Assembly (NCBI GenBank): GCA_012960465.1
Contig: DUBF01000092.1
Location: 19,995 to 83,994, forward strand
Length of the DNA stretch: 64,000 nt
Direction: 5' to 3'
Origin: Rhodospirillales bacterium
GTDB taxonomy: Bacteria > Pseudomonadota > Alphaproteobacteria > Rhodospirillales > UBA2165
In this document: in pieces, positions 1 through 64,000 of the stretch
Position numbering within the stretch: position 1 is the first letter of the stretch
Layout: every line of letters starts with the position of its first letter
Program-made: the position numbers and the translations under genes
The notes under the pieces: generated by a model
The model's database searches: none
What the model was told of the DNA's origin: nothing
Seen by the model: the letters and a program-made list of their open reading frames with translations, nothing else

Positions 1-1027
1 TAAATACAATTCGTGTCCGTTTATCGTCACTGGGCCATTTATCCATCCAGTCTATAGAATGAAAAATTTGTTGAGCTCCTTGGATGACTGCAGGTTGATC
101 TGGACGTTCGTGAACATGGATTATGCCTTTAACTCTAAGTAAATCTGGGCCAGCTTCTTTGGTAAGACCTTCCAGGAACATACTTAGAGTATTCAATGAT
201 ATTGGGTTTTCTTTGACTATGACAAATGAGTTAATACTGGGATCATGATGGTGGTCAACTTCGGCAGGCGAGTGACCATATTTTTCATAATAAGCTAAGG
301 CCTCTTTATCTGGTATAGCTAAGGCGGTTCCGGCGGGTTCTGAAACCTCCTGGTTTTCATAGGCATCTGCTTGTAACCAGTTTTCAAAATCGAGTGCTTT
401 TGTTGTAGGATCAAAAATTCCAGTACCGAATAAATCGGAAGGATTGGCGTCTTGTGTCGTGGTTGCAATTATTGGTGCAGCCGGATTAAGGACACGCAGG
501 CGTTTTTCCAATATTTTAATTTGTTTATCATTTTCTACCATATCGATTTTGGTAATGATCAATCTATCCGCTATTGCTGCTTGTTTTACGCATTCGGGGA
601 ACCGGTCCAATGATGAGACACCATTAATTGTGTCAACTGTTGTAACGACCCCATCCAAGGCAAAATGATTAAATATCATTGGGTTCGTAAGGATAATTTG
701 GAGAACAGGGGCCGGGTCTGCAATACCGGTAGTTTCAATGATAACTCGGTCAAAGAATGGGATTGTACCAGCATTACGCTGGATATAGAGATCGCGGAAA
801 GTATCTATTAAATCACTTTTAACCGTACAACACAGGCATCCATTAGCTAATTGAATAACATTTTCATCGGAGCGCTCAACAAGGTCATAGTCGAGCCCAA
901 TTTCACCAAACTCGTTGACGATTATAGCTGCTTGAGACATATCCGGATGTTCAAGTAGAGTATTTAGAAGCGTCGTCTTACCACTACCTAAAAATCCTGT
1001 GATCAGAGTGACCCAAATCTTGTCCAT
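1..1027 (-). CDS. COG0523 / CobW-family G3E GTPase (putative metallochaperone); C-terminal end runs off the window start
   Basis: Not in the ORF track because no stop lies inside the window. Hand translation of the minus strand from ATG 1027-1025 gives MDKIWVTLITGFLGSGKTTLLN (Walker A), QLANGCLCCT (CxCC metal motif), AEVDHHHDP (His-rich stretch) and ...WPSDDKRTRIVF at the edge. Segments checked at 1-40, 300-360, 660-720, 830-850 and 960-1027 share one open frame. The gene starts 21 nt downstream of the stop of the M24 gene. Confidence 0.85.
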   Translation of the reverse strand, partial: MDKIWVTLITGFLGSGKTTLLNTLLEHPDMSQAAIIVNEFGEIGLDYDLVERSDENVIQLANGCLCCTVKSDLIDTFRDLYIQRNAGTIPFFDRVIIETTGIADPAPVLQIILTNPMIFNHFALDGVVTTVDTINGVSSLDRFPECVKQAAIADRLIITKIDMVENDKQIKILEKRLRVLNPAAPIIATTTQDANPSDLFGTGIFDPTTKALDFENWLQADAYENQEVSEPAGTALAIPDKEALAYYEKYGHSPAEVDHHHDPSINSFVIVKENPISLNTLSMFLEGLTKEAGPDLLRVKGIIHVHERPDQPAVIQGAQQIFHSIDWMDKWPSDDKRTRIVF

Positions 1028-1048
1028 ATTATTATCTCGACGCTGTGC

Positions 1049-2302
1049 CTAATAGATTTCACAGCCGGGAAGGCCGCATGAAATTAAATGATCGCTTGGG
1101 AAGTTAGTTATTATATCGCAACCGTTATCGGTCACTACAACTTCCTCTTCGATCCTTGCCGCACCAGAGCCATCTGATGCCCCTTTCCAACACTCGACAG
1201 CAAAAACCATACCTTTTTTCAAGGTTGTACCTTGTTCCATATATCTTCTTGAAATAATGGGGCGTTCCCAAAGGCTCAATCCGATGCCATGACCAAATTG
1301 TAATAAAAAGGCTTCATCTTCATTGGCATAACCAAATTCTTCTGCTTTTGGCCAAGCTCTGGAGACGTCATCGAGAAGAGCTCCAGGCTTAATAGCCTCA
1401 AGGGCTGAGTTTACCCATTGAGAACATTGTTCGTACGCGTCCTTCTGAGCCTGGTTAGGAATCCCACAAATAAATGTACGATAGTAGCATGTGTGATAGC
1501 CATTAAGACTATGCATTATGTCTAGGAAAATCATATCGCCAGGTTGTATCATTCTGTCGGAGAATGTGTGTGAATGTGGCGCACCACGAGGGCCAGCGAC
1601 TGAGTTAACACATTCAACGCGCTCTGAGCCCATCGCATAAAGTTGTTCGTTGGCGATTGCCACGAGATCGCTTTCACGGGCGCCCGGTCGGATAGCTTTA
1701 GCAATATCCAGATAAACACCATCGACCATTGCAGCTGCTTGTTTTAAAATTTCAATTTCTTCGTCGGTTTTTATTTCACGGGCATCCATTAGCGCTTGTT
1801 GACCATCTACTAATTGAACGCCTTCTGCTTCAAGGGCGCGCATCATGGGGAGTTCCATCACATCAATACCAATTGGCTCCTTTGCAATGCCCATATCAAT
1901 CAACTTTTCTTTGATTTGTTTGGCAAATACTTTTTCAATACCGAGGATTGGAGGAAGCGCACCTTGCATGGTTGAAACAGGGGCATCAACATTATTTCCC
2001 ATCCAAGGTGAGCTTTTACGCTTGGCAGGTGCGGCCGGATCCCACAAGAATGGACTACCTTCTTGGCCTAACAAACAATATCGATCAAATTTATCACGTC
2101 CCCATTCGCCAATATGTGTCGCGGTAATATAACGGATATTGTCGAAGTTAAAGCAAATTACGGCTGCTAGTCCCGCATCAATGATAGCTTGTCTAGCTCG
2201 TTCTGTGCGATCAACTACTAATTTACGGTAATCAACTCCGGCTTCCCAATCTTTAGCCTGAGTGCCCCAAGTAGCCGTTGAATGTGGTCGCGAGTAAAAC
2301 AT
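1049..2302 (-). CDS. M24-family (pita-bread fold) metallohydrolase, creatinase/prolidase/DddP-like
   Basis: 417-aa ORF with a creatinase_N-like N-terminal half (FNFDNIRYIT). The C-terminal half carries GDMIFLDI...GYH..YYRTF, HGIGLSLWERP, GMVFAVE and ARIEEEVVVT, which are typical M24 motifs. Confidence 0.8.
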   Translation of the reverse strand: MFYSRPHSTATWGTQAKDWEAGVDYRKLVVDRTERARQAIIDAGLAAVICFNFDNIRYITATHIGEWGRDKFDRYCLLGQEGSPFLWDPAAPAKRKSSPWMGNNVDAPVSTMQGALPPILGIEKVFAKQIKEKLIDMGIAKEPIGIDVMELPMMRALEAEGVQLVDGQQALMDAREIKTDEEIEILKQAAAMVDGVYLDIAKAIRPGARESDLVAIANEQLYAMGSERVECVNSVAGPRGAPHSHTFSDRMIQPGDMIFLDIMHSLNGYHTCYYRTFICGIPNQAQKDAYEQCSQWVNSALEAIKPGALLDDVSRAWPKAEEFGYANEDEAFLLQFGHGIGLSLWERPIISRRYMEQGTTLKKGMVFAVECWKGASDGSGAARIEEEVVVTDNGCDIITNFPSDHLISCGLPGCEIY

Positions 2303-2512
2303 TATGTTCTCCTTAGAATGGCATTTTGCATTTCATTAAGTGACAATAACTCTATAGAAAATAATTTGAAAAGCAAAATTAGCTCTATGAGGTAAATTGA
2401 TAGAACGGAATAAGGATTAGATAAACTGTTTATCTGTAAATAAACTAATTTTTAGCCCTTTTTGCCTCACTAGTTGACAAATTTCACTCTCTATGAAAAT
2501 ATCCTTAAAATC

Positions 2513-2530
2513 TATGCAAACGATTGCATA
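2513..2530. promoter_or_regulatory. LacI/GalR-type operator palindrome TATGCAAACGATTGCATA
   Basis: 7-bp arms TATGCAA/TTGCATA around a central ACGA. The core TGCAAACGATTGCA fits the TGnAAnCGnTTnCA pattern. It is the exact reverse complement of the 18-mer at 6988-7005. It lies 56 nt upstream of the E1-alpha start and downstream of a TTGACA at 2474-2479. Confidence 0.6.
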
Positions 2531-2585
2531 AAAATCGTCTACCTGCAAGTGACGATTTAATTAAATATCGGCGGGAGGCATTATA

Positions 2586-3626
2586 ATGGTAAAGAGAGCG
2601 ACGGTGAAAGGCAAAACACCGGCTTTGAAGGCTCGTTTGAATGATGATATTGGTGAAGAAAAACGCCTTACAATGTATCGCCTTCAATTAGAGGTACGCC
2701 ATTTAGAGCAACGTGCCCATGATCTCTTTTTTCAAAATTTGATAAAGGGGACAAGTCATTTAGCTATTGGGCAGGAAGCTATTGCTTCTGGATTTGGAGC
2801 TGCATTGCGTCCAGATGACTATACTTTTTGTACTTACCGCGGCCATGCGCATACATTAGTGCGAGGGACCTCCATGACGGGCATGCTTGGTGAGTTGATG
2901 GGTAAAGAATGTGGAATGTTAAAGGGTAAGGGAGGCTCTATGCATTTAACAGATGTTGAAAAAGGGGCAATGGGTTCCTATGCCATTATTGGGGCGCATT
3001 TACCTATTGCAGCGGGTGCCGCGTGGCAGGCTCAGTATAATAAAACGGGCCAGATAGCAGTTTGCTTTTTTGGTGATGGAACGACAAATATTGGCGCGTT
3101 TCATGAGGCGATTAACTTCGCGGTTATTTGGGATCTTCCAGTTGTATTTGTCTGTGAGAATAATCTTTATATGGAGTACACGCCAATAAGCGAAGTAACT
3201 GCCGTTCAGCATCCTGCAGCCGACCGTGCAAGCGCTTACGGTCTTCCTTCAATAATTGTTGATGGTAATGATGCAGATGCAGTTTATAGGGTTGCTATTA
3301 CCGCATTTGAGAAGGCTCGATCGGGTGGTGGGCCCTCTTTAATAGAAGCCAAAACTTACCGCCATTCAGGACATTCGCGCGCTGATCCAGCTTCTTATCG
3401 GCCCGAGGGAGAATTGGAGGAGTGGTTAAAAAAAGATCCAATTCCAATGTATCGTCAACGGTTACTAGATTTTGGTGTAAAAGAAAAAGTTGTTAACGGT
3501 ATAGAAGAGGCTGTAATTCAAGCAGTCGATGAAGCAACAGAGGCAGCCAAGGCTTCGCCTACGCCGCCCGTGGAATATGCTTTTGCCGATGTTTGGGCTG
3601 ACGGAGGTTCATCATGGCGGAATTAA
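2586..3626 (+). CDS. TPP-dependent 2-oxoacid (acetoin/pyruvate-type) dehydrogenase E1 alpha subunit
   Basis: TPP motif FFGDGTTNIGAFHEAINFAVIWDLPVVFVCENNLY (GDG-x-NN). SD GGGAGG at 2573-2578. The gene overlaps the E1-beta start by 13 nt. Confidence 0.85.
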   Translation: MVKRATVKGKTPALKARLNDDIGEEKRLTMYRLQLEVRHLEQRAHDLFFQNLIKGTSHLAIGQEAIASGFGAALRPDDYTFCTYRGHAHTLVRGTSMTGMLGELMGKECGMLKGKGGSMHLTDVEKGAMGSYAIIGAHLPIAAGAAWQAQYNKTGQIAVCFFGDGTTNIGAFHEAINFAVIWDLPVVFVCENNLYMEYTPISEVTAVQHPAADRASAYGLPSIIVDGNDADAVYRVAITAFEKARSGGGPSLIEAKTYRHSGHSRADPASYRPEGELEEWLKKDPIPMYRQRLLDFGVKEKVVNGIEEAVIQAVDEATEAAKASPTPPVEYAFADVWADGGSSWRN

Positions 3627-4591
3627 CTTATCGTGAGGCGGTTGCAGCAGCGATCGCTCAAGAAATGCGTCGAGATGAGAGTGTTGTTTTTCTAGGAGAG
3701 GATATTGCTAAAGCCGGTGGTGTTTTTAAAGCTACAGTTGGATTGTGGGAAGAATTTGGAGATTTACGCGTACGCGATACGCCAATTTCGGAACAAGCAA
3801 TCCTAGGCGCAGCGATGGGTGCTGCTATGACAGGTCTTAAGCCGATTGCAGAGATAATGTTTTCAGATTTTCTAGCCGTATGTTGGGACATTGTCTCTAA
3901 TCAGATTGCAAAATCTCGTTATATGACAGGTGGCCAAGTAGATATGCCTTTGGTAATTAGAACAGCTAATGGCGGTGGGGCTCGGTTTGGTGCTCAACAT
4001 TCACAGAGTGTTGAAAATTGGGCAATGATGATCCCAGGTATTAAAGTTGTCGCTCCTTCAACGCCGGCCGATGTGAAAGGGCTTTTGGCAGCAGCTATAC
4101 GCGATCCAGATCCAGTAATTTTCTTTGAGCAAAAATCCCTCTATGCTGTTAAAGGGGAAGTACCTGAAACTGAATATGTTGATGAAATTGGGAAAGCCAA
4201 AGTCCTTCGTGATGGCGATGATGTGACCATTTTGGCATTAGCGTTGATGGTGCCGCGTGCTCTGGAAGCTGCCGAGCGTCTCCAAGTTGAATTTGGTATT
4301 TCAGCGACCGTTGTCGATATTAGAAGTTTGGTGCCGCTGGATACACAGACAATTCTATCTGAAACAAAGAAGACAGGTCGGGTTGTTACAGTCGAGGAAA
4401 ACCCAAGACTTTGTGGTTGGGGCGCTGAAATTTCTTCAATTATTGTTGAAGAATGTTTCTATGATCTAGATATGCCGATAGTCCGGATAACGACGCCTCA
4501 TATTCCCCTGGCCTCGGCCGATGAGTTGGAGGACGCAATGATCCCATCTGTAGACCAAATCGTTGAAACCATTCGGCGGGAGGTTGATTGA
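3614..4591 (+). CDS. 2-oxoacid dehydrogenase E1 beta subunit (transketolase-like)
   Basis: 325 aa with DTPISEQAILGAAMGAAMTG and a C-terminal transketolase_C-like region. SD GGAGG at 3603-3607. Confidence 0.9.
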   Translation: MAELTYREAVAAAIAQEMRRDESVVFLGEDIAKAGGVFKATVGLWEEFGDLRVRDTPISEQAILGAAMGAAMTGLKPIAEIMFSDFLAVCWDIVSNQIAKSRYMTGGQVDMPLVIRTANGGGARFGAQHSQSVENWAMMIPGIKVVAPSTPADVKGLLAAAIRDPDPVIFFEQKSLYAVKGEVPETEYVDEIGKAKVLRDGDDVTILALALMVPRALEAAERLQVEFGISATVVDIRSLVPLDTQTILSETKKTGRVVTVEENPRLCGWGAEISSIIVEECFYDLDMPIVRITTPHIPLASADELEDAMIPSVDQIVETIRREVD

Positions 4592-5814
4592 TGGATGTGC
4601 TCATGCCGCAAATGGGTGAGACCGTGGCTGAAGGTACTTTAACGGTCTGGCACAAGAAAGTAGGCGAAACGGTGAAACCAAACGATATTTTGTTTGAAAT
4701 TGGAACAGATAAAGTTGAAATGGAAGTCCCAGCCCTGACAGATGGGGTGCTGACGGAAATACTTGTTCAAGCCGGTGAAACAGTTGTTGTTGGTGCGAAG
4801 CTTGGCGTGATCCAAGATGGAACTAATCTAACAGCTTCAACTGAACCAATACAGGATGTTACTGTAACAGAACAGCCTACTGCTGTCCCTCCGATCGGGC
4901 GTCCTAAACGTGACCGTTCCATGAAATTGTCGCCAGTGGTCCGCAAATTATTGTCAGATAACAACCTAAGTCATAAAAATATCCAAGGTACAGGTCGCGA
5001 TGGCCGAATTAAACGTGCCGATGTTTTGGCTTATTTAAAAATCGGGGTCTCTGCTGTTACACCACCAGTACCCTCGGAGGCGCTTGGTGCAATCTCAGGT
5101 GATGGAATTACGGTTGTCCCTTTCAGTTATCGCCGTAAAAAGACGGCAGAGCATATGGTACGGTCAAAAGCAACAAGCCCGCATGTTTTACAGGCGGTAG
5201 AGGTTGATTTCTCTGCCGTTGACAAGGCACGTCAGGCGATCGGTCCTGATTGGAAACGAAGAGAGGGTTATTCATTAACTTACTTACCTTTTATTGCGAA
5301 AGCCGTTTGCTCCGCAATGAAGGATTTTTCTCACATCAATGGGCACATTGAGAAGGATCACCTAGTTATTTATGATCGGGTTAATCTTGCAATGGCAATT
5401 GATTTGAACTTTGAAGGTTTGGTTGCCCCGGTTATTCTTGATGCAGATCTTAAAGCTGTGACAGAAATTGCCCGATCAATTAATGATTTAGCCCAACGTG
5501 CTCGGGCTGATAAACTCACTCCAGATGAGTTTGCAAATGCTACGTATACGATTTCAAATAATGGATCTTTTGGCACATTGATAACTGCGCCGATTATTAA
5601 TCAGCCGCAAATTGCTATTTTATCAACTGATGGAATTACGAAACGTCCGATGGTAATCGAACAAGACGGTGAGGATTTAATAGCAATTAGGCCCGTCGGT
5701 ATTTTGGCACAAAGCTTTGATCATCGTGCTATCGATGGTTCATATTCTGGAGCCTTCATGCGTAGACTGAAGGAAATTATTGAGAGCAAAAACTGGCTGG
5801 ATTCTATTAATTAG
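4591..5814 (+). CDS. Dihydrolipoamide acyltransferase E2 (one lipoyl domain, E3/E1-binding domain, catalytic domain)
   Basis: Lipoyl-lysine motif EIGTDKVEMEV, subunit-binding LSPVVRKLLSDNNL and catalytic SFDHRAIDG. I prefer ATG 4591 (TGATG overlap with the E1-beta stop, GGGAGG 7 nt upstream) over the track's TTG at 4588. Confidence 0.9.
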   Translation: MDVLMPQMGETVAEGTLTVWHKKVGETVKPNDILFEIGTDKVEMEVPALTDGVLTEILVQAGETVVVGAKLGVIQDGTNLTASTEPIQDVTVTEQPTAVPPIGRPKRDRSMKLSPVVRKLLSDNNLSHKNIQGTGRDGRIKRADVLAYLKIGVSAVTPPVPSEALGAISGDGITVVPFSYRRKKTAEHMVRSKATSPHVLQAVEVDFSAVDKARQAIGPDWKRREGYSLTYLPFIAKAVCSAMKDFSHINGHIEKDHLVIYDRVNLAMAIDLNFEGLVAPVILDADLKAVTEIARSINDLAQRARADKLTPDEFANATYTISNNGSFGTLITAPIINQPQIAILSTDGITKRPMVIEQDGEDLIAIRPVGILAQSFDHRAIDGSYSGAFMRRLKEIIESKNWLDSIN

Positions 5815-5907
5815 CATTTGTTTTTCCTCGGTGTGGGTTGAATGGTATTAATTAGAGAAAGAATACCGCCTTTATCAATTCATTAGAAAAGAATTGTAAT
5901 TGAAAAG

Positions 5908-6930
5908 TTATCTCACGGGGCCTGTGGAATTTCGAACAATTAAATCTGGCTTGAGTTTAATTGTTCGGGCAGGAATATTATTATCATTAATTTTATCAAT
6001 TAGAATACGAGCAGCCTCTGTTCCTATATTAACCATCGGAGTGTGAACTGTTGTAAGTGGCGGATTAAATTTATCTGCAAACGGCATATCGTCAAAACCA
6101 ACGATTGAGATATCTATACCACATTTTATACCGCGAGCTTCGAGTTCATCGTAAACGCCAAGAGCCATAATATCATTTCCAACATATACAGCCGTAATTT
6201 TTTTATCTAAAGCCAATAATTTACTTGCTGCGTTTCGCCCTTCTTCCTCCGAAAAGGTATCGCAAAAAACAGTAAGTTCTTGGTCTATATCAAGTCCAGC
6301 ATTCATCATACCTTGAAGAAACCCTTGATAACGTGCAAATCCGGTTGAAATAAATTGGGGGCCGGCAATATAAGCAATTTCTTTGTGACCTAAGTGGGCT
6401 AGGTGAGAAATCACCATATTACCTCCAATGAGTTCGTCACTTATAACGGAACACACGTTGATATTTTCAGATGCCCTCACTGCTTGAACAAAAGGGGTGC
6501 CCTCTCGGATACAGTCGTCAATTAATTCTTCCTTACGTTTAGCTGTGGCGATGATGAGGCCATCAACGTGGCGTTCTCTGAACTTTTCTAAAGTGCTTTT
6601 TTGTTTTTCCTCTAGATTATATGTGTTTGCGACTATTATGCTGTAGCCATGCGCTTCAAGCATATTATCGATACCTTTTATTATTAACGCGAAGGATGGA
6701 TTTGTCAGGTCTGGAACCATGACACCGACTGTATAGGATCGATTGGTTTTAAGACTTTGGGCAAAAGTGTTTGGTCGGTAACCCATCTCGGCCACTGTCG
6801 ATAATATTTTATTGGCAATTTCTTCGGTTACCATATCTTTGGTTGCTGGATTAAGAACGCGCGATACGGTAGACGAGTGAACCCCGACTTTGGAGGCGAC
6901 ATCTTTCAATGTGACGCGAGGTTTGGCCAT
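5908..6930 (-). CDS. LacI-family transcriptional regulator
   Basis: N-terminal HTH VTLKDVASKVGVHSSTVSRVLN followed by a periplasmic-binding-protein-like sugar-binding fold. 340 aa. Confidence 0.9.
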   Translation of the reverse strand: MAKPRVTLKDVASKVGVHSSTVSRVLNPATKDMVTEEIANKILSTVAEMGYRPNTFAQSLKTNRSYTVGVMVPDLTNPSFALIIKGIDNMLEAHGYSIIVANTYNLEEKQKSTLEKFRERHVDGLIIATAKRKEELIDDCIREGTPFVQAVRASENINVCSVISDELIGGNMVISHLAHLGHKEIAYIAGPQFISTGFARYQGFLQGMMNAGLDIDQELTVFCDTFSEEEGRNAASKLLALDKKITAVYVGNDIMALGVYDELEARGIKCGIDISIVGFDDMPFADKFNPPLTTVHTPMVNIGTEAARILIDKINDNNIPARTIKLKPDLIVRNSTGPVR

Positions 6931-6977
6931 GCGATAACGTCCTATAAAGACAAAGCGCTTTTCTTCTTTTATCGTAA

Positions 6978-6986
6978 TGCTATAAT
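6978..6986 (+). promoter_or_regulatory. Extended -10 promoter element TGcTATAAT
   Basis: TGCTATAAT read directly at 6978-6986. The operator palindrome begins 2 nt downstream and the dehydrogenase ATG is at 7029. Confidence 0.5.
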
Positions 6987-6987
6987 T

Positions 6988-7005
6988 TATGCAATCGTTT
7001 GCATA
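6988..7005. promoter_or_regulatory. LacI/GalR-type operator palindrome TATGCAATCGTTTGCATA
   Basis: Exact reverse complement of 2513-2530. It sits in the divergent region between the LacI-family gene (start 6930) and the dehydrogenase gene, immediately after the -10 box. Confidence 0.6.
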
Positions 7006-7028
7006 ATATTCATAGAAAGGACAGTGAT

Positions 7029-7964
7029 ATGGCTAATAACGACATAGAGGGAAAAACAATTGGTTGGATAGGAACTGGCCGTATGGGATATGCGATGGCA
7101 GAACGCTTATTAAAAGTTGGTGCTAAGTTATCAGCCTGGAACAGAACAAAGTCAAAAGCCGAGCCTCTGGCAAAATTGGGTGCTACGATTGTTGATAACC
7201 CCGCTGAATTAGCCGATCGTGATATTGTTTTTACTATGGTTGGTGGACCGGCTGATTTTATAGAAGTGACGAAAGGTGAAAATGGCGTTCTTTCTCAAAG
7301 TGGCCAGGCACCAGGTCTGTTGATCGATTGTACGTCGATTTCAGAAGAGGCGTCTCGTGAAGTGCGAGAGTTTGCAACCAGTGTTGGTACAGCAATGATT
7401 GATGCACCTGTAAGTGGAAATGCGAAGGTGGTTAAGGCTGGAAAGTTAAGTATTGTAGCTTCGGGCGCTCAGGATGCATTTGAAGAGGCCTTGCCATATC
7501 TCGATGCGATCGCCCAAGGGGTTAGTTATGTTGGTGAAGGGGAACTCGCCCGTATGGTTAAAATCTGCCACAACGTGTTTCTTGGTGTTGTTATTCAATC
7601 TTTGGCAGAGATTGCGGTGCTTGCAGAAAAAGGCGGTGTTCCAAGGCATGCCTTCATGGATTTTATTAATAAAAGTGTGATGGGCTCTATGTTTTCAACT
7701 TATAAAACACCTTCACTAGTCAATCTTGATTTCACGCCAACTTTCACACCTCTTTTGTTACGTAAAGATATGGAGCTCGGTTTGTCGGCTGCCCGTAAAT
7801 TAGATGTGCCCATGCCCGTGGCCTCCATGACAAAAGAAATAATTCAGAATTTAATAGGGCAAGGCTATACAGATTGTGATTTCGCGGCACTAATCGAAAT
7901 GCAGGCAAAAAATTCTGGCTACGAGATTAAATCAGAAGAAGTTGATGTTGGAACCGGTTTATAG
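7029..7964 (+). CDS. NAD(P)-dependent beta-hydroxyacid dehydrogenase (3-hydroxyisobutyrate / tartronate-semialdehyde reductase family)
   Basis: Rossmann motif IGWIGTGRMGYAMA and a 6PGD-like C-terminal helical domain. ATG 7029 with AAAGGA upstream is preferred over the track's TTG 6999, which lies inside the operator. Confidence 0.85.
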   Translation: MANNDIEGKTIGWIGTGRMGYAMAERLLKVGAKLSAWNRTKSKAEPLAKLGATIVDNPAELADRDIVFTMVGGPADFIEVTKGENGVLSQSGQAPGLLIDCTSISEEASREVREFATSVGTAMIDAPVSGNAKVVKAGKLSIVASGAQDAFEEALPYLDAIAQGVSYVGEGELARMVKICHNVFLGVVIQSLAEIAVLAEKGGVPRHAFMDFINKSVMGSMFSTYKTPSLVNLDFTPTFTPLLLRKDMELGLSAARKLDVPMPVASMTKEIIQNLIGQGYTDCDFAALIEMQAKNSGYEIKSEEVDVGTGL

Positions 7965-8089
7965 TTTTGCCATTAGCGCATTCTGCCACTGATAAATGCA
8001 TTCCGATAGAAATATGATCTAATCACTGGAATTAGGTCTATCTGATTTGGAAGTTCTGTAGATTATTCCAGCGAATTAAATATTTTGGC

Positions 8090-9070
8090 TCAAAGATTAA
8101 ATAGTTTTTCAGCGTTCGTGCCTTTGACTTTTGTTGCAATATCAGGCGCTAAAGCGTTGACGCGCTCTAGATTGCCTTTCATATCGCCAACATTATGTGG
8201 ATAATCAGATCCATATAGTAATCTTTCTGACCCTGAAACATGTAAGCATAGCTCAAGTGCTTCTTGAGTATAAGCGATCGAGTCAAAATAGAGACGTTCA
8301 AAATAGGTGCTTGGGCTTTCTGAAATAATTTCTCTGCATGGCGGCATATTATCAAATGCAGTATCAAGTCTTCCAACTAAATACGGTAAAGCCCCACCTG
8401 CGTGACAGGCTATGATTTTAACTTTCTTATAACGATCAAAAAAGCCACCATAAATCATTCTTGAAATCGCTAAAGTTGTGTCGAACATAAAGCCAACTGA
8501 AAATGCCAGGTTATATTTTTCCATGTCCATTTCAGCAACCCCAGGAGGTGCGCCGGGATGAATCAGAACAGGTAAATCACGACTGTCTATGGCATCCCAG
8601 ATAGGTGCAAAAGTCTGGTCCGTCAGCGACATTCCGGTTATACTCGCCGAAACAAACACTCCAGCGCAACCCTTCGTAATAGCACGCTCTAGTTCTATCA
8701 ATGCCTTTTCTGGGTATTGCCAAGGCAAAGTAGCGAACCAGCGGATACGATCTGGATAGTTAGACTGTTGGTCAGACATGTCATCATTCATCATTTGGGC
8801 CGTTGAGGTGCTAATTTTTTCGCCACCCCAATATACACTCGGGCAAGTGAGTGAAACGATTGATATATCTACTCCTGCTTTATCCATGTCTTTGATACGT
8901 TGTGCATAATCAAACATCGGATCCATGAGTGTCATAAAAGGAGCGTCGCCATAATGGATTACACGCTGACCACCAAGCTCTTTTAACGAATAATGTCCGC
9001 CATGTTCTAGAATTGTACTGAGCCAAAGATCGTTGAGCATATGTGTATGGACATCAATGACTGTAGACAT
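8090..9070 (-). CDS. Amidohydrolase_2 family enzyme (ACMSD / LigW / LigI-like decarboxylase or hydrolase)
   Basis: IDVHTHM (HxH), LIHPG, CHAGG and GSDYPH motifs. Strong SD GGGGAGG just upstream of ATG 9070. Confidence 0.8.
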   Translation of the reverse strand: MSTVIDVHTHMLNDLWLSTILEHGGHYSLKELGGQRVIHYGDAPFMTLMDPMFDYAQRIKDMDKAGVDISIVSLTCPSVYWGGEKISTSTAQMMNDDMSDQQSNYPDRIRWFATLPWQYPEKALIELERAITKGCAGVFVSASITGMSLTDQTFAPIWDAIDSRDLPVLIHPGAPPGVAEMDMEKYNLAFSVGFMFDTTLAISRMIYGGFFDRYKKVKIIACHAGGALPYLVGRLDTAFDNMPPCREIISESPSTYFERLYFDSIAYTQEALELCLHVSGSERLLYGSDYPHNVGDMKGNLERVNALAPDIATKVKGTNAEKLFNL

Positions 9071-9202
9071 TTAAACCTCCCCAATAATCTTATTTTTATT
9101 GTGTCTAAGATTATGTAGCTTCAATTAAGGTTCTGTAAATCTATTATTTTAACTCTACACAATTCTGATTTGACTTTTGCCAATAAAAAACCAATCTATT
9201 TA

Positions 9203-10060
9203 TTAAGCTGCTCTCACCTTAACCTCCATTCGCCCTATTTTTTCAATTTCGGCTACCATGGTATCTCCAGGTTCGACTGGCCCAACACCATCGGGCGTTC
9301 CTGTCATGATAATATCTCCAGGATAGAGTGTATAACGGGTTGTCGTATATTCAATACATTTTTGGACGTTGTATACAAGCTGACTTGTATTGGAGTTTTG
9401 TCGCTCTTTACCGTTGACCGATATAGTTAAATCTAGATCATTTGGATTTTTGATCTCATCTTTTGTAACCATCCAAGGCCCTAAAACTGAATAGCTATCC
9501 GATGATTTGCGAAAGCTTTGTAATTCTTTGCCGCGTGTTGTCATGTCTAACCCAATTGCATATCCAGCAACATGATCGAGGGCGCTGTCTGCCGAAATAT
9601 TTGTACCCTCTTTGCCGATAATTGCAGCTAGCTCAACTTCATGGTCATTTCGATTATCAACAAAGCGAAGGGCAACCCCCTCGCCTGCGCCAACGAGTGA
9701 CGAGTTGGATTTCAAAAACATTCCCCAATCCCAGATATTGGTAATAGGACGTTGAGAGACGATGCCATCATCTAGGTTACTTTCATCAATATGTTTTTGA
9801 TAATTTATTGGGGCACCAACGATATTCATAGGGTTTGCCACCGGGCTTAAAAGTTTTACTTCCGATATTGGTTTGCTGGGAGCGGTATCACGTATATTTT
9901 TTATTACGGCTACAACAGAATCAAGATTAGAAAGAAGTTGATCTCCGTGAGGGTAGGGCCAATTTAAACTCGGCAAAACAACTAAGGCCTGGCTTACATC
10001 GAAAACATTTTCTCCTTGGATTAGACCTAATTGATCATCGTCGAAGCGGCAAATTTTCAT
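9203..10060 (-). CDS. Fumarylacetoacetate hydrolase (FAH) family protein
   Basis: 285 aa with the C-terminal PGDIIMTGTPDGVGPVEPGD signature. It starts 14 nt after the stop of the diiron gene. Confidence 0.85.
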   Translation of the reverse strand: MKICRFDDDQLGLIQGENVFDVSQALVVLPSLNWPYPHGDQLLSNLDSVVAVIKNIRDTAPSKPISEVKLLSPVANPMNIVGAPINYQKHIDESNLDDGIVSQRPITNIWDWGMFLKSNSSLVGAGEGVALRFVDNRNDHEVELAAIIGKEGTNISADSALDHVAGYAIGLDMTTRGKELQSFRKSSDSYSVLGPWMVTKDEIKNPNDLDLTISVNGKERQNSNTSQLVYNVQKCIEYTTTRYTLYPGDIIMTGTPDGVGPVEPGDTMVAEIEKIGRMEVKVRAA

Positions 10061-10074
10061 GTAATAAATACCCG

Positions 10075-10788
10075 TTAATAAGTGTTGAGGTTGATATCTG
10101 GAAGAGTAAGACCAAGTTTTGTCACAACGGTCTCTGCGCGTTTTACATATTCAGCTCGCATGTTTTCATTAGTGCATTTCTTGATACCCCATTTTCGGTA
10201 AATCTCATTATTTTTTGACTCAGATTTGCCGAACATTGATGGTATTATCGGAAATATAACGTCAACATAACCTTGAATAAGCTCTTTACCGCCTTCTCTC
10301 TCACAAATATCTGCAGTAAAATTCTCTCCAAATTCGGCATGAAAATGTTCTTCAGGCATGGTCATTCGAGCGAGGTTTCTAAGGGGGTGGAAGCTACATT
10401 GGACTAGGTCTTCAACGAGAATAATTTCTGCAAGGTCACCCAACATTTTAATGACGCAAAACTCTTCCCAAGTTTTCATATTATAACTCATGATGGTCAG
10501 TGGCGACTTTTCGGTAAGGTCTGGTAACATCTGGGATTCTTCGATTCCCATTTCGCGGCCTAGTTCAAAAAACCGGTAATGATGTCCATATTCTTCCATT
10601 ACAACCCTACACACTTGCCATTTTGCATATGGATCCGGGGCCATGGCGATAGCTGGCTCGTCATAGACCTGCGAACCATAAAGTTCATTTATTGCATGGC
10701 TGATAACAATTTTGCGGCAAGCCACTTTATATTCTTCGGGCCCCGTACGCCAATCTTCTAGGGTTGTAAATTGTTTGATGTCAGGCAT
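10075..10788 (-). CDS. Ferritin-like diiron-carboxylate protein, PaaA/PaaC (phenylacetyl-CoA epoxidase) family-like
   Basis: 237 aa. Putative ligands are E35, E66-x-x-H69 (EEYGHH), D118 and E147-x-x-H150 (PEEHFHAEFG), with roughly 30-residue spacing between the helix pairs, as in four-helix-bundle diiron oxygenases. Confidence 0.7.
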   Translation of the reverse strand: MPDIKQFTTLEDWRTGPEEYKVACRKIVISHAINELYGSQVYDEPAIAMAPDPYAKWQVCRVVMEEYGHHYRFFELGREMGIEESQMLPDLTEKSPLTIMSYNMKTWEEFCVIKMLGDLAEIILVEDLVQCSFHPLRNLARMTMPEEHFHAEFGENFTADICEREGGKELIQGYVDVIFPIIPSMFGKSESKNNEIYRKWGIKKCTNENMRAEYVKRAETVVTKLGLTLPDINLNTY

Positions 10789-10809
10789 TATGAGTTACTT
10801 TCTCGCTCT

Positions 10810-11757
10810 TTAAATAATTGGTTCTGTGTTAAAGGCTTCCAAATCAGTTTCTAGCTTTGTAAATTTCTTTTTGAAGGTTTTATCTACCGCAACGGTAAAT
10901 TCGTCAATAGACCAATCTTGATCCATTTGTACAATTGTCTCTATAGGGCGGGGTTGACTGAACAAAAAAACTTCTCTTCCACGGACGCCAAACACTTGGC
11001 CCGTCACATCTGATGCAGCAGGTGAACATAAATAAGAAACAAACCTAGCGACATGACTTGGGGAGACTTTTAAGGCTCTGTTTTTATATTCTGCCTGTTG
11101 GTCATTAGCAGGTTCAATTATATCTGTAACCCGACTATGGGCAAAGGGGGCAATATAGTTACAAGTAACGTTAGAGCGGGCCATTTCAAGTGCTGTTATT
11201 CTCATTAAACCAAATAAACCAGCTTTTGCGCTTCCATAATTTGCTTGCCCAAAATTGCCGTACAGTCCTGCAGTTGAGCCTATGTTTAATATACGTCCCC
11301 AATTGTATGCTTCACCAGATCCCCGATTCTCTTTAAATTGTTGGCGCATCATCGGCGTTGCTGCTCGTGTCAGATAGAAGGCTGAGGACAGATTATTTTT
11401 TATTACAATTTCCCAATCTTCCGACGTGCCTTTGAAAATAAGGCCATCGCGTAAGATGGCGGCACAATTGATAATCATATCGATACCACCAAATTCGCCG
11501 ATCGCCATGGCCACCAATTCTTCTGCTGCTTTTGGCGAGGCTACGCTTCTCGTGTAAATCCGTGAGGGGCCTGATAGTTGTTTGACGGCTTCCTCAACTA
11601 TTATGTGATTTTCTTGAGATCCGTCTATGTCGCAACCATTATCAGCGGCTACAATAGAGACCCCTTGGGTCGATAATTCTTTCGCGATGGCCAGGCCAAT
11701 TCCGCGTCCAGCACCAGTCACAATACCAACCCGGGGTTGAGGATTATTTTTTGACAC
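10810..11757 (-). CDS. Short-chain dehydrogenase resembling the (3R)-hydroxyacyl-CoA dehydrogenase domain of MFE-2 type enzymes
   Basis: TGAGRGIGLAIA, ILRDGLIFKGTSEDWEIVIKNNL and GQANYGSAKAGLFGL (YxxxK). GTG start at 11757 directly abuts the TAG stop of the reductase gene (TAGGTG). Confidence 0.8.
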   Translation of the reverse strand: MSKNNPQPRVGIVTGAGRGIGLAIAKELSTQGVSIVAADNGCDIDGSQENHIIVEEAVKQLSGPSRIYTRSVASPKAAEELVAMAIGEFGGIDMIINCAAILRDGLIFKGTSEDWEIVIKNNLSSAFYLTRAATPMMRQQFKENRGSGEAYNWGRILNIGSTAGLYGNFGQANYGSAKAGLFGLMRITALEMARSNVTCNYIAPFAHSRVTDIIEPANDQQAEYKNRALKVSPSHVARFVSYLCSPAASDVTGQVFGVRGREVFLFSQPRPIETIVQMDQDWSIDEFTVAVDKTFKKKFTKLETDLEAFNTEPII

Positions 11758-12783
11758 CTAATTGATCTCCATTTTTTTCTTTTCTGCTTCCGTATAAAAT
11801 GCATCGGCGTGACAGTCAGCGTCCTGTATGCCTAAGTTTTTAAGTCTTTTAATCACACTCTCAACCATTACTGGTGGGCCAGCAATATAAGCTTTATTGC
11901 CACGGACTTTATGAAAATCTTTTGCAATCGCATCGTCAAGAAATCCCGTCCGATGACAGGTTTTGATGTTTGGTTCGGAAATTACTGGAATAAAACTGAA
12001 ATTTTCATAAGACTGAGAGAGCTTTTTAAATTCTTCTTCTAAATAAAGGTCGCGATCCGTACGAACCCCAAAATAAAAAGTGATTGGCTGCTGGATTCCA
12101 TAAACCAAAGTAGTTCTCAAAATCGATTGTATTGGTGCGAGGCCCGACCCCCCAGCGACAGCGATAATTGGACCTTTATGGTTTTCGCGAAGATAGGCTG
12201 TGCCATAGGGACCCTGTACGCTGACTGTATCACCCACTTTTAAATTATTTTGAATGTGTGGTGTTACTGTGCCATCTGGCAATAGTCGAATATGAAATTC
12301 AAGCGTATTTGTGTCGGGAGTATTTGCCATAGAATAATCCCTAGGAGGTAATTTCTCAAATGTCAGGGATGCATATTGCCCCGCTGAAAAATCGTAAGGT
12401 CCGCCGGATAGGATACTCATTTTTACAATTTTGATATCATGGGTTGCTTGAATAAGATCTACTACTTTACATTCTAGTAACCTATTAGCGTGAACACGGG
12501 TCTCATCGTCGTCAACTATACTAATTTCGCAATCTGACCACGGGACGGATCGGCAGGGTAGAATTAATCCACGGTTTTTCTCTTCGCCAGTGAGAGCATA
12601 TTCAGAATAAGGAGACATTTCCAGATCTCCCGAATGGAGGATTGATTTGCACGCACCACAATTGCCAGATCGGCAGCCATGTGGAAATTCTATTTGTTGG
12701 TTTAATGCGCATTCCAAAATTGTCTTACCCATGGTAACTTCGATAGTTACATTTTTCTCTCGAATGGTTACTTTATAATTCAT
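11758..12783 (-). CDS. Oxygenase reductase: N-terminal plant-type [2Fe-2S] ferredoxin fused to an FNR-like FAD/NAD(P)H domain (BenC/MmoC/DmpP domain order)
   Basis: GCRSGNCGACKS...LPCRS cysteine pattern at the N-terminus, then RDYSMAN (RxYS FAD motif) and VAGGSGLAPI (NAD motif). Confidence 0.85.
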   Translation of the reverse strand: MNYKVTIREKNVTIEVTMGKTILECALNQQIEFPHGCRSGNCGACKSILHSGDLEMSPYSEYALTGEEKNRGLILPCRSVPWSDCEISIVDDDETRVHANRLLECKVVDLIQATHDIKIVKMSILSGGPYDFSAGQYASLTFEKLPPRDYSMANTPDTNTLEFHIRLLPDGTVTPHIQNNLKVGDTVSVQGPYGTAYLRENHKGPIIAVAGGSGLAPIQSILRTTLVYGIQQPITFYFGVRTDRDLYLEEEFKKLSQSYENFSFIPVISEPNIKTCHRTGFLDDAIAKDFHKVRGNKAYIAGPPVMVESVIKRLKNLGIQDADCHADAFYTEAEKKKMEIN

Positions 12784-12941
12784 TTAGAGCTTCATCCGCC
12801 AGATCCCTATATATTTATAAACATTCCGATTAGGATTGTACCTTAGGTCTTTTATATTTTATGCTTAAGTTCAATAAAAACAAAGAAAATATTAGTTAGA
12901 AATACGCTTAATACTTGTAGGATGTTGCGTGGGGGATAGAA

Positions 12942-14486
12942 ATGCTCATTGGTGATTTAATTAAAAACTCGGCAGAGAGACATCCAAATAAAACTGCCAT
13001 TATTTCGGGCGAGTTAGCGGCTTCATATAAAGATTTGAATGGGGCGGCAAATAAGATTGCAAATGCGATAATAAATCAAGGCCTACCCGTTAATGCAAAT
13101 CTTGCGATATTATCTGCTAATCAATTCGACTATCCCGCTATATATTTTGGGGTGGCGAAGTCTGGGAAAATATTGGCTCACCTATCAAGTCGTTTTAATC
13201 CCGATGAACTGCTTCACGTCATTAATAAAACAGATATCAGTACAATCTTTGTGCATATAGATCTGGTGGATACCCTTTTAAGTATTCGGCGCGCAGCACC
13301 TAATTTATCTCAGGTAATTGTTTTTGGCGGCAAGAAAACGCCAAGCAATCAATTGTCTTCGCTGGATGAGTTTGTTGGGAGTGCATCATCAAGCGAGCCA
13401 AGGGTAAATATAAAAGAGACGGATGCTTTTGCTATCACCTTTACAGGGGGTACAACAGGTTTCCCTAAAGGTGTCGTTGTAAATCATGCTTCTCGGATAA
13501 TTGGCAGTGTTCGAGCAGAACGAGAGTTTGATATGGTGGCAGGTGATATTAATTGCTGTTCGACGCCATTATTCCACATCGCTGGTCTGTTTGTCTGGTT
13601 TCAGACGAGTATTAAAATGGGCTGCACCTGTGTTTTATTGTCATCATGGGATCCTGAAAAATTTATTGATCTTGTGGAAAATTCTGGCGTAACAGGTGCA
13701 TTCCTAGTCCCAACTCAGATTAATAGTGTTCTGAACCATCCTGATTTTTTGCGAGAGCGGCTAAAAAATTGGCGTTATTGCAGTCACGGTGGTGCGCCAA
13801 CATCAACTGCTCAGCTCCAACGTATGCTTGAACAACTACCTGATGTAATTTGGGAAGAACAGTATGGGCAATCTGAAGCTGGAAATCTAACCGTGCGGCC
13901 TAAGAAATTTATCTTAAAGAAAGCAGCTAGTGTTGGAAGGGCATTCAGCGATGTCGAGTTGGCAATTGTTGATCGCGATGAGATACAACTTTCAGCTGGA
14001 AAATCGGGGGAAGTGGTCACTAAAGGTGTCCAAACAATGATGTACTATTATAACGATCCGGATCAGACTAAAGAAACGTTTACCTCCGACGGTTGGTTAA
14101 AAACTGGTGATATCGGTTACATAGATTCAGATGGCTTTTTATTTTTGGTAGACCGTTCAAAAGACATGATTATTTCGGGGGGTGAAAATATTTTCCCAAC
14201 GGAAATTGAGAATGCGCTTTATAGCCACCCGAATGTACGTGAATGCGCAGTTTTTGGAATTCCTGATGATCACTGGGGAGAATTACCTGCCGCGCATGTT
14301 ATATTGAAGGCTGGTAAAATTATAACAGAAGATGAATTAGAAGATTATTGCGTGTCACAAATTGCTCGCCATAAACGACCGCGTTTAATTAAATTTGTTG
14401 ATTCTTTGCCAAAAACTGCTGTTGGGAAGATTCAAAAAAATATTTTAAGAGAGCCTTATTGGATGGAAAAAGATCGTACGATTTGA
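12942..14486 (+). CDS. AMP-dependent acyl/aroyl-CoA synthetase (ligase)
   Basis: FTGGTTGFPKG AMP-binding motif, GWLKTGDIG and PKTAVGKIQK. Divergent from the reductase operon. Confidence 0.9.
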   Translation: MLIGDLIKNSAERHPNKTAIISGELAASYKDLNGAANKIANAIINQGLPVNANLAILSANQFDYPAIYFGVAKSGKILAHLSSRFNPDELLHVINKTDISTIFVHIDLVDTLLSIRRAAPNLSQVIVFGGKKTPSNQLSSLDEFVGSASSSEPRVNIKETDAFAITFTGGTTGFPKGVVVNHASRIIGSVRAEREFDMVAGDINCCSTPLFHIAGLFVWFQTSIKMGCTCVLLSSWDPEKFIDLVENSGVTGAFLVPTQINSVLNHPDFLRERLKNWRYCSHGGAPTSTAQLQRMLEQLPDVIWEEQYGQSEAGNLTVRPKKFILKKAASVGRAFSDVELAIVDRDEIQLSAGKSGEVVTKGVQTMMYYYNDPDQTKETFTSDGWLKTGDIGYIDSDGFLFLVDRSKDMIISGGENIFPTEIENALYSHPNVRECAVFGIPDDHWGELPAAHVILKAGKIITEDELEDYCVSQIARHKRPRLIKFVDSLPKTAVGKIQKNILREPYWMEKDRTI

Positions 14487-14518
14487 TTTATTGTTAGAAA
14501 GTTAGTCTATTTAAGTTG

Positions 14519-15283
14519 TCACCAAGCTGTCCATCCTCCGTCTACCTTGAGACTTTCGCCTGTAATCATAGCTGCGCCGGGTGAAGCCAGGAAAATAACG
14601 GCGGCTGCTACATCTTCTACTGTTCCAATATGACCAAGTGCTATATTATTTTCGACGGTCTCTTTAAATTCGATATTCTTAAACATTGGGCGTGTGAAAG
14701 GTGTGTCGATGAATGTTGGTGCGACCGCATTAACCCGAATACCCTCAGGGGCTAATTCGACGGCTAACGCTTTAGTCAAACCTTCGACCGCATGTTTTGT
14801 GGTGCAATATAGGGTCCGATTTGGCGCCCCGATGTGCCCCATCTGGGACGACATGTTGATTATTGACCCTGAACCTTGTTTCAGCATTATCTTTGCTGCA
14901 CTTTGTGAGGCACGAAATATAGCACGGATATTTAGGTCCATCAGCCAATCAATTGTTTCAAGGGTAATATCTGATATAGGTTGTGGTTTGTTAGCACCTG
15001 CACAACCTACAAGAATATCAAGTTGATCCATATTTTCGATTTTGGAGTATAATCTATCATTTAGAACATCTTCGGCCCAGTAAGTAATATTATCTGGATT
15101 ATGGGATTGCACCTCTTTTAAATCATTCTCGGTACGAGCAACGGCTATAACTTTTGCACCAGCTGCGGCTAGGCCAATAGCACAAGCGCGGCCCAAACCT
15201 TTACCTCCACCCGTTACTAGCGCAACTTTGCCATTAAATTTAGGGGCAGAAGTTAGTGATTCTACGTCAACAGGATCAGTCAT
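14519..15283 (-). CDS. Short-chain dehydrogenase/reductase (classical SDR)
   Basis: VTGGGKGLGRA glycine motif and YCTTKHA (YxxxK). 254 aa. Confidence 0.9.
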   Translation of the reverse strand: MTDPVDVESLTSAPKFNGKVALVTGGGKGLGRACAIGLAAAGAKVIAVARTENDLKEVQSHNPDNITYWAEDVLNDRLYSKIENMDQLDILVGCAGANKPQPISDITLETIDWLMDLNIRAIFRASQSAAKIMLKQGSGSIINMSSQMGHIGAPNRTLYCTTKHAVEGLTKALAVELAPEGIRVNAVAPTFIDTPFTRPMFKNIEFKETVENNIALGHIGTVEDVAAAVIFLASPGAAMITGESLKVDGGWTAW

Positions 15284-15445
15284 TACTTGTTTCCATCTCT
15301 GTACTTTAATTCATATTGACTAACATCCCTAAGAGATACTGTAAACGCTGTCTTAGCTTGTTAAAACAGCGTTAATTTTCTATCTTCCCTACTAATAAGA
15401 AAATGGACAGTAAGAAAAAAATGCTTTCTCATAGGAGTTTATAAC

Positions 15446-16732
15446 ATGGCCCGATACCTTAAAAAAGGCATTAGCCAAGAAGAAAAAGATGTTGCTGAAG
15501 TTGAGGTGCGGAAAACGGTTGAGGGTATTTTGGACGATATTAAAGTTCGCGGTGATGCTGCACTGGAAGATTATTCTGAGAAATTTGATAATTGGCGGCC
15601 GGAAGAATTTCGTCTCAGTCGGACCGAAATTGATTCATGTTATGACCAAGTGACTAAACAGAATATTGAAGATATTACATTTGCTCAAAAACAAGTTAGG
15701 GGTTTTGCAGAAATTCAGAAAGCGGCTTTAGTTGATGTGGAACAGGAGACGTTACCTGGGGTTGTTCTTGGGCATAAAAATATTCCTGTAAATTCAGTTG
15801 GTTGTTATGTGCCAGGCGGTAAGTACCCGATGGTCGCGTCGGCCCATATGAGCGTAGTAACAGCAAAGGTTGCCGGTGTGAAACGCATTATTGCTTGCGC
15901 TCCGCCTTATGAAGGTAAGCCTAGTTCAGCAATTGTTGTTGCTCAAGACATGGCGGGTGCAAATGAAATTTATTGTCTTGGTGGCGTTCAGGCTATGGGC
16001 GCTATGGCTTTGGGGACAGAAAATATAGCACCCGTAGATATGCTTGTAGGCCCTGGAAATGCTTACGTTGCTGAAGCAAAGCGTCAGCTTTTTGGCCGCG
16101 TGGGTATTGATTTGCTGGCAGGTCCGACAGAGACATTGATAATTGCCGACGATACAGTTGATGGTGAATTATGTGCGGCTGATTTGCTTGGCCAGGCAGA
16201 ACATGGGCCGACCAGCCCTGCGGTGCTTTTAACGAATTCCGAAGCTCTTGCTTTGCAAACAATGAAGGAAGTTGATCGACAACTCAAAATATTGTCAACA
16301 GGTGAAGTTGCGGGTCAGGCTTGGGATGTTTATGGGCAGGTAATTGTTTGTGATAGTTACGAAGAAATGCTGAGTGAGGCAGATAGAATTGCCTCCGAAC
16401 ACGTCCAAGTAATGACAAGGGATCCGGATTATTTTCTTAATAACATGACAAACTATGGGGCACTATTTTTGGGTCCCGAGACTAATGTTTCTTATGGTGA
16501 TAAGGTGATTGGCACTAACCATACTTTGCCGACCAAAGGAGCTGGACGTTATACGGGTGGTTTATGGGTAGGGAAGTTCATCAAAACCCATACCTATCAG
16601 CGTATTACTGAAGCGGCTTCTATTGAGGTTGGTAAATATTGCTCACGTCTTTGCGAATTGGAAGGTTTTGCCGGCCATAAGGAACAAGCGGATATTCGTC
16701 TGCGCCGTTATGCAGGGATAAGTCAGGGTTGA
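15446..16732 (+). CDS. Histidinol-dehydrogenase-family enzyme, probably a paralog acting on another alcohol (HpsN-like candidate)
   Basis: 428 aa with [15 protein letters not shown] and GTNHTLPT (Zn/His motifs of the HisD family). SD AGGAG is present. There is no his-operon context; a TRAP transporter follows. Confidence 0.8.
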
Positions 16733-16874
16733 TTGTAATTGGGGTATTGGTTTTTATTAGGTAAAAAACATGAATTTTGTTGTTTATTGTGAGTATCAGC
16801 AGCATTAACTTTCCTCGAATTAATATTATTAGTTTGTTCTCATTGACTTTGACGAAAAATATGAACATTAATTA

Positions 16875-18803
16875 TTGAAATCTAACAATAGATTTGGCAG
16901 CAGGGTAGGAATTCAAAGGAAAATGATTAAAGTATCTGATTCAATTGTTTGGGTCTTGAGTTTTTGTATCGCTTTGGTTGCAGTATATACAGCTGCATTT
17001 GGTATCGTTGATGAGATTTATCAGCGTAGCATTACCGTTGCGGTATCGCTCATAGTTGCCATTTTTGGATCTTCCTTGGCAAAATTGTATCAAACCGAAG
17101 ATCAACAAATTAAATTTGGACAATGGGCCATTGATTTTGTCCTCATTTTTTTGATTGTTTTATCGATCGTCTGGTTTTCTTCCGTTTATGATGAACTTGA
17201 GAGTGGGCTCTATAGTTTTTTGCCTGATGACCTTGCTGTTGGATGTGGGGGGCTGCTTGTCGTTCTTGAGATGACACGGCGTTGTTATGGTTGGCCCTTA
17301 GCATTTTTTGCCTTACTTACGATCATTTATGCTTTATTTGGGGCGGATCTTCCCTGGATCTTTGCTCATGGGGGCTACGATCTTGAATCGGTGATGCGGA
17401 CGGTTTGGTATAGTTTTGATGGAGTATTCGGCTTTATCGTTATCATCGTGTTATCACTCATATTTATATTCATTATTTTTGGTGCCATGCTGGAAGCGAC
17501 AGGTGCAGGCAGTACCCTCTTAAAAATAGCCATCAGTCTAACTGGCCCGTTGAGGGGGGGGCCGGCACATGCTGCAATTGCGGCGAGTGGTTTTTTTGGC
17601 ACTGTCTCAGGCTCGGTAACCGCCAATGTTGTCGGAACTGGTGTTTTTACCATACCGATGATTAAAGCACGTGGATTCAGAAGTTCTTTTGCTGGAGGAG
17701 TTGAAGCGGCAGCTTCCTCAGGAGGACAGTTTATGCCGCCGGTTATGGGCGCTGTGGCCTTCGTCATGGCTGATTTTACCGGTATACCTTATGTAATTAT
17801 TATTGCTGCAGCCGTAATGCCGGCTCTGTTTTACTATGGGAGTTTATTCATTGCCGTTTGGGTTGAAGCGGCACGACTAGGAATTACTTCGATACCAAAA
17901 GAAGAGCGAGAAGTTTTGGTGCGGGAAGATTGGATCAAATCCCTAATGTTTTTTGTTCCAGTAGTAGTTATCATTGGTGTTCTGATTACGGGTCGTTCGC
18001 CTGCAGCTGCTGGTTTGTGGGCAACCGTCGCGGGCGTCGTCATGGGATTTATCAATCCTATTGTTCGCAAAAGACCCCGGATATTTATTGATGCGTTAGC
18101 CAAGGGTGGTGAGCAATGTGCTCGTATTATGGTGGCTGTCGCGGCCATAGGAATTATTGTTGGCGTCATGAATTTGACGGGGCTCGGTATACGTTTTTCT
18201 AACATGGTACTTGCTTTTGCAGGTACAAATTTATTCTTCGCACTTTTATTGATGGCGCTGGCAAGTTTGGTGCTTGGTATGGGACTTCCCACGATACCGG
18301 CATACATCATTATCATCATAATTATGGGTGGTGCGATTGAAAAATTGGGCGTTCCCAAAATGTTAGTACATCTTTTCGTAGTCTATTTTGGTGTATTGTC
18401 GGCGATTACGCCGCCCGTTGCTATTGCCGCATACGCGGCTGCGCCGATCGCTAATTCGAATCCCATGAAAACAGCTATACAGGCTATCAAGCTTTCATTC
18501 GTTGGATTTATAATTCCCTTTGTTCTGATTTATAATCCGTCTCTATCTCTGGTTTATAATTTTGAGGTTATCGCTTTTGTGTCGGTTGTGATCAGGCTTG
18601 CTCTGGCTATCTGGTTAATGACCACAGCATTAGGTGGCGTGGACCGCGCTCCATTGCCGCTTTATTCAAGGATTTTGCGCATAACCCTTGGTGTTATAAT
18701 TCTACTGAATTTTGTTGAAGCGCAGATTGCTGGTGTTATTGCCTCCATTATACTGCTCTATGTGGAATACAGGCGAGCAAAGTTAACAATAATTTCTAAG
18801 TAA
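16875..18803 (+). CDS. TAXI-type TRAP transporter, fused small/large permease
   Basis: 642 aa, highly hydrophobic and multi-TM, with a GGPAHAAIAASGFFGTVSGS motif shared with the second permease at 59081. The start is uncertain (TTG 16875 or ATG 16923). Confidence 0.9.
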   Translation: MKSNNRFGSRVGIQRKMIKVSDSIVWVLSFCIALVAVYTAAFGIVDEIYQRSITVAVSLIVAIFGSSLAKLYQTEDQQIKFGQWAIDFVLIFLIVLSIVWFSSVYDELESGLYSFLPDDLAVGCGGLLVVLEMTRRCYGWPLAFFALLTIIYALFGADLPWIFAHGGYDLESVMRTVWYSFDGVFGFIVIIVLSLIFIFIIFGAMLEATGAGSTLLKIAISLTGPLRGGPAHAAIAASGFFGTVSGSVTANVVGTGVFTIPMIKARGFRSSFAGGVEAAASSGGQFMPPVMGAVAFVMADFTGIPYVIIIAAAVMPALFYYGSLFIAVWVEAARLGITSIPKEEREVLVREDWIKSLMFFVPVVVIIGVLITGRSPAAAGLWATVAGVVMGFINPIVRKRPRIFIDALAKGGEQCARIMVAVAAIGIIVGVMNLTGLGIRFSNMVLAFAGTNLFFALLLMALASLVLGMGLPTIPAYIIIIIIMGGAIEKLGVPKMLVHLFVVYFGVLSAITPPVAIAAYAAAPIANSNPMKTAIQAIKLSFVGFIIPFVLIYNPSLSLVYNFEVIAFVSVVIRLALAIWLMTTALGGVDRAPLPLYSRILRITLGVIILLNFVEAQIAGVIASIILLYVEYRRAKLTIISK

Positions 18804-18969
18804 ATAATTTTATTCATATATATTATTATATAACATTAGTTGTAATAATTACTTAAGATGATCAATATATGTTTTTTTCAAGGATCTATATCTGGCATGC
18901 CAACTTGATTTGTTTTAAAGTACTGTTTATGTTTAATTTAATAAGTTATCCAACCAACGGGAGGACATT

Positions 18970-19989
18970 GTGATTTCAACTGGAATAAAGACAAAACTTA
19001 TCGCTGGGGCAGCTGCAGCGGTTATGTGTATCGGCACTGCGCAAGCAAAAGATTTTTATAAGATGTCGACAATCAGTTTGCCTACACCTTTTGCAATTAA
19101 CACTACTTTTGCCAAGATTGTACAGAAATATAACAAAGGTATTGAGATTCAAATTAACGCTACAGGCGCGGCTCCTCGTCATGCCTTGGACGCAGCCAAC
19201 GGCAAGACGGACTTATTTTTTGGTGCTCCCTCATTGATGTGGTTAATGAATAAGGGCGTCGCCATGTTTAAAAAGGTCAAGAATGCCCCCAAACTGGCCA
19301 AGAACATCCGTTTAATTTTTAACTATCGAATTGGAACCTATAATTTTGGTGTTTACGGTGATTCAGGCATAAAAACGTTGTTTGATATTAAGGGTAAACG
19401 CGTATTCATTGGCCCGCCAACCGGAGTGCAGAAAGTTGTATCCGCTCAGTTTATTGAGGCTGTGACGGGCTATAAAATGGGCAAAGATTATACCCCTGTT
19501 AAACTTGGTTTTAGCCCGGCCATGCAGGCATTCCAGGACAGGCAAATTGACATGATAGTGGCAACTTCGAATCACCCGGCTTCTTTTTTCTCGCAAGTAG
19601 CTTTAACCAGTAAAATTCGCTTCTTGGGTATTGTAGATCCAAAAGCTTGGGATGCGCCGTCAATGAAAAAGATGTTTCGTGTTCCTGGTAAATCCCGGGC
19701 TCTCATAGCACCTGACATTTACGGGAAAAATCAAGTCAATGAGAAGCCTACGCACACGATTTCTGCTTATACTGGGTTGTATACCCGCAAAGGTGTCCCA
19801 GAGGATGTTATCTACAAAATGACCAAAACATTTTGGGAGCATATTGATGAAATGTGGTCTGTAACTCGATGGGCTAAGGGTGCTCTGAATAAAAAAATGA
19901 TATTTAAACAGAATAGCACAAAATTGCATCCGGGTGCCCTTAAGTATTATAAGGAAATAGGACTAAAAATACCGGCTAGTGCGAAGTAA
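18970..19989 (+). CDS. TAXI-family TRAP solute-binding protein
   Basis: Signal peptide ending AQA/KD and a C-terminal LHPGALKYYKEIG signature typical of TAXI receptors. GTG start with GGGAGG upstream. Confidence 0.9.
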   Translation: MISTGIKTKLIAGAAAAVMCIGTAQAKDFYKMSTISLPTPFAINTTFAKIVQKYNKGIEIQINATGAAPRHALDAANGKTDLFFGAPSLMWLMNKGVAMFKKVKNAPKLAKNIRLIFNYRIGTYNFGVYGDSGIKTLFDIKGKRVFIGPPTGVQKVVSAQFIEAVTGYKMGKDYTPVKLGFSPAMQAFQDRQIDMIVATSNHPASFFSQVALTSKIRFLGIVDPKAWDAPSMKKMFRVPGKSRALIAPDIYGKNQVNEKPTHTISAYTGLYTRKGVPEDVIYKMTKTFWEHIDEMWSVTRWAKGALNKKMIFKQNSTKLHPGALKYYKEIGLKIPASAK

Positions 19990-20007
19990 CTCTATAAATT
20001 CGTCGAG

Positions 20008-20038
20008 AAACCCGTCCCTGTCTTGGGCGGGTTTTTTT
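20008..20038. terminator. Rho-independent terminator (bidirectional position between convergent genes)
   Basis: AAACCCGtCC / GGCGGGTTT stem with an 8-nt loop, followed by T7. It overlaps the stop codon of the convergent CoA-ligase gene. Confidence 0.7.
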
Positions 20039-21554
20039 ATACCATTTCTCGGAGCTGTGTTTTTAATACCTTGCCATAGTTATTTTTAGGCAGTTCTTGG
20101 ACAAAACGGTATTTTTTTGGCCTTTTGAAACGAGCTATATTGGCAATACAGAGTTCATCCAGCTCAATTTCTGTTACGGTGGTTCCATCCTTGCAGACGA
20201 TAAAGGCTATAACTTCTTCTCCCCATTCCGCGTTGGGTCGTCCTACAATCGATACTTCAGCAACATTTTCATTCTTTAACAAAACTTCTTCGACTTCTCG
20301 GGGGTAGATATTGGATCCGCCGGAGATTATGACGTCCTTCGAACGATCTTTTAGTGTAAGAAAACCCTCCGCATCGATTTCACCCATATCACCAGTATGT
20401 AACCATCCGTCACGTAATGTCTGGCGCGTCGCTTCTTCGTTTCGCCAATAGCCTATCATCACAACGTCGCCACGAACGCAAACCTCTCCCACCTCACCAT
20501 TTGCGAGGGTTCTATCATTTTCATCGACGATGCAAATTTCAAGGTCGCTTCTTGCGGTTCCTACAGATCCGAGTTTATGCAAATAACGCGGATCGTCGGT
20601 GGGTGTATGTGCGTCGCGAGAAAGAGCTGTTATCGTCATGGGAGACTCACCTTGTCCATATATTTGGACAAGCTTAGGGCCTAATACGTCCAAGGCTCGT
20701 TGGCAGTCTTCAACATACATTGGCCCTCCGCCGTAAATAATTGTTTTGAGATTACGGGTGTCCCCTTCCAATATTTTTTTAGAATCAATCAAGCGGGTAA
20801 CCATTGTTGGAGCGAAGAAGGCGTTCACATTTTTATGACTAAGTAATAAATCTGCGATCTCATCGGGGTCAAAGCCCCCGCTAGGTGGAATAATTTGTAA
20901 GGCGCCCTTTGCGACGTATGGCAATATATAGAGCCCCGATCCGTGAGACATCGGAGCCGCGTGCAGGAGACTATCCTGTTCATCAACGGGATCAACATCG
21001 CCAAAGTAGCTGATTGTCATCATTATAAGATTTCGATGGGTTAACATTGCCCCTTTGGGGCGCCCTGTGGTGCCACTGGTATAAAAAAGCCAGGCAACGT
21101 CGTCTGGCTTCGTTTCTGTCATAGTGATTTCTTTAGATTCTAGTAATTTACCATATTCTGCACTATCGGCGTTAAGGATTGTAAGTCCGGCATTCTCCTC
21201 ACTTGCTTCTTTGATACCCTTTTCTAGATCGTTTGTAACAAAACACAGGCTTGCCCCCGAGTTCTCTAATATAAATTCAAATTCGCGCAGATGCAGTTTA
21301 GCATTCATAGGGACTGCAGTAAGACCGGCGTGCCATGTGGCAAATAAAATTACACTGTAATTTGTGCAATTTTTCATGGCAATGCCAACGCGGTCACCGG
21401 CTTTGAGGCCAAAATTGTTTCTCATTGCTCCAGCTAATTGCTTCACGCTTTTAGCAAATTCTGAATAAGTTTGGACTGTTTCCTGACCATAAGCTATCGC
21501 AGGCCGGTCGGCCCAGGTTATACTTGATTTTGCTAAAAGGCTGGTGATATTCAT
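20037..21554 (-). CDS. AMP-dependent acyl-CoA synthetase
   Basis: YTSGTTGRPKG, GWLHTGDMG and PKNNYGKVLK motifs. 505 aa. Confidence 0.9.
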   Translation of the reverse strand: MNITSLLAKSSITWADRPAIAYGQETVQTYSEFAKSVKQLAGAMRNNFGLKAGDRVGIAMKNCTNYSVILFATWHAGLTAVPMNAKLHLREFEFILENSGASLCFVTNDLEKGIKEASEENAGLTILNADSAEYGKLLESKEITMTETKPDDVAWLFYTSGTTGRPKGAMLTHRNLIMMTISYFGDVDPVDEQDSLLHAAPMSHGSGLYILPYVAKGALQIIPPSGGFDPDEIADLLLSHKNVNAFFAPTMVTRLIDSKKILEGDTRNLKTIIYGGGPMYVEDCQRALDVLGPKLVQIYGQGESPMTITALSRDAHTPTDDPRYLHKLGSVGTARSDLEICIVDENDRTLANGEVGEVCVRGDVVMIGYWRNEEATRQTLRDGWLHTGDMGEIDAEGFLTLKDRSKDVIISGGSNIYPREVEEVLLKNENVAEVSIVGRPNAEWGEEVIAFIVCKDGTTVTEIELDELCIANIARFKRPKKYRFVQELPKNNYGKVLKTQLREMV

Positions 21555-21579
21555 TCTTTAGCTTTTCATATTGCGTTTG

Positions 21580-22113
21580 TTAGATCGGTTCTGCATTGAC
21601 TAAAATTGCTGCCAGGATACATGGATCATCTGTACGAACACTCCAGGAGTGGTTCGTTCCACGCTGTATCATAACATCACCCTGTTTGAGGCAGGTCTCA
21701 GCGCCGTCGTCTAGGATGGCCCATATTTCGCCCTTAAGAACAACAAGGTAGTCAACCGTTGACGTTTTATGCATCATTGCATCTTCACTCGTATCATCTG
21801 TGGCGTGGTCTGCGCCGATAGAGCTAAACGCTTCTTTTGCGTCGGCGTTGTCTCGCCAAGCCGAATCTGGCGGAAATTCAACAATTCTAAGAACAGTTCC
21901 GGATGCAGGTGGCTCTAAGACGATGGGCCGATCCGCGGCATCAGCATTACCACTATTATCAGCTGGCGCTGAGTTTGTGACCCAGAGATCCGTTAATGCC
22001 AACCCTGGCATGGATTCCATTTCTTTAACACTAGTAGCTATACCATCTTTAATAAAAATCGATTTGCCATTGGCATCGTGCCCCGTAACTACTCTTCTAA
22101 TTTTTTCTACCAT
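21580..22113 (-). CDS. Cupin-domain protein (monocupin)
   Basis: MHKTSTVDYLVVLKGEIWAILDDG...GDVMIQRGTNHSW, a cupin motif 1/2-like arrangement. 177 aa. Confidence 0.7.
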   Translation of the reverse strand: MVEKIRRVVTGHDANGKSIFIKDGIATSVKEMESMPGLALTDLWVTNSAPADNSGNADAADRPIVLEPPASGTVLRIVEFPPDSAWRDNADAKEAFSSIGADHATDDTSEDAMMHKTSTVDYLVVLKGEIWAILDDGAETCLKQGDVMIQRGTNHSWSVRTDDPCILAAILVNAEPI

Positions 22114-22136
22114 GGGTTTTCTCCTTATATAAAATT

Positions 22137-23123
22137 CTATGTTTTCACTATTATTTTATTACGTAAGGTTCCTATACCTTCAACTTCCAACTCTATAATA
22201 TCGCCCGGTGCAAGATAGCGTTCTAACTCTAGGCCAGAGCCTCCACCGACGGTTCCTGATCCAAAAAACTCACCTGGATAAAGTGTTTCCGATTTAGAAA
22301 TATAGCAAATCAAATCTTCAAATTTCCAATTGATAGAACTACTTGACCCCCGCGACCATTCTTCACCATTAACTCGAGCAATCATCGTTAAATTGTAGGG
22401 GTCAATTTCGTCGGCGGTGACAATACAGGGACCTATGATATTACCCGTATCAAAATCTTTACCCTTGGCTGGACCAAGGCCGCCTTGCATTTCAGTCGCC
22501 TGGATGTCGCGCGCGCTCATATCGTTAAAGATAGAATAGCCAAATATATGATCCATTGCCTTTTCACGCGAAATATCTCGACCTTTTTTACTTATGAAGA
22601 AACCAAATTCTAATTCAAAGTCCATCGTCTTTGCATAATATGGCCAAATCACATCCTGGTCCGTTCCAATTACGGAGAAACGATTTGCTTTGTAGTAGAT
22701 GGGCTGTTGGTACCAAACCTCTGGAATTTTGAATAACCCCTGTTTTTCATATTGAAGCAGAGCAGCTTCGGGATCCACCTCACCTGCAGCCTTAATTTTT
22801 TGCAACACCTCATAGGCTTGAATTAGATGTTCCTCAAAACAAAGGCAGTCACGGATTTGAGGAGGTTCTGGAATAGGGGTGCACAAGGTCACAGATTTAG
22901 CTTCAAAAATTGCCTCCGAATGGGGTTTGTCGAGCTCTTTATTTATATCTGCCAATGCCTTTTCATTGCCTTTAATTATGTTGAGAACCGATATGAGATC
23001 AGGGTTGTATTTATGATTATTCATTTGACTGGAAGATGCCAGATCTAAAATTTTCTTTCCGTCGGCTATTAGAACTCCAGCGCACTCTTTTTTTTTGTCA
23101 TTTAAGAAAGTTACTAATTTCAT
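22137..23123 (-). CDS. Fumarylacetoacetate hydrolase (FAH) family protein
   Basis: C-terminal LYPGEFFGSGTVGGGSGLE and central FAH-fold motifs. I prefer ATG 23123 (MKLVTF...) preceded by GAGGGGGGAG over the track's start at 23210. Confidence 0.85.
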   Translation of the reverse strand: MKLVTFLNDKKKECAGVLIADGKKILDLASSSQMNNHKYNPDLISVLNIIKGNEKALADINKELDKPHSEAIFEAKSVTLCTPIPEPPQIRDCLCFEEHLIQAYEVLQKIKAAGEVDPEAALLQYEKQGLFKIPEVWYQQPIYYKANRFSVIGTDQDVIWPYYAKTMDFELEFGFFISKKGRDISREKAMDHIFGYSIFNDMSARDIQATEMQGGLGPAKGKDFDTGNIIGPCIVTADEIDPYNLTMIARVNGEEWSRGSSSSINWKFEDLICYISKSETLYPGEFFGSGTVGGGSGLELERYLAPGDIIELEVEGIGTLRNKIIVKT

Positions 23124-23253
23124 CGGCTCCCCCCTCGTTACGAGACAATTCTTTATTATAATCATAGCAAAGTGAAACTTTAAGCCAATACCTTTAGAGA
23201 TAGAAAACAAGGTAGTATTGTTAAGGACGAGCTAAATAGAATGGAAAAAAGGT

Positions 23254-24207
23254 ATGGAATTTACGACACTTGGTCGGACGGAACTTAACGTAAGTGTAGC
23301 AAGTCTTGGTTGCGGAGGGGGAAGTGCCCTTGGTAAATCCAGTGGCAAGAGTGAAGAACATTCAATCAATGTTGTCAGAAAGGCGATGGATTTAGGCGTG
23401 AACTTTCTCGATACTGCCAACGCCTATGGCACCGAAACCATTGTCGGTAAGGCAATTAAAGATGTACCACGTGATCAGGTTGTTATTTCGACAAAACATC
23501 ACGCTGCGTGGCAAGGAAGAATTTATTCGTCTGAAAATGTTGTGGCTGGTTTAGATAATTCACTGCGCGCCTTGAACACAGACTACGTGGATATATTCCA
23601 TTTACACGGCGTCGCGCCAAAATATTTTGATCATGCCATGACATTAGTACCACAATTACTTAAAGAAAAAGAGAAAGGTAAATTTCGCTTTCTAGGTATC
23701 ACTGAATCGGCTCCTGCAGATCCAAAACAACGTTCACTCTCAAAAGCTTTAGATGCCGATTGTTTCGATGTGATGATGTTTGCCTTTTCACTTATGAACC
23801 ATAATGCGAAAAAAGTACTTTTTCCAAGAACGATGGAGAAAAGTATAGGTACAATGGTGATGTTCGCTGTTCGAAGTTTATTTTCAGTTCCTGGCCGTTT
23901 GCAGCGCGATATTAAAGAGCTTGTCGATAAGGACCAACTACCTCGTTGGTTTTCCGAGACAGAAAACCCCCTCGGATTTCTAATAAAAGAAGGCGGTGCG
24001 AATAGCGTGATGGATGCCTGTTATCGATATGCTCGTCATGAAAAGGGTGCCGATACGGTGCTTTTTGGAACTGGTAGTTTGGAGCATTTAGAAATCAATC
24101 TTGCATCTATCCTGGCACCCCGTTTGCCGAAAGAAGTTCTTAATAAGATAGACGAGTATTTTGGGCATCTCAAAGGTGTAGGATTAGACTTCCCCGGAAA
24201 GAAATAG
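23254..24207 (+). CDS. Aldo/keto reductase
   Basis: 317 aa with LGCGGG..., GVNFLDTANAYG and VISTKH motifs. A hairpin with a T-run lies at about 24213-24241. Confidence 0.9.
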   Translation: MEFTTLGRTELNVSVASLGCGGGSALGKSSGKSEEHSINVVRKAMDLGVNFLDTANAYGTETIVGKAIKDVPRDQVVISTKHHAAWQGRIYSSENVVAGLDNSLRALNTDYVDIFHLHGVAPKYFDHAMTLVPQLLKEKEKGKFRFLGITESAPADPKQRSLSKALDADCFDVMMFAFSLMNHNAKKVLFPRTMEKSIGTMVMFAVRSLFSVPGRLQRDIKELVDKDQLPRWFSETENPLGFLIKEGGANSVMDACYRYARHEKGADTVLFGTGSLEHLEINLASILAPRLPKEVLNKIDEYFGHLKGVGLDFPGKK

Positions 24208-24340
24208 AAAAAGCCCGCTGTGAGTGATCAGTGGACTTTTTAATTAATAAATTTGATAGTTATTTTTTCTTTGCTTTAGCTTTCTTAGTAAACGACGTTT
24301 TATATATTTCCCCCACTTTCTATCAGGTTTTAATTGCTTA

Positions 24341-25294
24341 TTATTTATTGGCCATTCGTGGTTTCTTGGGAATTTTTGCTATACGTGTTTCTGCGCCAGC
24401 ACCCCATTGAACGTCTAGAGCGGTATCTGCGGGGGTGTTGCCCATTGGTATATCATTATTTAGGAGATCCCCATCAGTCCAATGCTCTACCCTAAAGCCC
24501 AAAGGATCAAACCAATAGTCAAATATTTGAGAGCCCAATATATGGCGCCCGATACCCCATGAATGATGGTATCTCATAGACTTAAGGTGTTCGTGTCCCA
24601 TGTATATGGCATTGATATCCTCTACCTCAAAAGCGAGGTGACCAAGACTAGCCTCATCTGCTGGAACAGTCAGAAGCGTGTGATGGTCAACATATTTTTT
24701 GCCTTTATCTAAACGGTTAAAGGCAAAAATAGTTTCCCCTTCTTTATCTTGGCATTCATCTGAGCTGATGAAGCCAAAATTATTTTTATAAAATGCATCG
24801 CTGGCATTAAAATTAGTAACATTTAAGACGATGTGGCCCACGCGTTTACATTGAACTGGCCCTGGTTCAAGCCGAACTAGCTCTCCTTTTCGTCGGATAT
24901 TGCTCCCATTATTTGTTTTGTAGCTGTTTCTTACCGGAATGTGTTCCAATGACGCAATGCCATGTACAATTTCAACCTCAAAACCATCTGGATCTTTGAT
25001 TCGTACACGTTTTCCACCACCCGGCTCATTAATTTCTTCTACGTTTGATGCCCCTGGAGATTTAGATAGTATGTCTAAATCAGACTCATCTGCTGCGTAG
25101 AATGCGGGGCCAATAAACTTTGGTTCGCCAAGCTCGGTAATATGGACATGATGATCTTTGTCAGTTGCTCGCATGTAAAGCGCAGTTTCCGTGCGAGCGG
25201 AGCGGGCAAGACCAAAATGTTTTAGAAAAGTTTCCATCTCATCTAAGTCAGGGGCTTGAAATCTTGCGTAAGCGAGGTCTGTGACTTTAATCAA
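24341..25294 (-). CDS. Two-domain VOC-superfamily extradiol ring-cleavage dioxygenase-like protein
   Basis: 317 aa with two glyoxalase/bleomycin-resistance/dioxygenase modules (RVGHIVLNV..., HLAFEV..., GRHILGSQIFDYWFDP). Confidence 0.75.
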   Translation of the reverse strand: MIKVTDLAYARFQAPDLDEMETFLKHFGLARSARTETALYMRATDKDHHVHITELGEPKFIGPAFYAADESDLDILSKSPGASNVEEINEPGGGKRVRIKDPDGFEVEIVHGIASLEHIPVRNSYKTNNGSNIRRKGELVRLEPGPVQCKRVGHIVLNVTNFNASDAFYKNNFGFISSDECQDKEGETIFAFNRLDKGKKYVDHHTLLTVPADEASLGHLAFEVEDINAIYMGHEHLKSMRYHHSWGIGRHILGSQIFDYWFDPLGFRVEHWTDGDLLNNDIPMGNTPADTALDVQWGAGAETRIAKIPKKPRMANK

Positions 25295-25487
25295 GGATTA
25301 TTTCCTAGCCTAACTAGCTGTTAAAATCAGAATTCATTTGGTTATTAAAACTTGCCATATTATGAGTTTTAGATCAATTAGGCATAAATAGGCGACTAAT
25401 TAGCATTTAAAGACAAATAAAATAACGTAATTCTATACTTGATTTCTATTGTTGAAAACAAAACAAATAAAATAATTGGAAAGCCTT

Positions 25488-26474
25488 ATGACAAAAGCTA
25501 TCGTGATTCATAAATATGGTGGGCCGGAAGTACTTCAATGGGAGGATGTTGAAGTTGGCAATCCAGGACCAGATGAAGTTCGGATTAAACATGAAGCAAT
25601 TGGCCTTAATTTTCGCGATACTTACCATCGATCTGGCTCCTATGGAGTTCCAGGAAACAAATTTCCAGCGATTATTGGGGGCGACGGTGCTGGTACCATC
25701 GAGGGGATTGGCAGCCGTGTAAGCAATTTAATTGTTGGTCAGCGTGTTGCCTATGGTAATGGACCCATGGGTTCTTATTCACAATCTCGTCTGATGCCAG
25801 CTGAATTTGTTTTGGCGCTACCTGATGATATAGATTACCAAACGGCTGCCGCGATGATGGTTAAAGGTATGGCGGCACAATATTTAATCCGTTCCTGCTT
25901 TGATGTTAAGCCAGATGATACAATTCTTATTCATGCTGTTGCAGGTGGTGTTGGTCTTATTCTGTGTCAATGGGCAAAGCATTTAGGCGCAACAGTTATT
26001 GGCACCGTAAGTACAGATGAGAAAGCAGAATTAGCAACATCTTATGGCTGTGATTACACGATTAATTATACCACTGAGAATTTTTCAAAAAGGGTAAGAG
26101 AGATTACTAAAGGTGAAGGCGTACCGGTCGTCTATGATGGAGTTGGGGCTGCGACGTTTGAAGGGTCTATTGATAGTCTTAGGGCTCAAGGAAAATTAGT
26201 TGGTTATGGAAATGCATCAGGTAATTTCCCAAAATTTGATCCGTTTTTGCTTATGGATAAAGGATCGTTGTCATTTCAAAGAACAAATATGAACCATTTT
26301 ATAAGAACACGTAAAGAGCTTGAGAATGTATCCGGCGAGCTTATGGAACTCGTTCAAGCCGGTACAATTAAAATTGAGATTGGCAATACTTATAAATTGC
26401 AAAACGCAATGCAGGCACATATTGATTTGGAGACCCGGAAGACAAGTGGGTCTGTAGTGTATTTACCACTATGA
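25488..26474 (+). CDS. NADPH:quinone oxidoreductase (MDR / zeta-crystallin family)
   Basis: MTKAIVIHKYGGPEVL..., AVAGGVGL cofactor motif and C-terminal SGSVVYLP. Confidence 0.9.
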   Translation: MTKAIVIHKYGGPEVLQWEDVEVGNPGPDEVRIKHEAIGLNFRDTYHRSGSYGVPGNKFPAIIGGDGAGTIEGIGSRVSNLIVGQRVAYGNGPMGSYSQSRLMPAEFVLALPDDIDYQTAAAMMVKGMAAQYLIRSCFDVKPDDTILIHAVAGGVGLILCQWAKHLGATVIGTVSTDEKAELATSYGCDYTINYTTENFSKRVREITKGEGVPVVYDGVGAATFEGSIDSLRAQGKLVGYGNASGNFPKFDPFLLMDKGSLSFQRTNMNHFIRTRKELENVSGELMELVQAGTIKIEIGNTYKLQNAMQAHIDLETRKTSGSVVYLPL

Positions 26475-26521
26475 TAAGGTGGGTTCTGGTGTTAGAAAAT
26501 TTTAGATTATGCTACCATCTA

Positions 26522-26572
26522 CAAACAAGAGTATGACTAGCGTATGCTATTTGATTACCATACTCTTGTTTG
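26522..26572. repeat. Perfect 14-bp inverted repeat (CAAACAAGAGTATG / CATACTCTTGTTTG) with a 23-nt loop
   Basis: Read directly. The right arm lies inside the last codons of the YciI-like gene and the loop contains its stop codon. The repeat is 48 nt downstream of the convergent qor-like stop. Confidence 0.8.
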
Positions 26573-26945
26573 AAAATGTTAAGTCGACAGTCACCTTACC
26601 TTCATTTAAAAGCCACGGCCTAATTTTATAAGAACGAGCGCCCGCTTTGTGCATTGGGTCATTATCAGCAATTACTTTGGCAGCAGCCATAGAGTCTGCA
26701 CGGATGATTACCATGCCATCGCCGTCCCAGTTTTGTTCTGCGTCATCGGAAAAGGGGCCGGCCCCAAACATGATCCCTTCATCTTGTATTTTATTTTGAT
26801 ACGCCAGATGTTCATCTAATACCTCCATAATCGGACCTAGTCCATTAACCGGAGATGTAAACACGACGTATAATTTTTTTGCTAGTAAGCCGAGGTCCGA
26901 GCATTGGCCGACCATTTCATTCCATGTAGGACCATTGTTAGGCAT
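26547..26945 (-). CDS. YciI-like family protein
   Basis: 132 aa with LDEHLAYQ...GIMFGAGPF...DPMHKAGARSYKIRPW, a pattern typical of the YCII domain. Confidence 0.7.
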   Translation of the reverse strand: MPNNGPTWNEMVGQCSDLGLLAKKLYVVFTSPVNGLGPIMEVLDEHLAYQNKIQDEGIMFGAGPFSDDAEQNWDGDGMVIIRADSMAAAKVIADNDPMHKAGARSYKIRPWLLNEGKVTVDLTFSNKSMVIK

Positions 26946-27024
26946 AATCTTTCCTCCGTTAAAATAGAAACTGGATGTTTCGAAGTTATCACAAAAACTG
27001 ATTAACCCATCGGTAACCTTGAGC

Positions 27025-27570
27025 CTATACTTCTAGTGTGCTTCCATCGGCGGTAGGTATTTTAAAAACATTAAGTTGAATAGCTATATTACAGTAATAA
27101 CCAATAATTGCAGTTAATTCGAGTAGGGATTTCTTTCCCATTTTATCTTCAGCAATTTGAAACAACTCATCAGTGAGGCCTTTGGTATCGAGTATAGATC
27201 TTGTAATATCAAAAATAAGTGTCTCATCCTCTTCTGTAAAATTTGGGCGTTTATGTAGCTTTATGTTGTCTATAGTTTCCTGCGAAATTCCATTCTTCAG
27301 AGCAATTCTGCTATGGGCGAACCATTCGACGCTGGCATTCCAATGACGTGCAACTATGATTATTGCGAGTTCGGATAGTCTGGGTTCTAAGGACGTCTCA
27401 TAGCGGCAAAAAGCACCAACCTTTTGGATTAAAGAACCATAACTCGGATTCAAAAACCAGGTGTGCATAGGGCCGGCTATTTGGGTCCTGGGTCCCGATA
27501 AAATTTCATCATGGAGACCTTTTTGATCGGGGCTCATATCTTCATATTTTAGAGTTGGCAATCTGCTCAA
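27025..27570 (-). CDS. Carboxymuconolactone decarboxylase (AhpD-like) family protein
   Basis: 181 aa with SELAIIIVARHWNASVEWFAHSRIALKNGIS, a CMD-domain pattern. Confidence 0.75.
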   Translation of the reverse strand: MSRLPTLKYEDMSPDQKGLHDEILSGPRTQIAGPMHTWFLNPSYGSLIQKVGAFCRYETSLEPRLSELAIIIVARHWNASVEWFAHSRIALKNGISQETIDNIKLHKRPNFTEEDETLIFDITRSILDTKGLTDELFQIAEDKMGKKSLLELTAIIGYYCNIAIQLNVFKIPTADGSTLEV

Positions 27571-27996
27571 TTTTAAATTCCTTTTTATCGTTTTTTTCTT
27601 TTAATGTATCTCAGGTTAATTTTTAGCGCTAAAAAATTCTATTCGTTGTGGCTAACATAACATAATGGGGTCTTTGGTAAAGCTGACCACTGTTAGTGTG
27701 TTAGCTTATTTGAGAATAATTGATCATGGGACTGTCATTTTATTCTATAAAAGTATTATAAAAATAAACTAAAGTAGATATTTGGTTTATTAAATCGTAC
27801 TTACTTAAAATTTCAACTGAATCTATAAAGTGAATTAGAGATCCCTGTTAAACAAATTAAAAGGAAACGGTTATTTGAGTTATAGAATTTCTGGCTTTTC
27901 ATTGACGCTAATGTTCCTTATACAACTTAAACGGTCAGTTGAAATTCTAGCCTAAATTAGTATAGAAATTAGATAACAATATCTAAAAAATGTTGA

Positions 27997-28794
27997 TTGG
28001 TCAGAGGATTTGGATTGCCACGGTTTTCAGCAAATATTTCAATGATGTTCAAAGAATATGATTTTTTAGCACGCTTTAAAGTTGCGAAAGATTGTGGTTT
28101 CGGGGCCGTTGAAATACAATTTCCTTATGATTTTTTACCCCATGATCTTTTAGCTGTAAAAGAAAATACAGGTGTGGAGATTTCTGTTATTAATGTCGGC
28201 GTGGGTGATTTACTCAGTGGTGGTCCAGGCATAGCTGCAATTCCGGGACGTGAAGACCATTTCAAAGTGGCAGTTGAACAAGCGTGTCGTTATGCGGAAA
28301 TATTGCAGCCTCTTAATATGAACGTATTACCTGGCTGGCCACCGATGGATCAATTCGACCGTGGGCAGTGTCTGGATGTATTGGCTAATAATTTAAGATA
28401 TGCGGCCGACGGATTGTCTCAAACTGGCACGAAGGTGTTAGTTGAGGCCTGTAATACGTATGAACGTCCCGGTTTTTTAATTTATAACTCAGTACAAGCA
28501 ATCGATCTTATAAAGACAGTCAATCATAAAAATTTAGCATTTCAATATGATCTCTATCATATGCAGATTATGGAAGGTAACCTTGTTAATCGAATAAAAG
28601 AAATATTTGATCATATAGGGCATATCCAATTCGCCGATACACCAGGGCGTCATGAACCAGGCTCTGGCGAAATCAATTATCCTTATGTATTTGACGCTTT
28701 AGATACTATGGGCTGGGAAGGGTGGCTTGGAGCTGAATATATCCCCTCGCGGCCCACTATAGAAACGCTTGAGTGGCTGCGGTCTTATTTGTAA
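27997..28794 (+). CDS. Hydroxypyruvate isomerase-like TIM-barrel protein (xylose isomerase-like fold)
   Basis: LPRFSANISMMFKEYDFLARFKVAKDCGFGAVEIQFPYD matches the Hyi N-terminus. Non-ATG start; the exact start is uncertain. Confidence 0.8.
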   Translation: MVRGFGLPRFSANISMMFKEYDFLARFKVAKDCGFGAVEIQFPYDFLPHDLLAVKENTGVEISVINVGVGDLLSGGPGIAAIPGREDHFKVAVEQACRYAEILQPLNMNVLPGWPPMDQFDRGQCLDVLANNLRYAADGLSQTGTKVLVEACNTYERPGFLIYNSVQAIDLIKTVNHKNLAFQYDLYHMQIMEGNLVNRIKEIFDHIGHIQFADTPGRHEPGSGEINYPYVFDALDTMGWEGWLGAEYIPSRPTIETLEWLRSYL

Positions 28795-28874
28795 GGTTTC
28801 TTTAATTTCCAAATCAGCTCGGGATGTACGGATCATTTATAATATAGAATTTAAAATAAAAAGGGTGAGAAGAA

Positions 28875-29858
28875 GTGAATGATGACAATCAAGATCTAAT
28901 AGACCACTGCCTTACTGATGCCGAGTTCTCAGAGTTGCCAAATTTCTATAAGGGTAAAGTGAGAGATGCCTATGGTTTACCTGGGGGGCGTAGGTTGCTG
29001 ATCTCTACAGACCGCCAGTCAGCGTTTGATCAAGTGTTGGCAGCCGTACCCTACAAAGGGCAGGTTCTCAACCAGACGGCAAGATATTGGTTTGACGTAA
29101 CATCTGATATTTGCCCAAATCATGTTATTAATTATCCGGACCCTAATATCGCTATGGTCAAAGACCTTGAAATGCTTCCGATTGAAATGGTAGTCCGAGA
29201 TTATATGACGGGTTCGACAGAAACAAGTATTTGGCCAATGTACCAACGAGGAGAAAGAACACTTTATGGGCACAACTTTCCTGAGGGATTCGTTAAAAGT
29301 CAGAAACTGCCATATACAATTATCACGCCGACAACTAAAGCTGAGCAGGGTGATCATGATGCCCCTATAACAGAAGATGAGATCCTACGGACCCAGTTGC
29401 TAACGACTGAGCAATGGACCGAATTATCAGAAAAGAGCCTAGCATTGTTTAGTCGTGGGCGTGATTTAGCGGCTAAGAATGGTTTGATTTTGGTGGATAC
29501 AAAATACGAGTTTGGTCTTGATGAAAATGGTACAATAGTGGTAGCAGACGAAATTCACACACCAGATTCCAGCCGTTTCTGGATCTCTGAGAGTTACCAG
29601 GAACGTATAAATAGTGGCAAGGAACCAGAGAGCCTCGATAAAGAGTTTCTTCGTCTCTGGATTGCCGCTCAATGTGATCCATACAAGGATCCTATGCCTA
29701 AAATCCCAACGGAAACACTACTCCAGTTTAGTGAAAAGTACATCAAACTTTATGAATTAGTAACAGGACAGTCGTTTGAAAAACCGACTTTATCGGTAAC
29801 AGTTCGCGATCGAATTAAATCTGTTTTGGTTGCCGAACTTCCAGAATATTTTTTGTAA
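28875..29858 (+). CDS. purC: Phosphoribosylaminoimidazole-succinocarboxamide (SAICAR) synthase, long form
   Basis: FYKGKVRDAY...LLISTDRQSAFD...LVDTKYEFG motifs. GTG start with GGGTGAGAAG upstream. Confidence 0.9.
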   Translation: MNDDNQDLIDHCLTDAEFSELPNFYKGKVRDAYGLPGGRRLLISTDRQSAFDQVLAAVPYKGQVLNQTARYWFDVTSDICPNHVINYPDPNIAMVKDLEMLPIEMVVRDYMTGSTETSIWPMYQRGERTLYGHNFPEGFVKSQKLPYTIITPTTKAEQGDHDAPITEDEILRTQLLTTEQWTELSEKSLALFSRGRDLAAKNGLILVDTKYEFGLDENGTIVVADEIHTPDSSRFWISESYQERINSGKEPESLDKEFLRLWIAAQCDPYKDPMPKIPTETLLQFSEKYIKLYELVTGQSFEKPTLSVTVRDRIKSVLVAELPEYFL

Positions 29859-29967
29859 AGACATCATTTGATTGGTGGGTGTTGAATCAACTTTTGTCTG
29901 TTAAGTATAAAAGGTTCACCTTAACTATAATTTCTGGCCAGCCTCATTTAATAATTAAACGTATTTT

Positions 29968-31851
29968 CTATTTAGAACACCAACTTTGCCACATATCGCG
30001 ATAGGCATTTTCGATACTTTGAGCATAAGGTTTTCCCCGGCAAAGGAGAGAGGCACTTAACCTTTCTCGCAATGTACACCTTAAATCTTCTAATATCTTG
30101 AGGTTGGAAGTTAAATCTTTGGCTATATCAATATAATTCTTACGGGTGCGAGCAACGAATTTATCTAACTCAACGGCGGTCAGGAGTGAAGCTGCGACAC
30201 GGTCAATAAAATATTGACCTTCAAGCGTAATAACGGGTACGCCCATTGCCAATGCTTCAAATGTCGTTGTCGCCCCGTTGAATGGGAATGGGTCTAAAGC
30301 AATATCTATATGTTGATATTGTTTCAGGTGTTTTTCTCGGGTTTTGCTTATGCCATTGAAAATCAAACGATCTTCAGTAATACCAAAATGGGCAAATTTA
30401 TTTTGCCAATGCCTAACTAATATTTCGTCGTTAAAGTAGCCGCCATATTTTAAAAAAAGCTTTGAATGCGGTATTGACGCCAGAACATCTGACCAAAGCG
30501 CTATAACGTGATCATTGATTTTTTGAGGTTTGTTAAAACAGCCAAAGGTTATAAAACCATTTTGTGTGGCTGGTAATTCCGAAACAGGTGGAAAGTCGTC
30601 AGGTGGATTATACTGGTAAAAAACTGGCAATCTATATAGTTTTTCGGTGAATAATTCCTCTGTATTTTCAGGATGGAGGAAGTCATCTGTTAACCAAAAG
30701 TCCATTTCATTTAAACCAGAAGTAGCACAATCGTGGAAGCTCACTTGAATGGGTGCCACACGAAAGGCCGTAACGGTTGGCTGGTTTAAATTAAAGCGGC
30801 CGGCTAGACTGATTAGAATATCAATCTCATCTTCTTCGATTTTTTTCGCGACTTGTTCGTCAGTTTGATTGCTGGTTATGTGCCAGTGGTCGGCATGAGA
30901 TCTGAATTTTTGACTAATCTTATCAAGTTTTTCATCTAAAATATAAGTAAAAATTTCAACTTTTTCTTTGTCGTGATTGCTAAATAGAGGTAGTAGATTG
31001 AACCCGACGGGATGGGAATAAAGATCTGAAGACAAGTACCCAATGCGAAGCTTCCGGTTAATGTCTTTGTTGCGTTTTGCAAATTTACTATTATTTATAC
31101 TACGTTTATCATACGCCATACCGTAACGGCGACGGATGTCAAATAAGTTGTTGGATGTTTGGTTTGGAAGGTTCAGCGTATTGATGAGAAGATTGCGCTC
31201 CGCTCTTTTGCAATGAGTATCAACTTTTAGAGCTTCTTTATAAGTTTGATTAGCTGATTCTATAAGGCCGATCGTTTGCTCTACTATGCCTAAATTAGTA
31301 AGTAGGTGACTATCATTTGGGCGCAAGAGAACGGTGCGGCGAAATACAGACATTGCATCCGTTAGTTTGCCAGATTTTAATAGAGCGTTGCCTAGATTGC
31401 TGAGGGCCTCAACATTATCCGGATCAATTTCCAAGGCGAGGTTTGATTGTTTGATTGCTTCTGTAAAATGTCCGCCTATCACGAGCGCATTTCCGAGATT
31501 GATTAAGTATGAGTAATTTTTAGGTGAAATAGAGAGTGCCACTCTGAAAGCGTTAATGGCATCCTCTGCAAGATTTTGATCTAACTTAATAATGCCAAGA
31601 TCAAAATGGGCTTCAACATTTTCTGGCTGTGCTTTGATGGCCTGCAAGATCAGGTTCATGCCTTGTTCTGAATTGCCAGTTTGGTGTACTAGAAGGCCAA
31701 GCAATCTTAAAACTTCACTGTGTTCTGGATTGTCTTGAAGAACTTTACGATAAATTGTTTTAGCCTTAGCAAGGTTGCCAGAACGTTGCAGGTTTTCTGC
31801 TTCCAAGATCTCGCCGGATTTTAAATCTTGTTTGCCCATGAGGCATACCAT
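29968..31851 (-). CDS. TPR-repeat protein fused to a GT41 (SPINDLY/OGT-like) glycosyltransferase domain
   Basis: About 200 aa of 34-residue TPR-like repeats (AEDAINAFRVALSISPKN..., EAIKQSNLALEIDPDN...). The C-terminal half carries GYLSSDLYSHPVG and FGCFNKPQKI motifs typical of bacterial OGT-like proteins. Confidence 0.75.
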   Translation of the reverse strand: MVCLMGKQDLKSGEILEAENLQRSGNLAKAKTIYRKVLQDNPEHSEVLRLLGLLVHQTGNSEQGMNLILQAIKAQPENVEAHFDLGIIKLDQNLAEDAINAFRVALSISPKNYSYLINLGNALVIGGHFTEAIKQSNLALEIDPDNVEALSNLGNALLKSGKLTDAMSVFRRTVLLRPNDSHLLTNLGIVEQTIGLIESANQTYKEALKVDTHCKRAERNLLINTLNLPNQTSNNLFDIRRRYGMAYDKRSINNSKFAKRNKDINRKLRIGYLSSDLYSHPVGFNLLPLFSNHDKEKVEIFTYILDEKLDKISQKFRSHADHWHITSNQTDEQVAKKIEEDEIDILISLAGRFNLNQPTVTAFRVAPIQVSFHDCATSGLNEMDFWLTDDFLHPENTEELFTEKLYRLPVFYQYNPPDDFPPVSELPATQNGFITFGCFNKPQKINDHVIALWSDVLASIPHSKLFLKYGGYFNDEILVRHWQNKFAHFGITEDRLIFNGISKTREKHLKQYQHIDIALDPFPFNGATTTFEALAMGVPVITLEGQYFIDRVAASLLTAVELDKFVARTRKNYIDIAKDLTSNLKILEDLRCTLRERLSASLLCRGKPYAQSIENAYRDMWQSWCSK

Positions 31852-32054
31852 CCTATAGCTATGGATACTTTAATGTAGTGGCTGAAAAGCCTTTTTCTAA
31901 ACGTTTTTTATTATTGTGGAGGATTTGTGTTAATGAGCAGTAAAAAGAGGTTAATGAAGGTTTAGGCCTGATAAAATATCTCAGGATCGTTCCTATAAAT
32001 TGGTCAAAATATAGATTATTATAAATTTGTGGGCGGGTCTACTTAATCCAGTAT

Positions 32055-33611
32055 TTAGCTATTTCCGTCATTTTTGTATTGCTTTAAGCGTCTTTTATCA
32101 ATTTTACCTACGGGGGTTTTTGGTAGGTCATGAGCAAATTCGAAAATCAAGGGTATTTTATACTTTACGAGGTTTTTGGCGCAGTACCTTGTTAATTCTT
32201 TTTCTGACAAAGTTTCGCCTTTGCGAAGAGAAATAAATGCTTTTATTATTTCACCTCGGTAATCATCAGGAATACCAATAGTAGCGGCTTCTAGTATTTT
32301 GGGATGCGAGATTAAAACTTCATCAATTTCACGAGGGAATACGTTAAAACCTGAGACAATAGCCATATCTTTTAGACGGTCGACAATAAACACGTAGCCA
32401 TCTTCATCCAAAAAGGCTACATCCCCAGTATGTAACCAACCATTTTTAAATGTCGCTGAAGTTGCTTCCTCATTATTGTAATATTTGTCTGCAATATGCG
32501 GACCTTTAACGGTAATCTCGCCACTCTTCCCGATCGGCATTTCTTTCATTCCTGTCTCGACATCGACAATTCTAAAATCCGTGCAGGCAACAGGCATGCC
32601 TGCCGAATATGATTTCCGACGACCAATTAAAGGGTTGTTACAGGTTGGAGCTCCCTCAGTCATGCCGTATCCCTCTAGGGCAGGGACGCCCGTTCGGTCT
32701 TCCCATTCAGTCTTAATTTTATCGGCTAATGGGGCTCCGCCACTACCTGCAAACTTAACAGAGGAGAAATTTACGGTATTAAAGCCGGGGTGACCCAGTA
32801 AGGCTGCATAAGCCGTTGGTACACCGATAATAATTACTGAAACTAATTGATTATTGATCGCCTCGAAAACAGTCTCCGGATGAAACTTCGTCAATAATAT
32901 TAGAGTGTTATAACCAAATATAGGTTGGAAGCAGCCGTGATATAATCCCGTTATATGAAAAATGGGAGGAATATTGAGTAAAACGTCAGTGCCTAAGTTT
33001 GTTGGCCAACGATTTTCAATAAGCTCTATAGCAGCAATTACTTTGAAATGGTTATGTGGTACGCCTTTGGAGGTGCCAGTTGTTCCACCAGTAAATAATA
33101 TTACTGCGCCGTCTTCGCCTTTAGGTAGATCCGTCGGTAGGGTCGTGCTATCAGTATCCTGCCAGGTATTTTTAGGTCCATTGATATTTATAATCATAGA
33201 TTTATCTACGGATTTGATATTTCTAAAAGTTTCAAGCGAGTTACTATCACAGAAAATCAGATTAGGTTCTGCTATCTCAATTAGTGGGGTGATTTCACGC
33301 TCTCTATAGTTCGGGTTGATCATTGTAATTTGTGCACGGGCTGCTAGTACACCAAAAATAATCATTGGTAAGTTGATTGACACACTCGCGCAAATGACAA
33401 TTCGATTATCTTTTTTGATTCCTCTGGTTTTAAGAAATCCCGCGACATGGGCGGCAACATGACCATATTCTCGAAAGGTCGCTTGATCTTTACCACATGT
33501 CAGCGCAATCTTGTCTGGTTGGTTTTCGATGGCGTATTTGAAAGCATGGACGATTGTTTCAAAGTCTTGGCGTGTTTGGCCATCAGTTCGTTCAGGTAGG
33601 CCTTTTAACAA
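32055..33611 (-). CDS. AMP-dependent acyl-CoA synthetase
   Basis: FTGGTTGTSKG, GWLHTGDVA and PKTPVGKIDK motifs. 518 aa. Confidence 0.9.
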   Translation of the reverse strand: MLKGLPERTDGQTRQDFETIVHAFKYAIENQPDKIALTCGKDQATFREYGHVAAHVAGFLKTRGIKKDNRIVICASVSINLPMIIFGVLAARAQITMINPNYREREITPLIEIAEPNLIFCDSNSLETFRNIKSVDKSMIININGPKNTWQDTDSTTLPTDLPKGEDGAVILFTGGTTGTSKGVPHNHFKVIAAIELIENRWPTNLGTDVLLNIPPIFHITGLYHGCFQPIFGYNTLILLTKFHPETVFEAINNQLVSVIIIGVPTAYAALLGHPGFNTVNFSSVKFAGSGGAPLADKIKTEWEDRTGVPALEGYGMTEGAPTCNNPLIGRRKSYSAGMPVACTDFRIVDVETGMKEMPIGKSGEITVKGPHIADKYYNNEEATSATFKNGWLHTGDVAFLDEDGYVFIVDRLKDMAIVSGFNVFPREIDEVLISHPKILEAATIGIPDDYRGEIIKAFISLRKGETLSEKELTRYCAKNLVKYKIPLIFEFAHDLPKTPVGKIDKRRLKQYKNDGNS

Positions 33612-33717
33612 TTAGTTTCTCCTATTTTTTCAAATTAGTAGTAGATCAATAAAATTACACGTTTCTTTCTGTCTTGCATATTATTATCCGAATTAAATAT
33701 CGGTAGGAGAAAATACG

Positions 33718-34632
33718 GTGAACCCAGAATTAGGATCTAGTCAAAATTTAAAGGGGATTGGCTTGATGGTCATTGGTATGGTTGGCTTTGCTGGTACCGA
33801 TGCATCGGGCAAGTGGCTAATGACAAATGACTATTCGGCGTTTCAAGTGATAGCGGTTAGAGGTTGGATGATTGTAGTTTTAATGACGACCTGGATTATC
33901 TTAACTAAACGTACCTCAGAAATTAGAACGTCTCGTCTTGGGGCCCATGGCTTGAGGGTGTTACTTGCTTTTTTTGGACCAATTTTGATGTTTACTGCTC
34001 TGGCTGAGTTGCCTTTAGCGGATGTTACTGTCATTGTTTTTGGTTCAACGTTTTTGACCACTGCGCTATCTGTTCCTCTTTTTAGGGAAAAAGTTGGTGC
34101 GCATAGGTGGTCCGCCGTTATTCTTGGATTTATAGGCGTGCTGATTGCTCTTCGTCCTGGGACAGGGGTTTTTCAACCGGTGGCAATTTTGGCTTTGCTA
34201 GCTGGCGTAGCATTCTCAACTATTAATTTGACGGCACGTTGGCTCAAAAATAGTGAAACGACGCTTAGTCTTACCTTTTATACTCTAGTTGGCATGGCTG
34301 CATTAGCGAGCTTCGCTGCTCCGTTTGTGTGGCAGCCAATTTCATGGCTAGATTTGATAATATTTGGTGTTATGGCAGTTTTTACTATTATTGGTTATCT
34401 TGGAATGACGGGAGCATTTGTAACCGCCCCTGTGGGCGTAGTGGCTCCATTTGAATATACTGTAATGTTGTTTGCTATTGTTTCGGGTTATTTAATTTGG
34501 GGAGATGTGCCGGATAGTTACGTTTGGACTGGTGCCGCTATAATTCTGATGAGTGGAATTTATCTAATTCAGCGCGAGGCTCGCGCCCATCGGCTTGCTG
34601 TCAACAATAATAATCGCTTTAATACGGATTAA
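33718..34632 (+). CDS. DMT-superfamily (EamA-like) transporter
   Basis: 304 aa with about 10 predicted TM helices in two EamA-like halves. Confidence 0.85.
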   Translation: MNPELGSSQNLKGIGLMVIGMVGFAGTDASGKWLMTNDYSAFQVIAVRGWMIVVLMTTWIILTKRTSEIRTSRLGAHGLRVLLAFFGPILMFTALAELPLADVTVIVFGSTFLTTALSVPLFREKVGAHRWSAVILGFIGVLIALRPGTGVFQPVAILALLAGVAFSTINLTARWLKNSETTLSLTFYTLVGMAALASFAAPFVWQPISWLDLIIFGVMAVFTIIGYLGMTGAFVTAPVGVVAPFEYTVMLFAIVSGYLIWGDVPDSYVWTGAAIILMSGIYLIQREARAHRLAVNNNNRFNTD

Positions 34633-34650
34633 AGAAAATATGGGAGTATA

Positions 34651-37600
34651 TTGGTGGACGGCAATAGTCCTCTATCGTTAGATACAAAATATAGCGTAAA
34701 CTCAGGACGAATTTTTGTGACCGGCACGCAGGCTTTAGTCCGTTTGCCGATGCTACAACGTCACCGTGATTCGCTAAATTCACTTAATACAGCTGGTTAT
34801 ATTACGGGTTATCGTGGATCGCCTGTAGGCGGTTATGATACAGCACTTTTAAAGGCTTCCGATTTTCTAGAACAGCATCACATTCGGTTCCAGGCAGGTG
34901 TTAATGAAGATATGGCGGCTACCGCCTGCTGGGGGACCCAGCAGGTAGGCCTTTGGGAGTCAAAGAATGAGCAGGCGAAATATGATGGCGTATTTGCGAT
35001 TTGGTATGGCAAAGGGCCTGGTGTTGACCGTTCAGGAGATGCCCTCAAACATGGAAATCTAGCCGGCACGTCCGCTAATGGAGGTGTATTGGTATTGGCG
35101 GGTGATGATCAAGGAGCAAAGTCATCCACAACTGCGCATCAATCCGAACAGGCATTAATTGCGGCAATGATACCCATCCTTTATCCAGCGAGTGTTCAGG
35201 AATATATTGACTATGGTTTGATGGGTTTTGCAATGTCTCGCTACTCTGGTTGTTGGACCGGGTTTAAATGTGTTGGTGATATAATTGAGAGTACGGCGTC
35301 GGTTTCAATCGAGCAAGATAGACTGAATATAAAAACCCCAAGCGATTTTAAATTTCCTGAAGAGGGTATACATATTCGCTGGCCGGATGGTCCGATCGAG
35401 CAGGAAAAGCGTTTAATATCGGTCAAGCTTAAAGCAGCTCAGGCTTTTGTGCAGACGAACAAGCTAGATCGCATAAGCCATACAGTGTCTAAAAAACGTC
35501 TTGGTATTGTTGCCCCTGGAAAAGCTTGGCTTAATGTTTGTCAGGCCTTTGATGAATTAGACTTAAGTCAAAGTGAGCGTAAAGATTTAGGTATTGGTGT
35601 TTTTAAAGTTGCAATGCCGTGGCCGTTAGAGCCAACCAGAATTCGTGATTGGGCTAAAGACTTTGACGAGATTATTGTTATTGAAGAAAAGCGTAACCTC
35701 ATTGAAGATCAGCTGGCGCGTGTGATTTATGATCTGCAAGAAAATGAGCGTCCGCGTCTTATCGGGAAACGTGATGCTGATGGTAATCTTCTTGTACCAG
35801 AATTCGGTGAGCTTAATGGTACACTGGTTGCTCAGATAATTGCTAATAGATTTTTGGACGAAGGTAGCAATAATTGTTTAGTTACGGCTGCTGCTAAAAT
35901 TAAAGCTCGCACAGAGAATACAAACCGTCCCACCGCTCCATTTGAGCGTTCACCATGGTTTTGTGCAGGTTGCCCTCACAACTCCTCGACAAAAGTCCCC
36001 GAAGGCAGTCGAGCATTAGCCGGTATTGGTTGCCATACTATGGCAGTTTACATGGATCGGAAAACAGCGGCCTATACTCATATGGGCGGCGAGGGGGGCA
36101 CTTGGATTGGACAGGCACCCTTCACAACAGCAAAACATGTGTTTCAAAATATTGGTGATGGCACCTATTATCATTCGGGGTTGATGGCTATTCGGGCAGC
36201 AGTTTCATCCGGTGTTAATATTACGTATAAAATTTTATTTAACGATGCAGTCGCTCTTACTGGCGGCCAACCGATGGACGGTGATTTATTTCCGTGGACT
36301 ATCTCGAAGCAAATCGCTGCTGAAGGTGTTGGCCGTATCGTGGTTATCTCAGATGAACCTGAGAAGTATAGTGATAATCTGGATTGGGCACCACAAGTAG
36401 AAATTTTTCATCGCCGAGAGCTTGAGAGACTTCAAATAGAATTGAGAGAAATTTCTGGTGTCACGGCTATTATTTATGATCAAACCTGCGCTGCGGAAAA
36501 ACGTAGACGCCGTAAACGCGGTCTGTATCCAGATCCAGCTCGCCGGGCTTTTATTAATGATGCGGTGTGCGAAGGTTGCGGTGATTGTAATATGACTTCT
36601 AACTGCGTTGCTGTTAGGCCATTGGATACACCTCTTGGACGTAAGCGTATGATTGACCAGTCTTCATGTAATAAAGATTTTAGTTGCATAGAGGGATTTT
36701 GTCCTAGTTTTGTAACTATTGAGGGGGGCTCCCTGCGTAAGTCGGAACCACCTGTTATTGGCGCTGGCGACCCAGCTTCAGAACTTCCAGACCCAGAGTT
36801 ACCTGAAATTGGCGAAGCATATAATATTTTATTGACTGGTATCGGTGGGACAGGTGTTATTACGGTTGGTGCCAACCTTGGAATGGCAGCTCATCTGGAA
36901 GGCAAGGGTTGTGCCGTATTAGATCAAACTGGCCTATCGCAAAAAAATGGAGCTGTCATGAGTCATGTGGCTATTACTAATGATCCAGACAGGGTCCTCG
37001 GAACTCGGATTGGCACGGGAATGAGCGATGTTATTATCGGGTTTGATATGGTTGTTGCGGCGGGAAAAGATGCGATTAATACTATGAGCGCAACCAGAAC
37101 TAAAGCGGTTATTAACGATCATCTCGTTCCATTAGCTGCCTTTGCCGAGCGTCCGGATATGCCGTTAGAGGCTGGTTCGTATACTAATGTCATAACGACA
37201 GCTTTAGGAGATGGCCAAGTTGATTTTTTTGATGCTACGACGCAGGTCTCAAAGTTGTTGGGCGATAACATAACCTCAAACACATTTCAACTCGGTTATG
37301 CTTATCAAAAGGGTTACATACCGTTAAAAGCGGCATCGCTCGAAGAGGCGATCCGTCTCAACAATGTCGCGGTAGAAATGAACTTGCGTGCATTTGCCTG
37401 GGGACGCGTAGCTGCAGCAGAACCAGCCAAGTTAAATGCTCTAGTTGGATCTTCTAATACAGTTACAGTATCTGATTTTAATCTCGATAAATTTATTCAA
37501 GACCGGATGGCTGATTTAACAATTTATCAAAATGAGGTCTATGCGGAGCGTTACCTTGTTTTTATCGATAAAATCCGGGAAGTCCTAGAACAAAATAATT

Positions 37601-38139
37601 TTAATAAGGATAGCCTGGTAGAAGTTGTTGCTCGCTCACTTTTTAAACTTATGGCCTATAAGGATGAATATGAAGTCGCACGAGCTTATACAGACGATAG
37701 TTATCGTCTTAAGCTTGAAGCCCAATTTGATGGTGATTATAAAATAAAGTTTTATTTTGCGCCGCCACTCTTTGCGACGCGAGATCCGTTAACGGGTCAA
37801 CCTCTAAAGAAGGAATACGGTTCTTCCATGTGGTGGTTATTGAAAATACTCGCTCCTTTAAAAGTTCTACGGGGCTCTATGTTTGATCCGTTTGGTTACT
37901 TACCGGAACGTAAACAAGAACGACAGTTAATCTTGGATTATCAATCGTTGTTGAGTGAGATTATTAATAATTTAACGCCAGAAAATTACGAGTGGGCCGT
38001 TCAACTTGCTTCGTTGCCTATGCAAATACGTGGATTTGGTCACGTTAAGGAACGTGCTATCAGGGCGTTTCAAATTGAAGAGAAAAGTGTTTTAAAGAAA
38101 TTTAGGGCCCAAACGAATTCTCAACAGGCTACTGAGTAA
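34651..38139 (+). CDS. Indolepyruvate/arylpyruvate:ferredoxin oxidoreductase family protein, fused alpha-beta type
   Basis: 1162 aa. N-terminal TPP/pyrimidine-binding region, a Cys cluster AGCPHNSS...GIGCH, CEGCGDCNMTSNC, and a C-terminal IorB-like domain. The start is TTG 34651 or GTG 34654. Confidence 0.9.
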   Translation: MVDGNSPLSLDTKYSVNSGRIFVTGTQALVRLPMLQRHRDSLNSLNTAGYITGYRGSPVGGYDTALLKASDFLEQHHIRFQAGVNEDMAATACWGTQQVGLWESKNEQAKYDGVFAIWYGKGPGVDRSGDALKHGNLAGTSANGGVLVLAGDDQGAKSSTTAHQSEQALIAAMIPILYPASVQEYIDYGLMGFAMSRYSGCWTGFKCVGDIIESTASVSIEQDRLNIKTPSDFKFPEEGIHIRWPDGPIEQEKRLISVKLKAAQAFVQTNKLDRISHTVSKKRLGIVAPGKAWLNVCQAFDELDLSQSERKDLGIGVFKVAMPWPLEPTRIRDWAKDFDEIIVIEEKRNLIEDQLARVIYDLQENERPRLIGKRDADGNLLVPEFGELNGTLVAQIIANRFLDEGSNNCLVTAAAKIKARTENTNRPTAPFERSPWFCAGCPHNSSTKVPEGSRALAGIGCHTMAVYMDRKTAAYTHMGGEGGTWIGQAPFTTAKHVFQNIGDGTYYHSGLMAIRAAVSSGVNITYKILFNDAVALTGGQPMDGDLFPWTISKQIAAEGVGRIVVISDEPEKYSDNLDWAPQVEIFHRRELERLQIELREISGVTAIIYDQTCAAEKRRRRKRGLYPDPARRAFINDAVCEGCGDCNMTSNCVAVRPLDTPLGRKRMIDQSSCNKDFSCIEGFCPSFVTIEGGSLRKSEPPVIGAGDPASELPDPELPEIGEAYNILLTGIGGTGVITVGANLGMAAHLEGKGCAVLDQTGLSQKNGAVMSHVAITNDPDRVLGTRIGTGMSDVIIGFDMVVAAGKDAINTMSATRTKAVINDHLVPLAAFAERPDMPLEAGSYTNVITTALGDGQVDFFDATTQVSKLLGDNITSNTFQLGYAYQKGYIPLKAASLEEAIRLNNVAVEMNLRAFAWGRVAAAEPAKLNALVGSSNTVTVSDFNLDKFIQDRMADLTIYQNEVYAERYLVFIDKIREVLEQNNFNKDSLVEVVARSLFKLMAYKDEYEVARAYTDDSYRLKLEAQFDGDYKIKFYFAPPLFATRDPLTGQPLKKEYGSSMWWLLKILAPLKVLRGSMFDPFGYLPERKQERQLILDYQSLLSEIINNLTPENYEWAVQLASLPMQIRGFGHVKERAIRAFQIEEKSVLKKFRAQTNSQQATE

Positions 38140-38201
38140 AATCAATTTGTCACCGTTTAGCTTTTCTCGTCAAGGCAGAACTAGTCGCGAAGACTGAAAA
38201 T

Positions 38202-38966
38202 TTATATTTTAGAAATTTCTGTTATTTCTTTTATTAAATCTATTATCGCGGCAGGATTTTCGACGTGCGCATTGTGAGCAACACCGGGAATTGTTACTGC
38301 ACTTTTGTCGAAAGGCAAATAATGTTCAGAAGGAACAATCGAATCATGTTCGCCTGCCGCTAAAATGAGGGGGCAATCGGCAATCTTAATTAGCATACTC
38401 ATCCATGGGCCACCGATGGTTCCGGTTGCGGTGTCGGCAGCAAGGCGAAATTTCCCATTTTCTTCAACCACGCCAGATGTTGCTTGGGACGATTCTGGTG
38501 AGACTAAACCAAATAAACCGGAAACTTTAAGATACCGTTCAAGCGCTTCATTGCGACTATCAAACCAGCGAATTGGTTTTTTTGCTAAGGTTGTATATCG
38601 TTCCGTTGCATCGGGAGACCACTTAATTATCGTGCCAATAATCGCCATGCCGATGATATTTAAACCAAACCAGCCAGTAGCTAAAGATAATCCAATTAAT
38701 CCGCCCATAGAGTGGCCAATAATAACTATCTTATCTCTATCGCTTACAAGCTCTGCTATGTCGCTTGAATGTTCGCCAAGGCCGTAGGTTTTAGTCCAGT
38801 CTGATCGACCATGACCACGCATATCGGGAATAATCCATCGCCCTATTTTATTCCTTTCTATGAGGTCTCGGACACCATGCCATACGTCTCCTGTTGCGCC
38901 TAAACCATGGAGTAGTAGATAGGTCGTGTCACCCTCGCCACCGCTTATTGAATAAATATGTGGAAT
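38202..38966 (-). CDS. Alpha/beta-fold hydrolase with a probable non-canonical ATT start
   Basis: Nucleophile elbow GHSMGG lies in the tracked ORF (from ATG 38822). The in-frame upstream sequence encodes ...IPHIYSISGGEGDTTYLLLHGLGATGDVWHGVRDLIERNKIGRWIIPD, including the HG oxyanion motif, with no ATG/GTG/TTG. ATT at 38966-38964 sits 6 nt after GGAG. Confidence 0.65.
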   Translation of the reverse strand: MPHIYSISGGEGDTTYLLLHGLGATGDVWHGVRDLIERNKIGRWIIPDMRGHGRSDWTKTYGLGEHSSDIAELVSDRDKIVIIGHSMGGLIGLSLATGWFGLNIIGMAIIGTIIKWSPDATERYTTLAKKPIRWFDSRNEALERYLKVSGLFGLVSPESSQATSGVVEENGKFRLAADTATGTIGGPWMSMLIKIADCPLILAAGEHDSIVPSEHYLPFDKSAVTIPGVAHNAHVENPAAIIDLIKEITEISKI

Positions 38967-38987
38967 CTCTAACTCCGAATTTTTTTT

Positions 38988-39875
38988 CTAGTTTCTGTTA
39001 TCAATCTGATCGGCGATAGCAATTATGCGATAGAGGCGTTCAACAACAGGTTTTTCCATCAATACGCCATCTATCTCGACAAATGCCTTGTCTTGAGACT
39101 CATATTTTTTAATTAAATCTTTCGCTTTTTTTACTTCTTCAGGGTTTGGGCTAAAAACCTGGTTTATAATATCTATTTGCTTTGGGTGAATAGCACATTT
39201 CCCGGTATAGCCTATTTCTGCTGCTTTTTTTGCCTCTGTCTCCAAGCCTAGAGGATCCTCTAGGCCAAAATATGGCATATCAAGTAGATCAACTTTTGCA
39301 TTTGCAGCCGCTAAAACTAATTCATGACGAGCAAATAATAATGCATCCCAATTTGGCTCGACCCGAAGGTTGGTTGACATATCAAATCCACCGAAAACAA
39401 TAGATCCTATTTTATGGCTCGATTTTGCAATATCGTAAGCTTGTTTAAGACCCTGAGTTGTTTCAATTAGAGGGTGGAATTTTAATTCTTCATGTTTTGC
39501 CGATAGTATATCGCGTAAGATGTGAATTTCTTCTGGCGCGGTGATTTTGGGAATCATGATACCATCTGGAGCAATATCTGCCTGCGCAATTGCCAAGATG
39601 TCTTCTAAACCATTAGTTGATCGAATAGCATTAATTCGAATCCAGATTTCCTTGTTGGGAGAGGTTGTTAGGAGTTTTTGATTCTCAATCAATGAGATGA
39701 CCTGTTCGCGGGCGTTACCTTTCTGCTTTTCAGCAACAGCATCTTCTAAATCAACGCAAACAATATCTGTTGAACTTGCAATTGCTTTGGGAAATATTTC
39801 TAGCCTTGCGCCTGGGACAAATAAGACACTTCGTCTTGGGGTTGCTTTGGGACGAACATTTTTTGATATTGCCAT
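38988..39875 (-). CDS. HpcH/HpaI aldolase / citrate-lyase beta-subunit-like (CitE-like acyl-CoA lyase)
   Basis: RSVLFVPGARLEIFPKAIASSTDIVCVDLEDAV, the classical CitE-family N-terminus. 295 aa. Confidence 0.85.
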   Translation of the reverse strand: MAISKNVRPKATPRRSVLFVPGARLEIFPKAIASSTDIVCVDLEDAVAEKQKGNAREQVISLIENQKLLTTSPNKEIWIRINAIRSTNGLEDILAIAQADIAPDGIMIPKITAPEEIHILRDILSAKHEELKFHPLIETTQGLKQAYDIAKSSHKIGSIVFGGFDMSTNLRVEPNWDALLFARHELVLAAANAKVDLLDMPYFGLEDPLGLETEAKKAAEIGYTGKCAIHPKQIDIINQVFSPNPEEVKKAKDLIKKYESQDKAFVEIDGVLMEKPVVERLYRIIAIADQIDNRN

Positions 39876-39960
39876 ATATCTTTTCCTTATATAGACCTTT
39901 TCCAGACTGTCTTAGTTCAAAATTAACTATAGTCCCAAACATTATAGTGAGATTTTTATC

Positions 39961-41085
39961 ATGACTAAACCCCTAGAAGGTATTCTTGTTGTTGCTATCG
40001 AGCAGGCGGTGGCTGGACCTTACTGCACGTCGCGTCTCGCCGATGCAGGCGCACGCGTGATTAAGGTTGAACGCCCAGGAGGCGATTTTGCTCGGGAGTA
40101 TGATGATGTTGTAAATGGCGAGAGTGCTTATTTTGTTTGGCTTAATCGTGGCAAAGAATCCATAGTTCTCGATATTAAGAAAGATGAAGACGCTGTTCTT
40201 TTGTATAGCATGATTGCAAAAGCGGATGTTTTTGTTCAGAATTTGGCTCCTGGAGCAACCAAACGTTCTGGTTTTGGTTCTAATGATTTACGTAAAAAAC
40301 ACCCAGGTTTGATTACATGCGATATTTCTGGTTATTCGAGCGAAGGGCCATCTGCCGAGATGAAGGCATATGATATGTTGGTTCAGGCGGAGACCGGGCT
40401 TTCTTCAATCACAGGTTCACCGGACGAGCCGGGGAGAGTAGGTGTCTCGGTTTGTGATATTGCGGCGGGCATGTATGCCCATTCTGCGATCCTTTTAGCA
40501 CTTTATGAGCGTAAAAATACGGGTAGCGGCAAGGCGATAGAAACTTCTTTGTTTGATGGAATGGCGGATTGGATGACCGTACCTCTGTTGCATCACGATT
40601 ATGGTGGGAAAGCGCCAGAGCGGGTCGGCCTTCGGCATCCGTCCGTTGCGCCTTATGCACCGTTTGAGACCAAGGATGGCGAGTTAATTGTGATCTCTAT
40701 ACAAAATAATTGGGAGTGGGCAAAATTCGCCAAAGAAATTCTGACACGGCCTGAGTTGGTTGAGAAAGGGCCTTATAAAGATAATATCTCACGGGTTAAT
40801 AATATTGACGCATTGGAAAATGATATCAGTGAGGTATTTAAACTATTCACTCGGGAGGAATTATCAGAAAAATTATTAATTGCCCGCATTGCTTTTGGTC
40901 GGGTAAACTCCGTTGCTGATTTTTCGGGTCATGGGGATTTACGCCGGATGGAGATTAATACGCCTCATGGCAACGCCAGTATTCCGGCGCCACCTGCCCG
41001 AATAAAGGGTGAAAGAATTTCTATTGCTATAGTTCCATCATTAGGAGAACACACAAAAATGCTGCGTTCCGAGTTTGAGATTTAA
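39961..41085 (+). CDS. Family III CoA-transferase (CaiB/BaiF/Frc-like)
   Basis: PLEGILVVAIEQAVAGPYCTSRLADAGARVIKVERPGGD and a VSVCDIAAGM catalytic-Asp region. Confidence 0.9.
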   Translation: MTKPLEGILVVAIEQAVAGPYCTSRLADAGARVIKVERPGGDFAREYDDVVNGESAYFVWLNRGKESIVLDIKKDEDAVLLYSMIAKADVFVQNLAPGATKRSGFGSNDLRKKHPGLITCDISGYSSEGPSAEMKAYDMLVQAETGLSSITGSPDEPGRVGVSVCDIAAGMYAHSAILLALYERKNTGSGKAIETSLFDGMADWMTVPLLHHDYGGKAPERVGLRHPSVAPYAPFETKDGELIVISIQNNWEWAKFAKEILTRPELVEKGPYKDNISRVNNIDALENDISEVFKLFTREELSEKLLIARIAFGRVNSVADFSGHGDLRRMEINTPHGNASIPAPPARIKGERISIAIVPSLGEHTKMLRSEFEI

Positions 41086-41214
41086 CTTATGTTCTGTTGA
41101 AAAAAAGTTGCACTTTTATTGTAACAGGTGGATACTCCAAATTATAAAAGTTTAGACGCGAAATCAATTCGCGCTTTGGTCAATGTGTCTTAATTTATTT
41201 TTTTTGACAGGTTT

Positions 41215-41243
41215 TTGACAGAATTGAAGTTTAGTATTGCAAT
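41215..41243 (+). promoter_or_regulatory. Candidate sigma70 promoter (TTGACA-17 nt-TGCAAT) for the ABC transporter operon
   Basis: TTGACA at 41215-41220, a 17-nt spacer, then TGCAAT at 41238-41243. The -35 box is part of a tandem TTTTTGACAG direct repeat (41201-41210 and 41212-41221). Confidence 0.35.
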
Positions 41244-41316
41244 AATTAAAACAATTTATTTTTATAATGGTAAATTGTAAGTCTTAAATACAGGACCAAA
41301 TATTAGGGAGTTACAG

Positions 41317-42555
41317 ATGGTTTTTAATAAAAATTTTTCATGCCTGATGATCGGCGTAGCAGCTGTGGGATTTCTTGCGGCAGCGCCTGCCAATGCCCGT
41401 GTTGATGGGGACACCATTACGCTCGGAGCAGCGGTTTCACTTACCGGCAAATACTCAACTAACGGCAAACATACCAAGAATGGTTATAATTTTGCTGCAG
41501 AAAGAATAAATAAAATGGGCGGTGTTAAGGTCGGGGGTAAATCATATAAATTAAAGGTGAAATACTACGACGATGAATCAAATTCTAGCAGGGCAGCCCA
41601 GCTCGCAGAACGTTTGATTAAGCAGGATGGTGTAAAGTATATGCTTGGGCCTTATAGTTCGGGCTTAACAAAGGCTATTGCCCCTGTTACTGAAGCGAAC
41701 AAAATTCCAATGGTTGAGGCAAATGGTGCTTCCAGGTCATTATTTACCAAGGGTTATAAATACCTGTTTGCTGTTTTATCGGCAGCAAACCAATACCTTG
41801 AGGTGGCCATTGACCTTGCTGTTGAAAAGAATGGTGGTAAACCTGTGAGAATAGCCATGGCATTTGAGCAGGATGCCTTCTCTCAAGATGTTAGGCTTGG
41901 CATCTTAGACGCTGCAAAAAGAACCAAATCCAAAATTATCATTGATGATAAACTGCCCAAAGAATTGAATGATATGGCAGCAACCTTGGCTAAGGTCAAA
42001 GCCACCAAGCCAGATGTTTTAGTAGTGTCTGGGCATTCAAAAGGCGCTCTAACGGCAATTCGTCAAATTTCGGAGATGAAAGTGAACGTCCCTATGTTGG
42101 CGATGACACACTGTGATGCATCTAAACTTGCTAAACAGCATGGGAAAAAGGCTGAATATGCACTGTGTGCCGCCCAATGGCATAAATCTCTATCATATAA
42201 AGACAAATTCTTTGGAAATGGAATGCAATATGACAAAGAATTTAACGCAGCATTTGGATATGCTCCGCCCTACCAGGCCGCAGAATCATCCGCCGCACTT
42301 TTAGTGTGGAAGGGTGCTTTTGAGAGAGCTAATTCCTTCAGTACTGAGAAAGTGCGAGATGCTTTGGCCAAGACCAACATGCAAACCTTTTATGGAAACA
42401 TTAAATTTAATAGCGCAGGTGCAAACTTTGCCAAACCTATGGTTCTGTTTCAGGTACGTTGTGATGGAGGTAAATGTGCTAATAAGGTTGTTGCTCCAAC
42501 CAAGTGGGCTTCGACAAAATTGGTACACCCAATTCCAAAGTGGTCGCAAAGATAA
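41317..42555 (+). CDS. ABC transporter substrate-binding protein, LivK/branched-chain-amino-acid (Peripla_BP_6) type
   Basis: Signal peptide ...AAAPANA/RV and the mature start ITLGAAVSLTGKYSTNGK, typical of this family. Confidence 0.9.
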   Translation: MVFNKNFSCLMIGVAAVGFLAAAPANARVDGDTITLGAAVSLTGKYSTNGKHTKNGYNFAAERINKMGGVKVGGKSYKLKVKYYDDESNSSRAAQLAERLIKQDGVKYMLGPYSSGLTKAIAPVTEANKIPMVEANGASRSLFTKGYKYLFAVLSAANQYLEVAIDLAVEKNGGKPVRIAMAFEQDAFSQDVRLGILDAAKRTKSKIIIDDKLPKELNDMAATLAKVKATKPDVLVVSGHSKGALTAIRQISEMKVNVPMLAMTHCDASKLAKQHGKKAEYALCAAQWHKSLSYKDKFFGNGMQYDKEFNAAFGYAPPYQAAESSAALLVWKGAFERANSFSTEKVRDALAKTNMQTFYGNIKFNSAGANFAKPMVLFQVRCDGGKCANKVVAPTKWASTKLVHPIPKWSQR

Positions 42556-42574
42556 TTTAATTTGTGGTTCAATT

Positions 42575-42599
42575 ATGCCCCCTAGTTATTAGGGGGCAT
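42575..42599 (+). terminator. Intercistronic stem-loop between the binding-protein and permease genes (attenuator or mRNA-stabilising hairpin)
   Basis: Perfect 10-bp stem ATGCCCCCTA / TAGGGGGCAT with a 5-nt loop, 20 nt after the stop. The downstream sequence (TCTCTTTGG) is only weakly T-rich. Confidence 0.5.
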
Positions 42600-42615
42600 T
42601 CTCTTTGGAGATTTA

Positions 42616-43509
42616 ATGGACTTACTTATATTTAAAGCCCCAATACTGATTGTGCAGGCATCTCTTGATGGGATTCTGTTGGGCCTGCTGTTTGCCCTAA
42701 TAGCCTATGGAATGGCTCTTCAGTGGGGCGTGATGAATATAATTAATATTGCCCAAGGTGAACTTGTTATCCTAGGTGGTTATATTGCATACACAATGTA
42801 CCAACTTGGTATTCATCCAGCCTTTGGTATTTTTGTAGCACCGGCAATCATGTACTTTCTTGGTTGGGGGCTATACAAGTTAGTGATTTATAGAGTGGTC
42901 GATAGAGATCTCTTTATTTCGATTTTGGCTACCTTCGGGATAAGTATTCTTACTCAACAATTAATGAATTTCGTGTTTGGTGCTGATGTAGTTGTAGCGC
43001 AATCTAATTTTGGGACGACTCTCCTTTTTGACGATAGTGTAACGATACCAAATTCTAAACTATTCTCAGCAGTGATTAGTGTCGTCGCAGCGATTGCAAT
43101 TATATTATATATGAAAAAATCTAAACTGGGACGGGCAATACGAGCAACGGCCCAGAACGCAAGGGCCGCTAAAATACTTGGTGTGGACACTGAAAAAGTT
43201 TATGCGGCAACGTTTGGTTTAAATGCAGCGATCTGCGGAATTGCAGGCTCGTTGATCGCTATAACATTTACATTACATCCCTACGTTGGTTTACCTTACA
43301 CTATACGATCGTTCATGATCGTCATTATAGCGGGTCTTGGCAACCTACCTGGAGTGGCACTTTCAGGAATGGGGCTTGGAATTTTTGAGGAATTTGCAGA
43401 CTATATTCTTGGTACCGAGTTTCGTATTGGTGCAGTTTTTCTCCTTTTGGTTTTTATATTGGTATACAGGAGATTTAAATTATCCAGAAAACGAGAGTAT
43501 TTGGAATGA
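42616..43509 (+). CDS. Branched-chain amino acid-type ABC transporter permease (LivH-like)
   Basis: 297 aa, multi-TM. ATGA overlap with the next permease gene. Confidence 0.9.
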   Translation: MDLLIFKAPILIVQASLDGILLGLLFALIAYGMALQWGVMNIINIAQGELVILGGYIAYTMYQLGIHPAFGIFVAPAIMYFLGWGLYKLVIYRVVDRDLFISILATFGISILTQQLMNFVFGADVVVAQSNFGTTLLFDDSVTIPNSKLFSAVISVVAAIAIILYMKKSKLGRAIRATAQNARAAKILGVDTEKVYAATFGLNAAICGIAGSLIAITFTLHPYVGLPYTIRSFMIVIIAGLGNLPGVALSGMGLGIFEEFADYILGTEFRIGAVFLLLVFILVYRRFKLSRKREYLE

Positions 43510-44555
43510 ACAGGCAGACGATCCTTATTATAGTTCTGGGTATCATTGGAATTTTGCTTCCGTTCATTTTCCCAGCCTATAAGTTGCAAATATCTTTTCT
43601 GTGGATACTTATCGTCCTGGCTCTCACATGGGATATCCAAGGGGGGCAGATGGGTTATAACACCTTTGGAAATATTCTGTTCTTCGGTATAGGAATGTAT
43701 TTATGTGCAAGTATTCAAGTGGGTATGTTTTTCCCACTTTCTGAATGGACGGCAAGTGGAGGTGAAAAAACGTTTGTCCATGAACCAGATCAATTTTTTC
43801 AAGGGTTTTTTGTTGGTATTTTAGCCGCTGGATTGGTGCCGGCTATAATCGCTGCGCTCATAGGGTATGGAATTTTAGGCTTGCGGGGACATTACTTCGC
43901 AATCTGTACACTGGGTCTTGGTATTGCTGCCGGAGAGATCGCTGGCGGTATAGAATTGATAGGAGCAGGACAGGGTATGACTGTTCCACCATGGCCAAAA
44001 GGGATCGGTGACACTGAATTAAGGGCTGAATTTTTTTATTTTCTGTCCTTTATATTAATGGTCATTACGTTCTTGTTTCTGAAGTGGGCGTATCAGACGC
44101 GATTTGGATTAATTCTCAATGCGATAAGGGATAATGAGGATAAGGCTGAGGCGATGGGTATTCCCACGATGCGTTATAAGATCATAGGCTGGGTTATTAC
44201 GGCGTTTTTTGTCGGTATAGCTGGTGGTTTGATGGGTAATATGGTGGGTTATATTGAGCCTGTGGAGGTGGCTTTTGCCGGGGCTACGCTGGGTGTCTTT
44301 ATGATTTTGATGACAATTCTGGGCGGGAAAGGGACACTTTGGGGGCCAGTTATAGGCGCTACGGTGTTTCATTTATTTAAAGAAGGTTTCTGGACATATT
44401 TTTTAGGTTGGCAATATGTGGCTTTAGGGCTTTTGATTGTTGTTATTGTAGTTTTCTTCCCAGAGGGTCTAATGGGTTGGATTAGAGAAAAATATCCAGA
44501 GAAGTTTGGAGAGACAGTTGATGAAGAAGACCAGAAGTCTTCAGTAGAGCTTTGA
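43506..44555 (+). CDS. Branched-chain amino acid-type ABC transporter permease (LivM-like)
   Basis: 349 aa, multi-TM, with the LRGHYFAICTLGLG motif. Confidence 0.9.
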   Translation: MNRQTILIIVLGIIGILLPFIFPAYKLQISFLWILIVLALTWDIQGGQMGYNTFGNILFFGIGMYLCASIQVGMFFPLSEWTASGGEKTFVHEPDQFFQGFFVGILAAGLVPAIIAALIGYGILGLRGHYFAICTLGLGIAAGEIAGGIELIGAGQGMTVPPWPKGIGDTELRAEFFYFLSFILMVITFLFLKWAYQTRFGLILNAIRDNEDKAEAMGIPTMRYKIIGWVITAFFVGIAGGLMGNMVGYIEPVEVAFAGATLGVFMILMTILGGKGTLWGPVIGATVFHLFKEGFWTYFLGWQYVALGLLIVVIVVFFPEGLMGWIREKYPEKFGETVDEEDQKSSVEL

Positions 44556-44556
44556 T

Positions 44557-45300
44557 ATGGTCGCTATTTTGGAACTTAATCAGGTTTACAAATCATTTGG
44601 TGGTATAAAAGCCAATCAAAATATTTCACTTGAGGTTGAGCAAGGTTCAATTGTTGGCCTCATTGGTCCTAACGGTTCTGGCAAGACGACATTATTCAAC
44701 TCAATCGTCGGAACCCATCCGATTGATAGTGGGTCAATTAAGTTTAATGACAAGGAAGTATCAGAATTACCCGTGCCGGTGATAGCTAAATTAGGTCTAT
44801 TGAGAACCTTTCAGCAGACGCGAGTTTACGGAAAATTAAATTGTATCGATAATATGGTCGTTAGCCACAAACCCACAAAAGATGGTCTATTTTCTGTTTT
44901 TTCTGTGATGCCTCCAGAGCTTACTGAGAAGGCAGAAAAGCTCCTCGAATTTGTTGGATTATATAGAAAACGGAAGTTGTTAGCCGGAGATTTATCGTTT
45001 GGGCAGCAGAAATTATTAGAAATGGCAATGGCTCTCATGAATGAGCCTAAGATGCTTTTACTTGATGAGCCTACAGCAGGTATTAACCCTACGTTGATCA
45101 ATGGGATCATTGATAGGTTAATTAGAGTAAATGGAGAATTTGGTATTACATTATTGGTTATTGAACATAATATGAGGGTTGTGATGGGACTCGCTCAGAG
45201 GATATTTTGTCTCGCGCATGGAGAGATGCTAGCTGAAGGGTCGCCAGAAAATATTAGAGATGATCAGAGAGTGATAGATGCCTATTTGGGGGTCCAATAA
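44557..45300 (+). CDS. ABC transporter ATP-binding protein (LivG-like)
   Basis: Walker A GPNGSGKTT, signature LSFGQQKLLE and Walker B LLLDEP. Confidence 0.9.
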   Translation: MVAILELNQVYKSFGGIKANQNISLEVEQGSIVGLIGPNGSGKTTLFNSIVGTHPIDSGSIKFNDKEVSELPVPVIAKLGLLRTFQQTRVYGKLNCIDNMVVSHKPTKDGLFSVFSVMPPELTEKAEKLLEFVGLYRKRKLLAGDLSFGQQKLLEMAMALMNEPKMLLLDEPTAGINPTLINGIIDRLIRVNGEFGITLLVIEHNMRVVMGLAQRIFCLAHGEMLAEGSPENIRDDQRVIDAYLGVQ

Positions 45301-46088
45301 TGTTGACTGAAGAATATTCCGTTCTTGGGGAAATCCCAAAGCCGAAGGAATTGGCAGAACTATGTTTAGATGAAATTTTTGTCAATGTCAGTGGGTTATC
45401 TGCTGGTTATGGTAAGATGCAAATTCTGCATGAATTTAATCTTAGTGTTAGCGAGGCAATGTCATTGTGTTTGATTGGTCCAAATGGGGCTGGAAAGTCA
45501 ACAGTATTACATTCCATTTATGGCTTTACAGATATTACCAGTGGTTCAATAACCGTGGGTAACACCGAGGTTACAAAACTAACTCCGGCAGAAAAGTTAA
45601 AAACGGCTGGTATAGCCTATATCTTACAAGATAATTCTGTATTTCCTGATATGACTGTAGAAGAAAATCTTTTAATGGGTGGATACAGTAAAGATGCGGT
45701 TGAAGAAGCTTTTGAAGAAACAGAGAACGTATTGAATAAATACGAAAGATTGAAAAATAGGAGGAACCAACCTGCTAAGGTGTTGTCGGGGGGAGAACGC
45801 CGTCTTCTTGAAATTTCCAGAGCACTGATAATGAAACCTTCCGTTCTTCTTGTTGATGAACCATCAATAGGTCTCGAGCCACGTTATATTGATATGGTAT
45901 TTGAAATTCTTGATGATCTCCAGAATAGCGAAAAGAAGACGATCATATTGGTGGAGCAGAATGCCAAAAAGGGACTTGAGTTCGCTGATATCGGCTATGT
46001 ACTTGTTTCGGGAGAGTTGGCTAAAGCCGGGAAAGGTGAGGCGCTTCTGGAAGATCCCGATGTTGGCCGACTTTTTTTAGGTGGCTGA
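45300..46088 (+). CDS. ABC transporter ATP-binding protein (LivF-like, with about 25-aa N-terminal extension)
   Basis: Walker A GPNGAGKST, signature LSGGERRLLE and Walker B LLVDEP. TAATG overlap with the upstream gene. Confidence 0.9.
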   Translation: MLTEEYSVLGEIPKPKELAELCLDEIFVNVSGLSAGYGKMQILHEFNLSVSEAMSLCLIGPNGAGKSTVLHSIYGFTDITSGSITVGNTEVTKLTPAEKLKTAGIAYILQDNSVFPDMTVEENLLMGGYSKDAVEEAFEETENVLNKYERLKNRRNQPAKVLSGGERRLLEISRALIMKPSVLLVDEPSIGLEPRYIDMVFEILDDLQNSEKKTIILVEQNAKKGLEFADIGYVLVSGELAKAGKGEALLEDPDVGRLFLGG

Positions 46089-46118
46089 GTAATTTTTGTT
46101 GTAAATTTTATTTTCTAT

Positions 46119-47321
46119 TTAAATTCTGTCTCCGACAACAACTCCTTTATTTGGAAGGGTAAGCACAGCACATAACATGGCTAAGGCTGCTAAAGACAAA
46201 ACTAGGAATAGTCCGTCAAATCCCCAGTGATTATGAAACCATGCTAAAAGTGGCAGTGTGATAGCCATGGCGGAGAAAGTGACTAAATATCTAGCAGCGT
46301 AGACGCGACTACGCCATTGGTCGGTTGTTACTCGCCCAACCAGAACGTCATTGATAGGTATCTGACCAAAAACGGCCATCATCATTAAAACAGCGACAAT
46401 GAAAGCACTCAAATCGGTAAGGCCTTGCATCGAAAATAGAAAAATAACTTGTGTTAATGCTACACAGCTAAAAACATAACGTATCGGGAATCTATCGGTA
46501 AAATACCCCACGATCAGTTGTGAAATTGCTGCTATTGAAAATACTAGCAGCGCGAGCAAGCCAACTGAGGTGGCCGAGGTCGCTAGTTCCGTTAGACGTT
46601 CATCGAATATCTTCGGTAATGCAAAGGTGGTGCTTTGATAGGTCAGACCGCCAATGGCACTTGAAAAAAAGATAATCGCGAATATTGGTGCTATTTTATC
46701 TTTATATTGTATGGGACTTATGCCCGTATTGTTGTTTGGTATTGGATTTTTTGTTGTTCTAGACTGTGTTGGATGTCGCCTATTATAAAAATAATAAACA
46801 ATACCTGTTCCGACCGATAGGATTCCGGGTATAATGAACGCAGCTCTCCATCCAATAAAGTCTATCAGAATTCCGGTTGCCGCAGCAGCAACACCCACCC
46901 CTAGGTTGCCCCAAATACCGTTTACGGCGAGGATCACTCCGGTTTTTGAATGCCCTTCAATGACTAAAGCCAGACCAACGGGATGATATATGGCGGCAAA
47001 CCCGCCTATAATAAATAAGCCAAGACCAATTTGGATTGGGGTCTGGGACATGGCTGTAACAATCGCGCTGAGCCCTATGCCAACAAAAAATATAACCATC
47101 ATGTGCTGGCGATCCCATTTATCTGCGATCCATCCTGCTGGAATTGCAAAGATACCAAAGGCAATGAATCCTGGTGTTGCATAGGGAATTAATTCGGCAT
47201 ATGACATTTGCCAATCATTTGCCAGCGTAAGGGCTGCTACGGTTGCAAAGATAAGAACAAAATAATGATCAAACAGATGACCAATATTAAGAAAAAAGAA
47301 ATTGAGCCGACTTTGCTGCAT
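46119..47321 (-). CDS. MFS transporter
   Basis: 400 aa with about 12 TM helices and a GWIADKWDRQ loop motif between TM2 and TM3. Confidence 0.85.
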   Translation of the reverse strand: MQQSRLNFFFLNIGHLFDHYFVLIFATVAALTLANDWQMSYAELIPYATPGFIAFGIFAIPAGWIADKWDRQHMMVIFFVGIGLSAIVTAMSQTPIQIGLGLFIIGGFAAIYHPVGLALVIEGHSKTGVILAVNGIWGNLGVGVAAAATGILIDFIGWRAAFIIPGILSVGTGIVYYFYNRRHPTQSRTTKNPIPNNNTGISPIQYKDKIAPIFAIIFFSSAIGGLTYQSTTFALPKIFDERLTELATSATSVGLLALLVFSIAAISQLIVGYFTDRFPIRYVFSCVALTQVIFLFSMQGLTDLSAFIVAVLMMMAVFGQIPINDVLVGRVTTDQWRSRVYAARYLVTFSAMAITLPLLAWFHNHWGFDGLFLVLSLAALAMLCAVLTLPNKGVVVGDRI

Positions 47322-47564
47322 TTGTGAATGGTCCTAAAGAAATCATTTGTTAAACTAGTTTTTTACACTATCCGCTATTTAAACGGATGTTTCTACATTT
47401 TGTTGGTAATAATAAGTATTATAAAATCAGATTTCATACCAAATAAATTTTCTAATGTTTATTTCTGATGGACTATTTGGCAAGAGTAACATTATTAAAC
47501 TTGCTTTAATTTTTTCGCCTACTAGCACTATCCATTAGATAAGGGGAAAGCCAAGGTATACGTA

Positions 47565-48506
47565 ATGAATAAAGTGCTTATTGTTGATAATGAATTTGAA
47601 ATATATAAAAATCATTTGGAGCCTATTTTCCCCCAGGTAAATTTTTCTTATGCGGTCGATGGAAATGCTGCCACCGAACTTTTGACAGAAACCGAGGTAA
47701 TTATTTCGATTGGTCGCTGGTTGACAGCAGAAATGGTTTGTAAGGCAAAAAATCTTAAATGGATGCAGTGTAATATTACCGGGACCGATCATCTGGATGA
47801 AAGCTTAGCAGGGCGACCGGATATTATATTGACTAACGGACGCGGTATACATGGTCCGCAAATGACGGAGGTGACGCTGCTGCATATGCTGGCGCTTTAC
47901 CGCCAAGTCCGGAGGTTAACAAAAAATCAAGAGACGCATGTATTTGATCGCTTCCTACCTAAAGTCCTCGATACACGGAAGGTTGCAATCCTGGGATTAG
48001 GTTCGATAGCAGAGCATATGGCTAAAACCTTTAAAGCTCTTGGTATGATTGTCTATGGTATCTCGAGAACTGATCGGCCCGTAGATGGCATTGATAAAGT
48101 ATTTTCGCGCGAGAATATCAACGAGGCTGTTGCCGATGTCGACTTTTTAGTTGCATTGGTGCCATATGGCTCGGATACAGATAAAATAATCAACGCGGAA
48201 ACCTTTAAAGCAATGAAACCGTCGGCGTGTCTAATAAATGTTGCAAGAGGTGGAGTTGTCGATGAAAGTGCTTTGATAGTAGCGCTGCGTGAAGGTGAGA
48301 TAGCTGGAGCAGGTTTAGATGTTTATGAAGTTGCCCCTTTACCTGATGAAAGTCCGCTTTGGGATCTGGATAATGTATTTATGACACCATTTACAGGTGG
48401 TCGAAGTGACATGTATGCTGAGCGGATATTAACGGTCATCGAGCCTAATTTGCGGGCATATATTGATGGTAATCTAGATCAAATGATCAATCTAATTAAT
48501 AAATAA
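47565..48506 (+). CDS. D-isomer-specific 2-hydroxyacid dehydrogenase family protein lacking the catalytic His
   Basis: NAD motif ILGLGSIAEHMA and NVARGGVVDE (catalytic Arg region). The conserved TPH(I/A)(G/A) motif reads TPFTGG, with Phe codon TTT at 48390-48392. Confidence 0.8.
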   Translation: MNKVLIVDNEFEIYKNHLEPIFPQVNFSYAVDGNAATELLTETEVIISIGRWLTAEMVCKAKNLKWMQCNITGTDHLDESLAGRPDIILTNGRGIHGPQMTEVTLLHMLALYRQVRRLTKNQETHVFDRFLPKVLDTRKVAILGLGSIAEHMAKTFKALGMIVYGISRTDRPVDGIDKVFSRENINEAVADVDFLVALVPYGSDTDKIINAETFKAMKPSACLINVARGGVVDESALIVALREGEIAGAGLDVYEVAPLPDESPLWDLDNVFMTPFTGGRSDMYAERILTVIEPNLRAYIDGNLDQMINLINK

Positions 48507-48621
48507 ACAGTGACGGTATATTATTCCTTTTTTTAGTATAATCATTTCCTATTTGTAATATTATTTACAATTATGAAACAGTTTAAATTCTATTAAATAG
48601 TGACGGTACAGGAGAGAATTT

Positions 48622-49824
48622 ATGGGTCAGATGTCAGAACGTATTAATAAGCCAATATCGACAGAAGAGCTTGAGCGTCGGTGGGCGGCAATTCGGGTCG
48701 CTATGGAAGAGCAGGGCGTTGATGTTTTATTAATGCAAAATAACAACGATCATATGGGTGGTTATACTAAATATGTCACAGATATACCTGCAACCAATGG
48801 CTATCCTGTAACTATTGTTTTCCCGCGCGATGATGCGATGACGCAGGTTAATCAAGGTCCATTTGATATGGTTAAGGATTTGGATGTAAATGGTTCTGAT
48901 GGGGTGCATCGAGGGGTCAAAACTCTAATGACAACACCTTCCTATGCTTGCGCTCCTTTTACTCGCGAATACGATCCCATGCTCGCCTGTAAAGCTCTTG
49001 AACCATACAAAGATGGTACTATTGGACTTGTTGGGACCTATCAAATGTCCTTCGCGATGGTTGATTATGTAAAACGGCAATTTCCTAAAGCGACTTATAT
49101 TGAGGCTTCTGATCTGGTAGATCAAATTAAAGTTATAAAAAGTGATGAGGAAATTAACTTAATCCGGGGTACTGCGAAACAGCAGGTGGCTTCGATGAAG
49201 GCCGTGATCAACGAAATTAGGCCAGGAATGAAGGATTCTGATGTGGCTGCAGTCGCCCTTCATGCCGGTCACGATCTTGGCAGTGAGCAGGGCGTTTATC
49301 TCTGTCAATCATGGCAAATAGGTTCGCCAACTGCTATTGGTCCGCGTCATAATCAAGACCGTGTTATTCAAGAGGGTGATAGTTTTAATATGCTTGTTGA
49401 AAATAACGGTGCTGGAGGCTATTTCACGGAGATTGGGCGGACGATTGTTCTGGGTGCGGCGACACAGGAGCAGCATGACGAGTTGTCATTTACGCTTGAA
49501 GCGCAACGATTTACGCTTGATCTAATGCAGCCGGGGACACCATGTGCAGAAATTTGGGATAAATATAATGCATTCATGGTTGAAAACGACCGTGATCCTG
49601 AGGGTCGCCTCTACTGTCATGGACAGGGATATGAAATGGTAGAACGTCCGTTAATCCGAAAAGATGAGACCATGACCATTGCCAAGAATATGAACCTTGT
49701 CTGCCATCCTGGCTATGTTAGGGGCAATGTGTATTCGTGGATTTGTGATAATTATATTATTGGTTCAAACGGTCCAGGCGATAGTATTCATGAGATGCCG
49801 CAGGAAATCTTCGAAGTTGGATAA
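48622..49824 (+). CDS. M24-family (creatinase/prolidase-like) protein
   Basis: 400 aa with a creatinase_N-like N-terminus. C-terminal GDSFNMLVENNGAGGYFTEIGRT and CHGQGYEMVERP. SD AGGAGAG. Confidence 0.75.
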   Translation: MGQMSERINKPISTEELERRWAAIRVAMEEQGVDVLLMQNNNDHMGGYTKYVTDIPATNGYPVTIVFPRDDAMTQVNQGPFDMVKDLDVNGSDGVHRGVKTLMTTPSYACAPFTREYDPMLACKALEPYKDGTIGLVGTYQMSFAMVDYVKRQFPKATYIEASDLVDQIKVIKSDEEINLIRGTAKQQVASMKAVINEIRPGMKDSDVAAVALHAGHDLGSEQGVYLCQSWQIGSPTAIGPRHNQDRVIQEGDSFNMLVENNGAGGYFTEIGRTIVLGAATQEQHDELSFTLEAQRFTLDLMQPGTPCAEIWDKYNAFMVENDRDPEGRLYCHGQGYEMVERPLIRKDETMTIAKNMNLVCHPGYVRGNVYSWICDNYIIGSNGPGDSIHEMPQEIFEVG

Positions 49825-49826
49825 AT

Positions 49827-51171
49827 ATGATGATCTCCCAAAATCTGCAATTAAAACTGGGAGTTTTTTTTCAATCCTACCGGTCATCACGTAGCATCTT
49901 GGCGACATCCCGGTGCTCAAATTGATGCCGGTATTAATCTCCAACATTATATAGAGATCACGCAAACGGCTGAGCGTGGAAAAATGGATATGATATTTTT
50001 TCAAGACTCTGTCGCAGTTCGACGAGCTAATATAGAAGCTGTTTCACGGTCAGCATAATATGTCGCTAATTTTGAACCAATTACCTTGCTGTCTGCATTA
50101 GCGATGGTCACGAGCCATATTGGTCTTACCGCAACAGCCTCAACGAGCTATAATGAGCCTTATCATGTGGCCCGAAAATTTGCTTCGCTTGATCATATTA
50201 GTGGGGGTCGTGCCGGGTGGAATTTGGTTATTTCTGTTCAAGATGCAGAAGCTCAAAACTTTGGACGTGACTCACATTTTGGTCATGCTGAACGTTATGA
50301 TCGGGCTCGGGAATTTGCCGAAGTTGTGAGAGGGCTTTGGGATAGTTGGGAAGACGACGCATTTTTGCGAGATGTAGATAGTGGCCTTTATTTTGATCGT
50401 AATAAACTTCATAATTTGGACTATAAAGGTAAACATTTTTCCGTAAAAGGACCGCTTAATGTGCGGCGCCCTCCTCAAGGACACCCGGTAATTGTTCAGG
50501 CCGGCGCCTCCGAAGCGGGAATGGAGCTTGCCGCGGAATTTGCTGAGGTCGTTTTTTGTTCTCCAAATTCGCTGAAAGTTGCCAAAGAGTATTATGCTAA
50601 TTTAAAAGGACGAATGGAAAGATTTGGGCGGGATCCAAATTCTCTTAAGGTTCTTCCTGGTATAAGTCCGATTGTTGGGTCGACAATCAACGAAGCAGAA
50701 GAAAAATTTGATGAAATACAATCTATGATTGATCCAATAGTTGCCAGGGAAATTCTGGGAACTGTTTTAGGTTACGTGGACTTGTCAAATTATGATTTCG
50801 ATGGCCCGCTCCCGGACTTACCCGAGACAAACGCAAGTAAAAGCACTGTGGATGAGTTGATTAAAATGGCCAAGGAAGAAAACCTTACTATGAGAGATTT
50901 AGCCATGCGGGTGGCTGGTGCCAGAGGTAAGCTTGTTATGAAGGGAACACCAAAACATATCGCAGATTTTATGGAAGGCTGGCTGCATGATCACGCAACT
51001 GACGGCTTTAATATTTTACCTTCAATATTACCCGCCTCGCTTGATGATTTTGTCGACTTGGTCATTCCAGAACTTCAGCATCGCGGTTTATTTCGATTAG
51101 AATATGGTGGTAGCACATTACGTGAAAATTTGGGTTTAATGCGACCAGTTAGCCGATATAGTCGACATTGA
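49827..51171 (+). pseudogene. NtaA/SnaA/DszA-type (LLM class) flavin-dependent monooxygenase, disrupted by a frameshift and a premature stop
   Basis: Frame 1 reads MMISQNLQLKLGVFF up to the T8 run (49864-49871). The +1 frame continues NPTGHHVASWRHPGAQIDAGINLQHYIEITQTAERGKMDMIFFQD...SRSA, then TAA (50056-50058), then YVANFEPITLLSALAMVTSHIGL... to 51171. All parts match one continuous family N-terminus. Confidence 0.8.
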
Positions 51172-51218
51172 GTATAATAATGGGCACACAGAGCTTGAAT
51201 TTTTTCGGGATGTTTTCT

Positions 51219-51998
51219 TTAGCGCCACTTCTCAATCCATTCTAGCGTTTTAACTGTGTCACCCGTTGGGACATACTCTAAAGCGACCCATTTGTCATAA
51301 CCAATACGATCGAGTGTTGACAAGAAGCTATCGTAATCAATATCGCCAGTGCCGGGCTCGCCGCGGCCGGGGACATCGGCAATTTGAATATTGCCAATGT
51401 AGGGTAAATATTTTGTAACAGTTTCTTCCATGTGCCCTTCAGTACCATACATATGGTAGGCGTCGAATTCAATTCCGAGGTTTGGGTGATCAATTTGTTC
51501 AATAATACCCATGACTTCTTCTGTGGTCGTCAAAAGAGAGTTGGGGCGTATTTCTGGATTTAAGGCTTCAATAATAACGGGAATGCCAATATCACTCATT
51601 TCTTCAGCAGCAATCCGCATATTTTCTTTGAAGATAGGTAGCGCTTCTTTTTTGGAAACGTCGTCAGGGGGCGCATAAGCTGGGACGACTAAGGCGGATG
51701 GTTTAAGTGCAATACAATAATCTTTAGCGGCAGCTAAATTTTCTCGAAAGGCGCGCTCTTTTCCTGGAGCCGCTGCAACCAGTGGTCCCATCTTAACGCC
51801 CTCGCCAACGGCAATATTTACGACTGACCAATCTATTTCGTTTTTTTCTGTTGCCGCAACAAGTGAAGCAATGGGCATATCATAAACAAAAATAAATTCG
51901 ACGGCATTAAATCCAGCCTTTTTGGCTGCTTTGATACGCTCGATAGGGTCCGTGATTTCATTAAACATCATGGTTACATTGGCGGAAAATTTGAGCAT
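51219..51998 (-). CDS. Hydroxypyruvate isomerase-like / sugar-phosphate isomerase-epimerase TIM-barrel protein (paralog of 27997-28794)
   Basis: MLKFSANVTMMFNEITDPIERIKAAKKAGFNAVEFIFVYD and a C-terminal YDKWVALEYVP motif. Confidence 0.8.
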   Translation of the reverse strand: MLKFSANVTMMFNEITDPIERIKAAKKAGFNAVEFIFVYDMPIASLVAATEKNEIDWSVVNIAVGEGVKMGPLVAAAPGKERAFRENLAAAKDYCIALKPSALVVPAYAPPDDVSKKEALPIFKENMRIAAEEMSDIGIPVIIEALNPEIRPNSLLTTTEEVMGIIEQIDHPNLGIEFDAYHMYGTEGHMEETVTKYLPYIGNIQIADVPGRGEPGTGDIDYDSFLSTLDRIGYDKWVALEYVPTGDTVKTLEWIEKWR

Positions 51999-52080
51999 TT
52001 AATTTATCTCCTTTGGCGCAATAGGTTATGGGGTAGTATGATCATGTGACAATTGAAAAAACAATCGGGAATTATCAAAA

Positions 52081-52491
52081 ATGAAAAAAGAAATTATAGA
52101 GGTCCCTGGTTTTGAAATGCCTACCTTACCAGATGGACGTCCTGTAGTACCAATTTCAATGGCGACTAAAGCTGGTGGTTTTATCTATGTTTCTGGAACC
52201 CCGCCAATTAATCGAGAGACCGGAGAGTTTGAAATATCCGATATTAAAAATCAAACCCGGCAATCAATCGAAAATGTAAAGTATATTCTAGAGACCGCAG
52301 GGAGCTGTCTGGATAATATTCTCAAAGTAACCATCTTTTGCTCTAACTCTGGGTATTTCTCGCAAGTGAACGACGTCTATCGTGAATATTTTTTTCAAGA
52401 TGCGCCGGCAAGGACATTTGTGACGGTAGGTTCATGGATGATGCCTTTTGATTTGGAAATTGAATGTGTTGCTGTTGAAAATTCAATATGA
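52081..52491 (+). CDS. RidA/YjgF/TdcF (endoribonuclease L-PSP) family protein
   Basis: GGFIYVSGTPP..., PARTFVTVG..., EIECVA motifs. 136 aa. Confidence 0.85.
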   Translation: MKKEIIEVPGFEMPTLPDGRPVVPISMATKAGGFIYVSGTPPINRETGEFEISDIKNQTRQSIENVKYILETAGSCLDNILKVTIFCSNSGYFSQVNDVYREYFFQDAPARTFVTVGSWMMPFDLEIECVAVENSI

Positions 52492-52545
52492 CATAAATCG
52501 TCTAATCATTAGTACAAAATAAAAATAATTAGCGGGGACTAAAAA

Positions 52546-53667
52546 ATGGCTAAACCTGGAATAACAAAAGCAACAAGAGGTAAATACGCGGAACAATACT
52601 ATCCTAACACCGAGGAACTTGGAGCTGATGAAATGAGGGTTGTTGCCCTTGGGACCGGACGGCCCTTCTTACGCCGTTCTCAGGCTAATGCTTCTTGGTT
52701 AATAGAGTTGGGGAACGGTGATAAATTTGTTTTTGACTATGGCTTTGGATCACAAATGAATTTTACAGCACTTGAATTGCCTTATAGCGATGTTAAAGCT
52801 TGGTTTACGACCCACCTCCACACCGACCATGTTGGCGATTTTGCTCAAGTTTGGGTTGGATCGTGGGCTGGTGGGCGTCTAGAGCCTCTGGAGATGTACG
52901 GCCCTTCAGGTCTTGAGCCCAAATATGGCTTTAAACATTTTGCAGAAAAACAAATGGAATCTTATGCATGGGATACGGATACACGTGTGGGTGCATTACC
53001 TGCCATTGGTGCTGAAATTAATATTCATGAATTTGATTATTCAAAAACCCATGTAATTTTCGAAGAAAATGGTGTCAAGATCACGAGTTTTCCTGCTGTC
53101 CATCTTTTTGATGGGCCAGTTAGTTTGAAGCTAGAGTGGAATGGTCTAACTTTTGTTTATTCGGGTGACACGACGCCAAGTCAATTCTTCATCGACAATG
53201 CGAAGGGCGCAGATGTCGTTGTTCATGAGACTTTTAATACAATTGAACAGTTGATGGATCGGTCTGGTTACGATGAGAGAACAGCGAGAGCAATTGGCAC
53301 ATACATACATTCCGCGCCACAAGAGGCGGCTGTGGTCCTAAGAGAGGTTAATCCTCGACTTGCAGTGATCTTTCATTTCTTTAACGATTTTGATACTGCG
53401 CCAGAAATGCAGGATAAAGTTCGAGAACATTATGATGGACCACTAGCCATGGCCACTGATTTCATGGTCGTGAATATTACTAAAGATGAAATTGTGACAA
53501 GAATGGCTGAATTTTCTGATCACGTGTGGCCGAATAAAGCTAAACACAAAGGATTTGGAAAAGCTAAGAGAAAGAAGATGACTGAATTATCGCCCTGGCT
53601 TAAAGAAGCCCAGCTCTTTCCAAAATTTCCATCTGATCGCGGTTTGGTTAATGAAGATGAGTTATAA
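52546..53667 (+). CDS. Metallo-beta-lactamase-fold hydrolase (RNase Z / ElaC-like subgroup)
   Basis: VVALGTGRP..., TTHLHTDHVGD (HxHxDH), VVHETF. 373 aa. Confidence 0.8.
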   Translation: MAKPGITKATRGKYAEQYYPNTEELGADEMRVVALGTGRPFLRRSQANASWLIELGNGDKFVFDYGFGSQMNFTALELPYSDVKAWFTTHLHTDHVGDFAQVWVGSWAGGRLEPLEMYGPSGLEPKYGFKHFAEKQMESYAWDTDTRVGALPAIGAEINIHEFDYSKTHVIFEENGVKITSFPAVHLFDGPVSLKLEWNGLTFVYSGDTTPSQFFIDNAKGADVVVHETFNTIEQLMDRSGYDERTARAIGTYIHSAPQEAAVVLREVNPRLAVIFHFFNDFDTAPEMQDKVREHYDGPLAMATDFMVVNITKDEIVTRMAEFSDHVWPNKAKHKGFGKAKRKKMTELSPWLKEAQLFPKFPSDRGLVNEDEL

Positions 53668-53708
53668 AACCACCTTTACGGGCCTTAGGCTTGAATTAGA
53701 TTTTATAG

Positions 53709-54500
53709 TTATTCATTAAGGATTTCATCTACTCTTGGCCATGCAGCAATACCTTTTTCTTTCATGAGTGGAATATATTTTTCATTGATCCATTCATTAA
53801 TAGCGCTGTAATTAGGGCGAGCTTTTATACGATCGTACCAATCGAGGGTCTTAGGTCGGTTTTTAAACAATCCCATGAACTGGAGATGATCCATTCGTGT
53901 GAGGTAAGGTGTGTACGCAATATCTGCTAACGAGTACGTCTTACCCGCAAGCCAGAGATTTTTTGATAATGTTGTCTCCAGATCAGCAAAAAGTTTTTCC
54001 CAACGTTTTATTGCAGGTCTAAAATAGCGTGATTCTATGCCTTTAAATGTTGTATCCAATGATCTTTCGCGCCGTTCTGGTTCCGGGATCAAATTAATAA
54101 AAGCTATGATTTCTTCCTCGGTACGGCCGGCTATCATTTGGTGCCGAAAGGCTACAGTTCCGCTAATCGTGCCAACTGCAGCGTGAAGGCCTTCGTCTAA
54201 CTGTTTTGTCCAGGTTCGAACGCGCGCGCGTTCAACAGGATCTTTTGGGCGGACGCTAGGGTTAGGATAAGCATCGTCAAGATATTCCATAATCACAGTC
54301 GACTCACAAATAATTTGGTTATCGTCTATAAGCGTAGGCACTACCGCACCTGGGTTTAATTTCTTGTATTCAGGTGTTCTAGTATCTCCTTTTCGTAAGT
54401 CCATATGGTGACTTTCCCAATTCAGTTCTTTTTCTGCTAGGGTAAGTCGTACTTTCTGTGCGCAGGTAGACATATCATTATGATAGAGTTCTATAGTCAT
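53709..54500 (-). CDS. Glutathione S-transferase family protein
   Basis: N-terminal thioredoxin-like fold (STCAQKVRL..., VVPTLID..., ESTVIMEYL) and a helical C-terminal domain. 263 aa. Confidence 0.8.
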   Translation of the reverse strand: MTIELYHNDMSTCAQKVRLTLAEKELNWESHHMDLRKGDTRTPEYKKLNPGAVVPTLIDDNQIICESTVIMEYLDDAYPNPSVRPKDPVERARVRTWTKQLDEGLHAAVGTISGTVAFRHQMIAGRTEEEIIAFINLIPEPERRERSLDTTFKGIESRYFRPAIKRWEKLFADLETTLSKNLWLAGKTYSLADIAYTPYLTRMDHLQFMGLFKNRPKTLDWYDRIKARPNYSAINEWINEKYIPLMKEKGIAAWPRVDEILNE

Positions 54501-54524
54501 AGAGTATCCTTCGTTTCTATATTT

Positions 54525-55235
54525 TTAAATTTGTTTGAGATGCTTTACAACTATATTAGTTGTCTGGGAAATATGATTTATAAGTATCTCCGAAGCTCGC
54601 ACAGCATCCCGATCTAATACGGCATCCCGTAGTTTATCGTGATTAGATCCCCGGTTAATTGGATTTGGATGAGCATTGGCCCATGTGTGCCAATAACGTT
54701 GAGCTTGATAAAATAAAGTAGTACTCATTTGCAGAAGTTTCTCAAATTTGCAGGCGGCTATCAGGGCGTCGTGAAACTCCTGATGTAATGTTGCCCATTC
54801 GATATCGGAAATATATGGGCTGCTGCCGGTTAGACGGCTTTCTAAACGCTCAAGACGATAATGGGCCGCAATTATGTTTGCCTCCCACGCATCGTCGCCG
54901 TTTAAAATTGAGTCACTGAGTGCCTCAGGCTCCAGTAAACAGCGAAGCCGCGTAATTTCGTTGATATCAGTTATAGAAATGGGCGCGACAAAAAACCCCC
55001 TTCGATCTTCCATGACCACCAATCCCTCTGCAACCAGGCGGTTTAGAGCTTCACGCAAGGGCGAACTGGAAAAGCCATAGTGTGCTTTAAGTATATCCAA
55101 TTTCAGCTGTAATCCGGGCGTGAGGGCACTTTTGAGAATATCATTTCTCAACCGTAGTAAGGCTTGCTCTGATAAAGGCGCAGTTTTTGCCTCATTGTTC
55201 TCCAACAAAAGTCTGATTTCTCCCAGGTTTTTCAA
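54525..55235 (-). CDS. GntR-family transcriptional regulator (FadR/FCD subfamily)
   Basis: Winged HTH (LREALNRLVAEGLVVMEDRRGFFV) and an all-helical FCD-like C-terminus. TTG start. Confidence 0.9.
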   Translation of the reverse strand: MKNLGEIRLLLENNEAKTAPLSEQALLRLRNDILKSALTPGLQLKLDILKAHYGFSSSPLREALNRLVAEGLVVMEDRRGFFVAPISITDINEITRLRCLLEPEALSDSILNGDDAWEANIIAAHYRLERLESRLTGSSPYISDIEWATLHQEFHDALIAACKFEKLLQMSTTLFYQAQRYWHTWANAHPNPINRGSNHDKLRDAVLDRDAVRASEILINHISQTTNIVVKHLKQI

Positions 55236-55368
55236 TTATTTTTTTATGTCTGTTTTATTATACTCTAAAACTAATTAATCTTGCATTAAATAATTATCTT
55301 GCAATATTTTATAATTATGCAATATTAAGTAAATATTAAGCAAATGTATCTTTTTAGGGGAATATCCA

Positions 55369-55929
55369 GTGTCAGTTGAAATACATCCAGTTTTGTCGCA
55401 CATGGCATTATTCGCACGCGATGTTGAACGTATGATTGATTTTTACGGAAGAGTATTAGGCTTAAATGTGTCTGATGGTCGAAAGCGGGAGGCGGGGATT
55501 TCACGCGGTGACTCAGAAATTATTTTTTTGAGTAATGAGCCGCAAATTCACCAGCAACTCCAACTATCAGCGGGTTTATTCGATGGTGATGAGTGTAATG
55601 TTGTTCATCAGGTCTCATTCCGCTTGGTTGATTTGACAGAGTTGAGAGAAGTGGCGCGGCGGATTGTTGAAGAGAGACAAATTGATTTAAGCCAACTTGA
55701 TCAATTGGATCATGGTAACGCCTGGTCGCTGTATTTTCGAGATCCCGAAGGTAATATGTTAGAACTTTACGTAGAAACCCCGTGGAAGCTCAAACACCCG
55801 TTTGCTCAACATTTTGATATTATGCAGCCAGATGATGTAATTATTGGGATGACATGTGAACGTGTTCGTGAGTCGGAGGGTGTCGACCCATGGGCAGTTG
55901 CGGCTCAAAATAAAATGGCTGATGCTTAA
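55369..55929 (+). CDS. VOC (glyoxalase/bleomycin-resistance/dioxygenase) family protein
   Basis: LSHMALFARDVERMIDFYGRVLGL... and YFRDPEGNMLELY motifs. GTG start. Confidence 0.75.
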   Translation: MSVEIHPVLSHMALFARDVERMIDFYGRVLGLNVSDGRKREAGISRGDSEIIFLSNEPQIHQQLQLSAGLFDGDECNVVHQVSFRLVDLTELREVARRIVEERQIDLSQLDQLDHGNAWSLYFRDPEGNMLELYVETPWKLKHPFAQHFDIMQPDDVIIGMTCERVRESEGVDPWAVAAQNKMADA

Positions 55930-55930
55930 T

Positions 55931-56446
55931 TTATTCGTCATAATCAACCAGTGTTGAGCATGGTATATCTAGTTTCTTTCGGCCATTTAAGAAGTTTAAT
56001 TCAATGATACAGGCGCTACCAATGACATCGGCACCAACTTTTCTCAGAAGCTCAGTAGCCGCTAACATGGTGCCGCCAGTGGCAAGTAAGTCATCTAATA
56101 ACACAATTTTTTCACCAGGTTTAACGGCGTCTTCTTGAATTTCTAAAATATCCGTACCATACTCCAACTGATATTCATATTTAACACACGGTCCCGGAAG
56201 TTTTCCTTGTTTTCGTACCATTGTAAAACCGAGGCCAAGCTCTAGAGCGAGTGGTGCTGCTAAGAGAAAACCTCTCGATTCAATACCTGCTAATAGATCC
56301 GGTTTGAGAGGTGCCACTTCTTTTACTAATTCGTTAATTGCAAATTGCCAGGCATCGGCATTGGCTAGTAGGGTTGAGATATCATAGAATAAAATTCCAG
56401 GTTTAGGAAAATCTGGTATGCCTCTGATATGATTTTTGATATCCAT
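55931..56446 (-). CDS. apt: Adenine phosphoribosyltransferase
   Basis: [18 protein letters not shown] and the PRPP motif [12 protein letters not shown]. 171 aa. Confidence 0.9.
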
Positions 56447-56511
56447 GGACTTGTTTCTGCCTTTCTATCTTGATTAATATTATAATTCTATCGTAGCAAT
56501 ACAGGTTTATC

Positions 56512-57834
56512 ATGACCAACGTTTTTCATCGGAACCCGCACAGACAGCCTCCTATCGCATTTGATGGGCAGGGAATGTATCTAATCGATGCCAGTGGTAA
56601 AAAATATATTGATGCGTCAGGCGGGGCAGCGGTCAGTTGTTTGGGACACGGAGACCCTACGGTAATACAAGCAATACAAGAACAAGCTGAGTCGTTGGCT
56701 TTTGCGCACACAGGTTTTTTCTCAAGTGAGCCGGCCGAAACATTAGCTAATTTTTTAATTGAACGAGCACCACCTAATTTTGGTAAAGCCTTTTTTGTTT
56801 CTGGCGGTTCGGAGGCTGTTGAGGCCGCGCTTAAACTTGCCCGCCAATACCATTTAGACAATGGAGAACCGCAACGGGGTAAATTTATTGCAAGGCGCCA
56901 GAGTTACCACGGCAATACTTTAGGAGCTTTGGCAATCGGCGGCAATGAATGGCGGCGTAAACAATTTGAACCTATGCTATTTGAAGTGTCACATATTGCA
57001 CCCTGTTTTGCTTATAGAGAAAAAAAGGACGATGAAACAGAAGAAGAATACGGATTTCGTGTTGCCGATGAGCTGGAAACAGAAATTCTAAAATTAGGTG
57101 CTAATAACGTTGCAGCTTTTGTTGCTGAGACAGTTGTGGGCGCAACGGCGGGGGCTGTGCCACCTGTTCCAGGATATTTTAAACGTATTCGGGAAATTTG
57201 TGACACATATGGCGTGTTGTTGATTTTAGATGAAGTTATGTGTGGTTTGGGTCGTACCGGTACATTTTTTGCTTTTGAGCAAGATGGTATTTCGCCGGAT
57301 CTAGTTGCGGTAGCCAAAGGCCTCGCTGGCGGATATCAGCCAATAGGTGCTCTTTTATGTACAGATGACATCTACAACACTATTTTTGAGGGATCGGGAT
57401 ACTTTCAGCACGGCCATACTTACATGGGGCACCCAATTGCCTGCGCAGCTTCACTAGCCGTAATGAATGCCATTATTGAACGTCGCTTGCTAGAAAATGT
57501 TCGTGAAGTTGGTAGTTATCTGGAATTGAAATTGAATGAGACGTTTGGCGATCACCCCCATATAGGTGATATCCGCGGGCGAGGTTTATTTAGAGGTCTT
57601 GAAATTGTTAAAGACCGTAGACTTAAAGAGCCTTTTGATCCAGCTCTGAAGGTCAATATGAGGATTAGAAATGCGGCTTTCACGAATGGTATGATTTGTT
57701 ATCCAATGGGTGGAACGATAGATGGTGAACGAGGTGACCACATTCTTCTTGCGCCACCATTCATCGCTTCAAAGAATGATATAGATAGTATTATAAGTAT
57801 ACTAGAGATTGCAATTAATTCGCTTGAGGGTTGA
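56512..57834 (+). CDS. Class-III (omega) aminotransferase, PLP-dependent
   Basis: FVSGGSEAVEAALKLAR, ILDEVMCGLGRTG and VAVAKGLAGGYQPIGA (PLP lysine). Confidence 0.9.
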   Translation: MTNVFHRNPHRQPPIAFDGQGMYLIDASGKKYIDASGGAAVSCLGHGDPTVIQAIQEQAESLAFAHTGFFSSEPAETLANFLIERAPPNFGKAFFVSGGSEAVEAALKLARQYHLDNGEPQRGKFIARRQSYHGNTLGALAIGGNEWRRKQFEPMLFEVSHIAPCFAYREKKDDETEEEYGFRVADELETEILKLGANNVAAFVAETVVGATAGAVPPVPGYFKRIREICDTYGVLLILDEVMCGLGRTGTFFAFEQDGISPDLVAVAKGLAGGYQPIGALLCTDDIYNTIFEGSGYFQHGHTYMGHPIACAASLAVMNAIIERRLLENVREVGSYLELKLNETFGDHPHIGDIRGRGLFRGLEIVKDRRLKEPFDPALKVNMRIRNAAFTNGMICYPMGGTIDGERGDHILLAPPFIASKNDIDSIISILEIAINSLEG

Positions 57835-58010
57835 AGTAAGCTTGGGTTAAACTATCCTTTCTGAAGGCGTGCTAACGTTGGTTTGATATCTGTATAATAA
57901 AATTAGTCGAATGGAAATATCCACGCCTCATAAGGGCTGATAAGCTCTCATGATTTCAGTCATAACTTAACAGACTAGTATTACAAAGTTAGTCACTATG
58001 GAGGATAAAT

Positions 58011-59015
58011 ATGTTAAAAAGAACTTTAGGTCTTAGTTTGCCAGTCGTACTTGCAGTAGCTTTCTTTTTGGGGTTACCAAATCCCGATGTTGCGGCTAAA
58101 AATCGTTTTATTTCGATTGGTACGGGTGGCCCAACAGGTGTTTATTTCGTTGTAGGAAATGCTGTCTGCCGAATGGTACACAGGGAAGCTGCAGAAGGCA
58201 GGAAAAAAGGTCGAAAACATGGAATGCGCTGCTCTGCACCCTCAACAGGAGGTTCTAACTACAATATAGGTCAGATAAAAGAAGGTGAACTTCAGTTTGG
58301 AGTTGCCCAATCGGATTGGCAACATCATGCGTATAATGGAACGTCAAAATGGAAAGGTAAGCAGTACAGTAAATTACGTGCAGTATTTTCCGTACACCCC
58401 GAGCCTTTTCAGTTAATTGCTCGCAAGGGTTCAGGTATTAAGTCATGGTCAGACTTAAAGGGTAAAGTTGTAAATATTGGCAATCCTGGTTCAGGTCAAA
58501 GAGGTACAATGGAAGTACTGATGAAAAAGAAAGGTACTAAAGTTAGTGACTTCAAGCAGGCAACTGAACTTACATCGTCTGAACAGGTTGGGGCCCTATG
58601 TGATGGTAAGGTTGATGCTATCGCCTATACAGTCGGAGTACCTAATGGAGCCATTGGCCAAGCAATCGACGGCTGTGGAGCACATTTCGTGAATCTGAAT
58701 TCGTCAGTTGAGAAAGGTATGGTAAAAGCTAATCCTTATTATGCATTTGCAAATATCCCAGCAGGTGTATTTTATAAAGGTCAAAAAAGTGATGCTACAA
58801 CCTTCGGTGTGATGGCTACTTTTGTTTCCAGTTCAGATGTGGACTCAAAAACTGTTTACGAGTTGGTGCGCGCCGTTTTTGAGAATTTAGATAGTTTCAA
58901 AAAACTTCATCCCGCATTCAAAAAGCTCGATCCAAAACAAATGATAAAAAATGGTCTATCGGCACCATTGCATGATGGAGCCGTGAAGTACTACAAAGAA
59001 AAAGGCTGGATGTAA
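58011..59015 (+). CDS. TAXI-family TRAP solute-binding protein
   Basis: Signal peptide, ISIGTGGPTGVYF and C-terminal LHDGAVKYYKEKG. Confidence 0.9.
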   Translation: MLKRTLGLSLPVVLAVAFFLGLPNPDVAAKNRFISIGTGGPTGVYFVVGNAVCRMVHREAAEGRKKGRKHGMRCSAPSTGGSNYNIGQIKEGELQFGVAQSDWQHHAYNGTSKWKGKQYSKLRAVFSVHPEPFQLIARKGSGIKSWSDLKGKVVNIGNPGSGQRGTMEVLMKKKGTKVSDFKQATELTSSEQVGALCDGKVDAIAYTVGVPNGAIGQAIDGCGAHFVNLNSSVEKGMVKANPYYAFANIPAGVFYKGQKSDATTFGVMATFVSSSDVDSKTVYELVRAVFENLDSFKKLHPAFKKLDPKQMIKNGLSAPLHDGAVKYYKEKGWM

Positions 59016-59032
59016 CAGTTATTCCTGCCAAT

Positions 59033-59063
59033 AAGCCCCTCATCAAGTGGGGGGCTTTTTTTT
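59033..59063 (+). terminator. Rho-independent-type terminator or attenuator between the TAXI binding-protein and permease genes
   Basis: AAGCCCCTC / GTGGGGGCTT stem (about 9 bp including a G-U pair) with a 7-nt loop, followed by T8. Confidence 0.65.
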
Positions 59064-59080
59064 ATTTCTTAGAGGATTGA

Positions 59081-61438
59081 TTGAAAACTAAAATGCAAAA
59101 TTCCTCAGACCAGATTAATGAGTTGGAAGGTCGAGCTCGCACGCTTTATAGTTGGCAATTGGTCTTAACGGCTTCAATAGCTTTTTGCTGGTCATTGTTT
59201 CAACTATGGTATGCGTCACCGTTGCCATATTTTTTCAAGATGGGTGTGTTTATAGATGTTCCTGCAAGAGGTATTCACTTAGCTTTTGCTGTTGCAATTT
59301 GCTTCTTATTATTTCCAGCAACTAAAATACTCGGGGATAAAAGATTTAATGTTTTAGACGTTTTGTTCTCTCTATCGGCTAGTTTTTGCAGTCTGTACCT
59401 ATATTTAGAGTACGTCGCTCTGGTGGACCGCAACGGTGTCTTGTTAAAAATTCCTGTCACATTATTTGGTTTGAATTTTACTTTTCCACTTGAAATGATA
59501 ATTGGTGGCTGCGGAATTATATTACTTCTGGAGGCAACACGACGGGCAATTGGATTACCCTTAGTGATCGTCGCAACGGTTTTTTTATTTTATTCCTTAT
59601 CGGGCCAATTCATGCCTGATTTAATTTCCCATCAGGGTCTATCTCCCGTGCGATTAGTTGGATACCAGTGGCTTGGAGGTGAGGCGATATTTGGAATTCC
59701 TATATCTGTCTCCGTAAGTTTTGTATTTCTCTTTGTCCTATTTGGCTCAATGTTGGACGAGGCGGGAGGCGGTAAATACTTTTTAAACCTGGCGGTAGCG
59801 CTAGTGGGGAGATTTAGAGGGGGGCCGGCTAAAGCTGCTATATTAGCCTCAGGTTTAACCGGGATGATTTCCGGATCTTCGATTGCTAACGTAGTCACTA
59901 CTGGAACATTTACTATTCCCACGATGAAACGAACGGGGTTTTCTGCTGTAAAGGCTGGCGCAATAGAAGTGGCCGCGTCAGTTAATGGTCAAATTATGCC
60001 GCCAATAATGGGTGCAGCTGCGTTTATAATTGCTGAAATGCTGGGTATTACATATTTTCAGGTTATAACTCATGCAATTATACCGGCGGCTATAACGTAT
60101 TTAGCACTTTTTTTTATTGCTCATATAGAAGCCCACAAACACGGCTTGACCCGAATGGAAGAGCAAGATATTCCCAAGCTTTGGCCGACTTTTATTTCAG
60201 GAATTCATTATTTAATCCCTATAATAATTCTAGTCTACTTACTCATAATCGAGAGATGGACCGCGGGAAGTGCGGTTTTTTACAGTGTGCTGGGCTTAAT
60301 GGTAATAATACTTGGACAAGCCGTATACACCGGTGGGATGGGTTCCGGAAGGCAAGTTGTAATGAGTTTGCTTAACGGGTTTAAACAAATTGCAACGGGG
60401 ATGGTGCGGGGAGCAACCAATATGGTTCCAGTTGCTATCGCTATTGCTTGCGCCGGAATAATTGTCGGCTCGGTTTCTTCAACAGGTCTCAGTAACGCTA
60501 TGGTTGAAGTTGTCGAGATCGTCTCAGGCGGTAATTTTTATGTCTTACTGTTTATGGTAATGATACTATGTCTAGTTTTAGGTTTAGGTTTGCCAACCAC
60601 TGCAAACTACCTTGTCGTGGCCGCGTTACTTGCGAATGTTGTTGTAGAGATTGGAGGCGCATCTGGATATATACTACCGCTAATATCCGTGCATTTGTTC
60701 GTATTTTATTTTGGGTTAATGGCCGACGTAACGCCGCCCGTCGGATTGGCTGCTTACGCAGCAGCAGGGATATCGGGAGCAGATCCTATTAAGACAGGAA
60801 TTCAGGCCTTTTGGTACGAGATTCGAACCGCTATTCTACCCTTTGTATTTATTTTTAATCCTGAACTTCTGCTTATTGGTATAACTAGCTTTTGGCATGC
60901 AATTTTGATTTTTGGTGTATCTCTAATTGCAATATTGTGCTTTACAGCGGCAACGCAAGGATGGCTACTAACTAAACTTAAGATAATAGAAGTTGTCGGT
61001 CTGTTATTTGTTACGCTCTCACTTTTCAGACCTGATGTGGTGGTGGGATTTTTCTCGCCAGAGTATGTGCAAGTTGAGGTTGATAAAAAACTTCAAGTAA
61101 ACTCAACTAACTCGAGAAATATGCGCATACATATTACTCGCAGTACACCATATGGTGATCGTTTTAGGCTGTATAAATTTGAGGTTAAAGCCCAAAAAAT
61201 AATTAAACTGGATGATTATCTAGGATTTTCTTTACGGCGCGAGAATGGTAGATATCTTATTGATCAATTAAGATTTGATGGGAGAGCTAAAAAACAAGGC
61301 ATTGATTTTGATGACGAGTTAACAGCCATCGAGCTAAGCAATCAAAACCATTTAAATAGGAATTGGGGTTATGTCTTTGGTCTCTTGCTATTGGCTTTTA
61401 TTTTGTTCCGGCAAAAGAAAAAGTTGTCGACAGTATAA
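59081..61438 (+). CDS. TAXI-type TRAP transporter fused permease with a C-terminal extension (DUF3394-like) and terminal TM helix
   Basis: 785 aa with GGPAKAAILASGLTGMISGS, as in the first permease. The last ~130 aa are soluble-looking and end in the WGYVFGLLLLAFILF helix. The start is TTG 59081 or ATG 59093. Confidence 0.9.
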   Translation: MKTKMQNSSDQINELEGRARTLYSWQLVLTASIAFCWSLFQLWYASPLPYFFKMGVFIDVPARGIHLAFAVAICFLLFPATKILGDKRFNVLDVLFSLSASFCSLYLYLEYVALVDRNGVLLKIPVTLFGLNFTFPLEMIIGGCGIILLLEATRRAIGLPLVIVATVFLFYSLSGQFMPDLISHQGLSPVRLVGYQWLGGEAIFGIPISVSVSFVFLFVLFGSMLDEAGGGKYFLNLAVALVGRFRGGPAKAAILASGLTGMISGSSIANVVTTGTFTIPTMKRTGFSAVKAGAIEVAASVNGQIMPPIMGAAAFIIAEMLGITYFQVITHAIIPAAITYLALFFIAHIEAHKHGLTRMEEQDIPKLWPTFISGIHYLIPIIILVYLLIIERWTAGSAVFYSVLGLMVIILGQAVYTGGMGSGRQVVMSLLNGFKQIATGMVRGATNMVPVAIAIACAGIIVGSVSSTGLSNAMVEVVEIVSGGNFYVLLFMVMILCLVLGLGLPTTANYLVVAALLANVVVEIGGASGYILPLISVHLFVFYFGLMADVTPPVGLAAYAAAGISGADPIKTGIQAFWYEIRTAILPFVFIFNPELLLIGITSFWHAILIFGVSLIAILCFTAATQGWLLTKLKIIEVVGLLFVTLSLFRPDVVVGFFSPEYVQVEVDKKLQVNSTNSRNMRIHITRSTPYGDRFRLYKFEVKAQKIIKLDDYLGFSLRRENGRYLIDQLRFDGRAKKQGIDFDDELTAIELSNQNHLNRNWGYVFGLLLLAFILFRQKKKLSTV

Positions 61439-61477
61439 ATTTTATAGACAAATTTAATTTATATCCTTTATAGCTTT

Positions 61478-61508
61478 AAAAGGGGAAAAATTAATCCTCT
61501 CCCCTTTT
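61478..61508. terminator. Bidirectional terminator-like hairpin between convergent genes
   Basis: AAAAGGGGA / TCCCCTTTT 9-bp stem with a 13-nt loop. A/T runs flank it on both strands. Confidence 0.55.
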
Positions 61509-61548
61509 GTTGTACTATAATAATTTCTTAAACTGTGCCGGCCAAAGT

Positions 61549-61935
61549 TTATTTAGATTTCAAATATGCGATCACGTTTGCCCGGTCAGTCGCTTTCTTT
61601 AGCTTGTACACCATTTTTGACTTATTACCATTTTTTGCTTTAAGCCATTTTTTAGGATTTTTGAGCCAGCCATCTAGATTTTCTTCATTCCATTTCCAGT
61701 CGGCTTTTTTGAGGCCTTTATATTTCTTATAGCCTGGCGCCGTGCCTGCGGTTCTTCCAACAATTCCAGCCAAGGATGGCCCGGTTTTATTTTTGCCTGC
61801 TTTAACGGCATGGCAGGCTTTACACTTCTTGAAAACTTTCTTCCCTTTTGCTGCATCTCCACCAGCTGATGCAGTATTTGCATATAAAGAGGTTAAAAGG
61901 ATTAAGCTGAAGGTCATAAAGCCGCGAATTAACAT
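61549..61935 (-). CDS. Class I c-type cytochrome (c2/c550-like), periplasmic
   Basis: Signal peptide ...ANTASA/GG, heme motif CKACH, and a distal Met region KMVYKL. 128 aa. Confidence 0.9.
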   Translation of the reverse strand: MLIRGFMTFSLILLTSLYANTASAGGDAAKGKKVFKKCKACHAVKAGKNKTGPSLAGIVGRTAGTAPGYKKYKGLKKADWKWNEENLDGWLKNPKKWLKAKNGNKSKMVYKLKKATDRANVIAYLKSK

Positions 61936-62200
61936 AGAAAAAACTCCTAATAGTACTAGTTAATTTCTGTTCGAAACAATTCGAATTAGAAATTTAGCAA
62001 AACGCTTTAATAGAGGTCCTTACTTTAAACCAATTACGTAATTTTGCGTAATATAGTCAGCCTATCAAAGATGACAACCCTAAGATATAACAATATCGTT
62101 ACAAATGCGGTAATTGGGGCTCGTGATAACTTAGTATGTTTAATTAGCCACCTCGACTATAATCATTTTGATCCGTTATAAAGCATAATAGCAGCTAGAT

Positions 62201-63292
62201 TTAGATTTTTTCAAGATCCTGCCATATGGAATAATCTCTTCTGAATTCGCGTAAAGATTCTAATATTTGTTTAAATTCTGTGTTGGAGGTCGATTGTGAA
62301 TTCGCGACAGATAACCATGAGCTTTTCAGGGTTCTAATGATATCCGGTGGAAATCTTCTCACTTCGACACCCGAAATAACAATCTTTTTTAATGTGTCAA
62401 ACTGGACAGCCTCGTTAGCTGCCATACTGTGTGTAATATTGGCCATGCAGGCAGACTCAATCATTTTTCTTTGGTTTGTGCTTAGGTTTTTCCATTTTGT
62501 TAAATTGAACATTAAATCAATAAAGCTTGCTTGTTGAAACCACCCTGGAAAATAATAATATTTAGCGTATTTTGACAACCCAAGATAAAGATCTGTGGCA
62601 GGCGTTGAAAAAGCGACGGCATTAACTTTCTCTAGTTTTAGCCAGGATAAAAAATTAGATGGTTTAATCTTAACGGTCGTTGCGCCGACAGCCGTATAGA
62701 CTTTAGAGATTAATCCGCTGGCTGCGATTTTGCTCTTCCTTAAATCATTTAATGTGGTAATTTCGTGATTAAACCATCCTGCACCAGCTGCGCCAGTTAT
62801 ACCGCATACCATACTATGAATATTATGACGAGAATATAGGTTCTCATATAATTTTTGGCCGCCATGTTGACGGAACCAAGTCAAATAGGGGACCATATCT
62901 GGACCAAATGGTACCGAGCTGAAAAGTTCAAAGGCTGGTGACTTATGGCTCCAAAATCGCGAGCTAGATAAAGCTGTGTCGACAGCCCCTGAGGAGACGG
63001 CATCAAATAAATTGTGAGTTGGGATCAAGGCCTCGGGCTCATAGAAATTTATTATGATACTTCCATTACTGATTTTTTTTAGTCGCTTGACTAATATTGG
63101 ACCGAGGTCACCAGTGATTGGCATGGTGCTAGAAAAAGCGCTTGCAAGACTTAAATTAGCAACATTACCCAGTTGAATATTAGCATTCCTGAGTTTATTT
63201 TCAGGGCCTTTTTTGTATTCTGGCGCTGTTTTGGCTGCAATTATTACCCCAATTGCTAAACCTATAACTATACCGCTAATAAAACCGCGCAT
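62201..63292 (-). CDS. DctP-type TRAP solute-binding protein (COG4663-like), orphan in this window
   Basis: 363 aa with FYEPEALIPTHNLFDAVSSGAVD..., SVPFGP..., GAAGAGWFNHEITTLNDLR motifs. The N-terminus looks like a TM anchor (GFISGIVIGLAIGVIIAA). Confidence 0.75.
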   Translation of the reverse strand: MRGFISGIVIGLAIGVIIAAKTAPEYKKGPENKLRNANIQLGNVANLSLASAFSSTMPITGDLGPILVKRLKKISNGSIIINFYEPEALIPTHNLFDAVSSGAVDTALSSSRFWSHKSPAFELFSSVPFGPDMVPYLTWFRQHGGQKLYENLYSRHNIHSMVCGITGAAGAGWFNHEITTLNDLRKSKIAASGLISKVYTAVGATTVKIKPSNFLSWLKLEKVNAVAFSTPATDLYLGLSKYAKYYYFPGWFQQASFIDLMFNLTKWKNLSTNQRKMIESACMANITHSMAANEAVQFDTLKKIVISGVEVRRFPPDIIRTLKSSWLSVANSQSTSNTEFKQILESLREFRRDYSIWQDLEKI

Positions 63293-63463
63293 TTTGCTAT
63301 TTATAACCTCTATAAATCGTAACTACCGGGTTTTGAATTTATTTATTTTAATTTACACTATAACGTTGGAAGCCAGTTTAAATTTTAACTGAATAAAGCA
63401 TGGCTAAACGGCTGAAGTGTTGTTGTGAAAAACATATTAAACTCAAAAAGTGATAAGTAAAAT

Positions 63464-64000
63464 TTAATAAGCCCTGTTGATACAGAAGTCGATGGCATCG
63501 ATCAGGGCCGCTTTTTCGGGACAGTCCTTAAAAATACCCATTGCATCTCGGGCTATAGCACCATAATGCCGAGCACGTTCAACAGTGTCTTGAAGTGACC
63601 GATGTTTGTTTGTTAGTTCGATGGCATATTCAAGATCGCCTTCTTTTTGGTTAAGATCCTCAAGTGTCCGACGCCAGAATACCCGTTCTGTGTCATTACC
63701 ACGGTGAAATGCTAAAATGACGGGTAGGGTAACTTTACCCTCTCTAAAGTCGTCACCAACAGTCTTGCCAAGATCACTTTGTTTGGCAGAATAATCTAGC
63801 ATGTCATCAATTAGCTGAAAGGTGATGCCGAGGTTCATTCCGAAAGTCTCAAGCGCGTCTTCTTCGACCTTTGGTCGGTTGGCAACAAGCGCACCAATTT
63901 TGCAGGCTGCGGAAAATAGTTGTGCTGTTTTGGCTTGGATGACTTCAAGATATCGTGTCTCTCCAGTCTGAGTATCATTTGTCGTTGTTAATTGAAGGAC
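63464..64000 (-). CDS. ispB: Long-chain polyprenyl (octaprenyl-type) diphosphate synthase; N-terminal part lies beyond the window end
   Basis: The frame stays open upstream of the tracked Met to the window edge (...VLQLTTTNDTQTGETRYLEVIQAKTAQLFSAACKIGALVANRPKVEEDALETFGMNLGITFQLIDDMLDY). The second Asp-rich motif DDMLD is present. Confidence 0.8.
   Translation of the reverse strand, partial: VLQLTTTNDTQTGETRYLEVIQAKTAQLFSAACKIGALVANRPKVEEDALETFGMNLGITFQLIDDMLDYSAKQSDLGKTVGDDFREGKVTLPVILAFHRGNDTERVFWRRTLEDLNQKEGDLEYAIELTNKHRSLQDTVERARHYGAIARDAMGIFKDCPEKAALIDAIDFCINRAY

Follow-up and report, generated by a model that had tools for sequence, protein, structure and literature searches.

On balance, judging from gene content and homology, we favour the view that a conserved trio of genes for a reductase, an SDR and a compact diiron protein, together with a divergent ligase, encodes an aryl-CoA ring oxygenase and a re-aromatising dehydrogenase of the 3-hydroxyacyl-CoA type that lead to gentisyl-CoA. 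If this is correct, the products of the trio are probably dihydroxy-aromatic CoA esters, reached by a route so far undescribed; no earlier characterisation of it was found in the literature searched. The genes lie within a 64 kb stretch of Rhodospirillales DNA, analysed as a whole and referred to here as the window. An ORF check returned the same genes, coordinates, junctions, domain orders and six diiron ligands as the original prediction, with five packed minus-strand genes and a divergent ligase (Table 1). By these coordinates the reductase stop abuts the GTG of the SDR gene, and the subsequent gaps measure 21, 14 and 132 nt. The region between the ligase and reductase genes is presumed from its position to hold promoters; no inverted repeat of at least 12 nt was found in it, and promoter-like matches there were no more frequent than in shuffled sequences.

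Table 1. Features of the oxygenase locus, in positions of the window.
Feature	Position	Strand	Remarks
AMP-forming acyl/aryl-CoA ligase, 514 aa	12942..14486	+	divergent from the oxygenase operon
Divergent intergenic region, AT-rich, 158 bp	12784..12941	.	separates the reductase and ligase genes
NAD(P)H:oxygenase reductase, 341 aa	11758..12783	-	plant-type 2Fe-2S (N-terminal), FAD- and NAD-binding domains
Classical SDR, 315 aa, GTG start	10810..11757	-	MFE-2 (3R)-hydroxyacyl-CoA dehydrogenase type
Ferritin-like diiron oxygenase, PaaA (catalytic) type, 237 aa	10075..10788	-	PF05138
FAH-family enzyme, 285 aa	9203..10060	-	PF01557; closest to HbzF
Amidohydro_2 enzyme, 326 aa	8090..9070	-	ACMSD/IDCase/LigW non-oxidative decarboxylase group

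The 237-aa protein matches the Pfam family PaaA_PaaC at 84.1 bits (cutoff 28.5), and scores 89.7 bits against the PaaA model TIGR02156 (cutoff 280) and 15.6 bits against the BoxB model TIGR03225 (cutoff 499). By these scores it is far under both equivalog cutoffs and represents a subfamily without prior characterisation, in keeping with the earlier remark that no recognised pathway fits. Its AF2 model (pLDDT 95.2) is nearer by Foldseek to PaaA (TM 0.89, 1.9 Å, 24% identity) than to PaaC (TM 0.78, 13% identity) or BoxB (TM 0.73). The residues E35, E66xxH69, D118 and E147xxH150, originally read as a full diiron-carboxylate ligand set of the PaaA/PaaC type, are all present, align one-to-one in sequence with PaaA Glu42/Glu72/His75/Asp126/Glu155/His158 (PMC4498308), and are invariant across 16 homologs of 59-82% identity. 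Together with the modelled fold, these ligands indicate that the protein is of the catalytic PaaA-like type and set it apart from non-catalytic PaaC-like proteins. Homologs of similar length (about 237-240 aa) number more than 1,600, and the family is present in about 529 species-level genomes, most of them from uncultured Alphaproteobacteria. Another PaaA-like protein that stands alone, at about 235 aa, is the 'ring oxidation complex / PAA degradation-like protein' SSO1313 of Sulfolobus solfataricus (4mud). It resembles the window protein in structure (query TM 0.83, target TM 0.88) and matches it in sequence at E 4.9e-8, but with just 21% identity, and as a structural-genomics protein without assigned function, it offers no functional guidance.

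The diiron protein also stands as the lone oxygenase subunit, as had been noted. No PaaB, PaaC, PaaD or Box genes were found among window ORFs of at least 150 aa, nor as a recurrent neighbour across 89 related loci, so that obligate paaABCDE or boxAB partners are not apparent in either set. The phenylacetyl-CoA 1,2-epoxidase PaaABC(D)E of E. coli (3pw1, 3pvr) shares the four-helix diiron fold, the six ligands, PF05138, the CoA-thioester context and an NAD(P)H/FAD/2Fe-2S reductase partner; however, PaaA is 309 aa long, its companions PaaB, PaaC and PaaD are missing from the window locus, and the window protein differs further in having an SDR gene as its regular neighbour. PaaA alone is reported to be insoluble without PaaC (PMC4498308). 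The benzoyl-CoA 2,3-epoxidase BoxAB of Azoarcus evansii (3pm5) likewise combines one oxygenase polypeptide with one reductase in a diiron system for an aroyl-CoA, and may have in common both benzoyl-CoA as substrate and an epoxide as first product. BoxB chains in the PDB have 481 aa, which bears out the earlier estimate that the window protein is roughly half as large. Unlike the Box system, the window has no BoxC ring hydrolase, its reductase does not resemble BoxA (32.7 bits, BoxA cutoff 459), and the trio's product is proposed to regain aromaticity as a diol instead of having its ring opened by hydrolysis.

The reductase and the SDR suggest how such an oxygenase might be supplied with electrons and its product processed. 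The Pfam domains of the reductase run Fer2 (5-81), FAD_binding_6 (105-196) and NAD_binding_1 (209-310), and its scores are 201.6 bits against the BenC model (cutoff 430) and 185.4 bits against MmoC, while the PaaE model covers its FNR half only. This confirms the BenC/MmoC domain order, opposite to that of PaaE, and the motifs C37x4C42x2C45...C77, R148-D-Y-S and G211GSGLAP are in place. The SDR is assigned to adh_short and has as its best PDB match the (3R)-hydroxyacyl-CoA dehydrogenase 2et6 (4.5e-64), followed by HSD17B4 (1zbq, 1gz6), which bears out its supposed likeness to MFE-2. It carries TGAGRGIG (14-21), S161 and Y174xxxK178, and the residue that closes beta-2, D39, suggests NAD as cofactor. 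We propose that it is an NAD+-dependent dehydrogenase working on the oxygenase product; a hydroxyl beta to the thioester would suit it, since its closest relative is a (3R)-hydroxyacyl-CoA dehydrogenase. An oxygenase with a BenC-type reductase and an SDR parallels the established logic of benzoate 1,2-dioxygenase and its cis-diol dehydrogenase (BenABC-BenD), which has the same three parts: an oxygenase, a Fer2-FAD-NAD reductase and, for the re-aromatisation of a dihydrodiol, an SDR. In that system, however, BenAB belongs to the Rieske non-haem iron dioxygenases and takes the free acid, and catechol arises through decarboxylation by BenD. The window oxygenase is a diiron protein with a CoA ester as its presumed substrate, and the SDR beside it belongs to the hydroxyacyl-CoA dehydrogenase type.

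The trio is strongly conserved. The SDR gene lies directly upstream of the diiron gene in 68 of 79 scorable loci and the reductase gene upstream of it in 66 of 71, and these loci span several orders and 57-87% identity in the diiron protein. Therefore, the arrangement is far from chance, and what is conserved is the reductase-SDR-diiron set, which may or may not come with the ligase; in 37/58 scorable loci an ortholog of the ligase is transcribed away from the trio. The anticipated co-occurrence of reductase, SDR, diiron and FAH genes thus held for the first three; an FAH gene adjoins the diiron gene in 11/68 loci, only in the window's clade, and the amidohydrolase accompanies the trio in 12/68, all close relatives.

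Most of these relatives link the trio to gentisate metabolism. A gentisate 1,2-dioxygenase (GDO) gene lies within 7 kb of the trio in 36 of 68 loci, and in 26 of the 31 more distant ones among them (55-63% diiron identity). It usually follows the trio directly and in the same orientation; the neighbouring GDO scores 549 bits against TIGR02272 (cutoff 442). MarR regulators (38 loci), FAH enzymes (35), 4HBT thioesterases (13) and maleylpyruvate-pathway genes are also found near the trio. Complete gentisate operons carrying the trio occur as well; for example, Iodidimonas muriae has in one block a ligase, a MarR gene and then genes for reductase, SDR, diiron protein, GDO, an unknown protein, FAH, a CoA-ligase-like protein and GST. 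The genes downstream of the trio are thus those of the gentisate pathway or FAH, and not PaaG or PaaZ. Since what GDO adjacency informs on is the product's fate, it does not speak to the identity of the substrate. Neither GDO, nor a thioesterase, nor a homolog of a conserved 194-aa partner is encoded in the window's 64 kb, an observation that runs against the gentisate reading. Moreover, neither an adjacent window-type FAH (0/68) nor the amidohydrolase occurs together with GDO at trio loci, and the window's clade may therefore use other chemistry.

The overall logic of the relatives' loci, namely a ligase, aroyl-CoA oxygenation, gentisyl-CoA, a hotdog thioesterase and GDO, is that of SdgABCD from Streptomyces WA46 combined with the BH1999 thioesterase of Bacillus halodurans. 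SdgC is a flavoprotein, whereas the window oxygenase is a diiron protein with a separate reductase and an SDR, and the window lacks the thioesterase and GDO. Direct phenol formation by diiron aromatic hydroxylases is familiar, and the window enzyme could conceivably be a plain hydroxylase of an already hydroxylated aroyl-CoA, a non-homologous counterpart of SdgC with the SDR peripheral, acting as a salicylyl-CoA 5-hydroxylase, a 3-hydroxybenzoyl-CoA 6-hydroxylase or a 4-hydroxybenzoyl-CoA hydroxylase with an NIH shift. The linkage of the trio to GDO, 4HBT thioesterase and MarR genes would suit this explanation, and precedent exists in the sdgC salicylate route, established as ligase, aryl-CoA hydroxylase, gentisyl-CoA, thioesterase and GDO (cited in PMC13215587 and PMC6460240), and in the gentisyl-CoA thioesterase of B. 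halodurans (PMC516016). We nonetheless regard it as unlikely: direct phenol formation requires no dehydrogenase, and an MFE-2-type SDR gene between those for reductase and oxygenase in 68 of 79 loci would be left unexplained. The sole SDR-less clade (L020-L030) has other partners, namely Rieske, Mo-hydroxylase and CoA-transferase genes.

We therefore return to ring oxygenation followed by re-aromatisation. The ligase would form an aromatic acyl-CoA, and NAD(P)H electrons would pass through FAD and 2Fe-2S of the BenC-type reductase to a homo-oligomeric PaaA-like diiron protein. This protein, like PaaA and BoxB, may oxygenate the ring beside the thioester to a non-aromatic epoxide or hydrated dihydrodiol. 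The MFE-2-type SDR with NAD+ would then oxidise the ring C2-hydroxyl, and the ring would re-aromatise to a dihydroxy-aroyl-CoA, most probably gentisyl-CoA judging by the relatives' partner genes. The expected 'oxidation to a 3-oxo species' survives here in altered form, because the C2-hydroxyl that the SDR would oxidise is, in acyl-CoA numbering, the 3-hydroxy group. As substrate we favour benzoyl-CoA, although only tentatively; it would proceed through the 2,3-epoxide and water addition at C5 to a 2,5-dihydrodiol and gentisyl-CoA, so that one oxygen would come from O2 and one from water, and the route would be redox-neutral with respect to NADH. A benzoyl-CoA-to-gentisate route appears in the Bacillus literature. 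No candidate enzyme for the proposed epoxide hydration was identified. In relatives with GDO the product would pass to a thioesterase and then to GDO, while in the window's clade the cassette precedes an HbzF-like acyl/maleylpyruvate hydrolase and an ACMSD-like decarboxylase, and a ring-cleavage dioxygenase may be encoded elsewhere in the genome or replaced by another step.

The ligase matches AMP-binding (209 bits) and AMP-binding_C, with PRK06187 as its nearest NCBIfam model (443 bits, under the 476 cutoff). Its nearest structures are FadD5, FadD13, feruloyl-CoA synthetase and 4-coumarate ligase, and classical benzoate-CoA ligases are absent from its best 60 structure matches. This likeness to fatty-acyl, feruloyl and 4-coumarate ligases counts against the favoured route.

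The FAH enzyme scores 181.9 bits against FAA_hydrolase (PF01557) and aligns over its full length with the maleylpyruvate hydrolase HbzF (6jvv; 1.8e-45, 38.2% identity over 272 positions), which makes it a probable acylpyruvate or maleylpyruvate C-C hydrolase. This kinship, together with the presence of the same FAH type beside GDO without the trio in L149, L154, L157 and L164, speaks for the gentisate reading. The amidohydrolase scores 114.4 bits against Amidohydro_2 (PF04909), and its structural relatives are ACMSD (4ign, 8.6e-41; also 2hbv), IDCase and LigW; it keeps the metal and catalytic residues H8, H10, H171 (IHP), H223 (CHAGG) and D289 (SDYP), with Met at the position of human ACMSD R47, so that one of two substrate-binding arginines is missing. 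Identities to HbzF and ACMSD are well under ortholog level, and given that the window has no ring-cleavage dioxygenase, such activities are without an obvious substrate.

FAH enzymes cleave 1,3-dicarbonyls, and the original prediction had envisaged a bypass of beta-oxidation, in which a non-aromatic or side-chain acyl-CoA resistant to desaturation by acyl-CoA dehydrogenases is hydroxylated at C3 by the diiron enzyme, oxidised by the SDR to a 3-oxoacyl-CoA and hydrolysed by FAH. Its C-C hydrolase assignment is reasonable, and its oxygenase type and core gene order are supported; the 3-oxoacyl-CoA hydrolase, the beta-oxidation-like route and the five-gene unit fared less well. The (3R)-hydroxyacyl-CoA dehydrogenase affinity of the SDR, the fatty-acyl and phenylpropanoid affinities of the ligase, the FAH gene right after the oxygenase gene in a clade without a ring-cleavage dioxygenase there, and a distant Variovorax WDL1 relative (28% identity) beside an SDR, a DUF35 protein, thiolase and MaoC hydratases are all compatible with such a bypass. 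However, FAH-family substrates are free 2,4-diketo acids rather than CoA esters, and the nearest characterised relative, HbzF, belongs to the lower gentisate pathway. The characterised relatives PaaA and BoxB both attack aromatic rings, and FAH stays beside the ligase where the trio is absent. With the GDO, MarR and 4HBT linkage, this renders the bypass quite improbable and less likely than aromatic-ring chemistry.

That the five genes serve no single pathway at all, a mobile trio having landed between the ligase and an unrelated FAH/amidohydrolase unit with incidental co-transcription, seems to us very unlikely. Six close relatives (L099, L101, L102, L104, L105 and L107) do have the ligase abutting FAH without the trio, which marks the trio as a cassette on which FAH and the amidohydrolase need not depend. 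Similarly, the genes downstream of FAH vary (amidohydrolase, TPP enzyme, GMC oxidoreductase or 2OG oxygenase), and distant FAH homologs occupy heterogeneous contexts. Yet the 14-nt gap and shared strand of the diiron and FAH genes imply co-transcription, the same FAH type recurs after the trio in the distant L124, L126, L127 and L129 and is present in the GDO-type locus L041, a repetition that points to a functional link, and the ligase is tied to the trio far outside the window's clade. The host of the window is a marine bacterium, and close homologs of its genes are represented by low-level transcripts in seawater metatranscriptomes.

Every element that the original prediction had described for the 8090-14486 region is present, with all six open reading frames in place, operon gaps of 0, 21, 14 and 132 nt, and a reductase stop codon that by its coordinates directly touches the GTG of the SDR gene. 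Because none of the six genes reached an NCBIfam equivalog cutoff, the accompanying remark that the operon matches no recognised pathway is fair as far as curated models go. GC content varies little along the window (0.37-0.46) and the locus is thus not marked as foreign. A search of the operon's intergenic regions for LacI-type or other operators found no inverted repeats of at least 12 nt, and promoter-like sites (24 versus 19.4±4.1 in shuffles) and terminator-like sites (9 versus 7.0±2.2) occurred there at shuffle level.

Coordinates of the features discussed (window positions unless an L-numbered relative's locus or an accession is named)
Feature	Position	Strand	Family match or context
Amidohydrolase	8090-9070	-	Amidohydro_2 (Pfam)
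FAH (fumarylacetoacetate-hydrolase-family enzyme)	9203-10060	-	FAA_hydrolase (Pfam)
Diiron protein, 237 aa	10075-10788	-	PF05138 PaaA_PaaC (Pfam), 84.1 bits vs cutoff 28.5, residues 12-231
SDR	10810-11757	-	adh_short (Pfam)
Reductase	11758-12783	-	Fer2 5-81, FAD_binding_6 105-196, NAD_binding_1 209-310 (Pfam)
AMP-forming acyl/aryl-CoA ligase	12942-14486	+	AMP-binding (Pfam)
254-aa SDR	14519-15283	-	divergent from HisD-family gene
Imperfect inverted repeat	15331-15386		25 nt, 72% complementary, 6-nt spacer
HisD-family dehydrogenase	15446-16732	+
TAXI-TRAP transporter	16875-19989		after HisD-family unit
AMP-ligase	20037-21554	-	second window cluster
177-aa ORF	21580-22113	-	second window cluster; no family
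357-aa FAH	22137-23210	-	second window cluster
Aldo-keto reductase	23254-24207	+	second window cluster
Two-domain glyoxalase/extradiol-dioxygenase-like protein	24341-25294	-	second window cluster; only PDB match 3b59, 1e-13
Zn-ADH	25476-26474	+	second window cluster
1162-aa POR/DUF6537 protein	34651-38139		indolepyruvate or 2-oxoacid:ferredoxin oxidoreductase-like
HpcH/HpaI aldolase or citrate-lyase-beta-like gene	38988-39875	-	divergent from CoA-transferase
Family III CoA-transferase	39961-41085	+	in 34651-41085
194-aa partner	L083:11799-12398; L069:11746-12336		usually follows gentisate 1,2-dioxygenase
PRK08327 enzyme	L002:12710-14431		directly after amidohydrolase, window's clade
PRK08327 enzyme	L083:2338-4089		upstream of ligase, Iodidimonas
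~395-aa OsmC-like protein	L013:12136-13323; L083:6347-7537		near trio
Trio-less ligase-FAH region	L104:5308-9511		intergenic region 154 bp
Streptosporangium sp. NPDC023825 locus	L092:1-7872		~40% identical homolog
Variovorax sp. WDL1 plasmid 4 locus (L091)	NZ_LR594692.1, ~114.6-120.5 kb		28% identical, distant homolog

The 237-aa diiron protein is a catalytic-type, single-subunit, PaaA-like oxygenase. It passes the gathering threshold of PF05138, the ferritin-like acyl-CoA oxygenase superfamily, and scores below the NCBIfam cutoffs for PaaA (TIGR02156, 89.7 bits against an equivalog cutoff of 280), PaaC (TIGR02158, 22.6 against 133) and BoxB (TIGR03225, 15.6 against 499.1). The full PaaA/PaaC-type ligand set claimed for it (E35, E66xxH69, D118 and E147xxH150) aligns one-to-one with Glu42, Glu72, His75, Asp126, Glu155 and His158 of PaaA (PDB chain numbering offset by 2), which are the diiron ligands of that enzyme (PMC4498308), and all six residues are invariant across 16 homologs that are 59-82% identical to the window protein. 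In Foldseek searches with an AlphaFold2 model built from the 16-homolog alignment (pLDDT 95.2, pTM 0.90), the nearest structure was PaaA (TM 0.89, rmsd 1.9 A, 24% identity), followed at greater distance by the Sulfolobus orphan SSO1313 (0.83), PaaC (0.78, 13% identity), BoxB (0.73) and aldehyde-deformylating oxygenase (about 0.65). Since the fold is closest to PaaA and the ligands are invariant, the protein is not a PaaC-like one with unconserved ligands; identity with PaaC, the non-catalytic structural subunit, is further ruled out by its low score on TIGR02158. Apparent natural SDR-diiron gene fusions (L041, L043, L063 and others), in which long ORFs match the diiron protein in their C-terminal part only, were rejected because these ORFs are out-of-frame upstream extensions in GC-rich DNA.

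The reductase is of the BenC type. Its Fer2 domain is N-terminal and is followed by the FAD and NAD domains, which bears out the proposed BenC/MmoC order and excludes a PaaE-type reductase, with its FNR-like N-terminus and C-terminal 2Fe-2S domain. It carries the Cys motif C37x4C42x2C45...C77, RxYS for FAD and GGSGLAP for NAD; scores were 201.6 bits on the BenC model (cutoff 430), 116.9 on PaaE (cutoff 420.8, FNR part only) and 32.7 on BoxA (cutoff 459.2). The SDR carries TGAGRGIG at 14-21, S161 and Y174xxxK178; its beta-2 ends in an Asp, which suggests NAD as the cofactor. Its best solved relative by far is the MFE-2 (3R)-hydroxyacyl-CoA dehydrogenase 2et6 (4.5e-64), the resemblance originally noticed, ahead of 1zbq and 1gz6 (about 1e-37) and FabG-type reductases (about 1e-34). 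Cofactor motif, Ser, YxxxK and similarity all agree, at the level of sequence, with a putative classical SDR of this MFE-2 type.

These genes differ from the established systems in several respects. PaaA has PaaB and PaaC (and PaaD) as obligate partners, whereas the window operon encodes none of them, as had been stated; PaaB, PaaC and PaaD were likewise absent among window ORFs of at least 150 aa, and none is a recurrent neighbour among 89 related loci. The window contains no other Paa or Box genes, including the crotonase-type BoxC, and the BoxB/BoxA/BoxC set is set apart as well by TIGR03225 and BoxA scores far under their cutoffs and by the lower TM of BoxB.

To survey the neighbourhood, window proteins were compared with all fetched loci and the ORFs up to 7 kb away from the diiron gene were all clustered without prior assumptions, giving 85 distinct loci, of which only those with enough flank to judge were scored. 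The SDR lies directly upstream of the diiron gene in 68 of 79 loci and the reductase upstream in 66 of 71. The co-occurrence of reductase, SDR, diiron protein and FAH across genomes thus held for the first three genes (hereafter the trio), but a window-type FAH directly adjoins the diiron gene in only 11/68 loci, all at 63% identity or more. The hydroxyacyl-CoA-dehydrogenase-type SDR is therefore a near-obligate partner of the diiron protein, and the CoA ligase is frequently divergent from the trio (37/58); an amidohydrolase is nearby in 12/68. The most frequent further partner was unexpected: a protein of 355-360 aa that scores 549 bits on TIGR02272, the equivalog for gentisate 1,2-dioxygenase (GDO; cutoff 442). 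GDO lies within 7 kb in 36/68 loci, usually directly downstream of the trio on the same strand, and the trio is physically joined to the gentisate pathway in most lineages. By identity of the diiron protein to the window's, GDO was found in 0/10 loci at 75% or above, 10/27 at 63-75% and 26/31 at 55-63%, and no locus of the 68 combined it with an adjoining FAH. Other recurrent neighbours are MarR (38 loci), a 194-aa protein (36), FAH-family proteins (35) and 4HBT-type thioesterases (13). In Iodidimonas muriae the block comprises a divergent AMP-ligase, MarR, reductase, SDR, diiron protein, GDO, a 199-aa unknown, FAH, an ADP-forming CoA-ligase-like protein and a GST of the maleylpyruvate-isomerase kind, and is a complete gentisate operon.

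In operons that combine the trio with GDO, the gene after GDO usually encodes the conserved 194-aa protein (approximate length). Neither Pfam nor NCBIfam assigned it to a family. A confident AF2 model (pLDDT 92.4) shows mainly helices and a small C-terminal sheet, and comparison with the PDB gave nothing significant, the best TM being 0.44-0.45. That it has a real function is suggested by invariant residues (Trp, Phe and Gly-x-Trp-Pro). The 177-aa window ORF was considered as a divergent copy and rejected, as the two showed no similarity. Two further proteins recur near the trio: a TPP-dependent PRK08327 enzyme (669 bits, above cutoff; 8 loci), which is absent from the window, and, in unrelated lineages, a protein of about 395 aa with an OsmC-like C-terminal domain and an unannotated N-terminal two-thirds. 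Two loci (L013, L015) carry glyoxalase/extradiol-type proteins and an unannotated 417-aa ORF in place of FAH.

A metagenome scan with the window FAH as query revealed variants of this arrangement. In six loci (L099, L101, L102, L104, L105 and L107; FAH 84-85% identical) the divergent ligase abuts FAH and the trio is missing; in L104 the genes beyond FAH encode a GMC oxidoreductase, a TPP enzyme and a GST. The 537-aa ORF after FAH was considered as a substitute hydroxylase and proved to be the GMC oxidoreductase. Since close relatives thus have ligase and FAH without it, the trio is a presence/absence cassette in an otherwise syntenic region. Such trio-less variants support the reading that the five operon genes do not form one pathway, but this is weakened by the recurrence of the same type of FAH behind the trio in distant lineages (L124; also L126, L127 and L129 in the order trio, 194-aa protein, FAH), and we regard this explanation as most unlikely.

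Some relatives have other surroundings. Ten of the 11 SDR-less loci belong to one Defluviicoccus-like clade, whose MAGs (L020-L030) encode a diiron protein that shares about 70% identity with that of the window and have the reductase but no SDR. The partners here are a Rieske oxygenase-like ORF, a molybdenum hydroxylase large subunit, a family III CoA-transferase and, on the other strand, a distant FAH; going by these neighbours, the same oxygenase seems to serve another pathway in this clade. On plasmid 4 of Variovorax sp. WDL1, genes for an SDR and a DUF35/OB-fold protein come after that for a distant, longer (373-aa) PaaA-like protein, and a divergent thiolase, two MaoC-type hydratases and an AMP-ligase lie close by. 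This cluster looks like one of oxygenase-assisted beta-oxidation, nearer to the route originally imagined than the window is. In Streptosporangium sp. NPDC023825 the homolog has a biosynthetic setting, in the order NRPS module, PaaA-like protein, 205-aa unknown, AMP-ligase and a GATase/chorismate-binding enzyme (anthranilate or ADC synthase-like). Kinship of the 205-aa protein with the 194-aa partner was rejected, as they share only a 27-column C-terminal motif (G-[RW]-W-P-x-G...F; hhalign probability 13%).

We propose that the trio oxygenates the ring of an aroyl-CoA and that the SDR re-aromatises the product to gentisyl-CoA, a general mechanism toward which the balance tips slightly. Oxygen would be added to the ring beside the thioester, as PaaA and BoxB do, and the first product would be non-aromatic, either an epoxide or a dihydrodiol. 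The presence of a dehydrogenase in the cassette would then be explained, on the pattern of BenABC and BenD, where an oxygenase is followed by a dehydrogenase that re-aromatises its non-aromatic product. The SDR would oxidise the ring C2-hydroxyl, formally the 3-hydroxy position of an acyl-CoA, and the ring would then re-aromatise to gentisyl-CoA. Direct hydroxylation of salicylyl-, 3-hydroxybenzoyl- or 4-hydroxybenzoyl-CoA by the trio oxygenase would also account for the gentisate linkage, but it would leave the SDR unexplained and seems unlikely to us.

For the ring-oxygenation mechanism the most economical substrate would be benzoyl-CoA. A route from benzoyl-CoA to its 2,3-epoxide, by water addition at C5 to a 2,5-dihydrodiol and on to gentisyl-CoA is offered tentatively, and it is doubtful that the trio is the long-missing enzyme system converting benzoyl-CoA to gentisyl-CoA via epoxide, 2,5-dihydrodiol and dehydrogenation. 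In a Bacillus stearothermophilus-like strain, Zaar et al. (2001) reportedly observed that benzoyl-CoA, with NADH and O2, is turned into gentisate, and an aerobic CoA-dependent benzoate route is also said to be implied by the gentisyl-CoA thioesterase cluster of B. halodurans. The benzoyl-CoA route would fit both that activity and the thioesterase. The latter is BH1999 (PMC516016). Two weak points are that the hydration step has no assigned enzyme and that the ligase is not of the benzoate type. Among solved proteins, FadD5, FadD13, feruloyl-CoA synthetase and 4-coumarate ligases are the group in which the ligase falls, and the 60 best solved relatives include no classical benzoate-CoA ligase; with the FadD/feruloyl/4CL group nearest, these relatives were uninformative as to specificity.

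The window's own clade is different. The 64 kb of the window contain no GDO, hotdog thioesterase or homolog of the 194-aa partner. As the clade has no GDO, its ring cleavage would be encoded elsewhere or the product handled differently. The FAH aligns over its full length with the maleylpyruvate hydrolase HbzF (6jvv; 38.2% identity, 1.8e-45), and window-type FAH adjoins GDO in four metagenome loci that have no trio (L149, L154, L157 and L164). Neighbours of distant FAH homologs were too heterogeneous to indicate its function, no cluster occurring in more than 7 of 54 loci. The amidohydrolase groups with the ACMSD, IDCase and LigW decarboxylases and keeps the metal and catalytic residues. It has Met at the position of the substrate-binding Arg47 of human ACMSD and retains the second Arg; with one of the two substrate-binding Arg missing and no NCBIfam match, assignment as ACMSD (2-amino-3-carboxymuconate-6-semialdehyde decarboxylase) was rejected. 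One might speculate that it could decarboxylate an ortho-hydroxybenzoate. The oxygenase-driven beta-oxidation bypass of the original prediction fits the SDR type, the ligase type and the absence of a dioxygenase from the window, and finds a distant echo in the Variovorax plasmid cluster; it is nevertheless at odds with two things, the linkage of most orthologs to gentisate genes and the type of substrate on which FAH enzymes act, and we consider it quite unlikely.

To our knowledge PaaABCE and BoxAB are the only diiron oxygenases for aromatic CoA esters that are understood, and each of them dearomatises the ring for hydrolytic opening. The subfamily studied here is much simpler, with one 237-aa oxygenase subunit and a BenC-type reductase, and we class it as a putative diiron aryl-CoA oxygenase whose subunit architecture and obligatory partner are new and whose metabolic outlet differs. 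In the literature accessible to full-text search, no report ties a PaaA-family protein to gentisate formation or characterises this subfamily, and none demonstrates an aroyl-CoA to gentisyl-CoA conversion by such a module. The known CoA-dependent routes to gentisate use other enzymes (PMC13215587, PMC6460240). If the trio does convert benzoyl-CoA in this way, then besides Box and Paa there would be a third aerobic 'hybrid' strategy for aromatic CoA esters, in which the ring is re-aromatised instead of opened by hydrolysis, and marine and soil Alphaproteobacteria would carry it widely (about 529 species-level genomes). The proposed chemistry, if correct, would be a new route from CoA esters to dihydroxy-aromatics. 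It could also explain the old observation of gentisate formation from benzoyl-CoA. It would supply a name for the gene set that currently goes under the mistaken label 'PaaA' in hundreds of uncultured Alphaproteobacteria (marine, vent-plume, groundwater and soil), and oceanic aromatic carbon turnover would then be better estimated. Finally, a PaaA-type enzyme that is minimal and probably homo-oligomeric would serve conveniently as a model of diiron arene oxidation and in biocatalysis.

Homologs of the diiron protein number more than 1,600, are about 237-240 aa long, come nearly all from metagenomes and are annotated at most as 'PaaA' or 'phenylacetic acid catabolic protein'. Relatives are encoded in 529 stretches of a one-genome-per-species collection. 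The hosts of the best 80 of these 529 loci are mostly uncultured Alphaproteobacteria (Rhodospirillaceae, Defluviicoccus, Odyssella, MarineAlpha3), with a few MAGs labelled Chloroflexota, Polyangia or Betaproteobacteria and one cultured organism, Iodidimonas muriae JCM 17843. Minwuia thermotolerans and the more distant Streptosporangium strain (about 40% identity) came from a later search. Because Iodidimonas muriae JCM 17843 and Minwuia thermotolerans are cultured trio carriers, the proposal is directly testable. A subfamily profile matched only 51 of 1.84 billion cluster representatives at E<=1e-30, so the subfamily is compact, and among annotated close relatives on plasmids none exceeded 30% identity. 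The window's own sequence is present in hydrothermal-vent and deep-seawater metagenomes. The operon region (8090-14486) is near-complete in eight hydrothermal-vent runs (0.93-0.98 of sampled words) and partly present in deep-sea and seawater runs, and in three seawater metatranscriptomes short contigs, most of them at 95-99% identity, cover the amidohydrolase, FAH, SDR and ligase genes in part.

Elsewhere in the window, 20037-26474 forms a second small catabolic cluster, and 34651-41085 holds a POR/DUF6537 protein together with a divergent lyase-like gene and CoA-transferase. An imperfect inverted repeat lies between the divergent 254-aa SDR and HisD-family dehydrogenase genes and, from its position, may be an operator of the neighbouring HisD-family unit.
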